From assembly GCA_964187785.1 (NCBI GenBank), contig OZ076410.1:14880001-14944000 (forward strand): 64,000 nucleotides of DNA, written 5' to 3'. The DNA is from Amphiscolops sp. MND2022 (taxonomy: Eukaryota). The notes beneath the pieces were generated by a model. It saw only the letters and a program-made list of their open reading frames with translations. It was not told the origin of the DNA and did not search any database. Below, in pieces: positions 1 through 64,000 of this stretch. The translations under genes and the position numbers were made by a program. Every line of letters starts with the position of its first letter. Positions within the stretch are counted from its first letter, which is position 1.

Positions 1-630
1 GCTTTGAATGTGTACTGGGGAGACGCTTCGCAAACTTGTATTTGCTCGGCTACTTCCCGCTCGGGCTATCTCTACTTCCTTTTCTGAGACTCGTCAGGCT
101 CTTGCCTTCTCCTCTCGGAGTTTAGCTATCTCTAGTTCTTCTGTGAATTTATCCATTTCCTCATGTTTCTTTCGGATCTCGGATTGACGTTTCTTTGCAG
201 CTAGTTAATCATCGATATCTTCTTCTTTCTCCATTGCTTCCAGTTCTAGGAGCATCACTCAGTTTGTGGTAGTTGACTTTGAACTAACTGATGTTCTGTT
301 GCCCTTCGGATGTGCCTTGCTTGCACACTGATCTCTTTCTTCAGGTAGCGAATTCACTCCATTAACACAACGATTCACAAACGAATAGGGTCCATCGATA
401 TCTTGTGCCATTTCTTCATTCGCATTCTTCTGAGGAGAAGTGTCGCGGGACTTTAGTTGTTGCTCTTGCAAATTCACCCTGGCACGGGCCATGATTCCCT
501 CCATACGATGCAACTCACTGTAGACTGGTGTATCTCCACTGTGTTTCAACAACTCATCCATCTCGGCCACAATTTCATCTCTCCTTTTGAGGGTTTCTTC
601 GTTTGTTTCTACCAATGCCTTGTTATCCTC
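1..630 (-). pseudogene. BEL/Pao gag N-terminal coiled-coil fragment, diverged relative of the ORF at 23418-26960
   Basis: Minus strand reads LLELEAMEKEEDID.LAAKKRQSEIRKKHEEMDKFTEELEIAKLREEKAR, homologous to LLELEAMKKQDEIDEQLAAARRKAEIRKKQDEMD..EELEIANLEEENAR at ~26020-26165; stops present. Confidence 0.65.
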
Positions 631-969
631 TGAGTTTTGAAACACCTTAATTTTGAAAAATACTATCGCATTCATGTTGAGGGCCCGAAGATTGCTGTTT
701 GCGAAACAACCTCTGAAACAGTCCTGACTTTGAACTCTGCATTTACAACTAAGGACAACTATTTTCAAGTTGCCCTAGACGAAGCCATTGATGCTTTCAA
801 TGCCACCCTCCTTGATTTTGGTTATACCCGAAAATTACAACGCTTTGATCCAGAAGCACATCAAGTACATCCTCCATCAAAACATCCTTTTTGGCAAACC
901 AAATAAGGACTATAAACAAAGAACCAACCTCACTTATTTCACTATTCTTCAATTTCGTCTCCTTCACTT

Positions 970-3241
970 CTGATGCTGCTGAAATTCTTCCATGATCTCG
1001 TCTTGATTTCATCAATTTCAACATGTATCTCTTCACGAACTGCTTCTCCACCTCTTCTTCACATCGCCACTACTTCACTTGCGTCGCTGCTTCCCTTCTT
1101 CGTTGTCTCTGCAGACATCGTCACTTCTCACTTCTTTGTTTTCGTCACTGCCACCATCACCCATCATCGTCACTTCAACTCTCACCCATCATCGTCACTT
1201 CAACCATCATCCATCACTTCTTAACCATCGTCCAAGACCATGTCTCCAAGTTCTTTCAAACTTCAAACTTTCATTAACTCAATATTAAACTTTCAATAAC
1301 TCGTGTAATCTTTATTTTAGTTCTTACTATTAATACACTCCCGTATAATCTCCACATTAGTATAATCCATTGAACCCTTCTAACCATAATTCTCAACTGA
1401 TGCTATCATATAATTCTTTTACACCTCATTCAATCAATTTGTAATCATTCTATTTATTCATTTTGTGATTAATACACAACTTTCACTTATCTAACCCTAT
1501 ATTGTACTCAATATATTCTTGTCCTTCTTCTTTTTACAGTACAAGACACCTTCTTCTATAACACATTTTTTACTTTTAAATTTCAACTGAAGTTTGAAGT
1601 TTGAAGTACTTTCCGAAAAGACTATTCTTCACTTTCCTGAGAAAGAAATGAACCTTTACATTTTTTGACTTCTTCACACTCTGTTCACTACCCGCCAATG
1701 TCTGTTCACAACTCATTGACAACTTTAAGAAATGTTCTTCAACTTGAAAAGTCTTCATTTGAATGCTCATTTGAGGAACACACATATTTTTTTTCAACAA
1801 AAGACGATGGAGCTTGCCGCAAGTTGTCAAACAGTAACTTGAACTACAATGTCAATCAAAATTTTTGACACAAAAACGTTGCACCGATGTGAACCGTCAA
1901 CTCCCTAAGAAGTTCAAACCGTCTTAGGTTGTTCTCACTCCTCAAGTATGGTACTCTAATATGACATGAAACACTAAACACCTTAGGTACAAAACCCAAG
2001 TTTGAAAAACAATCCTTCTGATGATACCGATAGATTTTAAATTTTTCATTCATTACATCAAGAATCTTAATATTTGTAAAAGTATAATTAAACTCATTGA
2101 CCTAATAGCATGACAGATGCCATTCTATCTAGAAGTTAATACTTCAATATTGAGTTGCTAACTAACATTTCTAATGATTTCATTATAGATGTAATCTTAT
2201 CAATTTCATCTTGTAATGATTTGAATTCTATCTAATCTAAATACTGATTGATGTACTAACTGAAACTATATACTCAGCGTAACTCGAATCTTGTAATCTG
2301 CCAGACTGTCATTCAGGAAGAAAAAGATTTCTGAGATCTCAGTCTATCTTAGTCTTATTCAGTTCAGTGAAATGAAGATAGCTATCTAGACGGTATTCCT
2401 GTTAAGTCTTGGTAAGAACTTCTTATGTGTTCAGTAAAAGAAATCAAGATAAACCTCCAACAAGTCTTCAACAGCTCAGGTGGTTTCTTCCTTTTCCTTT
2501 GTAACGGCACGGAATGAACCTCGAGTAAACATTGCTTCTTCCTTAACGGTAATATCAATGTATTGAGACTCATATTGATTTTGAGCTGAAACGCTACCGA
2601 AAATACGGTTGAAAGCCGGCTTCATGTATTTGAAACTGCAATCTGAAATTGAGCATGCGGTGAGCGCCAACTGTTTTTGCGAAGCATCTTGGTTGGCATT
2701 ATCAAGTAATTTGAATGCACGAATGGTATACGGCAGCTCTTTTATATGCCTTTTGGCGGAATTATATCGCTTTTCAAATTCAATAATCAATTCAGACCTT
2801 GACAAATTGCTTGGTCTCGAATACGAATCGAATTTTTTGTGAGTTGAATTAGCAAATCAACTTTTTCAAGTTGAATAATTTGTCAAGCTCATTTAATAAA
2901 TTGATAACTCCCATTTCTCGCTTTAAAACAGTCACATCGATTTCCATTGCACATTCTCTAGCACGACGTGACAATTGTATTGCAATTGCCAATGACCGTT
3001 TTTCTTTTGCCAAGTCCGTTAGTCCGTTCCACATACAGATTTCATTTCTCCAACTTTCATATGTTTTCCCATTGAGAGTTGGTGGGTTTTTGTAGTGAGC
3101 CATACCTCCTGCTACCACTGTTGAATATTAAACTGTATCATTGACACTTGAATAAACCCACCAACATATGAGTCTGTAAAATAACATGTGACAAAATAAT
3201 TCACACAGATCAACAAACTTAGAGAGATCAACAATTCCCTT
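970..3241 (-). mobile_element. Degenerate non-autonomous Ty1/Copia (GalEa-like) element, copy 1
   Basis: gag remnant HYKNPPTLNGKTYESWRNE...EFEKRYN...AFKLLDNA...MKPAFNRIFG; 115-bp LTR 3119-3233 (TGTTGA..TCAACA) preceded by a purine tract and followed by an iMet-type PBS TGGTAGCAGGAGG (3102-3117). No intact pol recognised. Confidence 0.7.
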
Positions 3242-3506
3242 AGAGGGAAGGTTGTCGTGACTTAACTCGACGATCCTAAATTGGTGATTCCTGTGATAAA
3301 TTAATAGGTGATGCTTTTAAAATTAATATACGATGCCTTAATCCATAAATTTTTCCTCCACTTGATGCTCTTGATGCTTGTTTCATTGAGGGGACCGTTA
3401 TTGACACTATGGAGGCTCTGCAGCTTGCAGCGTTCTGGCACCTAGCTTATCTTTTTCTAACTGCCCATGCTCCAACTCGAGCTAATTCCATTTCAAAAGA
3501 CGCTTT

Positions 3507-5758
3507 TACCATGGTCAGAGTTCTTCTATGATCTCATCTTGATTTCATTAATTTCAATATGTATCTCTCCACTAAATGATTCTCCACCTCTTCTCAACAT
3601 CGCCACTACTTCGCTTGCGTCGCTGCTCCTCTTCTTCGCTGTCTCTGAAGACATCGTCACTTCATTACCCATCGTCACTTCCTCAACCATTTCCATCGTC
3701 ACTTCATCACCCATTGTCACTTCTTTGACATCGTCACTGACAATGACTGCAGTTCATTTCAAACTTCAAACTTTACTCAATCCAATGTTAAACTTTAAAT
3801 AACTCGTATAATCTTTAGTTTAATTCTTTTTTATGAATACCCCCCGTATAACTTTCATATTAGTCTAATGCTACCGTTGTATAATCCATTGTATTCTTGT
3901 TACCATAATTATCATATGATGCGATAATGTAGTTATTATAGACCTTATTCAAAAAAACTTCTAATCATTCTATTTTTTCATTTTCTGCACAGTACACAAT
4001 TTTCACCTAAATAACCCGATATTTTACTGAATAAAATCTTGGCTTTTTCTCTTTTTACAGTACTAGACACCTTCTTCTATAACACATCTTTTTACTTAGG
4101 AATTTAAACTGAAATATGAAGTTTGAATCACTTTCTGAAAAGACTATTCTTCACTTTTTTGAGAATGGTATTAAACTTTGAAAATTTGTGACTTCTTCAC
4201 ACTCTGTTGACAACCCGCCAATGTTTGTTCACAACTCATTGACAACTTTTAGAAGTGTTCTTCAACTTGAAAAGTTTTCATTCGAATGGTCATTTGAGGA
4301 ACATACATATTTTTTCAACAAAAGCCGATGGAGCTTACCACAAGTTGTCAAACAATAACCTGAACGACAACGTCAATCAAAATTTTTGACAGAAAACGTT
4401 GCACCAATGTGAACCGTCAACTCCCTAAGAAGTTCAAACCGTCTTAGGTTGTTCTCACACCTTTAGTATGGTGCTCTAATATGACATGAAACACTAAACA
4501 CCTTTAGTACAAAAGCCAAGTTTGAAACACACTCCTTCTGAAGATACCGATTCATTTTAAATTTTTTATTCATTACATCAAGAATCTTAATATTTGTAAA
4601 AGTATAATTAAACTCCTTGACCTAATAGCATGACAGATGCCATTCTATCTATAAGTTAATACTTCAATATTGAGTTGCTAACTAACATTTCTAATGATTT
4701 CATTATAGATGTAATCTTATCAATTTCATCTTGTAATGATTTTAATTCTATCTAATCTAAATACTGATTGATTACTAACTGAAACTATATACTCAGCGTA
4801 ACTCGAATCTTGTAATCTGACAGACTGTCATTCAGGAAGGAAAAGATTTCTGAGATCTCAGTCTATCTTAGTTTTATTCAGTTCAGTGAAATGAAGATAG
4901 CTATCTGGACGGTATTCCTGTTAAGTCTTGGTAAGAACTTCTTATGTGTTCAGTAAAAGAAATCAAGATAAATCTCCAACAAGTCTTCAACAGCTCAGGT
5001 GGTTTCTTCCTTTTCCTTTGTAACGGCACGGAATGAACCTCGAGTAAACATTGCTTCTTCCTTAACGGTAATATCAATGTATTGAGACTCATATTGATTT
5101 TGAGCTGAAACGCTACCGAAAATTCGGTTGAAAGCCGGCTTCATGTATTTGAAACTGCAGTCTGAAATTGAGCATGCTATGAGCGCCAACTGTTTTTGCG
5201 AAGCATCAAGGTTGGCTTTATCAAGCAATTTGAATGCAAGTATGGTATCCGGCAGCTCTTTTATATGCCTTTTGGCGGAATTATATCGCTTTTCAAATTC
5301 AATAATGAAATCAGTCATTGACAAATCGCTTGGTCTCGAATACGAATCGAACTTTTTGTGAGCTGAATATGCTAAATCAAATTTGCCAAGTTTGAATAAT
5401 TTGTCAAGCTCAATCAGTAAATCGATAACTCCCATTTCTCGCTTTCAAACAGTCACATTGATTTCCATTGCACATTCTCTAGCACGACCTGACAACGATA
5501 TTGCAATTGCTAATGACCGTTTTTCTTTTGACAAGTCCGTTAGTTCGTTCCACATAGATTTCATTTCTCCAACTTTCATATGTTTTTCCATCGAGGGTTG
5601 GTGGGTTTTTGTAGTGAGCCATACCTCCTGCTACCACTGTTGAATATTAAACTGTATTATTGACACTTGAATAAACCCACCAACATATGAGTCTGTGAAA
5701 TAAAAAAAGATAAAATAATTTACACAGATCAACAAACTTAGAGATCAACAATTCCCTC
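3507..5758 (-). mobile_element. Degenerate Copia (GalEa-like) element, copy 2 (tandem, ~2520-bp period)
   Basis: Colinear with 970-3241; gag ORF 4995-5435; LTR 5638-5750 with the same PBS and purine tract. Confidence 0.7.
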
Positions 5759-6067
5759 AGAGGGAAGATTGTCGTGACTTTAGTCGACGATACTAAGTTG
5801 ATGATTCCTGCGATAAATTAATAGTTGATGTTTTTAAAATTAATATACGATGCCTTAATTTATAAATGCTTGCTCATGCTCCAACGCGAGCTAATTCCAT
5901 TCCAAAAGACGCTTCTACCATGGTCCCAGTTCGCACGGTCCTTTTTGAAGCACTTTCCGGTAGAAAATGATTTTTACACTTGCGATAAGCAAGTGTTATG
6001 GGAAAGTGCGGGTGCTTTTTTGCGCGCGACAACTCTCTCGTTTCAGCCCGGAAGTCGCATAGTTCAG

Positions 6068-6142
6068 GCGTTCGCGGTCTAGTGGTAAGAAGCTTGACTT
6101 TCAACCCAAAGGATTCGTGTTCGAACCCGTGTGTATGCGCCA
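6068..6142 (+). ncRNA. tRNA-Gly(TCC)-derived pseudo-tRNA / Pol III head within an interspersed repeat (other copies 12324-12398, 17698-17772, 18989-19063)
   Basis: GCGTTCG(C/T)GGTCTAGTGGTAAG..CTTG(A/C)CTTTCAA..GTTCGAACC..GCGCCA followed by a T-run; resembles animal tRNA-Gly(TCC). A and B boxes retained; T-stem and acceptor stem pair poorly. Confidence 0.65.
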
Positions 6143-6960
6143 TTTTTTTACAAATATTCCGAAGCAGAAGGTTCTCACTTTTTTGGCACTATGAGACTCC
6201 CCCCTTTTTTCGGCTTTGTGAGACCGTTTCGAAAGTTTTTTAATGCTCCCAAAGGATCCTCCCTTCAGTTTTTTTGATATTTTGCAAAAGAACAAATGTT
6301 TAAAAACCCTGAAGGGTCACTTCTTTCATACTTTTCGGCACTATGAGACTGTTAAAAATTCTCAATTTTCGTTTTCGAAAATTTTCAAAGTCTCAAGGGT
6401 TTCCATTTGATTTTTTGCAACAGAATGGACGCTAAAAATTCTGAAAAGCCCCCCCCCCTCTTTACAGTTTTCGGCATTGTGAGATTTTTCGAAATGAATA
6501 ATTTTTGACTTAAAATTAGGTTTTCTCAGGCCCAGCAGGCTATGACCGATTTTTTTTTTCAAAGACTGGTGTTTTTTATGCGACTTTTTTTCTAATTTGT
6601 TTTCATCGAAGCTCCTCAATTTTTACTAGCCTCAGTTTTTACTAGAAACGAAACGTTTTGCGAGCATAAAGGACTGCTCAAGGTTTTGGCACTGTCCGAT
6701 TTACCGGAGACCTTCAGTTAAAAATTTTCTCGGAAAATGACAATTTTTTCTTTACTTTTCTTTTTTTTTCAAAAAAATGTTTTCGGTTGAGAAAGATGGG
6801 TTTCCAGTTGGAGAAGAATAGTTTTAGAGATCTATGCGTATCCCTCCGGGTATTTTTGGCGCTGTAAAATTGATGAAGTTTTAAAAATAATTTCTTTCTA
6901 CGCTTGGTTCTCCGTATGATTTTTTTTGGTTTTCTTCAAAAGTTCGCAACTTTCTTCGCA
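6143..6960 (+). repeat. Helentron-type family 1 internal tandem subrepeats (AAAGGGTCCCCC / TTTTCGGCA(C/T)T(A/G)TGAGAC); similar tract at 19064-19837
   Basis: Recurrent subunits also seen at 10620-11160, 15995-16545, 37783-38329, 41640-41966, 52349-52892, 59380-59800 and 61415-62507. Confidence 0.7.
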
Positions 6961-7493
6961 AGTGTTTGCAAAGCACGGCTTCGCCTCTGTCTTAAAAAAC
7001 TGAAATCTTCGTTTATACGATATAAGAGGTCAATTATACGAATATATACGATATACCAAACCGTGGATTATGCGATTACATGTTATAAGAAGAATTCCTT
7101 CAAATATTATTCTCGGCATTTTCTCGGTTTTCATATTTTTTCCTTAGATACCGTTCCTAGTCCCTAAAATATCTTGAGCCAATCGCAATCCCAGTAGACC
7201 CACAGAACGAAACAAAATTAGCAGCCACCGTCTATAATCCAAACGTTGTTGACGAAAAATTGTAAAGGGTAAAGTTTCTTGAAAGCGTATCTGACCTGGA
7301 GGAGCATCGAGGCATACGTACTTGCAATGTTTTTTTTGTTCTCTGAGATACCATTGATCTCCATCATCAATCAAGTGCCATGTGTGTCATCATGTTGGGG
7401 GGGAGAAGACACACCCCTGGTCTGCATCTTGCAATAATTGGCCTTAAATATTTGATTGGGAAAATTCGGCTAAGCAATTTATCGATCAATATT

Positions 7494-10399
7494 TGACTAA
7501 TATCTCTACTTTTCAGATGAGTTTTTATGTCTGGTGGCTGGATGCAGGAATAGAGAGCAGCCAAGGTTTCGGAGCATGGATCACAAACATCAGATTAGTT
7601 CTCTTTTTCTTATTCGAAAACACAACCATGTAATTCTCAAGTTAAAGTCAGCACTGATGTTTTTGTATTAATAAAAATTATTATAGTTATTTGTTTAAAG
7701 ATGCTGATCAAATAGTTCAGAGTTTAAAGTTCTATCATAAGTAAAATAGTTTTAAGGTCAAATCTTTAAAAATTCTTTCAATCAGTTCATATGTCCTCAA
7801 CATAGGATTGTTTCAGCTATGTTACACTTCCTCTCATCGAAAAACTTCCGGCGTCTGGAAAAGAGCCACCATACAGACTGAGGAGTAGTGTAGTGAAGAT
7901 TAGAAGCTGAAATTGCCAAGTTGAGTAGTCCATTTCCCATAATTCCATTGAAACAGCCCAAGAGAAAAGTTTTGGAGAGCAGCACAAGTCCCAGTTTCAT
8001 GTAGTTGTGATAAAGTTGTATATTTCATCCAGTTCAGTCGAATATTGTAGAGCCAAAGATTACTGCATTTATAGTTTACATATACTGCAGAAGAAAATCT
8101 ATGAAAGGATTTGTTTTGATCAATCTCAATGATGAATGAATGATTGAGCTGAAGGACCGTGAAGTCATGCATGAGCTGCCTCAATATCACTTTGATCATG
8201 AACCGTTTGAGCAGGCCTAACTTGGGAGTTGCTATGTTGTACTATAATGATGAATGAAGGTTGTTGACTGATTGGCAATCTTTGGATTGGGTCGTTGCTT
8301 GTTCAAACATTGAACTTGACATTATGGGGACTTTTGACTTTGAACGTGAAAGATGATATATTGTTCCAAATTTTTTTGAAATTTATCCTCAGCATGAGAA
8401 TCTGGTTGTTTCCAATTTCATCATTGGTTTAGCTCGCACTGTTTTTTTGTTTTTATCAAGTAGGGATGGAAACAATTTCGATGCCAAATTGTATCGATGA
8501 TAAATGTACATGAAAAGCAAGTGCAATGCTGTTGATACAAGAAACACGGTTATTGTGAGCATGAATGAGACTCGGAATGGAACATATTGAATAAATTCTT
8601 TTGTTAAGGCTGGTTTCAGAAGTTTCATTTAGGATGCATATGGTCTGGCAATGTCGATCATGTGTTTGACTTCACGATTCTTTAGTCTTTTTGCTAACTG
8701 TAGCTTTACCTCCTTCAATAACTTCACTTCTACTTCAGCTTTCGATGTGTAGAACGGTAATTCTTCCAAAGGGGGGACTTCCATAACCAATGAAGCGATA
8801 GGATTAGGCAGAGAAACTTGCAAATTGATTGGTGGAATGTGAGCACAACTCGATAGATCCGACCGAATTTTGATATTGTTGGTCATGATTGGCATTCCAC
8901 ATGCTAAAGTGATGAGACATATGCGGCATCCGCGAAAAGAAGAGCCCTGAACAGATGAAGATGAAACTTCACGAAGGGTAACGGCGTGAGCGGATTGAAT
9001 TATTCAAATGCCATAGCCTGAATTTGTTGCTTGTTTGATGGCTGGCAGTTGTACAATAGTAGTATCACACACTGCAAGAGCCTCCGATGCTGTACTTGAA
9101 TACAAGGTGGCTAAACAAGACGAGTGTCCCATCTCTGTTGGAACAGACTCTGAACAGATTCGGTAACGAGATGAGCCGAGACAATGCTCAAACTGTTCAG
9201 CAGAGAGGACAGATGACTCCATGTGATCCTCCGACAAAGCTAAATATGGAGCTTCGATGTTCCATGTAAGAGCCGACTGGGGATCTTCTGGATATGGCAT
9301 AGGAATAAATTTTGCTTCATAGACAGTAAAAACCGTCTGCTTAGATGCTAGCGGGATGTCGAGGGTCATCAAAAGACCGTCGGTAACAGTTATAGCATCT
9401 GCTAAGAGATTAGAATCACTGTAAGACAGCAGATCTGACATTGGGATAGCGAGAGATAGTCTATCCTCAGCCGTCGTCTGTTGCATCGCAACACTTCTAG
9501 AATTGTCAATAACGACTCCGTCGGTACTAAGGACATAGGTAAATGACCTCTAAGTATAACAGGAATCGGATTCAAGATGTTCATTCGGAATGCAAATAAT
9601 GCCGCGCGAAAGCGTTTAATACTGGCATGTATCATGGCGAGAAGTGACGAAAGAGTGTCGAAGTTGAAGTTCAACTGCTGATTTGAAAATAGTAGCTGCT
9701 GCAGTTCCGAAGCACGTGAAATTTGAGCTCAAAAACATCAAACTGTTGTTGGATAAGTGCCCATTTTTTGTTCTGCGTATCAACAAGTTCCCTTTGGATG
9801 TCGTGAAGGGCCGCCATTTCATTTTCAACCATAAAAAATTTTTGTCCGTAGATGTTGTAAACTCGGTTACATACTGGGTTAAAACGTCCTGGAAGTCAGA
9901 TAGTTTGCGAGTGTTCTCGGCATTTGCCTTCGCATCGTCTTGACAAGAACCAAAAATGCCTTGTAGTCCACAAGAGTCGGAACTACCGAGAGCCACTCCT
10001 CCTCCAAATAGGCCAACTGCAGCAAGAGCCGCTAGTCCCACTTGGGATCCACGTCGGTGGCGAGTATTCCACTGCTGTTGAGGAGGGGAGAGAAACAGTG
10101 CTGTTTCATTACGTAGGAGAACAACATTGAGTTCCGCAGTGTGGATTTCAGTTTCTATTTGTTGTAACATCCAGGGGACATTGAACGGCGTGGAATTTGT
10201 GGAAAAGTGACTTGAAAAATCCAAGTCTTGACAAAAAACAGATGGAAGTTCCCACATTGTTGCAGAGTTTGGCCATTAAGGCCACAATATCTGGTTTAAG
10301 TGCGAAGTCATAAGTAGAATAGTTTTAAGGTCAAATATTTAAGAATTCTTTCAATCAGTTCATATGTCTTCAACATAGGATTGTTTCAGCTATGTTACA
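7494..10399 (-). mobile_element. Internally deleted env-bearing LTR retroelement (env-only), copy 1
   Basis: 91-bp direct repeat 7736-7826 / 10309-10399 starting TGTAAC on minus; purine tract GATGAGAGGAAG before the 3' LTR; ATT(TG) duplicated at both ends; empty site at 37566-37570. Confidence 0.7.
8400..10257 (-). pseudogene. env: Envelope (class I fusion-type) glycoprotein remnant, frameshifted
   Basis: Furin-type site RHRR then hydrophobic GSQVGLAALAAVGLFGGGVALG; helical region; Cys-rich CLGSSRYRICSE..SCLATLY; C-terminal TM VSFMLTITVFLVSTALHLLFMYIY. Split across ORFs 9616-10257, 9402-9674, 9004-9486, 8629-8895 and 8389-8628. Confidence 0.75.
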
Positions 10400-10590
10400 A
10401 TTTGTTCGAACAATTTTCAGGTTTGAAGTTTGACATGGTGCTGCATGAAGTCCTCCACGCCCATCCATGCAGAATAACAGCTGTTTCTGAAAGTCAATAA
10501 GAAGTTCTGATTGATAGGCACTGTTACCAATGTTTTGAATGATTAATAATGCTTGATTTCGCGGCACGCTCTAACATTATACGATTATGA
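10400..10590 (+). pseudogene. Probable hAT transposase C-terminal remnant interrupted by the env element (continuous with 7050-7493; uninterrupted copy ~37130-37760)
   Basis: STPIHAE(Q)QLFLKVNKKF resembles LSPMHLEAELFLFVNKTFW (49648 ORF) and ITPEHLEQQLFLRANRKYW (42471 ORF). Confidence 0.4.
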
Positions 10591-11404
10591 CTGTTTTTGT
10601 TTTTAAAGTTCCCATTTGTTTTTTAGTCGGCGCTTCATGAAGTGAAACCGACATTTATAGATTCATTTTTTCAATCCACACGAACTGACGAAAATAGTTC
10701 TTAAAAATTCTACAAAATATTATTGCACCAAATTGCACTATTTGGCCTAGCGAACCGAACTAAAAAGGTTTTTCCTGTTTTCCCACGTAATATACCATAC
10801 CAGGCGAGACCAAAAGGTCCCCCTTTCAATTTTTTTGGCACTGCGATACTATTTTTTGGAAAAATTTTTCCCCAAATGGTCCCCCTTCAATTTTTTTGCT
10901 GTTTTGCGACAAAATGAATGTTGAAAAACCCCAAAGTGTCCCCCCTTTCAGTTTTTCGGCATTGTGAGACTTTTTTAAAAAAATTGTTTCTCTCCAAAGG
11001 GTCCCCTTCATTTTTTTTCATATTTTACAACAGAATGGGTGTTTAAAAATCACGAAGGGACAAAAAAGTTGACAGTTTCAGACGTGTCCCTCACACGTTT
11101 AGCGCGCCACTCGGTCCACTTTTTGGTTTTTCGAGTACTGTAAAATGACACTTGGAAGTCTTTTGCTAGATGTTACATTATTGACACAAAACGAAAACTG
11201 GCTCTGAGTTATGTAATCTGCGGACAGCTTTTCTTTGTTCGAAGAAGTGAATGCATAAGGTCATTATCATTCATTTTGATCAAATTTCATTCAATTGGGA
11301 CAATCGAATCTTTATTCGAGCACCGAGTCTAGCGGATCAAAGTTCGGGCGCTTCCATTGAAAGTTTCTGAGTGTGCCTTATATCAGCAATTTGATGCAAA
11401 CCAA

Positions 11405-12240
11405 TTTTGAAGATTCACGCAGCTGGTACGATACATTGAAATCCGTCTTAAAAACTTATCGAAGTATAATTCATCCTGAATTGAGAAATCCCCTTATGAA
11501 ATGGTTTACGGAAAAAAATGAGAACGAAGTGTACAGCTCTTAAAGCAAAGCTTCTATCAAAAGAGTTTAAATAATACAAATCTTTTCCCTGGCCTATCGA
11601 CGCCGAAACAAAATCATTTCAAAGAATTCGAAGTTGGTGGTTGGGTTCGAGTAAAAGACCCGTTTCGACAAAAAGGAAAAGTGCATTACAAGTTCTTCAA
11701 GCCACAGAAAATACTTGAACAAACAAAAACTTCTGTTACTCTTGATGATGGGCGAACATGGAGTTTATCCCAAATTGCTCCTGCCTCAAATGAAAGAACT
11801 TAAGATCTCAACTACTTTGATGATCTGGAGTTGTCTACTTCGAATAATCATGCCTCCGATGTTCCAATAAGACGGTGTCCTCTCAGGTATACAACAAAAA
11901 CAAATGAATTTCGAGCGGGACAATGAAATGTTAACGTATAGTTTAATATGTTCAAAGGTTCCCACAAATGAATTGTTTTTAAAATTATGATACGATGGCC
12001 TTTTCTAAGAAATTTTCCTCCACTTGATGCACTTGATGCTTGTTAAATTGAGGGGACCGTTTTTGACACTATGGAGGCTCGGCAGCTTGCAGCGTTCTGG
12101 CACCAAGCTCATCTTTTTCTGACTGCCCGTGCTCGAACTCGAGCTAATTCCATTTCAAAAGACGCTTTCACTATGGTCCCAGTTCGAACGGTCCGTTTTT
12201 GAAGCACTTTCCGGAAGAAAAATGATTTTTACACTTGCGA
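11405..12240 (+). mobile_element. Ty3/Gypsy (Mag-like) integrase C-terminal fragment, PPT and LTR start (copies ~16780-17620 and ~17830-18915)
   Basis: VLKTYRSIIHP..SPYEMVYGKKMRTK..FEVGGWVRVKDP..QKGK..TLDDGRTWS; purine tract followed by TGTTAACG at 11929. Confidence 0.6.
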
Positions 12241-12873
12241 TAAGCTAGTGTTATGGGAAAGTGCGGGTGATTTTTTTCCTCGCGACAACTCTCTCGTTTC
12301 AGCCCGCAAGCCGCATAGTTCAGGCATTCGTGGTCTAGTGGTAAGATGCTTGCCTTTCAACCCAGAGGGTTCGTGTTCGAACCTTTGTGTATGCGCCATT
12401 TTTTAAACATTTTTTCAGAAGCAGAAGGTTCTCATAACAAACCGTGGATTATGCGATTACATGTTATAAGAAGAAATCCTTCAGATATTATTCTCGACAT
12501 TTTCTCGGTTTTCATATTTTTTTCCTTAGATACCGTTCCTAGTCCCTGGAATATCTTGAGCCAACCGCAATCGCAGTAGACCCACAGAATGAAACAAAAA
12601 TATCAGCCACCGTCTATATTCCAAACGTTGTTGACGGAAAATTGTATAGGGTAAATTTTCTTGAAAGCGTATCTGACCTGGAGGGGCCTCGAGGCATACG
12701 TACTTGCAGTGTATTCTTGTTCTCTGAGATACCATTGATCTCCATCATCAATCAAGTGCCATGTGTGTCATCATGTTGGGGGGAGAAGACACACCCCTGG
12801 TCTGCAACTTGCAATAATTGGCCTTAAATATTTGATTGGGAAAATTCGGCTAAGCAATTTATCGATTAATATT

Positions 12874-15772
12874 TGACTAATATCTCTACTTTTCAGATGA
12901 GTTTTTATGGCTGGCGGCTGGATGCAGGAATAGAGAGCAGCCAAGATTTCGGAGCATGGATCACAAACCTCAGATTAGTTCTCTTTTTCTTATTCAAAAA
13001 CACAACCATATAATTCTCAAAATAAAGTCAGCACTGATGTTTTTGTATTGATAAGTATTATTATAGTTATTTGTTTAAAGATGCTGATCAAATAGTTCTA
13101 TCATAAGTAAAATAGTTTTAAGGTCAAATATTTAAGAATTCTTTCAATCAGTTCATATGTCCTCAACATGAGATTGTTTCAGCTATGTAATACTTCCTCT
13201 CATCGAAAAACTTCCGTTCTGGAAAAGAGCCACCATACAGTCTGAGGAGTAGTGTAGTGAAGATTAGAAGCTGAAATTGCCAATTGAGTAGTCCATTTCC
13301 AATAAGTCCATTGAAACAGCCCTAGAGAAAAGTTTTGGAGAGCAGCACAAGTCCCAGTTTCATGTAGTTGTGATAAAGTTGTATATTTCATCCAGTTCAG
13401 TTGAACATTGTAGAGCCAAAGATTACTGCATTTATAGTTTACATATACTGCAGAAGAAAATCTATGAAAGGATTTGTTTTGATCAATCTCAATGATGAAT
13501 GAATGGTTGAGCTGAAGGATCATGAAGTCAGGCATTGATATCGGCATGAGCTGCCTCAATATCACTTTGATCATGAACCGTTTGAGCAGGCCTAACTTGG
13601 GAGTTGCTATGTTGTACTATAATGATGAATGAAGGTTGTTGACTGATTGGCAATCTTTGGTTTGGGTCGTTGCTTGTTCAAGCATTGAACTTGACATTAT
13701 GGGGACTTTTGACTTTGAACGTGAAAGATGATATATTGTTCCAATTTTTTTTGAAATTTATCCTCAGCATAAGAATCGATTGTTTCCAATTTCATCATGG
13801 CTTTAGCTCGCACTCTTTTTTTTGTTTTTATCAAGTAGGGATGGAAACATTCTCTATGCCAAATTGTATCGATGATAAATTTACATGAAAAGCAAGTGCA
13901 AAGCTGTTGAGACAAGAAACACGGTTGTTGTGAGCATGAATGAGACTCGGAATGGAACATATTGATTAAATTTTTTTGCTAATGCTGGTTTCAGAAGTTT
14001 CATTTCGGTTGCATATGGTCTGGCACTGTCGATCATGTGTTTGACTTCACGATTCTTTGGTCCTTTTGCTAACTGTAGCTTTACCTCCATCAATAACTTC
14101 ACTTCTGCATCAGCTTTCGATGTGTAGAACGGTAATTCTTGCAAAGGGGGGACTTCCATAACCAATGAAGCGATAGGATTAGGCAAAGAAACTTGCAATT
14201 TGATTGGTGGAATGTGAGCACAACTCGATAGATCCGACCGAATTTTGATATTGTTGGTCATGATTTGCATTCCACATGCTAAAGTGATGAGACATATGCG
14301 GCATCCGCGAAAAGAAGAGCCCTGAACAGATGAAGATGAAACTTCACGAAGGGTAACGGCGTGAGCGGATTGAATTATTCAAATGCCATAGCCTAAATTT
14401 GTTGCTTGTTTGATGGCTGGCAGTTGTACAATAGTAGTATCACACACTGCAAGAGCCTCCGATGCTGTACTTGAATACAAGGTGGCTAAACAAGACGAGT
14501 GTCCCATCTCTGTTGGAACAGACTCTGAACAGATTCGGTAACGAGATGAGCCGAGACAATGCTCAAACTGTTCAGCAGAGAGGACAGATGACTCCATGTG
14601 ATCCTCCGACAAAGCTAAATATGGAGCTTCGATGTTCCATGTAAGAGCCGACTGGGGATCTTCTGGATATGGCATAGGAATTAATTTTGCTTCATAGACA
14701 GTAAAAACCGTTTGCTTAGATGCTAGCGGGATGTTGAGGGTCATCAAAAGACCGTCGGTAACAGTTATAGCATCTGCTAAGAGCTTAGAATCACTGTAAG
14801 ACAGCAGATCTGACATTGGGATAGCGAGAGATAGTCTATCCTCAGCCGTCGTCTGTTGCATCGCAACACTTCTAGAATTGTCAATAACGACTCCGTCGGT
14901 ACTAAGGACATAGGTAAATGACCTCTAAGTATACCAGGAATCGAGTTCAAGATGTTCATTCGGAATGCAAATAATGCCGCGCGAAAGCTTTTAATACTGG
15001 CATGTATCATGGCGAGAAGTGACGAAAGAGTGTCGAAGTTAAAGTTCAACTGCTGATTTGAAAATAGTAGCTGGTTGCAGTTCCGAAGCACGTGAAATTT
15101 GAGCTCAAAAACATCAAACTGTTGTTGGATACGTGCCCCGTTTTTGTTCTGCGTATCAACAAGTTCCCTTTGGATGTCGTGAAGGGCCGCCATTTCCTTT
15201 TCAACCATAAAAAAAACTTTGTCCGTAGGTGATGTAAACTCGGTTACATACTGGGTTAAAACGTCCTGGAAGTCAGATAGTTTGCGAATGTTCTCGGCAT
15301 TTGCCTTCGCATCGTCTTGACAAGAACCAAAAACGCCTTGTAGTCCACAAGAGTCGGAACTACTGAGAGCCACTCCTCCTCCAAATAGGCCAACTGCAGC
15401 AAAAGCCGCTAGTCCCACTTGGGATCCACGTCGGTGGCGAGTATTCCGCTGCTGTTGAGGAGGGGAGAGAAACAGTGCTGTTTCATTACGTTGTAGAGCA
15501 ACATCGAGTTACGCAGTGTGGATTTCAATTTCTATTTGTTGTAACATCCAGGGGACATTGAACGGCGTGGAAATTGTTGAAAAGTGACTTGAAAAATCCA
15601 AGGGACAAAAATCAGATGGAAGTTCCCACATCGTTGCGAGTTTGGCCATTAAGGCCACAATATCTGGTTTAAGTGCGAAGTCATAAGTAGAAAAGTTTTA
15701 AGGCCAAATATTTAAGAAATCTTTCAATCAGTTCATATGTCTTCAACATAGGATTGTTTCAGCTATGTTACA
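12874..15772 (-). mobile_element. env-only LTR element, copy 2 (env remnant ~13750-15600)
   Basis: Colinear with 7494-10399 at an offset of ~5375 bp; ORFs 14777-15418, 14379-14861 and 13881-14270. Confidence 0.7.
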
Positions 15773-18081
15773 ATTTGTTCGAACAATTTTCAGGTCTGAA
15801 GTTTGGCATGGTGCTGCATGAAGTTCTCCACGCTCATCCATGCAGAATACCAGCTGTTTCTGAAAGTCAATAAGAAGTTCTGATTGGTAGGCACTGTTAC
15901 CAATGTTTTGAATGAATAATAATGCTTGATTTCGCGGCACGCTCTAACATTATACGATTATGAATGTTTTTGTTTTTAAATTTCCTATTTGTTTTTTAGT
16001 CGGCGCTTCATGAAGTGAAACTGACTTTTATAGTGACTTTTTTCCAATCCACACGGACTGACGAAAATAGTTCTTATAAAATTCTACATAAAATTATTGC
16101 ACCAAATTGCATTATTTGGCCTAGCGAACTGAACTATAAAGGTTTTTCCTGTTTTCACGCGTAATATACCATACCAGGCGAGACCAAAAGGTCCCCCTTT
16201 CAATTTTTTTGGCACTGCGATACTTTTTTTGGAAAATTTTTTCCCCAAATGGTCCCCCTTCAATTTTTTTGCTGTTTTGCGACAAAATGGATGTTGAATA
16301 ACCCCAAAGGGTCCCCCTTTTCAGTTTTTCGGCATTGTGAGACTTTTTTAAAAAAATTTTGTTTTTCTCCAAAGGGTCCCCTTCAATTTTTTAAATACTT
16401 TACAACAGAATGGGTGTTTAAAAATCACGAAGGGACAAAAATGTTGACAGTTTCAGACGTGTCCCCCCCCCCGTTTAGCGCGCCACTCGGTCCACTTTTT
16501 TGGTTTTTCGAGTACTGTAAAATGACACTTGGAAGTCTTTTGCTAGATGTTACATTATTGACACAAAACGAAAATTGGCTGAGTTAAGTAATCCGCGGAC
16601 AGCTTTTCTTTGTTCAAAGAAGTGAATGCAAAAGGTCATTATCATTCATTTTGATCAAATTTCATTCAATTGGGACGATCGAATCTTTATTCGAGCACCG
16701 AGTCTAGCAGATCAAAATTCGGGCGCTTCCATTGAAAGTTTCTGAGTGTGCTTTATATCAGAAATTTGTTGCAAACCAATTTTGAAGATTCACGCAGCTG
16801 GTACGATACATTGAAATCCGTCTTAAACATTTATCGAAGTATAATTCATCCTGCATTGGGAAATCCCCTTATGAAATGGTTTACGGAAAAAAATGAGAAC
16901 GAAGTGTACAACTCTTGAAGCAAAGCTTCCATCAAAAGAGTTTGAATAATACAAATCTTTTCCCTGGCCTATCGACGCCGAAACAAAATCATTTCAAAGA
17001 GTTCGAAGTTGGCGGTTGGGTTCGAGTAAAAGACCCGATTCGACAAAAAGGAAAAGTGCATTTCAAGTTCTTCAAGCCACAGAAAATACTTGAACAAACA
17101 AAAACTACGGTTACTCTTGATGATGGGCGAACAAGGAGTTTATCCCAAATTGCTCCTGCCTCAAATAAAAGAACTTAAGATCTCAACTATTTTGATGATC
17201 TCGAGTTGTCTTTTTCGGATATCATGCCTCCGATGTTCCAATAAGACGGTGTCATCTCAGGTATACAACAAAAACAAATGAATTTCAAGCGGGAAAATGA
17301 AAATGTTAACGTATAGTTTAATATGTTCAAAGGGTTCCCACAAATGAATTGTTTTTAAAAGTATGATACGATGGCATTTTTTATGAAATTTTCCTCCACT
17401 TGATGCACTTGATGCTTGTTAAATTGAGGGGACCGTTTTTGACACTATGGAGGCTCTGCAGCTTGCAGCGTTCTGGCACCTAGCTCATCTTTTTCTGACT
17501 GCCCGTGCTCCAACTCGAGCTATTTCCATTTCAAAAGACGCTTTTACCATAAGCCCAGTTCGAACGGTCCGTTTTTGAAGCACTTTCCGGAAGAAAAATG
17601 ATTTTTACACTTGCGATAAGCAAGTGTTATGGGAAAGTGCGGGTGATTTTTTCCCGCGACAACTCTCTCGTTTCAGCCCGCAACCCGCATAGTTCAGGCG
17701 TTCGTGGTCTAGTGGTAAGATGATTGCCTTTCAACCCAGAGGGTTCGTGTTCGAACCTATGTGTATGCGCCATTTTTTAAACAATTTTTCCGTTTCAGAA
17801 GTTTCACTTTTTTGGCACTATGAGACTCCCCTCTTTTTGGCTTTGTGAGGTACGCCACATTGAAATCCGTCTTACAAACTTATCGAAGTATAATTCATCC
17901 TGAATTGAGAAATCCCCTTATGAAATGGTTTACGGAACAAAATGAGGACGAAGTGTACAGCTCTTATAGCAAAGCTTCCATCAAAAGAGTTTAAATAAAA
18001 CAAATATTTTCCCTGGTCTATCGACGCAGAAACAAAATCATTTCAAATAGTTCGAAGTTGGTGGTTTGGTTCGAGTGAAAG

Positions 18082-18582
18082 GAGTGTACGCCTTTGATCT
18101 AATTGCTTGGGTCTAATGGAATTACATCTAACTGTTAGGTCTAACTTTCAGATTTAGTTTTATCTAAAATACCTAGATGTAACCCCTTTATGATCTAATA
18201 TGTGTTCTGAAAGCGCAAATATAATGTGGGGCAAATGCGGTGTATGTACGCTCGCCCTCACCGTCGCAAAGACCAGCTTCTACTACGATCGCTTCGCGAT
18301 CTCCGTTCCCGCTAGGTCTTTGCTCCTGTTCGACCTCGCTCAGCAAGATGGGAATATAGGCGGCCCAAAGAGGCAGCGGGGCACTAGAGGAAATGGGGAC
18401 ATATCCGAGGCACGTTTTATACTTTATATCACTCTTTAGTTTTAGATCCTAATTGACTTTTTTCTCAAATTAGATTAAACTAGAAGAGATTTTTAGACCT
18501 GATTATTTAGATCAATTTATTCAGATCTCAGTTCTGCCCCCTTTCTTAGATCTATTTCATTAGAACCGATTCCACGTTGCCA
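18082..18582. mobile_element. 501-bp non-coding insertion with a 9-bp TSD inside the Mag integrase fragment
   Basis: GAGTGAAAG at 18073-18081 and 18583-18591; uninterrupted host reads GTTCGAGTAAAAGACCCG near 11650 and 17020. Confidence 0.65.
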
Positions 18583-19974
18583 GAGTGAAAGACGCGATTT
18601 GACAAAAAGGAAAACTGCATTACAAGTTGTTCAAGCCACAGAAAAAACTTAAACCAACAAAAACTACTGTTACACTTGATTATGGGCGAACATGGAGTTT
18701 ATCCGATATTGCTCCTGCCTCAAATGAATGAATTTAAGATCTCAACTATTTTGATTATCTGGAGTTGTCTCCTTCCAATAATACGCAATCGGATAATCAT
18801 GCCTCCGATGTTCCAATAAGACGGTGTCCTCTCGAGTATACAACAAAAACAAATGAATTTCAAGCAAGACAATGAAATGTTAACGTATAGTTTAATATGT
18901 TCATAGGTTCCCACAAAGTAATAGTTAGTGCGGGTGCTTTTTTTCCGCGCGACAACTCTCGTTTCAGCCAGCAAGTCGCATAGTTCAGGCGTTCGTGGTC
19001 TAGTGGTAAGATGCTTGCCGTTCAACCCAGAGGGTTCGTGTTCGAATCCGTGTGTATGCGCCATTTTCTTTACAAATATTCCAAAGCAGAGGGGCCTCAC
19101 TTTTTCGGCACTATGAGACTCCCCCTTTTTTCGGCTTTGTGAGACTTTCGAAAGTTTTTAATGTCCTCAAAAGATCCTCCCTTCAATTTTTCTGATATTT
19201 TGCAACTGAACGAATGTTTAAAAATCCTAAAGGGTCCCTTCTTTCATATTTTTGGCACTATGACACGTAAAAAACCTCAATTTTCGTTTTCGAAAAGTTT
19301 CCAAAGTCTCAAGGGTTCCCATTTGATTTTTTGCAACAGAATGGATGTTAAAAAATCTCAAAGGCCCCCCCTTTACAGTTTTCGGCATTTTGAGATTTTT
19401 CAAAATGAACAATTTTTGACTCAAAGTTAGGTTTCTCAGGCCCAGCACGCCATGTCCGATTTTTGTGCGACTTTTTTCTAATTTGTTTTCATCGAACCTC
19501 CTCAATTTTTACTAGCCTCATTTTTTACTAGGAACGAACCGTTTTGCGAGCATAAAAGATTGCTCAAGGTTTTCGGCACTGTGCGATTTACCGGAGACCT
19601 TCAGTTAAACTTTTTCCAAAAAATGACGATTTTTTTTCTTAAACATTCTGTTTTTTTTCAAAAAAAATTGTTTTTGGTTGAGAAAGATGGGTTTCCAGTT
19701 AAAAAAGAATAGTTTTAGAGATCTATGGGTATCTCTTCGGGTATTTTTGGCGCTGTAAAATTGATGAAGTTTTAACAATAATTTCTTTTTACGCTTGGTT
19801 CTCCGTATGATGTTTTTTTTGGTTTTATTCAAAAATTTGTGTGGTCGAATAACAAAAGACGACTGATTTGAATGAAGGTTAAATTAATAATGAATGAATG
19901 ATAAGAAATCAACTCTATTTATATCAAATCATTGTCCCAAAGGGCAGGATTACATTCTAAACGGTACTATTAAA

Positions 19975-20090
19975 CCTTTCCTTTTGGACGGTACCTTTCC
20001 TTTTCGCCGTTCCTTTTGGACGGTACCTTTCCTTTTGACCGGTCCTTTTGAACGGTACCTTTCCTTTTGGCCGTTCCTTTTGGACGGTTG
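19975..20090. repeat. ~32-bp tandem repeats (CCTTTTGGACGGTACCTTTCCTTTTCGCCGTT) in the LTR U3
   Basis: Three GGTACC-containing units here; two units in the copy at ~36895-36972. Confidence 0.8.
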
Positions 20091-20096
20091 CACTGC

Positions 20097-21026
20097 TTAT
20101 GGGGAAGCATTTTCCGATATCAGTGAAGCAAAGTAATCGGTGTCGTTTACAGTTTGTCGAAACCGAAGCATCAAATTAGCAAGTGTTGTCTGCTTGGCCA
20201 GGTCTTTCACCTTTTTCGCAAAAACCTTGACTCTTTTCCGCAATGTTGACCTCGGAATGTCCATTATTTGCGCCACTAACCAAGGACGGTAAACCAACAC
20301 TGCAGCATAAGTAGCTCGGGTCATGTAATTTGGCTTGTCGTTTGCTTCAATCTGGTCGTACTTCAAACCAGCGAAACGTCCCATGGCTCGGCACATATTG
20401 TTGATCTCAAAACCTGTCATGCCACTCTTTCGTGAAATAACCCAATTACCAAATTTGGCTCCTGGAGGCACTTTTTTGGCTAAACCTTCACTTTGAAAGG
20501 GAAGGTTGATGTCATCAATCTCCGGCGTAAGGTCACGGATTTGATCGTCGACCTCGTTGACATCGTCTAATTTGCTTATCTGCGATGTGGACAAGCTGGC
20601 CAGCTTATTCAACGGTACCAGGTTGTTGTGCCACTCGTTAGCTGGGGGTCGTGCCAATTCTTTGGCTGCCGAGGACCGTTCTTTCTTGCCGTCCCTTTTC
20701 TTCTGCGGCCTTTTGAGTGGTGGTTCTTCATCGGTCTCGGACGAACTGCTGCTCGAATCTGAAGAGCTGGATAAGTGGTGTTCACGCTGTTTCTGTGGTG
20801 TTGGGTTGCGGGGAAGTGTTCTAGGTGAAGGATTGAGAATAATTTGCTCGTTGTCCAGTGGCACTTGAGCGAACAACTCAGTTGACTGTGTAATAGCAAC
20901 CATTCCATTCTGCGGCCTAATAGACATCAATGTCAAATTGGCGAGGTTTGGTAACACCCCTCCGAGTTGCATTTTGGCGGCCCTGTAGAGTTGCAGAAGG
21001 GACATTTCGTCTGAGCTGATTTCCAT
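20097..21026 (-). CDS. LTR-embedded 309-aa protein of unknown function with a Ser/acidic tract, basic NLS-like segment and psq-like HTH motif
   Basis: Uninterrupted ORF, in-frame upstream stop, ATG context GAAATGG; KRPQKKRDGKKER; LVAQIMDIPRSTLRKRVK. Confidence 0.7.
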   Translation of the reverse strand: MEISSDEMSLLQLYRAAKMQLGGVLPNLANLTLMSIRPQNGMVAITQSTELFAQVPLDNEQIILNPSPRTLPRNPTPQKQREHHLSSSSDSSSSSSETDEEPPLKRPQKKRDGKKERSSAAKELARPPANEWHNNLVPLNKLASLSTSQISKLDDVNEVDDQIRDLTPEIDDINLPFQSEGLAKKVPPGAKFGNWVISRKSGMTGFEINNMCRAMGRFAGLKYDQIEANDKPNYMTRATYAAVLVYRPWLVAQIMDIPRSTLRKRVKVFAKKVKDLAKQTTLANLMLRFRQTVNDTDYFASLISENASP

Positions 21027-21368
21027 TTCTGCCGACCGTTTGGTGCTGTTTTTTGAAGAGAAGTGATTCTATGGGTTGGAAACGATCCTTTGTGTCGTTT
21101 TGAAGCGTGGTCACGTTTCTGACTTCTGATGACTTCTGAAATGACTAATATGAGTCATCATACTACTACGTAATTACGTAATCATGATAAGTCGCCTCAA
21201 CGCATTGTTGTCCATCAATCAAACAGCTTGAATTATACGTTTAATATAATGTGTTATCCAAAAAAATAAAGAATAGGTGACTAAAATTGGAATCGAAATC
21301 TTTTTTCCGATATCCAGTGTGGGTAGGTTACAGAGGTCCCCCATAAAACTACGGAGTGTTGACATATA

Positions 21369-22585
21369 TCATGCGAATGAAACGGTTTTCTGTACTCGTT
21401 GTTCCCTGCAAGTAGGACAAAACCACTTGCCTTGAGGAGGTTTGTAAACTCCTACACACGGAAAATGAAACCATTGTATGACACAATAAGGACCGTCACA
21501 GCCGATCATATCGGTTAAAAGGTCCCCCACAAGTACAAAAGGACCCATTGTCCTCTGACAATTTTGGCACAGTTGGTTTGATATGTGGCTCTGATGGAAG
21601 GTAGCAAGGTTTAACTCTGGTTAAACTCACTCGGGTAGGGCCGTTCGTGCATTGTATCAACATTGTTTTATCATTGCGTTCCAGAACAGGAAAAGGACTA
21701 CTATAGGGTGCCTCCAAGGGACGCCTGGTACGAACAACTTGTAGCCAAACATGACTGCACTCCTGAAGGTCCCGAGGAACATATTGCCAGAATTCTATGA
21801 CTGAATGAAACGACCGGTAAAGCTTGAGTCCACAGTGAAGGTGAGGCTGCTAAAAAAGCTTTTAATGTTCGATGGTACCTTTCAATTTTACCATATTTTA
21901 AATTCGGCGAACAAATCAGATTCGAACAGGCGTCCTTGATCGGTAGTAATGTAGAGTGGGACTCCGAACCGCGAAAACCAAGTAGAAATAATGGTTTCAG
22001 CCACGACTTCTGCGGTGATAGAACTAATGGGAGTAGCTTCTATCCAGTTTGTTGATCGATCGATGAAGGAAAGAATTTATCTATTCGGGCAATTCGACAC
22101 TGCAGGCAGAGGACCTACTATGTCCAAATGTAAATACTGGAAACGGGCTGGATAACCTGTGGTTGATGCAGGAGAAGTTATTGTGTGTCGTGTAACTTTG
22201 CTTTTCTGACAGGGTAAACATTCCTTGCACCAACCCTTCACGTCCGAAGCCAAATGCGGCTAGGTGAAACGTGCTGAAATTAGTTCATTAGTTGCCTTCC
22301 AGTTCGGATGTGACATTTTGTGAAAGTTGAGGAACAATTTTATCCGTAACTCTGGTGGAACTATTGGGCGGGGAATGAGAGTATTATCGCAGAGTAATTT
22401 TATGTCTGGTGGAACAGTAACAATTTTGGTGCCTTGACTGTACACCTGGCACATTTCCTCCTTAAACTCCTGCGTTTGCGTTTGAGCGATTGCCTGTAAA
22501 TCGAAAGGGTCACAAGTTACAGCAGATACAAGTTTCGGCTGTTGTACGCAACTCTCTTCTTCTTCGGGACAAGATAGACAATCAG
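21369..22585 (-). pseudogene. pol: Gypsy integrase (zinc finger, DDE core, GPY/F) with C-terminal ING-type PHD finger; frameshifted
   Basis: HKMSH..CKECLPCQKSK; HLDIVGPLP; [10 protein letters not shown]; [11 protein letters not shown]; [11 protein letters not shown]; APYSSPFPV; PHD at 21408-21540. Confidence 0.85.
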
Positions 22586-23417
22586 TGTAACGGCTGCTTG
22601 ATCCCTTCAATTGACCAAACTTTACGCCGCCCTGAATTCGGTGCTCGGCACTGCGGATCGTTACCGAACACTGCTTGCTTCTTAGATTAAAAGGACTGTA
22701 TCGTGACTTAGTAGGATCCAATGATCCCGAATTGCACTTCTTCCTTGTCTCTTAACACGTCCAACTCTCCACGAGTTGAGAGTAACTAACTTAATCGCCC
22801 TAAGTCTTTGGCGAAAAGTCGAAAAGAGGTGAAGAAATGAATTGAGAATTGAAATGGTCCTGAGACCCAACTTGAATACAGCTTTCCAATCAATTTGTGC
22901 CTATCTAGTTATGGTATACATATCGTTTACAATTATTCGATAAATATGAGTTGAAATATGAAGTATAAATAAATGACATTTAAAGCATAATATGAAGTTA
23001 TTGGCTATGTAAACAAACCATAGTGTGGGTATAGCGTGTTGGTTAGGTGGGCTCTGAAGCATGTTTACACAATGTAAATATCATAAATTTCAACAGAGTT
23101 ACATTTCCTTCAAGGTCAAATTAGAAAGTCATATAATAATTAAATACATCAAAATTGGGTAATTCATGGGGTCCGACCAAGGTCACTTTGGGTGTTAATT
23201 GCTCTGAACCCAGGGGAGATACGGGGTAGGGTGTTTCGAGGGAAAAGTTAGGGTAGCACCACTACTATATGTGTGCCAAGTTTCAAGGTGATTGAATGAG
23301 TGGTTTACCGGGACGGGGGGGTGGTGTTTTATTGGGATGCACCATTTCTGGTGCAACTTGTAATTTTCCAACTCAAATTTTGATAAATTTTCTAAGTGTT
23401 TTGAGTTATAAGTTTCA

Positions 23418-26400
23418 TCAGTCACGTTCGAATTTGAGTTTCTGATCTCGCAATTGACTGGCGCCAACATTGCCGGCCCTGTTTTTCTCCCGAAAAACAC
23501 TTTTATAGAACAGGGGTGCCAGTCTCACTACTGGTCGTTTCAGTTTGTCATCAATTTTCGTTGTGTTTCTGCGAACTTCAGTTTCGTAGTCATGTTTGCC
23601 GGTTGTTTGCTGTGTTCTTTCTCTACTGCAATGCTTCTCCAGCTCATAATCCATTTCACTGACCATACAGTTGTTTTCGACAAGTTGACATAACACAAAA
23701 TATTTCCAAAAAACTGTTGTCTCATTTGAAGTGATAGTTTTCCCAACTTTCCCAAACTTCATCATCAACGTCCGACATTCATTGAGTTCTCTCGATTGCT
23801 TTTCTTTTGAACCTTCAAAAGGTATGATACAAAATTGCTTCAGTACATTTAACTCAACTTCCATAATTACTTCAACATCCAAAGAATAGATTTCCAGATA
23901 AGTCGAAAATGTCTCCAGACAGTTTCCCAAGATTTGCTCTGCTGCATTATTCCTCATCAAAGTTGACTGACCGCGGGGAAGGTATGTCCAACTGAGTTCG
24001 TTCTCTAATCGTTCCATTCTCAAGCTTTCAATTTGGCGTTCGTGAAAGATTATGGAATCATCCATCATCATCACCAATAGATGAAGAGAATTTCCAACAT
24101 TACTGCGACTGGAGTTTTTACCTTTGTGTTCAATGCTCTCTTTGCATCCAATAGGAGGGGATTTGTGTTGTGAACTCAGTCGCTGCGCTGCATTTTGCTC
24201 TTTGCTTACAGACACGTCGTTTTTCGTAGCTACATCCGAGTTTTCTCCAAACAACTGCAATGCCGTGAAGTTTTGCTTCCGCTTCTGTTTGTAGAGATTC
24301 ACTGTGCTTCTCTCACTACAAAACTTCAATTTCTTTTCATCTAGGTTTTTAACCGGCTCCGATAGATCAGCAAAAACTTCCAATTTACCAAAAGACCCAT
24401 GCCGAGTCCACATTGTCTTGAAAAGTGCAGCCGGCCCATTGCAAGATCCGTCGCTCCAACTTGTTGCTGTTGGGATTTTCAAAGGACGAATTTGCATTCT
24501 CGTAACTGATAAGTTGTCTCTCAAATCATGTAGCCAAAGTGGCTCATCTTGCGGTGTTCCATTCACGTTCAACTGAGCTCCTTCCGCCATTTCCTGCATC
24601 AGTTTCCAGTTATGTTCAATCTTCCAAGATCTTTTCTTCAGTTGCTTGCGGTGGCCGTTGCTCAATTGAGTTTCATCAATGACGTTAGCTTGTGCCACTG
24701 CGTCCATCCCTGAGTTTCCATTACCATTCCAAGGGTTCCATATACTACTATAACTCGGGATAGTTTCTTCTAAAAGACTTTCTTCATTGAAGTCGAAATC
24801 CGTTTTCTTTCCAAAGGTTGCATTCACGATTTGTGTTTCAATTTCAGCATGGCCTTTCGCGGGTTTATCATGTTTCATTGCAACGTGACATAGCTTTCGA
24901 TACATGACTATTTCATTCAACTCTTCTGGCAGTGTATATCGTTGCTCATTCACAAAGTCATAACATTTGACAAATTCATAGCATTTGTTTCTTTCTTCAA
25001 GAAGTAGAGTAATGTCATAGAACACTGTCACTTGGAATAGTTTCCCCTGTCGCACGTCCTGTAGTACGGTGGAAACTCCTGCCATCACTTGCAGCAGTTC
25101 CAATTGCACACTGAATTCTTCCGAAGTTTCATTGTTCGATGCAAACGCTAAGCTTCGATGCTCTTGCATTGTTTCAGTCATTCTGTAATCCAAAGTCTCC
25201 TCTGTTTGCACTACCAAGTGCTCACTCATGACCAAGTGAATCTCTTCTTCCAAAACTTGTTCTGTATCCACGAGGAGGATTTCTGATCGGAAGTCTTGCC
25301 AGCCATTGTCTACAAAGAACGTTTCTGGCCAGTTCCACATCCATTCTGCGATTAGATTTTTCGAAGTTCCTTTGTTTGCATTGCTTTCAAAATTTGTCAT
25401 ATTTGAATCTTCATGTGCTTCACGTTTGATAGTTTTGTCTTGCAACTTTCCATGGTTTGGACACTTGTCTGAACACTTCATCTGCTCAGGTTTCCATTTT
25501 TTCACTGTACACTTTCCTTTTGTTGTACAGTCAAGAGCTTTGAGCGAAGCCCTTTCTTCTTGCTTGCCCAAAAGTTCGTCTTTTCTTCTTTTCAGCGATT
25601 CATTGCGATCGCCTGAACTTTCTTCGCTTGAAGTATGCCTTGGTTGAGTTTGCTTTACAATTGTCATTGTTGAACTACTTTCAACGCTTTCACGGTTAGA
25701 GCGCAAATGTGATCCAACAATGCTCTTTGAATCAATTTGCCCAAAACAGAGTTCTTTGTTGTTTCTCAGGTGTGACTCCTTGTCCGTCACCTCATTCATG
25801 TTGTTCTGAGAGAGTGCATTTCGCTCACACAGTTCAGCTCCTGTAGAAGGTTTCATTGAGATCGAGGATGCATTGATGGTCCGATAACATTTCTGTGGGC
25901 CTTTACTTGGTTGCAATTGCTTTGTCACTTTCTGTGGTTGTGTCAGTTTGAACTTAACTCCATTTCGCGTTAATTCCATGTCGTTTTTTAGGATTTTTTT
26001 GACTCTAGCGTTTTCTTCTTCGAGGTTAGCAATTTCTAGTTCTTCTGCGAATATCCTCATGTCCATCTCATCTTGTTTCTTTCGGATCTCGGCTTTGCGT
26101 CTTGCGGCAGCTAGCTGTTCATCAATTTCATCTTGTTTCTTCATTGCTTCCAATTCTAGAAGAAGTATTCGTTTTGCGTTTGATGACTTAGAACTAGCTG
26201 TTGTTATGTTGCCCTTCGAGGTTGCTTTGACTGACCCTTTGTTGCTTTGTTCGGGTAACACTTTCACATCCCTGATTGATTTAATCACATCAGAGGGGTT
26301 GGATGCTCCAACAACACGTCGTTCCTCTTCAGTTACCCTGCGTGACTGTGTCAGTGATTTCTTTTCACTAGTTGCTTCCACTAAGCCATTGCGTTCTGTT

Positions 26401-26960
26401 CGATTGAAGCTACTTTGCTTGAGCTTCCTTGTGTGAGTGCATCTCATAGTCGCATTTGTGGAGGTTCGACTTGCCTCTTGGCGAAGTTTCGTTTTGTGTG
26501 TCTCATCTTTTGGACCCTTCATCATTGTCTTTACATCAGGGAACCAATATCCCAAGCTGTCTTCTAATTTTACAAAGAATTCTTCCCATTCAGTCACACT
26601 TCGACTGAGCTGTCTTTGCTTTTCTTCATTCGTGAGGTCCAACATAAGATCTACGTTATGCAAAATTGCTTGTTTGTTTTCGCGATATTCGAATACCCAA
26701 TCAATCAATTCACCTTTGCAAAGACTAGCGCTTTGCTCGTCCAGCTTGTCATCCAACTCTTTAATCAGAGTCCGTAGTCTTCCAACTTGGGTGGCCACAG
26801 CGTCCACATAAAAGCGCCACACGTACCAGTCGGAATCATTTTCCAAATCTCTTGATCTGAGGTCCATCAGTTCTTGGCTCTGATTTGTGTTTGTTTGATC
26901 AAATACATTTGTCATTCGAGGATGTTGCATCTCGAGCATTTCTTTCTTTCTGGCTTTCAT
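23418..26960 (-). CDS. 1180-aa BEL-derived gag-like polyprotein with vestigial pol motifs
   Basis: Single open frame; N-terminal coiled coils; BEL-type C-terminus KRPVVRLAPL..NRAGNV; no recognisable RT YxDD, protease DxG or full DDE triad. Confidence 0.75.
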   Translation of the reverse strand: MKARKKEMLEMQHPRMTNVFDQTNTNQSQELMDLRSRDLENDSDWYVWRFYVDAVATQVGRLRTLIKELDDKLDEQSASLCKGELIDWVFEYRENKQAILHNVDLMLDLTNEEKQRQLSRSVTEWEEFFVKLEDSLGYWFPDVKTMMKGPKDETHKTKLRQEASRTSTNATMRCTHTRKLKQSSFNRTERNGLVEATSEKKSLTQSRRVTEEERRVVGASNPSDVIKSIRDVKVLPEQSNKGSVKATSKGNITTASSKSSNAKRILLLELEAMKKQDEIDEQLAAARRKAEIRKKQDEMDMRIFAEELEIANLEEENARVKKILKNDMELTRNGVKFKLTQPQKVTKQLQPSKGPQKCYRTINASSISMKPSTGAELCERNALSQNNMNEVTDKESHLRNNKELCFGQIDSKSIVGSHLRSNRESVESSSTMTIVKQTQPRHTSSEESSGDRNESLKRRKDELLGKQEERASLKALDCTTKGKCTVKKWKPEQMKCSDKCPNHGKLQDKTIKREAHEDSNMTNFESNANKGTSKNLIAEWMWNWPETFFVDNGWQDFRSEILLVDTEQVLEEEIHLVMSEHLVVQTEETLDYRMTETMQEHRSLAFASNNETSEEFSVQLELLQVMAGVSTVLQDVRQGKLFQVTVFYDITLLLEERNKCYEFVKCYDFVNEQRYTLPEELNEIVMYRKLCHVAMKHDKPAKGHAEIETQIVNATFGKKTDFDFNEESLLEETIPSYSSIWNPWNGNGNSGMDAVAQANVIDETQLSNGHRKQLKKRSWKIEHNWKLMQEMAEGAQLNVNGTPQDEPLWLHDLRDNLSVTRMQIRPLKIPTATSWSDGSCNGPAALFKTMWTRHGSFGKLEVFADLSEPVKNLDEKKLKFCSERSTVNLYKQKRKQNFTALQLFGENSDVATKNDVSVSKEQNAAQRLSSQHKSPPIGCKESIEHKGKNSSRSNVGNSLHLLVMMMDDSIIFHERQIESLRMERLENELSWTYLPRGQSTLMRNNAAEQILGNCLETFSTYLEIYSLDVEVIMEVELNVLKQFCIIPFEGSKEKQSRELNECRTLMMKFGKVGKTITSNETTVFWKYFVLCQLVENNCMVSEMDYELEKHCSRERTQQTTGKHDYETEVRRNTTKIDDKLKRPVVRLAPLFYKSVFREKNRAGNVGASQLRDQKLKFERD

Positions 26961-27769
26961 TTGTTCAGATTGCAGTTTATTGTTTAACTGAGGACTTTCT
27001 GACTACACAATAGTTTCTTGTCGACTTTGTCACTTTTCCCAAAAACAGCAATTTGATAGATCTGAAGTGTCAACTGCTCAACCCAGTAATCAGTCGCCAA
27101 TTCTTGAAGAATCAACCCAAAATGTCAATTATGCTTGCCTTCTTTGACGAACTTGATTGTTTCGGTGGATCTCGTCCCAATGACTCGATCCTTTTGCTTT
27201 ACTTGGTGGATATGCTTGCAGCGACGTCTTAGTTCAAACCTTTGCTTTCAATTAGGAATACGTTTCCCAAGGATACAACTCGTCCCAAACTGGAATTGAA
27301 GCACACTTGCCTCCAGAGTGCTGCTAAAGCCCAACTCCCAGAGTAAACAACCAATCCAGTTCCAAATCGCCCAATAGTCCAATATCAAAGCCCCAGTGTA
27401 CACTTTCCCAGAGTTCCAATCACCAACTGCAGACCCAGTCTCCACAGTTAGTTGTCGTTCGTCGTGAATAGTTGTTTCAGCTACTTATCGCGATTCCGTT
27501 TGAATGCAACGACTCTTGCAATACCTTTCGGTTGCTGTGCGAACAGGATCACCTGCTGCCACTTCTAGGTTTGGAAGGTCCCTACGAATAGGCTTGTCCT
27601 CCCAGCTCTCTGGTTTGCCAATGAAACCAGCACGGAAGCTTTTTCCAAGCTTCGTGTTACTTGAACAGATAGATGTTGTGTCACCCGTTTGATGACTCTA
27701 ACTGCTAACGTGTCTTCCACCACGAATGCTATCCACCCACGATGAAGACGACGTTCCTCTTGTAGTGTC

Positions 27770-27905
27770 CACCCAGATTGATGTCCACTCCAACTGTTGA
27801 TGTCCGCCCAATGTGTTGATGTCCGCCCAATGTGTTGATATCCGCCTCACGTGATGTCCGCGCCAAACTGATGATGTCCGGGCCAAACTGATGATGTCCG
27901 GGTCG
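27770..27905 (-). repeat. 18-20-bp tandem repeats (CGGACATCA-core) in the BEL leader just after the PBS
   Basis: About 7 imperfect units, e.g. CGGACATCATCAGTTTGGC x2 and CGGA(C/T)ATCAACACATTGGG x2. Confidence 0.8.
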
Positions 27906-28799
27906 GCGGACCAAATGTAACGGCTGCTTGATCCCTTCAATTGACCAAACTTTACGCCGCCCTGAATTCGGTGCTCGGCACTGCGGATCGTTACCAAACA
28001 CTGCTTGCTTCTTAGATTAAAAGGACTGTATCGTGACTTAGTAGGATCCAATGATCCCGAATTGCACTTCTTCCTTGTCTCTTAACACGTCCAACTCTCC
28101 ACAAGTTGAGAGTAACTAACTTAATCGCCCTAAGTCTTTGGCGAAAAGTCGAAAAGAGGTGAAGAAATGAATTGAGAATTGAAATGGTCCTGAGACCCAA
28201 CTTGAATACAGCTTTCCAATCAATTTGTGCCTATCTAGTTATGGTATACATATCGTTTACAATTATTCGATAAATATGAGTTGAAATATGAAGTATAAAT
28301 AAATGACATTTAAAGCATAATATGAAGTTATTGGCTATGTAAACAAACCATAGTGTGGATATAGCGTGTTGGTTAGGTGGGCTCTGAAGCATGTTTACAC
28401 AATGTAAATATCATAAATTTCAACAGAGTTACATTTCCTTCAAGGTCAAATTAGAAAGTCATATAATAATTAAATACATCAAAATTGGGTAATTCATGGG
28501 GTCCGACCAAGGTCACTTTGGGTGTTAATTGCTCTGAACCCAGGGGAGATACGGGGTAGGGTGTTTCGAGGGAAAAGTTAGGGTAGCACCACTACTATAT
28601 GTGTGCCAAGTTTCAAGGTGATTGAATGAGTGGTTTACCGGGACGGGGGGGTGGTGTTTTATTGGGATGCACCATTTCTGGTGCAACTTGTAATTTTCCA
28701 ACTCAAATTTTGATAAATTTTCTAAGTGTTTTGAGTTATAAGTTTCATCAGTCACGTTCGAATTTGAGTTTCTGATCTCGCAATTGACTGGCGCCAACA

Positions 28800-30560
28800 A
28801 TCAGCTACCACATTGCTGTCACCAGCAATGTGAACAATGTTGTCAATAAATTCCGACAAAATCGAAATTTGCTGGGATTGTCGAGGAGAGTGGTCGGTTG
28901 TTTTTCGAAAGGACGCAACAATGGGTTTGTGGTCGGTAAAAACGACACAGTAACAACCTTCAATAAACCGTCGAAATTTCTGTGTTGCGGCAAAAATTGA
29001 TAAAAGTTCTTTATCAAACACAGAATAATTGCGTTCTGCGACAGATAATTTTCGTGAAAAGAAGGCTAGAGGCACGTTTGTCCCGTCCGTTCTGTTGTTG
29101 TGTAAAACTCCGCCAATTGCTTTGTCAGAAACATCAGTAGTGAGAGTGAGAGTGAGAGTACCATCTGGAGACAAATAGTGTAACATGGTACGTTCAGAAA
29201 GCTTGTTCTTCAATAATACCAAAGCGTCATCGTGGAAGGGTTCCCAACGCACTGGTGTGTCGATAGTCAAATTTTAAGATTAGGATCGCTGACTATCATT
29301 GAGTAACGTTTGGAGAGGTTCGACTATTTCTGCATAATGGGGAAAATGTTGTCAATAAAAAGAGAACATTCCCATCATAGTTCGCAAACTTTTGTAACTC
29401 GTGGGACGCGGCCATCGTTGAATAGCTTCGACTTTGTCCGCTTTGGGTGTAAACCTTCAGCAGTGATCAAAAATCCAAAGAATTCGATCTCATTTTTCAT
29501 CCATTGATATTTCTTTATAGAGCAGCGCAGTCCCTATTGCTTCAGGCGTTCCAATACCGTTTCGATGTCTTTCAAGTGAGTTGTTATATTGTCTGATGCA
29601 ATTAGGACGTCGTCCACGAACGTGAAAATCATTACTAATCCTTGGAAAACTGTGTTCATGAAGCGTTGGAATGTTTGTCCTGCATTTCGGAGACCAAATG
29701 GCATTCGTAGAAATTCAAAAAGACCAAACGGTGTTGTCACAGCAGTTTTCTCTATGTCATCGGGATGTACTGGTATCTGATGGTATGCTTTTACTAAATC
29801 CAAATTTACTAAAAACTTTTTTGCCATAAAGATTGAAATCCGATAGTTGTGGAAGGGGGTAGCAATCCCTTTTAGGGACTGAATTTATTCGTCGGTAATC
29901 TCTACAAAACCTCCAATCGTTAGGTTCCTTTTTAGGTACCATATGCAATGGGGAGGCGTATTGGCTGCATGGTGGACAACATATCCCTGTTGCTATCATG
30001 GAATCGAAACACTGCTTGGCGATCCTGTATTTCTCAGGGCACAAACGCCTCGGGCTGCCATACGAGCCTTTACCCGTCAGTTCAATACGATGTAGCGTTT
30101 GGTGTTGAGCTCTGCTGTTGAAATCAACATCACCGAAATCTTCTGCATTTTTGATCATTATTGATTTCAGCTCGTCGTTTCCGATATCAGGTATCACTGT
30201 CTCAACTTTGTTCACAGAGACGTGGTTGCACTTTTTAAAATGAGTTGCAGTAGACAACAATGTTGTGTTATCCTTGAGGCGGCCGTTTTTGCAATCAATT
30301 GAGAAATCGTTCAAAGACAAGAAATCAATACCAAGAATATTACACGACACGTCAGCGACGAAAAAGGTATGGCTGATGCACCGTGGTAAGGAAGGGATAT
30401 CATTTGGTATAGTAATTTTTCCGTAAACCTTCAACGCGTCACCTTTAATGGTGGATAGAACTGCGTTTGAAGGCAGAATAGTAACTGGATGGATTAAATT
30501 GGGTTTAACAATGGACACCATTGATCCTGTGTCTATAGGAAACTTTTGCTGGCTAGAATT
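28800..30560 (-). pseudogene. pol: Gypsy protease, RT and RNase H, frameshifted
   Basis: PIDTGSMVS; NILGIDFL; SPLHMVPKKEPNDWR; LDLVKAYHQIP..PFGLRNAGQTFQR..FVDDVLI; TTDVSDKAIG..KELLSIF..TDHKPI..NVVAD. Confidence 0.9.
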
Positions 30561-30599
30561 GATAGAAGCAGCGATCTAAATGAATAAATCACCCCCAGT

Positions 30600-31790
30600 G
30601 CAAGCTGCCACTATGCTAGGGGTTCCTAGTTTGACGCTGGGTTGTTTGGGGTTGCTGGTCGTGATGAAGCATCAATCAGCTGTGGTTTCTGACCAGGCCA
30701 CTTACACCAGGGTTTACACCGCTTGGCATTATTTGCATAGAAGACATGAAATCGACAAATTTTTAGTTTTTGCCCCGCGCTGAAGGGAAATATCCCTCCC
30801 TTTTGCTGTCTAGGATTGGATTGAAAGTTTCTGTTCGGGGAAACAGAAACATCTTCGGGCTTAGGATCGGGTCTTACTGCTGCTACGTGGTAATCGAACG
30901 TTGAATACTGGTATATCGTATCCGCAAGTTTAGCGAAATCGTCCAGGGCCAAATTATGAAGTGTGGACAGGGCAACACGTGTCGTTGGGGTTAACGCTTG
31001 GAGGAACTTGTGGCGTAAAAAGTGGTCATTTTATGCGTAGGAAACAGACTGACGGTTTTTGGCCGTCAAGGGAAATTGAACCTTCTCCGATAACTCCTCC
31101 AATAACTCCTGTCGACTTTTTTGGTAGATTCCAATTATCTGCTCCTTTAGAGATTCGTAAGAAGTAACGTCCAGTGGGAGGTTGATTGCGACGTCCTCCG
31201 GTAATGCGCCCATGACGTGGTGAAACTTTGTTTGGGAACTGGTGATATTTGCTATTGCAAATGGGGACTCGAGTTGTCTGAACCAGACTTGCGGCTTGCT
31301 TCTATAGAAAGTTGGAGGGTGGGCGGAAGTAGGTCGAAGGAACGGAATCGAAAATCAGAGTTAGTCCACAGGTCGACATACCAAATTTTTGAATGGTATC
31401 GGAACAACTCGGATCGAAATTTTTATAACGTAGTCAGATATGTTCACATACAGTGCCCTAGTGCCCTGAATGCAGGAGCGAAGCGAAGTGGAGCGACGTG
31501 CCATATGGCCATGCCTCAATGTTGCTACTTGGCGAAGTGAGCGAAGCGACCGAGCCATACAACAAACACGATAAAATTCGACCGCATTCCATTCGATCCA
31601 TGCAGTTCGATCAAAAGGTTCGACCTCTGTCCTTTCGACGAGAAAAATTCGACCTATTTACAGCCACCCAAAGTTGGAGGTTTGATTATTCTGCCCACTT
31701 GAGCATTGTTTGTGCGATCACCGCTACCTCCGTTAGTTATGTGATTATAAGCAGTGGTAGAGTCTTCCAATTGTGCTGGATCTTCCATCA
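30600..31790 (-). pseudogene. gag: Gypsy gag, frameshifted
   Basis: PQVWFRQLESPFAIANITSSQTKFHHVMGALPEDVA; KICRFHVFYANNAKRCKPWC. Confidence 0.75.
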
Positions 31791-32225
31791 CGTCGGGGTT
31801 AAACTTTTTCCAAAAAATGCTTTTTTTTCTTGAATTTTCTGGTTTTTCTCGAAAAAATTGTTTTCGGTTGAGAAAGATGGGTTTCCAGTTGAAAAAGAAT
31901 AGTTTTAGAGATCTTTGCGTATCTCTTCGGGTATTTTTGGCGCTGTAAAATTGATGAAGTTTTAATAATTTCAAAACAGGTTGGATAGGAAAGAAGAACT
32001 GAATTGAGATTGATTAGTTATGATCAGACTTGGTTTATGTATATACAATTGCAATTGATGGTAGAAATGGTTCAGCATCGGGTATATATAGCACCGCGAC
32101 AGGTACCTGTCAGTAAACAAAAATTGTGCGGTATCAAGAGTTGTCTGTTGTATCGCACAAACAGGTACATCAATGTGCGACATCAAAGATTGTGTGTGCG
32201 ATGTCATCTGGCAGGTACTTGAACC

Positions 32226-33527
32226 TTAGGGGTCGTGGCTCATCATTTGATCGTTCCCGCCTTGCGAGGCGGATGGCAAACCTTGATACCCCCGCATTGC
32301 CGACAGCCGAGCAAGGTGTTGTTGCGTCTTTGTCTTACCCAGTCCCTTCGTGAAAATGTCAGCGCAATTGTCACCACTTGCAATAAACTTCAGATCAATC
32401 GACTGATTCTTCACTGTCTCCCGCACATACGCCATCCGAGTTGCAAAGTGTTTCGTCTTTGCGCTGTTGTCATCTCTGGTTGCTAATGCTAGGCACGATT
32501 GACTGTCCGTGAACAAAGTCGTCGCTATGGATTCTCCAAGAGTGTCCAGAATCCCCCGCAAATGCACCGCTTCCTTTACAGCTTCGCTCAAGGCATGAAG
32601 TTCTGCCTCAGTGGTTGAAGTCGCTACACATGTTTGTCGTCTAGCAAGCCACGATATTGCCCCACTACCCACGTTGAAGCAAAAACCAGTGATGCTTCGT
32701 CTATCGTCCTTGCAGCTGGCATAGTCTGAATCCGTGTATCCATTTAGGCCTGTATCATCGCACTTCATGAAGGTGATGCCCACGTCAGCTGTACCTCTGA
32801 GGTAGCGTAACACGTGCTTCGCTGCTTGCCAGTGAGCAAATCCAGGGTTGCTAAGAAATCGAGAAAATAGGTGGGCCGGGAATGCCAGGTCAGGTCGAGT
32901 GGACAGTGAGAGGTAAGCAATGCTACCCACCAGGCCTCTGTAGTCATGTCTCAACATTTGCTGTTGCTCATTTGATCCGTCTTCTGGCATCTGATCCTTC
33001 GTCAGATCCAGCTTGTCTGCGAGTGGTGTTGAAGCTGCCTTGCACTCGCACATACCGTGTTTGCGAAGTAGGTTGCTCACATACCCCTGATGCTTCATTG
33101 TCAGCGAACCGTCACCCCACTTGAAGGAAATTCCCAAGAACCACGTCAGAGGACCGCTTTTGCCAATGTTGAACCGCTCGCTCATCTTGTCTTTGAACCA
33201 CGTGGTAAATTGACTGTCGGTTGACCCGTAAAGAATATCATCCACCCAGATCACTATCCAGCACTTGTGACCATTCCTCGTCAGAGTCAGCAAGCAAGGG
33301 TCGTGAAGTGATGCCTTGAAGTTGAGCTCAAACAGATGGGAAGAGAGACACTGATACCAATTGCGCCCCGATTGTTTTAGTCCATAAAGTGACCGCTTAA
33401 GCTTGCACACCATCTGTTTGCCCTTTTGGTACCCCTCTGGCTGCTCCATGTACATGTCTTCTTGAATTGGTGCGTTCAGGTATGCTGTCTTTATGTCCAT
33501 CTGATTGAAAAGCATACCCAGCTTCAC
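32226..33527 (-). CDS. pol: Copia RT-RNase H portion (frameshifted continuation)
   Basis: QMDIKTAYLN; LYGLKQSGRNW; IWVDDIL; YTDSDYA; EAELHAL; TDSQS; ADIFTK. Confidence 0.9.
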   Translation of the reverse strand: MKLGMLFNQMDIKTAYLNAPIQEDMYMEQPEGYQKGKQMVCKLKRSLYGLKQSGRNWYQCLSSHLFELNFKASLHDPCLLTLTRNGHKCWIVIWVDDILYGSTDSQFTTWFKDKMSERFNIGKSGPLTWFLGISFKWGDGSLTMKHQGYVSNLLRKHGMCECKAASTPLADKLDLTKDQMPEDGSNEQQQMLRHDYRGLVGSIAYLSLSTRPDLAFPAHLFSRFLSNPGFAHWQAAKHVLRYLRGTADVGITFMKCDDTGLNGYTDSDYASCKDDRRSITGFCFNVGSGAISWLARRQTCVATSTTEAELHALSEAVKEAVHLRGILDTLGESIATTLFTDSQSCLALATRDDNSAKTKHFATRMAYVRETVKNQSIDLKFIASGDNCADIFTKGLGKTKTQQHLARLSAMRGYQGLPSASQGGNDQMMSHDP

Positions 33528-36244
33528 CCCACATGCCAGGACAGTTCTGAGTGTAGACAGCTTCGCCGTTGGTGAGTAGGTGTCGTGAAAATCAATGCCT
33601 GGCGTCTGAGTGAACCCCGTGCCACGAATCGCGCCTTGTACTTCACCACGTTTCCTTCGTCATCTAGTTTATGAGCAAAATGCCACTTTCCGCTGATGAT
33701 GCCTTGTCCTGATGGTGGCTTGACTAGCTCCCAGACACCATTTTCTTCCAAAGATTTGAATTCTCTGTCCATCGCTGCTTTCCAGTTGGGATCCGCCAGG
33801 GCGTCTGCTGTATTGCTTGGAAGGCCGCTTGAAATCAAAGCATCACAGTGAAGTGCCAGGTTCTCCAATTCTCTCCCTGTCACATAGTCGCCGAAGTGTT
33901 GAGGCGCCCTTCGAGTCCTTCCCGAACATCTGGTTGTCGTCTGCTGCACTGCTGTTGTACTGTCTGTAACATTGGGTGTCCCATCGTCTGGATTGATGTT
34001 ATCTTCTGAATCGCCCTGGATTGCACGTGTTTTCGTAGATGTGGTCTCGCATTGTTCATCTGACCCCGATTTCAGATCATCAACATCTGATTGAGATGCA
34101 TCATCGTCCTCGCTCTCCCCTTGGGTGACTGCAGAACCACGTTGGTAAGGAAACACATCGTCGTTGAAGTTGACGTTTCGTGATACCCAGACCTTTGGTG
34201 CCCTTGTCTCTGACCCGTCTGTTGAGGCTACTACATATGCCTTAGAATTTCCCGAGTATCCCAGTAGAATAGCTTCCCGTGCCTTGCTGTCCAGCTTCTT
34301 CCTGACTTCGTTGAGCACAAACGACTGGCACCCAAACACGTGAAGATGTGAAAGGTCAGGCTTACTTCCGTGAAACATCTCAAAAGGGGTCTTGCCATGC
34401 GCCGAGTGGATTGATCGATTCTTCAGGTAGATGGCAGTTGAAAGAGCAAAAGGCCAAAACTGCTTTGGGACCGCTGCAGTTGCCATCATGCATCGCGTCA
34501 TGCCAGTCACAGTGCCCCATGCTCGCTCAATTTTGCCGTTTTCTTCGGGTGTGTAGGGGGCAGAGAATTCCTGTTTGATGCCATTGGATGTGCACAAGTC
34601 ACTGAACTGCTTTGACTTGAACTCGAGAGCCCCGTCTGAAACCAAGGTGCCAGGCCGGCCAACATCGATGATGAATCGTTGTAACTTTGCGGTGACCTCA
34701 TCCTTTGACTTCATTGGGTATACTGCCCCGAAACGGCTGTAACTGTCGATGAAGCCCACTGCATAGCGAAAACCCTCGTGGGACTCCTGCTGAATGGGTC
34801 CGAGCACGTCTGTGTGAACGATAGCCGTTTTCGCTCGAGTGCCCCACGTCTTCGGAATGGATGCCCGCTTCGCCTTCTCGGTGCAGCAGATGTTGCAGTT
34901 CGTCTTCTTTTTGGAGCCAGAGATGTTCATGCCCACGACCTCTTGTTGCAACTTTGCCACATCGTGCCAGTTGTTGTGCCCCATCACTCGATGCCAGTGC
35001 TTGATAGAGTGAGACATCATTGCCAGTGACCCCGTCTCCACAGGTTGAGCCATCACACTGAAAAGTTCGTCGTTTGTCATCATTGGCACAACAGTTCCAT
35101 TGGGCATCTTGATGGTTGGGTCGTCATTGAACTGGATCATTGCCCCCTTGTCCGTCAATCGCTTGACCGACACCAGATTCCTCGCGTAGGATGGTACCCA
35201 GAAGGCATCCTTCAGTTCCAGTAGGCAAGAACGGCCCGTATTGTCCTTCACAAAGCATCGCACTGTCCCGCGTCCTTTGATCTCTGAACGACTGCTGTTA
35301 GCGTTGCATAAGTCTGCCAGAAAACCCTCGTCCAGATCAGAGAAGAGCTCTTTGTTCTTGATCATGAAGCCGTTGCACCCAGAGTCAATGAGAAGCTCAA
35401 TGCTCCCCTTGTCGTAGCAACCAGCCCTGAAAGCCCCGAAGCTGAAGAAGTCCGCTGATGAATGGTTGCTGGATTGACCCGAGCCACATCCTCCACTTGA
35501 GCTCTTTTGCTGTCCCTTCCTGCAAGTTGAAGCCAGATGCCCCTTCTGACCACAGTTGAAGCAAGTCCTCGTCTCCCGACTGTGGCAGTCCTTAGCTCGG
35601 TGCCCCATCTTTCCACACATGAAGCACTTTGGAGGCTTCCTCCCGGCTGAGTGAAATGCTGTCATCGATGTCTCGCTTGAAACACAGAGACCCCTGGTTG
35701 CTGCGAAGTTGACCAAGTCCTGCTTCATCTCGTAGTACCCCTTTGCTGTGCCGAAGTTGAGGACTGCCACCACACTGTCGAAGTCACTTGGAAGACCCTT
35801 GAGAATCATCGCTGTGAAGAGAGCATCTGAGACCACTTCCCCCGCTTCAGCCAGATCCAGTTTGAGCCCTTCTGCTTTGGTGAGGTAGTCAGTCACCTTC
35901 TCCCCTGATGTCATCTTGAGACCAGTGAGCTGTGTCATCAGTGATTGAACACGAGGCCGTTCAGTTGATTTGTGGAGCTTCGTCAAAGCTGTCCAGGCTG
36001 CAGTCCCATTCGGCTTGTGCCCTCTGATGAAGTTGATGCTTGCCTTGTCAAGGCACAACCAGCTCGCACCACACCATGTACTGTAGTTTGGCTCGATCTG
36101 CTTCTTCCCCCTCTCGCTTGACACGTTCATCATTCGTCTCCACATCTTTTTGAGGTGTTGTTTTGATTCTGTCCAGAAGGCAGTCAGAAAGTCCCAGGGC
36201 ATAGACTCTTGCTTCGAACTGCTCCAGAAAAGTGGGGAAGTCAT
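33524..36244 (-). CDS. gag-pol: Copia gag-protease-integrase-RT(N) polyprotein; disrupted at the 5' end and near 33620
   Basis: Two CCHC knuckles; LIDSGC; WHRVMGH..CNICC; HTDVLGP, VSDGALEF, NGKIER; WKAAMDREFKSL. True start probably MTAPRHSRPEK near 36300, followed by a stop and a frameshift. Confidence 0.85.
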   Translation of the reverse strand: MTSPLFWSSSKQESMPWDFLTAFWTESKQHLKKMWRRMMNVSSERGKKQIEPNYSTWCGASWLCLDKASINFIRGHKPNGTAAWTALTKLHKSTERPRVQSLMTQLTGLKMTSGEKVTDYLTKAEGLKLDLAEAGEVVSDALFTAMILKGLPSDFDSVVAVLNFGTAKGYYEMKQDLVNFAATRGLCVSSETSMTAFHSAGRKPPKCFMCGKMGHRAKDCHSRETRTCFNCGQKGHLASTCRKGQQKSSSGGCGSGQSSNHSSADFFSFGAFRAGCYDKGSIELLIDSGCNGFMIKNKELFSDLDEGFLADLCNANSSRSEIKGRGTVRCFVKDNTGRSCLLELKDAFWVPSYARNLVSVKRLTDKGAMIQFNDDPTIKMPNGTVVPMMTNDELFSVMAQPVETGSLAMMSHSIKHWHRVMGHNNWHDVAKLQQEVVGMNISGSKKKTNCNICCTEKAKRASIPKTWGTRAKTAIVHTDVLGPIQQESHEGFRYAVGFIDSYSRFGAVYPMKSKDEVTAKLQRFIIDVGRPGTLVSDGALEFKSKQFSDLCTSNGIKQEFSAPYTPEENGKIERAWGTVTGMTRCMMATAAVPKQFWPFALSTAIYLKNRSIHSAHGKTPFEMFHGSKPDLSHLHVFGCQSFVLNEVRKKLDSKAREAILLGYSGNSKAYVVASTDGSETRAPKVWVSRNVNFNDDVFPYQRGSAVTQGESEDDDASQSDVDDLKSGSDEQCETTSTKTRAIQGDSEDNINPDDGTPNVTDSTTAVQQTTTRCSGRTRRAPQHFGDYVTGRELENLALHCDALISSGLPSNTADALADPNWKAAMDREFKSLEENGVWELVKPPSGQGIISGKWHFAHKLDDEGNVVKYKARFVARGSLRRQALIFTTPTHQRRSCLHSELSWHVG

Positions 36245-36754
36245 CCTCTCGTCAACTAAACAGCAGCTTCTCTGGTCGAGAGTGTCGTGGTGCCGTCATC
36301 GTGATCTGCGCTGGTGAGGCTGTGATCAGCTAAGTAGATGGCGTCGTCTGGGAAGCTGCTGGGCCCAAAACCTTTCAAAACAGGTTGGGTAGGAATGAAG
36401 AACTGAATTGAGATTGATTAGTTATGATCAGACTTGGTTTATGTATATACAATTGCAATTGATGGTAGAAATGGTTCAGCATCGGGTATATATAGCACCG
36501 CGACAGGTACCTGTCAGTAAACAAAAATTGTGCGGTATCAAGAGTTGTCTGTTGTATCGCACAAACAGGTACATCGATGTGCGACATCAAAAGTTGTTTG
36601 TGCGATGTCATCTGGCAGGTACTTGAACCTTAGGGGTCGTGGCTCATCATTGATCGTTCCCGCCTTGCGAGGCGGATGGCAAACCTTGATAAACAATAAT
36701 TTCCTTTTACGCTTGGTTCTCCGTATGATGTTTTTTTTTTGGTTTTCAAAAATT

Positions 36755-37024
36755 TGTGGGGTCGAATAACAAAAGACGACTGTTTCGAATGAAGGTTAAA
36801 TTAATAATGAATAAATGATAAGAAATCAACTCTATTTATACCAAATCATTGTCCCAAAGGGCAGGATTACATTCTAAACGGTACTATTAAACCTTTCCTT
36901 TTGGGCGGTACCTTTCCTTTTGGCCGTTTCTTTTGGACAGTACCTTTCCTTTTGGCCGTTCCTTTTGGACGGTTGCACTGCTTATGGGGAAGCATTTTCC
37001 GATATCCAGTGTGGGTAGGTTACA
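36755..37024 (-). repeat. Short (270-bp) version of the Gypsy LTR
   Basis: Matches both ends of 19838-21332 but lacks 20122-21311; flanks AATT/AGTT in a host repeat whose empty site lies near 6940. Confidence 0.8.
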
Positions 37025-37782
37025 AGTTCGTAACTTTCTTCGCAAGTGTTTGCGAAGCACGGCTTCGCCTCTGCGTTAAAAAAATTGGACTCTTCGTTTA
37101 TACGATATAAGAGGTCAATTATACGAATATATACGATATACGAAACCGTGGATTATGCGATTACATGTTATAAGAGGAATTCCTTTAGATATTATTCTCG
37201 ACAGGTTTTCAGATATTTTTCCTTAGATACTGTTCCTGGTCCCTGAAATATCTTGTGCCAATCGCTATCCCAGTAGACCGACAGAACGAAACAAAATTAT
37301 CAGCCACCGTCTATAATCCAAAGGTTGTTGACGAAAAACTATGTGGTAAATTTTCTCGAAAGCGTATCTGACCTGGAGGGCCATCGAGGCATACGTACTT
37401 GCAATGTATTTTTGTTCTCTGAGATACCATTGATCTCCATCATCAATCAAGTGCCATGTGTGTCATCATGTTGGGGGGAGAAGACACACCCCTGGTCTGC
37501 AACTTGCAATAATTTGCCTTAAGTATTTGATTGGGAAAATTCGGCTAAGCAATTTATCGATAAATATTTGTTCGAACAATTTTCAGGTCTAAATGTGACA
37601 AGGTGCTGCATAAAGTTCTCCACGCCCATCCATGCAGAACAACAGCTGTTTCTGAAAGTCACTAAGAAGTTCTGATTCATAGGCACTTACCAATGTTTTG
37701 AATGATTCAGTAATGTTTGATTTCGCGGCACGCTCTAATATTATACGATTATGCCTGTTTTTGTTTTTAAATTTCCCATTTG

Positions 37783-38329
37783 TTTTTTAGTCGGCGCTTC
37801 ATGAAGTGAAACCGACTATTATAGTGACTTTTTTTCAATCCACACGAACTGACGAAAATAGTTCTTAAAAGTTCTACAAAATATTATTGCACCCCTTCAA
37901 TTTTTTGCTGTTTTGCGACAGGATGGATGTTGAAAAATCCCAAAGGGTCCCCCTTTCAGTTTTTCGGCATTGTGAGACGGCATTTTTTTTCTCTCCAAAG
38001 GGTCTCCCTTCAATTTCTTTGATATTTTACTACAGAATGGGTGTTTAAAAATCCCGAAGGGTCCCCCCTATCCGTTTTTCGGCATTGAGACTTTTTTTTC
38101 GAAAATTTGTTTTTTCGCCAAAGGGTCCCCCCTTCAACTGCGACAAAAATGTTGACAATTTCAGAAGTGTCCCCCCTTTTAGCGCGCCAGAGGCTCGCGT
38201 CAGCGGGCCCCGGCGCGCCACTCGGACCACTTTTTTGAATTTTCGAGTACTGTAAATTGACACTTGGAAGTCCTTTTGCTATTTTTGAGCCTTGGATATG
38301 GCGCCGACTTCGGCCGGTCCCGGCTTGTT
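37783..38329 (+). mobile_element. Helentron-type non-autonomous element (HINE/DINE-like) family 1, complete copy
   Basis: 5' T-run plus subTIR AGTCGGCGCT with nearby CCGACT inverted repeat; central tandem subrepeats; 3' GGCGCCGACT plus hairpin GCCG-gtcc-CGGC plus TTGTT. Confidence 0.65.
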
Positions 38330-41159
38330 TTATCAATTGACCATCAACAAATAATCATGTGAAAATCAATCACCAGACAATTAATTATAAATTTTTTCAG
38401 ATCAATTAGTTGCAATTGATTATTGCCAGAGCTTGATTCGAGTTATGAGCGGGCGATGTTTTCCATTGACATAACGTATTTTTCACAAAACTAACTGTAA
38501 TTAGTAACCGAAGTTGTCAAAATTCCTCCAGCCGCACTGGGAATTCACAACAAATGATTTGGTCCTAAAAATTCGTGATAATTCGCAATGAGCTGTTCTC
38601 GATTATTATTAAGAGTTGGAAAAATCTTTCGACTACTTATGCGCTCGTACCTTTCTCTTCTCCCGACCCTTCAATTAAAATTTCTAAAACTGTTCATACG
38701 ATTTTTGTAAAATTTGGCAGTCATTCTACACCCAAATGTGCTCCTGTGTGTGTGCAACGACATCAAAATTGTATGACTGGGATCTGAGAAACATAGCCAA
38801 GCTTAGTCCAAAAATGACAATAAAGTAAATAATTTGTTTTTCAATATTCTCATCCGTTTCCGACTCCTTTACCGCACATGCGGCTCTGATTTTGGAAACC
38901 GCCGCTTTAACATTTTTCGAAAAGCGAAGCCTACTTTATTCAGAAGCGACTTCTGAATGTTTTCACAGCAGCTAGATAGATGTTACATTATTGACAGAAA
39001 ACGAATATTGGCTCTGAGTTTAGTAATCCGCGGACAGCTTTTCTTTGTTCAAAGAAGTGAATGCAAAAGGTCATTATCATTCATTTTGATCAAATTTCAT
39101 TCAATTGGGATGATCGATTCTTTATTCGAGCACCGAGTCTAGCAACTCAAAATTCGGGCGCTTCCATTGAAGCTTTCTGAGTGTGCTTTTCTTCTGAAAA
39201 TTTTGAAACCCAAGATTCGCTTTCGAGTTGGGAAGTCAATGTTGTATTGGAAAGGGTTTGTGAGTGGATTTTATCGAAATTTATTCAAGATGAATTTCTT
39301 CCAAAATATTAATTCTAGATAAATATAATTTGAAAATGTTAGTGAAAAATTGTTACCCCTTTTTTGAGACAAAAATTTTTCTTGGATCTTATATGTTAAA
39401 TCCTTTATTAATTCTTAACCTCAACTTGGCCAATGTGCCAAATTTGGCACATTTATTTTCTGCAAATTCTTAACGCACCAGCTGATTGTATGGTAAAGCA
39501 AACTCTTGAATAAGATTTTCAGACAATATTGCATAGCATTCGGCGCCTTTTCATGGAATATTTACGTGATGTCTCCGAAATCCAGAAAATGAGTCAAAAA
39601 ATTCAAGAAAAATAACTGGTGTCAACATTGGGTCAAAGCGGCCTCGAAATGTTTTGAAACATGCTGAAAAGCAAGTAGAGACACGACGCGTGCAAAGTTT
39701 TGGCGCAAAGTCCGGAGCCAGTGCGGCGAAGCTAGCGGGCCCCCAGCCCAGCAGTTTAAAAATTGATTTGAAAGCCCTGATGCTCCTCTTTCGAACGCTG
39801 TATAAATCGTTTTTCGGACTTGAATAGTTCAGGAGATATTGCGGTTTAAAGTTGAAGCACCCGATTTTTGGATGGAACAAGAATTTTCCTGGCCAAGTTA
39901 AGTTTAACAAGAAAAATACTAAAGTTTTCAAATTGCGCTGAGGCTATGATTTTCAGTTGTTTTGAGTCCTAACATGAGTTTTTGCATCATTTACGCCAAG
40001 TTTTGAGCTTTTCATTTTCGTCGTGTTAAATCCCTTTGTTATAACATTTGACCAATGTTTGTAGATATGATTTCCTTTTTATTCATAATTTAAGCGGAAT
40101 TTAAATTATTAATTTAATTTAAAATAGCCATAACTACAATAATTTAAATTATCGGGAATTTAAATTATGCGTCAATTTGAGTAAATTATGCGTCAGAAAT
40201 GGTGCTGTTCAAATGTTTCAATATGATATGTGTAATGACTCGAGCGGTTAGGCAAAGTTGTGGAAACAATATAAGAATTCTAGACTTTTATTCAATCGAT
40301 TTGTTACTGGTGTTGGTAGTAACATTCAGAAGAGTGATAGCTTGCTTTCAATTCCAATCAACTATTTTATCAATTAACAAAATTTGTTCATATATGGTAC
40401 CCCATATGCTCTTCAAATATAAGTTTCAACCAATGTTTTCACGGGAATCTCTGAAAGGTTGTCATCTCAATAATGTCTATGACATTACACTACCACTCTT
40501 TGAAAAAACTTCCCCTCGGGTTTTTCTGGCACTTGCCCAAAGTGTAATTGTCCAAGCGTCTGTTTCGGATTCAAAAACTGGCAGTAACTCTTCGGCTCCA
40601 AATAAAATCTTTGAATATTCCTTTTTCATCTCCAAATAATTCTTTTTCTTATGCCACATATCAATTGATTCTTTGTGAGCCTTGATTGGTGGTGATAATT
40701 GACACCAGACGTCCGCGATTCTCACTAAACTTTGTCACAGTGCGGAAGTTCCTGGGGAGTTTGCAAAGATGGGCTAGCTCATTGATCAACTTCTTCGATC
40801 CGTAGGTTCGTTTTCGCATCAATCTGCGAACCACGACTTGTCACCATGTAATGACTCGAGCGGTTAGGCAAAGTTGTGGAAACAATATAAGAATTCTAGA
40901 TTTTTATTCAATCGATTTGTTACTGGTGTTGGTAGTAACATTCAGAAGAGTGATAGCTTGCTTTCAATTCCAATCAACTATTTTATCAATAAACAAAATT
41001 TGTTCATATATGGTACCCCATATGCTCTTCAAATATAAGTTTCAACCAATGTTTTCACGGGAATCTCTGAAAGGTTGTAATCTCAATAATGTCTATGACT
41101 TTACGATATGGATGAGGTGTTCTCCACCAAGTACAAAGTGTTAGATCTTATTCATTATA

Positions 41160-41336
41160 CAGTGGATCCCGGATATAAGAAACCCTCTTATAAGAAATAC
41201 CTGAATGCTTATAGTCAATGCGTATCTTGGCCCCGAATGCCAATTTAATATTTTGAATACCCCTTTTTAAGAAAGTTCGATTATAAGAAACACCACTAGT
41301 CATTCCCGTGACGTTGATTATATCCGGGATTCACTG
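41160..41336. mobile_element. Tc1/mariner-pogo type MITE (177 bp)
   Basis: TIR CAGTG(G/A)ATCCCGGATATAA (18/19 match); TA TSD. Confidence 0.85.
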
Positions 41337-41595
41337 TATCTTATTCCGTCCTCCCTGAAATACTCGTGTCGGTACTACAAGAATAAACATTAGAAGAATC
41401 GACTGGCAACTTCTTGATCGCTGTTCAAACATGACAGCGTTTGAGTTTTTAGTCGTTCGTAGAAAACGCAGACTATTGCAGTGACTTCTTTTTTTAAGAC
41501 CAACGAAGTGACTTATTTCATAAGCTTTATAAGCTGCGTCTAACTGCCACACTTGTAACTTCTACTGCCACAGCATAGAGGTTAATTAGGATAGT

Positions 41596-41966
41596 TTTTG
41601 ATGTCTGCCAAGCAGAAGGACGTAGGTTCGAGTCCCGCACATGACCAAAAAATGTTTTTCGGCTTTGTGGGACTTTTTTTCGCAAATTTTTTTAAATGTC
41701 TCCAAAGGGTCCCCCTTCATTTTTTTGCAAAAGAATGGATGTTCAAAAACTCCCAAAGGCCCCCTTTTACATTTTTCGGCACTATGCAACTTACCGGAGA
41801 CAAAAAAAATCGAAAAAAAATTCGAAAAAATTCAAAAAATTCGGATTATTTCTTCAATTTTTTTCCTCACGCGGGTACTGTTGAAGAGAATACTTGACAC
41901 ATTGAAGTCCTTTTGCTATTTTTGAGCCTTAGATATGGCGCCGACTTGGGCCGTTTCCGGCTTGTT
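41596..41966 (+). mobile_element. HINE family 1 3' part carrying a second, different tRNA-like head
   Basis: B-box GGTTCGAGTCC near 41622 ending CCA-AAAA; 3' subTIR and hairpin at 41937-41966. Confidence 0.5.
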
Positions 41967-42009
41967 CAATAGTGAAGTGGCAAGAAGACCACCACCAGTA
42001 GTTGCTGAG

Positions 42010-42772
42010 GGTCGCGGCTGGCAATTAAAAATTGATATTACAATTGATTGCAATAATTGGTAAACAATTATTTAATTACTGTTCTTTTCAATTATCAATA
42101 ATTGATTGCATGCTTTCAATAATTGCAATAATTGTTGTTGAGTATATTTCAGGTCAGCATGTCGAAAAATCAAGCTGAGATCTGTAAAACATTCTTTAAA
42201 TTACTCGAAGATGAACGTGATACTTGGCTTTGCAAATGTGGCCGAAAATTGAAGCTGCGAAAAGGTACAGGTTGGAGCAATTTGTATGCTCATATAAAAG
42301 TGTGAAGAATGAGCAGGAATTGTAAAAATTCTTGATGGGAAAAACAACGAGCTCAGCTTGGTCGAAATGTTACAATGTGAAAGATTGAAAAAACGAAGAT
42401 AACCAGACTCCGGTAATAATAGAGTGATTTCGCTGAAGCAATTTTGCAAAAGAGGCAGAAAATACCTTAATTGTCGCTTCTTGTTTCCGACATCCAATAT
42501 TTTGGAAAGGTTTTCAGTGCTGCAGGCTATGCTCTGAATGATTTGAGACAGAATATAACCCCGGAACATTTGGAACAACAGCTGTTCCTTCGGGCGAACA
42601 GAAAGTACTGGACCTTTGAAACGGTCAATTCTTTTCATTTTGTACTCTTTCACGTGACTCAATTATTGCAATTATTGGTATCAATTATTGATTGGCAAGT
42701 ATTTTCATTAATTATTCATTGAAACATTTTTTGACCCCAATTATTTTCCAATTTTTAATTTCCAGGTCCTGG
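42010..42772 (+). mobile_element. hAT internal-deletion derivative (BED finger plus dimerisation domain)
   Basis: MSKNQAEICK..WLCKCGRKLK..GTGWSNLYAH from ATG 42159; KVFSAAGYALNDLRQNITPEHLEQQLFLRANRKYW; CAATTATTG subterminal repeats; imperfect TIRs. Confidence 0.7.
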
Positions 42773-43169
42773 CTGAGGATGGTTTTTCCAAGAAGTCTTT
42801 CATGACGTCCGACAGAAAAAAACCAGCTCAAGCAGTACCTTGAAGGATCGACTTATTCTTTTCGACACTGATTTATAGTTTGAATGATCGCATTTTTTTC
42901 GTAATTTAAACTCTCGAGGAAGGGCAATTACAGTATCCGGACAGGAACCAGGCAGAAGTATCCTATTTTAACGCGTTCATTAATGTATGTTTTTTTTAGA
43001 ATAATGTTATTATTAGTATTATATAGAGTATAAGGAAACGCTACAAACCAGTGATGTCCATATTAGTGAATGAAAAATAAAATGATGTCTTTATCAAGTT
43101 GGTTAATAAGAATGTTTCTTGATGTACAAATCGTTTTTGGGGCAATGATTTGTTGAGGGTTGAACTTTG

Positions 43170-43440
43170 TTGCTATTTTGTGAAGCAGGTTGGACCAGGC
43201 TTTGATAAAAGAGGCAGTTTCTTCGGTGATCGTTGAATCCAGCGATGACTGTCACCAATTTCAGGCGTCTTTGAGGGTATTGGTCGACGTTTGCCAGCTG
43301 TTGAAGAGTTGCACCTCTGTAGCTGTGGATCGCGGTGCCGATACTTCGACGGTTGATGTATTTCGTTCGTGAGGTTCCCAGAGTAAGCGACACTGTCCCC
43401 CTTGTTAGACCTTTGGCCCTGAACTTCTGCGTTGACATAC
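43170..43440 (-). pseudogene. SGNH-esterase-like ORF1 fragment of a CR1/L2-type LINE
   Basis: LGTSRTKYI..IHSYRGATLQQL..VTVIAGFND resembles the GDS..PGAT..GxND pattern. Confidence 0.55.
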
Positions 43441-43923
43441 AAGCCGGTCTTTCTAAAATCCCGAATGGGGCTGCCCAGGTAGACTGTTGCCGGCGACAAT
43501 CAGATAACTGAAACTATTTAATCTGTTTATCACAACATAATAATAATAATTGTGATATTGCAGTAATTTATAGATTTTCCTCCACTTACCAAGGTTTACA
43601 ATTTTTATTTATATGGGACCGTTTGTGACACTGCAAGGAGGCTCTGTAGCTTGCAGCGTATACGACACCCTCTTCAACTTTTTCCTACTCGCCCTCCTTT
43701 TAAGAACGGGCTTTTTTTCATATTTGTCCCAACATGAAAAATTGGTTTCTGTACGCACTGTCCCTTTTTCATTCCCATAGTAATAATGAAGAATTTAGGA
43801 CATACGTCCAATGGTCATAACGACCCTGGCGTTTGCTGTATATCTCAGTTTAGAGTTTTGAAAAATTAAGTTTCTTGATATTTATTTTTTAATTTTTTTT
43901 TAATTTTATTTTTTTATTTCATA

Positions 43924-44225
43924 CAGAGTTTTGACACCGCTAATCAGCAAGTTAACGACGCGTAGAATTTTTTCAGCTGTTCAAATTAGCGGTAACTAAT
44001 AGATTGTCCAAATTCAAAGTTTCCACGGAAAATACTCGGAGTTTCAAAATGAATTTCGAAAGGTTCCAACTCTTCATCTGCAAAACCCACAGAATAAAAT
44101 TTTTTCTCCCAAAAATTGAATTAAGTTATCGTTTATATTCAAAACATTCTTGTATTCAAACATTTTATAGTTTTCAGCAAAATAGCGGTTAGCATTAGCG
44201 AAAAAATAGCAATGTCAAAACTGTG
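43924..44225. mobile_element. Probable hAT-like MITE (relatives near 47705 and 55830-56104)
   Basis: TIR CA(G/C)AGTTTTGACA with TTAGCG subrepeats; no TSD seen. Confidence 0.4.
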
Positions 44226-44377
44226 CTATACCCGTATGAAAACCTGATAACGTAAAAATGTTTTCAGATACCTCTTCAAAAATTTTAATTCAATCCTAAT
44301 TTTATTTTGATCCATTAAAAATTTATCAAATTCGAATTTATCAAATGGTATAGTCGAAGATCTGGAAAATGCTGCAG

Positions 44378-45906
44378 TCAAGAGTGGAAAAAGCCGACAA
44401 AGTTCGAACTGAGTCTTCTGACGCTGTTGTCAAAGGTAGTTGAGTTCCTTCTATCTGAGCCGGAACCGGGATGAGGGTGCAAATGAGTGACTCCGTCCAA
44501 CGCATTCAGCTCCTCTTTGTCGTTGCTGCTGATCGAAATGGTAGATATCCTTCGTTTCGTGTGATACACAACTGGCGGTTCATCCGAACTCAAAACAGCG
44601 TTCCTATCCACGCTGTTTTGCCTGCCTTTGGAGGAGTATGAATAGGTGACGTTAGCGTCTTTTGATGATTGCGTAACTCTGTTTTGCTGTTGCGTAATAT
44701 TCGTACCAGCCATTTGTTGCACGTGGTTATCCCAAATGCCGCCTGGCGTTTTCCGGTTACTGATCGCCCGTTTAGCACCAGAGTAAGCCTGATGAGAAAC
44801 TGTGGAATAGATACTGGGGGTTTGCTGTGAGGTTTTGTAGCTTTTCGGGAATGTACTGTTAGCGGCCGTCGCCGAGCCTTCATTGTTTCTCGTATTTTCC
44901 ATTTGAGAATCATCGAAATTGGCGTTCTGAAATGACAATGACTCATTGAGATGAACTGGGGAACTGTCGTTGACCTCTGTGTAATCAGGACCCTGTTCGT
45001 CTTCAAAGCTGACTTCGTAGTAACTGAGATCATCCTCTTCGTCTCTGATACTACCGCTGTCTAATCTGTAAATATTGATAGACTTTTTCGGATTGAACTC
45101 TATAATTTTCGTCTCAATCCCAAACGAACATTTCCTCGTCAACTTTTCGGCCTCCCCTGGTTTGCTACAGTCTGAATTCTTCTTTGTTCTGCATCCGTTG
45201 CCGATGTTTTCTGAAAACGCCCTTCGCGGCAATGCTTCTAACTCACTCACATTGTCGTCGTCATCTAGTAGATTTTGGTTGGCTATGATTTCAGAATCGG
45301 GAGAACGCAGAGATGACGGTGCAACCGTTTCTGCAAAACTAGGAGATTCAGAGAGGGGTAGTGTCAGTTCTAGCTTCTGAAGTTCCTCCTGCTGACTTTC
45401 AGGGCCTGAAACATTTAGCTTTTAATGGGTGTCATTACAATTCAATGAATTTATCGCAGAAAGTTTCCAAAAACCGAGATATATTTTTAAAAGAATAAAA
45501 TGGTGAAAATCATTGCTTGCTCTTTCTCACCACGTTTTTAGCCTGGTCTTTACTCTTGTCTTTAAATTGAAAAGCCATTGTTCGGAATATCTGTGAAAAC
45601 TCTTCAAAACCAAGATTTCAAAAACATCATATTGATTCAAGATAAATCCATGGATCTCTTAAATGCGTTTCAATAATCTAACTAATGGAATATTTGTCGA
45701 ATCCGTTAAAAGGATGATAAATGAATCCATTCAATTGGCCATGACTGACCTGGAGGGAGAACGGTGCCAGGGTCCTTCGAAGCCTTGCGACGTTTCTTTA
45801 AACTGGAAGTCGGTTGTTCCTGCAATACCGGCACCTCTTTTAGCTCATGAACGTCCAGGTAGATTCCGTCAACCGGCTCTTTAACTTTGGTGAAAAGACA
45901 CCCCAT
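44378..45906 (-). CDS. Probable two-exon host gene (exons 45906-45750 and 45405-44378), ~394-aa disordered protein with MGC N-terminus
   Basis: In-frame upstream stop before MGCLFTK; donor AG|GTCAGT and acceptor TTTCAG|G are phase-1 compatible; joined CDS is 1185 nt and open. Confidence 0.65.
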
Positions 45907-46062
45907 CTTTGGGTATTGCTTCACTCTTCAGGGAAATTGTTTTTGTCGATGTAGTCTGAAATGAGGTGCACCTTTTAACTGCAAAAATATTGAAATGCAA
46001 TTGTAACGCGAACGTAATTTGCAATGTAATACAGTTGAAAAAGTGTAATGCAAATCTAATTT

Positions 46063-46956
46063 TTAGAAGTCGGAAAAAATTTTCGACTACTTATGCAACC
46101 GTGTCGTTTTTTGTTTTTAGGAGTCGGAAAAAATTTTCGACTACTTATGCAATCGTGTTGTTTTTTTTTTCTCCCGACCTTTTCATGAAAATTTCAAATT
46201 TCTCAAAAACTGTCCACACGATTTTCATAAAATTTTGCACAGTCATTCTACACTCAAAGGGGCCCCTGCGTGCGCAAAAGCATCAAAATCGTATGACTGG
46301 AATCTGAGAAACACCCAAAATTAGCCCAAAAATGTCCAAAATTAGCCCAAAAACCGCCATTTTTCGACTTTTTTCGATTTTCTCAAAAACTGTCCATACG
46401 ATTCGAACGAAATTTTCTACAGTTATTCTACACCATATTAGAGTCCTATATGTGCAATGGCATCAAAATTGTATGGCTGGGATGTGAGAAACATAGCCAA
46501 AATTAGCCCAAAAATGGTCAAAAAAGGGCCATTTTTCGACTTCAGAAGGAAAAAGACCTAAGCCGACTCCTTTACCGCACATGCGGCTCTGGTTTTTCTC
46601 CCGACCTTTTCATGAAAATTTCAAATTTCTCGAAAACTGTCCATACGATTTTCATAAAATTTTGCACAGTCATTCTACACTCAAAGGGGCCCCTGCGTGC
46701 GCAAAAGCATCAAAATTGTATGACTGGAATCTGAGAAACACCCAAAATTAGCCCAAAAATGTCCAAAATTAGCCCAAAAACAGCCATTTTTCGACATTTT
46801 CGATTTTCTCAAAAACTGTGCATACGATTCGAACGAAATTTTCTACAGTCATTTTCTACACCATATGTGTGTAATTTCAATAAATTCGTATGACTGGGAT
46901 TGGAGCGAGAAAGAAGAAGACCTAAGCCGACTCCTTTACCGCATATGCGGCTCTGG
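46063..46956 (+). mobile_element. Helentron-type family 2, head-to-tail dimer (other copies 38615-38889 and 56838-57279)
   Basis: 5' AGGAGTCGG with internal AGTCG..CGACT hairpin; 3' CCGACTCCT plus CCGC-a(c/t)at-GCGG hairpin plus CTCTGG. Confidence 0.65.
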
Positions 46957-49590
46957 TAATACTAAGTGGTCAATGAATAGTACGTATACGCCAACCTCGA
47001 ATTTGGATTTAATGACATGAAAAGTTGGGAAATGTCGTGCTTACAAAAATTCCTCGACTCAAACTAAAGTCGTTTTAGAGTAGACATGTGAAGAAAAACC
47101 GTTATTAGTTCTTGTGAAAAACTTTTCAAAATAGTGTTTCAACGGCCAACTTTATTCGACATGCGTAACTTCGGGTATGGGATTTCTTGGAAATTCTCAT
47201 GCAAAATTCAGTCAGGAATATATGCCAATCCATTCAATATCTAACGTTATCTGTGGTTCTTAGACGTTTTGCGATTTCTACTTATGTTTTTTAATCATAA
47301 CCCTGCCGTAAAATAGTAATTGAACAAGTCACGTTGCAATGTGTAAGCATATTGGATTCATGACACCGCCGCTTATTATAGTTTAGGTTATTCAATAAGA
47401 CCCACCGGCAACAGTAGCGCCAAAAATTTTTTCAATGGGACCAATACTGACACTGTAAGGAGGCTGTGCAGCTTGAAGCATAGTGACACGTGGAAACTTT
47501 ACCGACGACCCCCCCCCCCTCTTCAACATGGGCTAATGCAACATTTGCTTTCACCATTCCACCTTGAGGTTTCGATATGCACGGTCCCTTGTGTTTTGTG
47601 TTTTTGTATTAGTAGTAGCCCTGTTAAATACGGACGTCAAAGTATGTCCATGGTAAGGTTTGCAAAACTTTGTTTCCGTAATTTTGATCTTTTAATCCTC
47701 AACCACGGGCTGTGACACCGCTAATTAGCGGCGGTTCAGCGAATTAGCGAAGCGGTTGAGGTTTCATTAGCGGCTATTTGATTTAGCGATAACTATTTTA
47801 TTACCGATTATTATAAAGAGTGTGCAGAAGAATCGCCACAAAAACAATGTTTCGAGAAATCTGTGGCATACATAAGGAGATTTCGTGAAATTTCAAGAAA
47901 CCGTTTGGTTTTGGCGCGAGTTCTCCAAGGCCGTTGAAAAAATGGTATTCGAAGTTTTTTTGATTCTATCCATATACAATAATTAAACGATATTGTGCAA
48001 CTACTTATGGTATCGTTCGAAAATCGCAATTATTTTTGCCATACTATAATGTCCAAGTCTGGTCAGAACCCTATTCTCGGCCAGACGTTCTCTTCCGACA
48101 TTTGAAAAAATATCAGTACTGACTGTGTTTGTTTAAACGGTTAGCAGTCAAAATTGCCCCACTTAAAAGCGCCCAAAATACACAGTCAAAAGCGCCAAAT
48201 GCTACATGGGATTTCCTGACTTTTTTTGCCACTAACATTAACTTCCTCACTCCAATTAAATAATCAAGTTTTTCATTTTAAAACAATGTACTGCCTAATT
48301 AATTCTTTGGAAATTAGTATTTTGTTTGCAGAAATGCCAAAACTATCAATTTAGGTCGTTTTGAATTGGAATTTGTTCAGTGTGAAAATGTTAAACATGG
48401 CATTACTAGTGAATTATTATTTTGTTAGAACACTTTTAATTAGATGCGGTGAAACAGCTCAAAAATTAGCAAACCGCGTTTCATTGGGGGCACTTACGAC
48501 TGTGTAAAATGTGCGCTTTTGTCTGTACTTGGTGTAAACAAATGTTCGTAAAACAGTCGAATAAATAACGTCGAGACTTTCAAATTTAGTTTTTCCTCAG
48601 GGTGCGAGAGTGAAGCTAATAAATTTTAGGCGGTTTGTATCAAGTGATAAGTGGTCTTAAACAAGGGTCTGATATTGGTGGAAAAGAAATTATGATCAAT
48701 ATAACCATTCACCGGGCTATTAATTAGAGCGAACGGTATTTTACTTCTCTCTCCTTTTTGGCGAAATGAAACATCGTCAATGTAAGTAGCTGTTTCTCCC
48801 TAATACTGTTATCTACTGTAGTAATCGATATATACAGCTAGACGTGTCTTCTCAATTTTTCTCAAGAGATTTGATTAGGTTGGCTATTTAGGGTGAAGCT
48901 AGCCAATTTACTGAGCAGTTACTAGATTAGCGAATAAGCGAATAATTAACGTGAATGAAATGGCCGTCCATCAAAGGTTTGTGTCTCCAATTGAAAAACA
49001 AACCGTTTATTTGACGTCGTAATTTATGTCTTGGCACGAAAATCTTTTCAAGCTCAAGTGACCTTTTTTGTTTATGGTCATTTGTGGATGTTTGAAGTCA
49101 GGAGCTTTTCTTAAAATCTGTTTTTAAACAAATCCCCATGGCAGTTTTTATATTGTTAGCAAAATTTTGCGTCGCCTGTCGAATTTTGTAATGATACTGT
49201 GCTGTGCGTTTTTTCTTGAACGCGGAAATTGCGTGGAAATTTACTTCATCGGCAGAAACGCCAATGGTAGTTTTTTATTCATACATATTGCATAGAAAGT
49301 GGTCAAAAAATTTCTTGTAACAAGAATAATTGAAATATAGTCCTTTTGTCTGAGAAACAAAACTTTCAAAAGTTTTCTTTTTGTACTTTGTAGTTATTTC
49401 TATGAGTTGAGTGTTGTCAGATTCTGTGTTTTGACTCAGATTGAAATCATGTTTTTTGTTGACTTGTTTTTTACTGGTTTCAATATTTATTCTTTTCTGC
49501 AATTGTGAAACTTAATTTTTTTAAAATTTTGCAATGAATTTTGTTGAGAATGCGTTTAATGAAAGCAGTTTGTTATAATCACCATTTACT

Positions 49591-50108
49591 CAGGGGTACC
49601 GCAAAAATAATTCATTATGGAAATAATGGCCATAAATAATTTATTTTTTGGGGCCTTCCATAAAAATAATTTATTTTTGGACAAAGGAGTATGGCCATAA
49701 TTTATGGATTTCTCTTCAAGCCAAACGACTGAAATTACAGGACAATGGATTTCAAAGAATGGATTGGCTACCACCAACATCCAACGTTTGCGAAAGGCTT
49801 TTTAGCCGCGCAAAACTGACTTTTGGACAGTGTCGTCAAAAGTTGTCGCCCATGCACCTTGAAGCCGAACTTTTTCTGTTCGTCAACAAAACTTTTTGGG
49901 ACGCTGAGTTAGTTTCTACGCTGGTATAATTGTAAATGTACTTTTTGTCTCAGTTGTCTTGTGTTTTATTTCTTTGAATTCAAAAAATAATTGCCATTAT
50001 TTATTTTTGTGAGAAGATTATGGAAATAATTTATGGACAGCTGTCATCCATGAAAATTATTTATGGAAGCTAGGGAATATTATGGCAATTAATTTTGCGG
50101 TACCCCTG
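49591..50108 (+). mobile_element. hAT deletion derivative (518 bp)
   Basis: TIR CAGGGGTACCGCAAAA; perfect 8-bp TSD CATTTACT; dimerisation domain LPPTSNVCERLFSRAK. Confidence 0.92.
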
Positions 50109-50274
50109 CATTTACTGCAATAACAAAGGCATTGATGAAAATTGAAAGTCATAATTTTGGCATTGACACAAAATTAGGTTAAATTTGAATTTAATCTTAA
50201 TCGAATCCCTATCTAGCTATTGGTTTGAATCCAAAACTGGTTGAAAGTCTTGTTCAACTTTTTAAAATAGCTGC

Positions 50275-50870
50275 TTTTGAACATTTTTTCGACAAAACCT
50301 ACGTTTTTAGTTTTTAGTCGGAGCTTTCCTAAGAAAAGAACCGACTATAGCAGTGGCTTCTTTAAAGACCGGCGAATTGACCGATTTAATAAGCTTTCGA
50401 TAAGTTTCTATACTCTCCTGTTTCTATATGTTCTCTTTCTATACTCTCTATATCCGAATATTTGACGTTTCATCCGAAGTAAATTTTACTGAGGTTCGCT
50501 ATTATTTGGCCCAGCACGCAATATCCGAATTTTGACGTCATTTTTCTCGGCTAGTGATTTGCTCTTGTCTTGCAAAGTATGTGATGATCAGTTGTTACGA
50601 TACCACTTCCCGTTTCATCAATCCACCAATGTAAATGTTTGTTTCCATTTCGGTATTGACGCAATAAGTAACACGCTATTTACTTCGGATAAAACGTCAA
50701 ATATTCGGATATAGCGAGTAAAGAAAGAGGATATACGAGAGTATAGAAACTTATCAAAATCCTAATAAATCGGTCAATTCGCCGGCCTTTAAAAAAGCCA
50801 CTGCTGTAGTCGGTTCTTTTCTTAAAAAAGCGCCGACTAAAAACGTAGGTTTTGTAAAAAAAATTCAAAA
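50275..50870. repeat. Foldback of two inverted HINE family 1 5' ends
   Basis: ~200-bp arms (50275-50485 and 50675-50870), each with the subTIR, around a ~190-bp spacer. Confidence 0.75.
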
Positions 50871-52348
50871 GTTAATTCAATGATTCTACAATTTCGAACT
50901 GATTCTAGAAATCAATTCTTGAACACTTGACTTCCGAACTTTTTCTGATATATTGGCGGCCGGTTTGCTGAACCCCCAGCGAATTTGTAAAAAGTTGATG
51001 ACTGTTGAAGAAACAGAGGAAGGAGCTTCATTTCTGCTATGGAAAACGTTTGATTTTGCTTAACTCTGATTTGTGAAAGAATTGGTTCAACAGAGTATTC
51101 TGAGATCATTTAAATTATTTCATCATTATTTTGCTAGGATGATTTTTTAGGAAATCTTTTTTTAATGGAAATGGTCATCACTGAACATTCTAAGCATTAA
51201 TGTCTTTTACAAAATCATCGACACTGGTTTCTATGCTAGCTACATTTCTTATTTTTCATTACCATTGAAGAAGCAAAAGGATGAATAAAACGCGGAATAA
51301 CTCGACATGGAAAGGCTCTTACTTGCATTCTCACAAGAATATCAACTTCAAATCTTATCAAAATAAACAATTATTTTTCCATTTGAAATCACTACATTGA
51401 GAAACAGAAAGAGCCATGTGTGATAACATATGAAAGTAGGCTCCACAGAAATTCACGCGGCGTGAATCCGTTTAATCGCGTGAAAATTTGCCTATCAAAT
51501 TTGAGCTTGTCATCTTAGATAAAAGCGTGAAGTAGCTCAATTTTTGTTCAAAATTACGTAAAATGACGTGAAATTGAGAAAAATTCGAAAACTTATCATT
51601 TTTGGCCAAACATTTTATGTCGTTTTATAATCAACACGATAACAAATTTTTGCAGTCAACTGGAAATTCCAATTTGGATTTTAGAAACTGAAACAGTTGT
51701 TTTTGTCGTATACCAGTTCCAAACCAAAAGAAGTTTTAATTTTTTTGAGAATCTTAAATTGGACCAAAATTAGAGGAACACGGAAGCGTGAAAATTACTG
51801 GTTCTTCAGGGTGAATTTCCGCGGAGCCTATGCAAAACTGTATCTAGGAGTAATTATACACAACCTTCAAGGTTTTCTCATGGCGTGATTTTGCATACAG
51901 TGAAGAGTAACATCGGTTTTGTAAGACAACTAAATCTCTACAAATCAAAAGCTTTGACTGTTTACTCCCGACTAGAAACAGTGATTACTTAACTGAACTT
52001 AGAAACGTGTGCCTGTGTGCATAATGCCTTCTCTTTCAACTTCTTTGAAGCTGGTTGTTGAAATTCTTTTTGAAAATTTACTTTTGATTTTGGAAAAAGA
52101 ACATTGTACATTTCAACATTTGACGGAAAATTAGCATGAAAAGCTGAAAATGCTTCTTCAAAGACTTTGAATTTATGCTTGGTTTGTGCAGAAGAAAATG
52201 AAGGGAGTTACAAAATTAGGTGGAAATGAAAAATATGATTGGTTCTTATATTTGAACCGCTAAAATGCGACAAGGGTCAAGTAAGTTTTGCGGCTTATAT
52301 TTGAGAGCGGCTTGTCTTCTTAAAATTTTTTGAAACTTTTTGAGCTTG

Positions 52349-52892
52349 TTTTTAGTCGGCGCTTTTATAAATAAAAGAGCCCGACTATTACAGTCACTCG
52401 TTTTTTTTCTTTAAGACAGACTCGAACGACGAACGTTAAAATTAACGTTCAACTACTAAATACAGTAAACTACTGGACCCTGGACCGGCAAAGTCAAACG
52501 GGGAGCGCATTTATTATTATTATTATTATTTGCATTTAGGATAGTGCAAAGGGTCCCCCCTTTCAGTTACTCCATTTTCATCGTAAGATACAAAACAGGA
52601 CGAGACTAAAGGGTTTGAGTTTTTTTCGGCACTGCGACCTTTTTGCGAATTTTTTTTGTCTCCAAAGGGTCCCCCCTTCAAGTTTTTTGATATTTTACAG
52701 CAAATTGAAGTTTCAAAAACCCCAAAGGGTCTCCCCTTTCAAGTTTTTCGGCACTATGAGACTGGCTCAAAATTCTTTTTTTTCGATTTTTCTTTTTCAA
52801 AAAACCCAAAGGGTCCCCCTTTTACAATTTCAAAAAGTTTGAGCTTTTTGAGCCTTAGATATGGCGCCGACTTGAGACGTTCCCGTCTTGTT
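52349..52892 (+). mobile_element. HINE family 1 complete copy with an (ATT)n microsatellite
   Basis: subTIR 52354-52363, IR 52381-52386, 3' subTIR 52863-52872, hairpin AGACG-ttcc-CGTCT. Confidence 0.7.
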
Positions 52893-54017
52893 CTATCTGA
52901 TCGCTACGTGAAGCAAACTTTGAGCTCCCGTGTGGTTTGTTTTGATATCCAATGTAAATCGAGGCAAAAACTTATGACGCGGCTTTCTTGTGCTTTTGAT
53001 GGATGAAATGGGTTTTCAGTAATGACGAATATATTCGAAGAAATACAATTGTTGCTTTTCTTGTTTTTGACGACCGTGTAATTACCTTTGTCGCTCATTC
53101 TGTTCTTGCACTAAAAATGAAAGACAAGCTTCGAAAATCACTTTTCTTACCAATTAGTGTTATCTGCTATGCCTGTTTTTCCTCGTTCAAGGACAATTTT
53201 CAGTGACAAATTTTGCTATTTCGTGCTGCCTAATTGGCAATTAGAGTACCTTCGAAAAAAAGTCACCCTGATTTCAAAGAACCTTCATAACAAGAATCAA
53301 AATTGTCCCTATGTATTGGATTTAATTCGGAAATTATAAGCGCCAAAGATGAAACAAGGTCGCACAAACGTGAAAGAACAGAAATGTCTGTACCTGAATG
53401 GATCGCGTTCTTCATTTTTAATTTCAATTAAATGAACCGTATTTTTTGCAACTAGAGCAAAAATGAAAAGTAGTACTCTGAAAATTAGAGGTGCTCCGCA
53501 TTATTATTATTATTATTATTATCAACCGTGAAATCCTATTAAATTTTTTCTTCAACATCGAAAGCCGGAAATTTGCGACTGTTTTCCTGATGATTTTTAA
53601 TTTTAACCTCTTTCAACCAGGGAGTTTCTGAAAGGGGCAGACAATTATGCTTGAAATCAATTTTCGCGTTTGGCTACTATCGTCGAGAAATAATGGTCCC
53701 AACATGACGAAAAATGCATGAGTGTCGAATTTTAGAGGCATTTTTTCCAAATTTCCTAACTTTTTTGATCTCGTCTCTGTCGAAAGTTTCCTTCCTTCAA
53801 ATTGATTTAAGTTGCACCGTTTTTTATAAAGGATATATTTCGTCGAAAGTAGCAAACTTGTCACGTTTAGACGAATTTAAAGATCTGTTTTGTGAAAATT
53901 GTTCCTGTTGTTTTTTTTTCAGATGAAACTTGATCAAATCCAGTCATGTGTATCTTTTTGATTTGTCATAAATTAAAATTTCGGCGGTTTCAAACCGTTT
54001 TTATCTAAGTTGCTAAG

Positions 54018-54508
54018 CAGGGTTGGTCATTTGTTTGTTTTTTATCAAATAAAATAAACAAACAGTTTTTTAATGCAATTAAACATGTTTTTTTTTGTTT
54101 TTTATAAATTTCCCACTTCAAACTGAGGAAAATGGATATTATTGTTTCTTAATCTTTAATTACATTAAATATAAACTTGTTTAATTAAAATTATTTCTTA
54201 CAAAAAGCAGAGTTTGGCTGCCTTTTCGTTATCCAGTTGGCATCTCAGCTTTCCATAAGTCATACCGAGAGTCGAAAATCGCCGTTCCATCTTGATAACT
54301 TTCGTCGAACAAATCAGGCGTACAAGGACGGAACATAAACAATATATCACATTCAAAAATAGTGAAAACAATCGGAAATAAAAAACAAATTATCTTATTC
54401 AAATCCCAAAATTTTTAATGTTTTAAAACGTTTTTTATTGATATTCTAAAACATTTTTTATTGCGTGTTTTAAAACATTGTTTTAAAACAGGCCAAACCC
54501 CAACCCCG
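54018..54508. mobile_element. hAT-type MITE (491 bp)
   Basis: TIR C(A/G)GGGTTGG; 8-bp TSD TTGCTAAG (54010-54017, 54509-54516). Confidence 0.8.
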
Positions 54509-57500
54509 TTGCTAAGACAATTATCCGGCCGTCAAAAGCCCGGAAGCAGGCTCTTCTGAAATACGGCCGGATATCGGATTGGACTTCATGTTCCGTAACC
54601 CCCTACGGAAAATAATGTTCTACCCACAAAGCTCAAATGCACAGAAGTAAGTTTCTGTTATGGTGTTTTATTCACATATGCCCTCCTTTTTCAATATTTC
54701 AGCTTATGCAGTAATACTTGAAACGCCAGTGCACTTTTTCCAGGGTGAATCCAGCAGATATGCAATATTTTCATAGCTGTAATGTTCGTAGGCAACTGCT
54801 TACTTGATTTGTTTCAAGACTGGTGCGTTTGTTTTAAAATTAAAAAGCAGTAAAAAGCGTTTTAAACAATAACGAAAAAACATTTTTGTCATGTAGCTAT
54901 GCCTCGCACCAAAGAAAAAATCTTCAACCTGAAGAGTTCTGACAAGGCGTGAGTTACATAGAAAACTCTACTTTGGGCCTTACCTGTGGTTCTCTTCGAA
55001 CATTTGGGCGTTGGGAAGCTGGCAAACTCGCATTTTTGTTCAGACAGATGAATGCTCAATAATTGTACTTTCTTTGTGCATCGAAATTAAGCTTTCAACC
55101 TTACTTTTGCCAGAAAAAGGAAAAACACTTTAAAAACGTTTTCTTGAAAAAACACGCTGTTTATTTCATTCTGGTTGAAAACACGTTTGAGATATTTTTG
55201 ACAGAAAACGAACATCGACTAGTCAATAGTATCCCGAAGCGTGTTTCCTCACTGGCTTCAAAGTAGCGAGTGCTAAATGTCATTTTCACTTGACCCTAAA
55301 CAATTAAATAATTCCAAATTTTTAGAAATGGATGAATTGTCCCGAGCAATGAGATTTGAATGACTTTGCAAAATTCTTGAGTTTCGTTCGGGATCATATT
55401 AGTGGAATGAGTGGAACGGTGCAATGTAATGTGTTTGACCTCTGTTCAATTGAAATTGGTTGAAGTTTTTCAAGAGATAACACTATGGCATCGATTTTCA
55501 TTGGATTTCCCCTGGAGTACCCATTGTTATTTAGGATTAGCAACAAAATGGACAGTGACAACTGAAAGTAAAACATCTTTTGTTTTCAGATTGCGTGTAT
55601 ATGGCTCCTTGCACATTGTGATTTACTTCATAAAAGGTCAGTCGAAAAGCCCTTATTCCATTTCTTATCTGATTATGTGTTATGCAATCAAATATAAAGT
55701 ATTCTTTTAGCCGAACTTTTGGAAATGTCGGCTCTTTTTAATTAACCCTCCAAAAATGTCTCTTGATAAGTGTCATTTTGATGTTCCATCTAATTCGCCG
55801 ACCGTAAAATCAAGTGCTTGATTTAGGATCACAGCTTTGACACCGCTAATTTGTCAGCTGTGACACCGCTAATATTTTTCAGCGATTTCAAAATTAACGG
55901 TAACTAATAGAACATCCAAATTCAAAATTTCCTTTGAGTATACTCAGAGTTTCAAAATTAGTTTCAAAAATTCCAACTCTTATCCTTATAAGCCCCAAAG
56001 TTTTGAAATATACTTGGGCACAAACATTTAATAGTTTGGAGAAAACTTCTTTCATCGTTTTTAAATTAGCGATTAGCGAAATTATTTGCGATGTCAAAAC
56101 CCTGATTACTGTAAATCTTTCTGAAATCCACAATTGGAAACTTAGCCTACAGTCACACCAGCTAGCTGGTTGACATTTCAAGAATTGACTGGTAAACTTG
56201 GAAGACAGGGCCAACGTATTAGTTTCTTGCTCTACTTTTTTAAATGTCAAAAAATTGGCTCTCCTTTGAATTTCCATTTTGACAGAATATGTTTTGGAAA
56301 ACGCAGATGCATCTCAACCGGTACATTTGAATAGTTAACTTGAAAATTGACTTTTCAACAGTCAGTAGAAAATGAATGATATCTAAGTTAGTGGTAACTG
56401 TATTCAAAACATCTCCAATTTAAATTGGAGGAGTCCGAAAATCATTTCCCTCTTAAAATCTCTTCCTAAATGAGATTCTTACACTTTCGGCAAAATTGGA
56501 ATTGTAGTCTATTGATTGTAATTGTAGCCACACTCACACAATTTTTCATCCAGAATTGTGAACAAATGGCGATATAATTCGACTGAATGGAACACTAAAT
56601 TTCGCTTCACTTGAGGTGGAATGTATTGATTGTAATATCGCATACTGCGTGAAAATCGAACTTATCGCTCATTAGCAATAAATGCCTTCCTGTGGGAGTC
56701 GTTAACGAAAATGTGTGTTCATTAAAAATTCAAATCTTTTATTGGATAATCGAGATTCCTTCTGCTTCCCATGAAGTATCTCAAATGGGAAACCCAATCG
56801 AAGACAGGTGAAAATTTGTCACTGATTAAGTTTTCAATTTTTAGGAGTCGGAAAAAATTTTCGACCACTTATGCACTCGTACCTTTTTTTCCCGACCTTC
56901 CAATGAAAATTTCCAATTTCTCATGTCCGTACGATTCTTATTAATTTTAGCACAGTTATGGTACACTCAAATGTGCTCCTGCGCGCGCAATGACTGACAT
57001 CAAAATCATATGACTGCGATCTGAGAAACAACCAAAATTAGTCCAAAAATGACAAAAAACGGCCATTTTGTGGACTTTTTCGATTTTCTCGAAAACTGTC
57101 CATACGATTCGAACGAAGTTTTTACAATCATTCTACGCCATATTAAGGTCCATATTTAGGGTATTATACGCCATGTGCAATGACATCAAAATCGTTTGAT
57201 TGGGATGTGAAAAACATAGTCAAAATTAAGATCAATATTTTAATCAGTTTCCGACTCTTCACCGCACATGCGGCTCTGGTCTGTCTCCCGTCTTTTCCCC
57301 GGGAAAGTGAAGCGCTGGAAAGTTTTCAAGTATGCGATGGAGTTTTGGAAAGTTATCTTATGGAAAAAGTCAAAATACTTGTATTCTTTATAGGCGTCAA
57401 AAAATAAAATCATTTCATCAGTCTCTGAAGTAACTTCTGCTGAGTTTAAACGACGTTGAAACATTGAAACATTGAATTTCATTGGATTAATATACATGAC

Positions 57501-57599
57501 ATACATTAAAGTATTCATAAAGGTATAGAAAATCCAATGTGGACACAAAATGAGCATCAGTGCTCTTCAAGTTTGTGCCCATTTGATCAATCTCAGCAC

Positions 57600-58500
57600 A
57601 ATTAAATATTAAGTATTGCTAAAACACTTTTAGTAAAATATTTCCATCAAACCTCTATTGTTCATGATGTAGACTGACAAAATGTCCTTGATATACATTT
57701 TGATTTGGTTTTTGGTTAAATCTCCTAAGTTCTCTGGAATTAAATCAAAATCCAGCAACCAATTATAAGCTCTTATCATAGTATTTGACAACGATTTTCG
57801 CTTCACTATTGTTCGGCTACAAGGTACATCCAAAAATCCTTTACCCGCCCTCCTAGTGCTTATTGATTTGCCTGTAGTAAAAGTTAGAGACAGTTCCAAA
57901 GATGATTCCTTTCGAATTTGCTTGAACAACTCTTGAATTACTTCCACCATGAAAAGTTCAAAAACGTTGAGAATTTTGTTGTCTGCTAATACATTGACCA
58001 TTGAATCAAACTTCTTTTTGAAAAAAATTGCTCTCAATATTCGCCTCTGTGCACATTCAATTTTTTGTAAATTTGTTTTCGCTGCACTACCATAAACCAG
58101 TAGACCATAGCAGATAACTGATTTAGCAAAAGAGTTATAAAACATTAAAAGACATTTCCGTGGATAAAAGTGACGGACTCTGTATATAAGACCACAGAAC
58201 TTATTTAGTTTTTTTACAACATAATCTATGTGCTCTCGGAAAAGGAGTTTTTTATCCAAGTGAACTCCCAGATACCTACAGGATGCTTTATAATTCAATT
58301 CGGAGACCCCGATTTTAATTGTGTCCGGTTTCCCATAACCAAAACACATTGCTTCACATTTTTCAGGGTTAACTGTCAATTTATTTGATGAGAACCAATC
58401 CCGTACGCAATTAATTTCTTGGCTAAGAAGAGGATCAACTCTTTTTCCTGATTTAATTAGAGTCGTATCGTCAGCAAACATTGCTACTTCTGCCTTCTCA
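57600..58500 (-). mobile_element. 5'-truncated CR1/L2-group LINE, RT C-terminal part (ORF 57630-58523)
   Basis: MFADDTTL; NKLTVNPEK; YLGVHLD..FREHI; FYNSFAKSVICYG..YG; IECAQRRILR. Confidence 0.85.
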
Positions 58501-58670
58501 CACGAAGCCTTAGTCGGAATCACTACGAATAGATGGAAACCACGGCAAATGCGGTCGAAATATTTTTTCTCGATGAAATGATACTTATTAATTGCAATCT
58601 TAATGAGCGAATGTTAACGCAACTTCAGAGGTTTTCTCTGCCAAATGACTATCTGATAAACTTATTAATA

Positions 58671-59326
58671 CAGTACTGTCATTAAGAAATCATCCACCGG
58701 GCGATTTTAGGGTCGATTTTCTCGAAATCGGGTGAAAATTTTTAAAAACATCAAAAATTAAAGGTACTTAGAATTTCATCATCTAGTTTACTTTAGTATT
58801 TTTTGAAAATTTTCTACCGCAAAAGTTACAACTAGCTGATTTTGAGCATATTCGGGACTTTTTTCAGTTTTTCCAATTTTTGACCGTTTTATCCAGTTTT
58901 TTTGGCAAGTTTTATGCTCAATTAACTCGCACAAATCTACCGAATCTATGGATAATTTTCGATGTTTCTAAGAAATCAAGCGTCAAAAAGAATCAAATTC
59001 ATTAAGAATCAAGTTCCGAAATAGCAGGCTCGAAAGGTGAAGTTTCGTCGATTGGCATGTATTAAGATAGGAAATAGAGATTTCGTGGTGAAAAAAATTC
59101 GAATATATATCATTGATATCTATACGATCTGCAGAATCCGATAAATTCAAAATTTTTAGGAAGTTTCAAAAACCTGCTAGAAACTGGGAAAAATGAAGTG
59201 TTCTTTTTGCGCCTGAGATTTCACTTGATGCGCCAATCAAATTTGAAAGTGAGAGTGAATCAGCCATTTTAGTTGGTTGATAACGACGCTTAGCGCATAG
59301 GGGACGATTCCTTAATCACAGTACTG
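58671..59326. mobile_element. Tc1/mariner-pogo type MITE (656 bp)
   Basis: TIR CAGTACTGT(C/G)ATTAAG(A/G)AA; TA TSD. Confidence 0.8.
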
Positions 59327-61414
59327 TATTTCAGTGTCAATTGGAATATTATTGTAACGCAACCAAGACCACTTTTTCCCATATTTTTAGTCGGCGCTTT
59401 TGAAGAAAAGTGCCCGGTTCCTACATTGGGTAGTTTTTTATACGCGTTTGGTCCACTTTTTTGTTCAACTTGCACTACGGATGTCCAAAACATACTGGAA
59501 ACGTCAGAACTTCGTCCAAAACAAAACTGACGTCCAGAACCTCGAAAACATACTAAAGATTTCCACTTTGGCTATCGTGGTGTTTTTAAGTTAGATTTTT
59601 GTCGGCACTAAGAGAATTTTTCGAAATTTTTTTATTGCACCAAAGTGTCCCCCTTCAATTTTTTGGTATTTTGCAACAGAATGCCTGTTAAAAAATCACA
59701 AAGGGTCCCCCTTTTGCATTTTTCGGCACTATGAGACTGTTCAAACTTCTCATTTTTTGTCTGATATTAGGTTTTCTTGACAAATATCCACCGAAATTTT
59801 TTTCAAAATTATCAACTTTGGATGTGGGGGGTTCGAAAATATTGCGGTATATCCGAATTTTTGACGTTATATCCGATATATATTGCGCTTTTATTATTAC
59901 TGCGATAGCAGAAATATAATTGAAACCTCAAGATGTCAACTTTTATTCAGTAAAATTTTTGGCATGATACTGAATAATTCAGATACTTTGTTCGGCAGTG
60001 ACTATAAGCGTGTGAATTAAATTTCTCAAGCTGCCGATGACAATTCAATTCTCGTGCGATGGAACGTGCGAGTGGTAATTATGCATTCGTACACTGACGT
60101 CATTGAGATGAAGCGAGCGAATGTTCGTAATTATGCTTTCGTACGCCGAGTTAGAGATGAATTATTATTCGTTCGCCGAGAGTTTTGCCTGCATTCAAAT
60201 GCGAATGCGATATTTTGTATACGCTGAGTAGTTATATTTGCTTTAGTCCGAGATTTGAAGGCGGTATAAACTGGTACAGTGAATAATTTTGCGCTAAATA
60301 ATGATTAAACAGGAGCGTATTGGTATTCCAGATATGATTCTTTTTTAATGAAAGATTGAAGCAGAAATAATAGTGTGCCCCAGAGGGGCCTATTTTACTA
60401 AGGAGGAGGCAGGTTCGAAACAAGCATTCCCATTGTTCCAGCACGCTATATCCGAACTTTGGACGTTATATCCGAAGTAATTGTGTTTTGATGAGGAGGA
60501 GCCGTAGGATCGGAAAAAAAGCTCGTATTTGTCTCAGCACGCTATATGCGAAGCTAAAGGCACCCTTTGGGATTTTCGAAACTTTTTGTAAGTTTTTCTT
60601 GAAAAACGTCCTGAGCATATTTTGAAAAGTTTGCGCTTTTTGAGCCTTAGATATAACGCCGACTTTAGACGTCCCCGTCTTGTTAGCAATTAGTTGCAAT
60701 TAATTTTTGATACCCCTGCCGTTGGAATTAGGGAAGTGTCAAGTGCCAACTGAGAAGAAAACGCTTTGCTTTATCATGTATAGTAAATAGTATGGTGCAG
60801 CTGATGGTTTAAGCAACTCATTGGAACCAAGTGCTGAAAACTAGTCAAAATTTTACTGGTCGGTTCCTAATTGGGTGTAAACTTGTGGAATAATTTCGTA
60901 TCGTAACTTGTGGAGATTACGTATCGTCTGTTAGGAACCCATTTTGTAGATTAATTTTCTGTATTTGATGCGAGAAATTTTCCGTTTTCTGTCTTATATA
61001 GTTTTTCTGGGTTATATAAGTGCTTGAAAAGTCCCACTTTCATAGTTTTCAATGCAATACTTTATGATACTTTGGTTCGAAATACAGTACGATCACAAAG
61101 TTAGTACTTTATGAAAAGCACACAGGGGCGAAAAACTCAAGAATGATTTGTTGATAATATCCCTATTGTTGTGAATTCAACATGTTTTCATTAGGTTCAT
61201 TTCATTATCAATGGAACCAAAAAGCGAGATAGAATACGCATTAAGGTGAATAGTGTTCAATTTTTATGTCCACAAATACAGACCATTACTGAGTTTTCAT
61301 TGAATGCCTTGCATGCTCCATCAAAAGCAACGATGGCTAGCGTGACTTTTTCGGAGGTAAGCGCCGACTTTGGCCATTCTGGGCTTGTTTGTTCTTGAAA
61401 TTATCACTACTGTT

Positions 61415-62507
61415 TTTATTAGACGGCGCTTTTCTACTGAAAATAGCCCGACTATTACAGTGGCTAGTTTTTAGTCGGCGCATTTTCCTTTAAGGAAAAA
61501 AGCCCGACTATTACAGTGGCTAGTTTTTTTTTTCTTTTTTTTTTCGTCAGACCACAGAGCTCATCGCGTATGTACCACTTTTTACAGAAACTGATAAGTT
61601 CACTCAGGCCAAGTTCCACCAATGCAAACTTACTGCAAAGGGTCCCCCCTTTCGTTTTTTACCTTTTTTACGTAACCTACAAAACCGGAAGACTCCAAAG
61701 GGTCCCCCCTTTCAATTTTTTTTCGGCACTGCGAATTTTTTTTCGAAAATTTTTAATTTTTCAAAAGAGTCCCCCCTTCGGATTTTTTGATATTTTGCAA
61801 CAGAAAGTATGTTAATGAATCCCAAAGGGTCCCCCCTTTTCATTTTTCGGCACTATGCGACGTTTTCGAAGTTTTTTCAAAAAAAAAATTTCAAAAGTTT
61901 CAAAAATTTTTTTGTTTCCAGTCGAGAAAAGTGATTTTCCAGTCATATCGAGCATGAAAGGCACACTTTGGGTGTCTCGAAAGTGTTTTCAAAGCTTTTC
62001 ATGAATACATCCTGGGCATATTTAGAAAACTGAGCTTTTTGAGCCTTAGATATAGCGCCGACTTTAGACGTTCCCGTCTTCTTCTTTTTTTTTCGTCAGA
62101 ATACAATCTCACTCTGATTGGGCCACTTTTCTTACAATCGAAACTACTACCATAAGGCCAAGTCCGGTCAGCGGAAATTAGTGCAAAATGGTCCCCCCTT
62201 TCATTTTTTAATTTTTTTACGTAACCTATAAAACCGGACGAGACTAATGGGTCCCACTTTCGATTTTTTTGGGCATTTTTCGAAAAATTTTTAATGTCTC
62301 AAAAGAGTCCCCCTTTCGAGTTTTTTGATATTTTGCAACAGAATATATGTTAATAAAGCCCAAAGGGTCCCCCCTTTTACATTTTCGGCACTATGCGACA
62401 TTTTCTGAAAGAAAAAATTCAAAAATTTCAAGTTTTTTTTCAAAAAAAGTCTTTTGCGCTTTTTGCGCCTTAGATATAGCGCCGACTTTAGACGTTCCCG
62501 TCTTGTT
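61415..62507 (+). mobile_element. HINE family 1 tandem pair with duplicated 5' module
   Basis: Two 5' modules at 61415-61525; 3' ends at ~62056-62082 and 62477-62507. Confidence 0.65.
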
Positions 62508-63389
62508 TTTTTAGCAATAGGTGGGCTGAATTAGACTGACTGAATTTTTTACTGTCGTGTGTAGTTCTTTTAGAAGAAGCAACACAATGCAGATCTCAGA
62601 ATCGGATATATCAAAAACGGCAGTGATTTTTGAAAATTGTAGGAGCAAAAGTTTCGTAGAAGTTCATCTAGTTTAGAAATATGTTTGTTTCAAAATGATC
62701 CGATGAAAAATCGAGTTACGATTGGGCACTTTTAGCTAAATTTACTTCAAAATTGAAGTTAGTCTAACTTTTGATCATACTGATACAACTTACAATATTT
62801 CCGAGAAAAAAATGTCAGTTTTAAAAAAAATGGAGAAGTTTCATGCCAAAATATTTTGTTTGGTTTGCGTTTTCGATACAGTTATTCTACAGCTTTTTGA
62901 ATATAATGTATGGAAATCGTCCTGGTTGAATATTCGATTGCAACAAGCCGTTAACCGCGTGATTCAACGACCCGATTAAGGCTCAAATCTCACTTTGCCG
63001 GAAATATTCGAAGGAAGCATCCTTTGGGCTTAAAAGGCTTATCAAACTGAAAACCATTTTAAAAAACCAAGCGAATTCTTTTTTGGATCAAAAAATATTT
63101 CGAAAAGCTGGCAGAAAATTGTAACACACACAGCCTAAGTTTTCTGACCGGGTTAATTTTACAAATTGATCTTTCATATACAACAGTGAAAGAAATAAAC
63201 TGAATCCTTATTTGTGAAAAATGAATTGGGCTAATGTGGGGCCTTGAGAAAATTGCTTTCTAGGCGGGGTAAACAGTAGGCAAACAAATAAAGCTGTCAT
63301 CTATTATGAATTGCCTAGCTATCAGTACCAAGCTACTTTGATTTCCGAAAGATGCCTCGACTGTGCTCTGAAAAGAAAAATGAAATTGC

Positions 63390-64000
63390 CAAACTTTGGC
63401 AAGAAAAATTATCAATTATAAGATAATGAAAATTACAGGAGTTGCAAAATCAACAATTTGTTTTTCAAGAATTTTACACAAATTGAGACACTGGAAAATT
63501 GACCAGCAGACCTCCAAAATTGAGCTACAGAGAAGAAAAAAGTCTCATTTTTATTCTATCAAGATGTCATCGAAAGGCTTTAAGTAGGGAACTTTTAGAG
63601 CTTCTAGATCCATATGAAAAGGTTTCTACTGGCCTAGACAAAAATTTTTGAAAGCTAACATGCGGGCAAGGACTGCTGTAAAAAATCCACTCCTGACCAA
63701 ACTAAATCGGAGAAAACGACTGGACTAGTGTTTAAAAAATTGGACGTCCCACAAAAAATACTGGGAAAACAGGGTTTTTTCCAATAAAAGCACTTACGAG
63801 TTATATCCAAGAAGAAGGGAATATGTTCGCAGGCTGTTGAATATCTGTTTTAATGACAAATACATCTCAAAAAAGTATGAAGTTTGAAGAAAAAAGATTT
63901 TGATGTGGGGCTTTGTGGAATCCGATGGTACTAGAGGCTTGCAAAAAATTTGTGGTATCTTGAATACAAAGAATCTTTGGTTCCCTCAGATGTTTTTGGG
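63390..64000 (+). pseudogene. Tc1 transposase relic (runs off the window)
   Basis: RPPKLSYREEK; RTAVKNPLLTKLNRRKRL; VFSNKS; YVRR; ILMWG. Confidence 0.75.

Follow-up and report, generated by a model that had tools for sequence, protein, structure and literature searches.

Within a 64,000-nt stretch of contig OZ076410.1 from Amphiscolops sp. MND2022 (the window, whose positions serve as coordinates below) lies a Gypsy retrotransposon, all features of which are read on the minus strand. A short 5'-type LTR of 270 bp (36755..37024) is accompanied by the remnant of a tRNA-Trp primer-binding site (PBS; 31787..31797), by gag with a CX2HX9CX3C motif (30626..31791), and by the protease-reverse transcriptase (RT)-RNase H part (28797..30671) and the integrase part (21369..22585) of pol, the latter ending in a C-terminal PHD finger. 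Both gag and pol are broken in this copy. The integrase and the polypurine tract (PPT; TGGGGGACCTC, 21333..21343) adjoin a long 3' LTR of 1,495 bp bounded by TG...CA (21332 to 19838), and inside this LTR, upstream of a TATA-like box predicted from sequence (TATAAATA, 19916..19923), lies ORF3 (20097..21026). As an earlier note on this DNA had recorded, the frame is open for 309 aa, and a Ser tract, a basic segment and LVAQIMDIPRSTLRKRVK are all present. The accessory protein that it encodes has a conserved N-terminal 60 aa, a disordered Ser/basic linker and a helical C-terminal domain, in which a helix-turn-helix (HTH) is predicted (20196..20285; residues about 248-277) from an AlphaFold model and a motif in homologs.

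The two LTRs share a 30-bp head (21303..21332) and a tail. The last 12 bp of the head, followed by an A-run, form direct repeat 1 (21303-21314), while direct repeat 2 (GATATCGGAAAA, 20110..20121) lies in the final codons of ORF3 and supplies the first bases of the tail held in common with the 5' LTR. In the short LTR (37024 to 36755) the same head is fused straight to the same tail, without the 1,193 bp between the two GATATCGGAAAA copies. This segment missing in 5' LTRs (20122..21314) comprises a leader and nearly all of ORF3. The shared U3 tail contains the TATA-like box and a variable number of tandem repeats of ~32 bp (19975..20095), whose length class agrees between the two LTRs of an element.

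The window copy has suffered considerable damage, with two frameshifts in gag, three frameshifts and five stops in aligned pol, and a BEL/Pao-like insertion in pol (22586-28799); the insertion carries direct repeats of 884 bp (99.7%) as well as an open frame of 1,180 aa with no Pfam match. A Copia element whose 320-bp LTRs are 97.8% identical, with two long frames, is found close to the Gypsy element's 5' end (31969-36691), and a repeat of ~350 bp in the 5' leader (31320-31670) recurs in or beside family copies L065, L074, L076, L098 and L107. Elsewhere in the window, a 5.4-kb tandem duplication (7053-17805; 95%) contains fragments of an envelope/fusion-like protein, a likeness that we take from a cleavage-like RHRR followed by a hydrophobic stretch; no Pfam match was obtained. 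Approximately 270 bp of 3' flank recurs behind the short LTR (36692-36754 with 31798-31968), marking the window element as a rearranged duplicate, and the remaining genome was therefore examined. This sample comprised 132 ORF3 protein matches together with about 90 fetched stretches.

In full copies the PBS (TGGTGACCCCGACGTGAT) is complementary to the 3' end of genomic tRNA-Trp, Gag carries the CHCC motif CX2HX9CX3C (CRFHVFYANNAKRCKPWC), and the integrase, a Pfam rve integrase, has the GPY/F motif as APYSGPFPV. Target-site duplications (TSDs) are 4 bp long. The Gag CHCC motif has been defined for the CsRn1 clade (in the part of PMC2582038 drawn on here). On these three tested sequence features the family qualifies as a CsRn1-type Gypsy.

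The earlier note had set an uninterrupted ORF3 against the broken gag and pol of the same copy, and this is borne out, with 10 breaks in gag and pol. As evidence for a gene the intactness is weak, because 10 breaks in 2.87 kb predict only ~3.2 in 927 bp; the chance of zero breaks, calculated post hoc, is about 0.04. Over 25 copies, breaks per kb are 2.4 for ORF3, 2.9 for gag and 3.1 for pol, and the ORF3 frame is complete without a stop in eight genome copies. The case for a real gene is built on selection between lineages and on remote homologs. Between two subfamilies, A and B, the synonymous sites of ORF3 are saturated (pS 0.76-0.87), and dN is lower in the C-terminal domain (0.35-0.46) than in the N-terminal half (0.56-0.70), in support of ORF3 as a selected protein gene in U3. 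Within subfamily A, w is 0.42 for variants present in at least three copies versus 0.85 for private variants (p=0.029), and no in-frame stop common to several A copies of ORF3 was seen. In the same subfamily gag (w 0.15) and pol (0.20) are under stronger selection than ORF3, shifted-frame controls give 0.66 and 1.50, and the ORF3 result is not significant when the threshold is set at two copies (p=0.17) or when residues 129-309 are taken by themselves. Taken together, these comparisons indicate that the ORF3 protein is under purifying selection. The fetched stretches around genome matches place ORF3 in this LTR, with no independent insertion seen among them. A reading of the segment as an independent insertion with a 12-bp TSD was ruled out, since ORF3 continues through repeat 2 into the tail and the segment of subfamily B lies in the same place with a different repeat.

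A profile search recovered remote homologs of ORF3 of 297 and 301 aa with 24-30% identity, plus two fragments, from JGI and ENA records, and these retain the Ser tract, an N.L.P block and the HTH motif. Scans of metagenome and viral sequences for contexts of two homologs (P0022, P0034) yielded no usable context, and one 45-residue match (L132; E=4e-5). A phytoplasma repeat protein (P0024) was dropped as a homolog, the match being judged due to chance. A search for longer or fused homologs among 7,999 candidates of 528-2000 aa found none, which is weak evidence. The AlphaFold model of residues 121-309 has a pLDDT of 76.6 and a pTM of 0.73, with low confidence in the N-terminal half of the protein; helices 248-255 and 259-277, separated by a short turn and with a conserved hydrophobic pattern, reach a pLDDT of about 90-95. 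Weak Pfam and fold matches are to HTH_8, ParB, DnaA-IV and sigma-4 types, including sub-threshold HTH_8 matches in two homologs (E=0.002-0.005). In the fold comparison the best Z was 4.5 (Spo0J/ParB, DnaA), with top rows rich in HTH proteins and none at Z>=5. Foldseek returned no match to PDB or viral structures at E<=0.001, the PDB sequence search was empty, and every match in the Atlas search fell below 0.9. The description of this domain as pipsqueak-like is not supported, although an HTH-like C-terminal domain is, by the model and the homolog motif. The short-turn motif ending STL..R recalls Pipsqueak, but the HTH_psq Pfam profile matched neither the window protein (P0001, E<=0.1) nor any of 16 members (E<=1), and the ORF3 HTH is set within a helical domain of ~150 residues that has no significant structural neighbor. 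Pfam, PDB sequence and Foldseek searches found no significant homology to known transcription factors. ORF3 represents an accessory family of HTH-like proteins, unmatched in Pfam, whose remote homologs come from metagenome records. We lean slightly toward ORF3 being a nuclear DNA-binding regulator of the element, and our best guess is a DNA-binding regulator that could act by activation or repression.

Full-length elements of the family follow a single plan, namely short LTR, PBS, gag, pol, PPT and long LTR, with a 5' LTR of about 270 bp, a 3' LTR of about 1,450-1,500 bp, and ORF3 in the 3' LTR only. Identical LTRs at insertion, a standard feature of LTR retrotransposons, are not seen here. 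A census of subfamily A made with the LTR head alone, and hence independent of ORF3, located 49 sites. Long heads account for 25 of these, all behind internal sequence (24 behind an intact PPT and one behind integrase sequence), whereas none of the 22 short heads lies behind a PPT; the remaining two are aberrant inverted heads. Over all loci at the census stage there were 54 long and 36 short heads, and no long head followed host DNA. Among 24 A elements the 4-bp TSDs are perfect in 15 and have one mismatch in three, while six have a truncated end. Three young elements with 0 mismatches between their tails already have a short 5' LTR. A solo short LTR with a TSD (L117) is expected under an asymmetric design. 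Some tandem arrays (L070, L083, L090) have middle units in which a long LTR precedes a PBS. Tandem arrays of the long LTR plus PPT-side integrase sequence also multiply ORF3 locally (L064, L072/L073, L099, L103/L104). One exception in subfamily A (L068) has a 5' LTR that lacks the head and retains the last ~87 bp of the ORF segment, and that may be a long 5' LTR after truncation; among the elements examined none had a complete long 5' LTR. The sequences give us high confidence that LTR asymmetry is family-wide and built-in.

Subfamily B, with pol about 60-80% identical to that of A, keeps the asymmetric design with a different head and a different repeat, GGATGTCGGAAAA, matched at both positions. 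Its LTRs start and end with TA rather than TG...CA (L081-L094, L108). Of 34 B heads, 30 were classed as 17 short without a PPT, 10 long with a PPT, one long with a damaged PPT and two short with a PPT; the other four are long with a PPT. Three B elements have two short LTRs (L152, L157/L158, L160/L173), which is the product that a skip during minus-strand synthesis would give. In two short-short B elements a duplication (88 bp or about 48 bp) is present in both LTRs. A sister family, C, has an integrase about 49% identical, the same PBS and a PHD finger, and is without ORF3; its LTRs are equal, at about 174 bp, in 18 of 19 loci, the remaining locus being truncated. Family C (L133-L151) is likewise CsRn1-type, with long open pol frames and LTRs that end TG...AA rather than TG...CA. 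ORF3 and asymmetry therefore co-occur across the three families compared. The suggestion that the PHD integrase and the ORF form a two-part system fails as an obligatory pairing, since family C has the one without the other.

Variation within elements links each short LTR to its own long partner. The distance from repeat to TATA-like box falls into three classes (148-149, 160-161 and 181-182), and the class is equal in both LTRs of 11 of 14 elements (permutation p=2e-5), or of 9 of 12 after three near-identical copies are collapsed (p=9e-5). The tail lengths of the other three of the 14, the window's element included, are unequal, and because of these outliers the rank correlation of tail length is not significant (rho 0.45, p=0.11). 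An element's own 3' tail ranked first by mismatch rate in only 8 of 16 cases. Both the head and the tail of 5' LTRs bear variants of the element's own 3' LTR, with head variants common to the 5' junction and the own 3' head in L061/63/66, L072, L106/119, L111 and L085. In L106/119, L075 and L111 the letters, at few informative sites, are of the head type right up to where the repeat ends, placing the switch point in the A-run at the end of repeat 1. The TSDs and the variants common to both LTRs indicate that the asymmetry is renewed at every transposition.

Two aberrant insertions bear on how the short LTR arises. At L114 (L114:3080-3944; G000 C1:63405079-63405943) an 865-bp unit consists of a short LTR, PBS, partial gag and an inverted head, flanked by a perfect TSD (GTGG); the join lies where gag and the head's complement share 11 nt of microhomology. 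The same gag join occurs at another site, L102 (C6:32858157-32859010), with a less clear TSD, and the two sublineages are separated by branches with 99-100% support. Both mini-elements were apparently integrated through two U3 ends, and the simplest reading is that on two occasions a nascent head strand came off its template and used gag for priming. As two independent mis-jump products, they support release of the head strand and priming elsewhere, and with it the plus-strand jump proposed below.

In the standard scheme of reverse transcription, plus-strand strong-stop DNA gives rise to the 5' LTR and the minus strand to the 3' LTR (as outlined in the portion of PMC3187697 used here). A skip confined to strong-stop synthesis would therefore yield elements with a short 5' and a long 3' LTR, with the gene still transmitted. 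On the reading that we consider probable, this is a CsRn1-type Gypsy that carries a selected, predicted-HTH gene in the 3' LTR only, owing to a programmed plus-strand jump between short direct repeats in each round. Reverse transcriptase would prime at the PPT, copy about 30 nt and stall in the A-run, the strand would realign from repeat 1 onto repeat 2, strong-stop DNA of the plus strand and hence the 5' LTR would be short, and the 3' LTR, completed on the full-length minus strand, would remain long. We infer this jump from integrated copies alone. Template switching is about as frequent on DNA as on RNA templates and increases with homopolymer runs, and repeats of 61 bp are deleted during reverse transcription at 5-47% (both from the same portion of PMC3187697). 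As a rule short repeats are seldom deleted, and a near-complete jump at 12-14 bp would therefore need a block. A template hairpin was considered as the stop signal and rejected: over repeat 1 hairpins reach only -2 to -7 kcal/mol as raw energies, with little strength in the youngest copies and no conservation in subfamily B. A lead for the stop in the A-run is A-tract termination, which we presume to resemble that at the HIV central termination sequence. Splicing was also discarded as a source of the short form, as inspection by eye found no GT-AG or AT-AC pair at any junction register.

The skipped segment may hold more than a coding frame. A motif that we take to be AP-1-like, TGA(C/G)TCA, is present in 23 of the 25 leaders of subfamily A and 12 of the 13 of subfamily B, against about 0.04 per leader in shuffles (the motif having been chosen post hoc). 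In the window a tandem pair (21142..21157) lies ~115 bp 5' of the ORF3 ATG, and its position within the skipped segment suggests a separate candidate promoter for ORF3. ORF3 could then be a transcription unit of its own, with its promoter in the skipped segment and polyadenylation in the tail, and the jump would serve to keep this unit from the 5' LTR, where its promoter would fire into the gag-pol promoter. To the fuller proposition, in which an obligatory third strand transfer edits gene and promoter from the 5' LTR, the 3' LTR transmits them, and the gene represents a new HTH family controlling the element, we give an even chance.

Several other explanations of the asymmetry have to be weighed. 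The skip might take place at another step of reverse transcription, either because the minus strand, in completing the 5' LTR, skips from repeat 2 to repeat 1 or because a co-packaged short-U3 RNA supplies the strong-stop DNA. The integrated product would be identical, short-short elements are present in subfamily B, and intermolecular plus-strand transfer has been proposed for the sporadic asymmetric LTRs of HIV-1 (in the part of PMC9278108 consulted). Subfamily A, however, has no short-short element among 49 heads, the long-long and long-short products predicted from two-template mixing were not seen, and the letters within the repeat, where informative, match the head and not repeat 2; since the mis-primed head products also point to a free plus-strand head, we regard this alternative as unlikely. 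Still less probable is that both LTRs are initially long and that the 5' segment is then deleted by recombination between the repeats, before or after integration, under the direction of ORF3 or through microhomology repair by the host. Deletions of this kind typically have direct repeats at their flanks, L068 could be left over from a long 5' LTR, and a minority of the members in sub-threshold Atlas look-alikes belong with integrase-related families. Such a process would leave unexplained the sparing of the identical 3' LTR, and it sits poorly with youngest copies (0 tail mismatches) that are already short, with the failure to find a complete long 5' LTR, and with the lack of any recombinase match for ORF3 in Pfam and fold searches.

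A further possibility accepts the asymmetry as described and questions the function of ORF3, which might act in the jump itself, as a roadblock or nucleic-acid chaperone, or as an anti-silencing factor, rather than as a transcription regulator. In its favor, the three families compared have either both ORF3 and asymmetry or neither, and the protein is without significant homology to known transcription factors; the joint presence of ORF3 and asymmetry is equally explained by keeping the ORF3 promoter from the 5' LTR, and the HTH, the basic NLS-like stretch and the acidic/Ser tract would fit a regulator that binds double-stranded DNA. We consider such a role conceivable, though doubtful. Very improbable, and already largely refuted, is the idea that the pattern arose in assembly or from one ancestral deletion that segmental duplication then spread. 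The window element is indeed rearranged and several loci are tandem arrays, but flanks and TSDs differ across many contigs, the two subfamilies do not have the same repeat pair, and the LTRs co-vary within elements, all of which speaks against it. The programmed plus-strand jump remains our preferred reading.

Within the CsRn1 clade (CsRn1, PwRn1, AgCR, Boudicca and Saci-3), the part of PMC2582038 drawn on here describes a tRNA-Trp PBS, the CX2HX9CX3C motif, 4-bp TSDs, a GPF motif and overlapping gag and pol frames, all held in common with the Amphiscolops family. According to the same text, the LTRs of a PwRn1 copy are of identical size, unlike those found here, and the third ORF of Boudicca and Saci-3 is env-like, in contrast to an HTH-like ORF3 located in the 3' LTR only; the PHD finger that ends the integrase is a further difference from the clade as described there. 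The rule of two identical LTRs is stated in the literature (in the section of PMC3601003 cited here), and no case of systematic LTR asymmetry was found in a literature search whose scope left most subscription journals and Repbase Reports outside. The model of reverse transcription, LTR-finding software and the dating of insertions all rest on the two LTRs being identical at insertion. Families with LTRs unequal by design would therefore be missed or mis-annotated by LTR-pair finders. Such a design would imply that a programmed jump of reverse transcriptase at a 12-14 bp repeat can succeed in nearly every round while staying confined to one strand, and would let U3 carry a gene without placing that gene ahead of the main promoter.

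MMTV sag, HIV nef and foamy virus bel/tas resemble ORF3 as protein genes located in U3, 3' of the PPT. Since U3 sequence is copied into both LTRs of these retroviruses, the analogy drawn in the earlier note is apt as to position and misses the key point, that ORF3 is kept out of the 5' LTR. Here gene and candidate promoter are removed from the 5' LTR, and no sequence similarity to sag, nef or bel was found. Non-identical termini derived from split repeat blocks are known from the DIRS group (PAT, Ngaro, TOC1). DIRS-group elements use a tyrosine recombinase and produce no TSD, in contrast to the DDE integrase, PBS, PPT and 4-bp TSDs of the present family. Asymmetric LTRs that arise in reverse transcription have been reported for HIV-1, where, in the portion of the source cited, they are sporadic (26 of 88), mostly 3' deletions and variously placed (PMC9278108); here the asymmetry is near-universal, uses a fixed repeat pair, shortens the 5' LTR and is compatible with continued transposition. 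Self-activating vectors likewise use reverse transcription to lose exactly the sequence that lies between two direct repeats; as far as the cited portions describe them, they are engineered, depend on long repeats and lose that sequence from their progeny (PMC3187697; PMC3678115). The Amphiscolops family differs in that the loss is natural, occurs at repeats of 12-14 bp and would be strand-specific, with the gene inherited through the 3' LTR.
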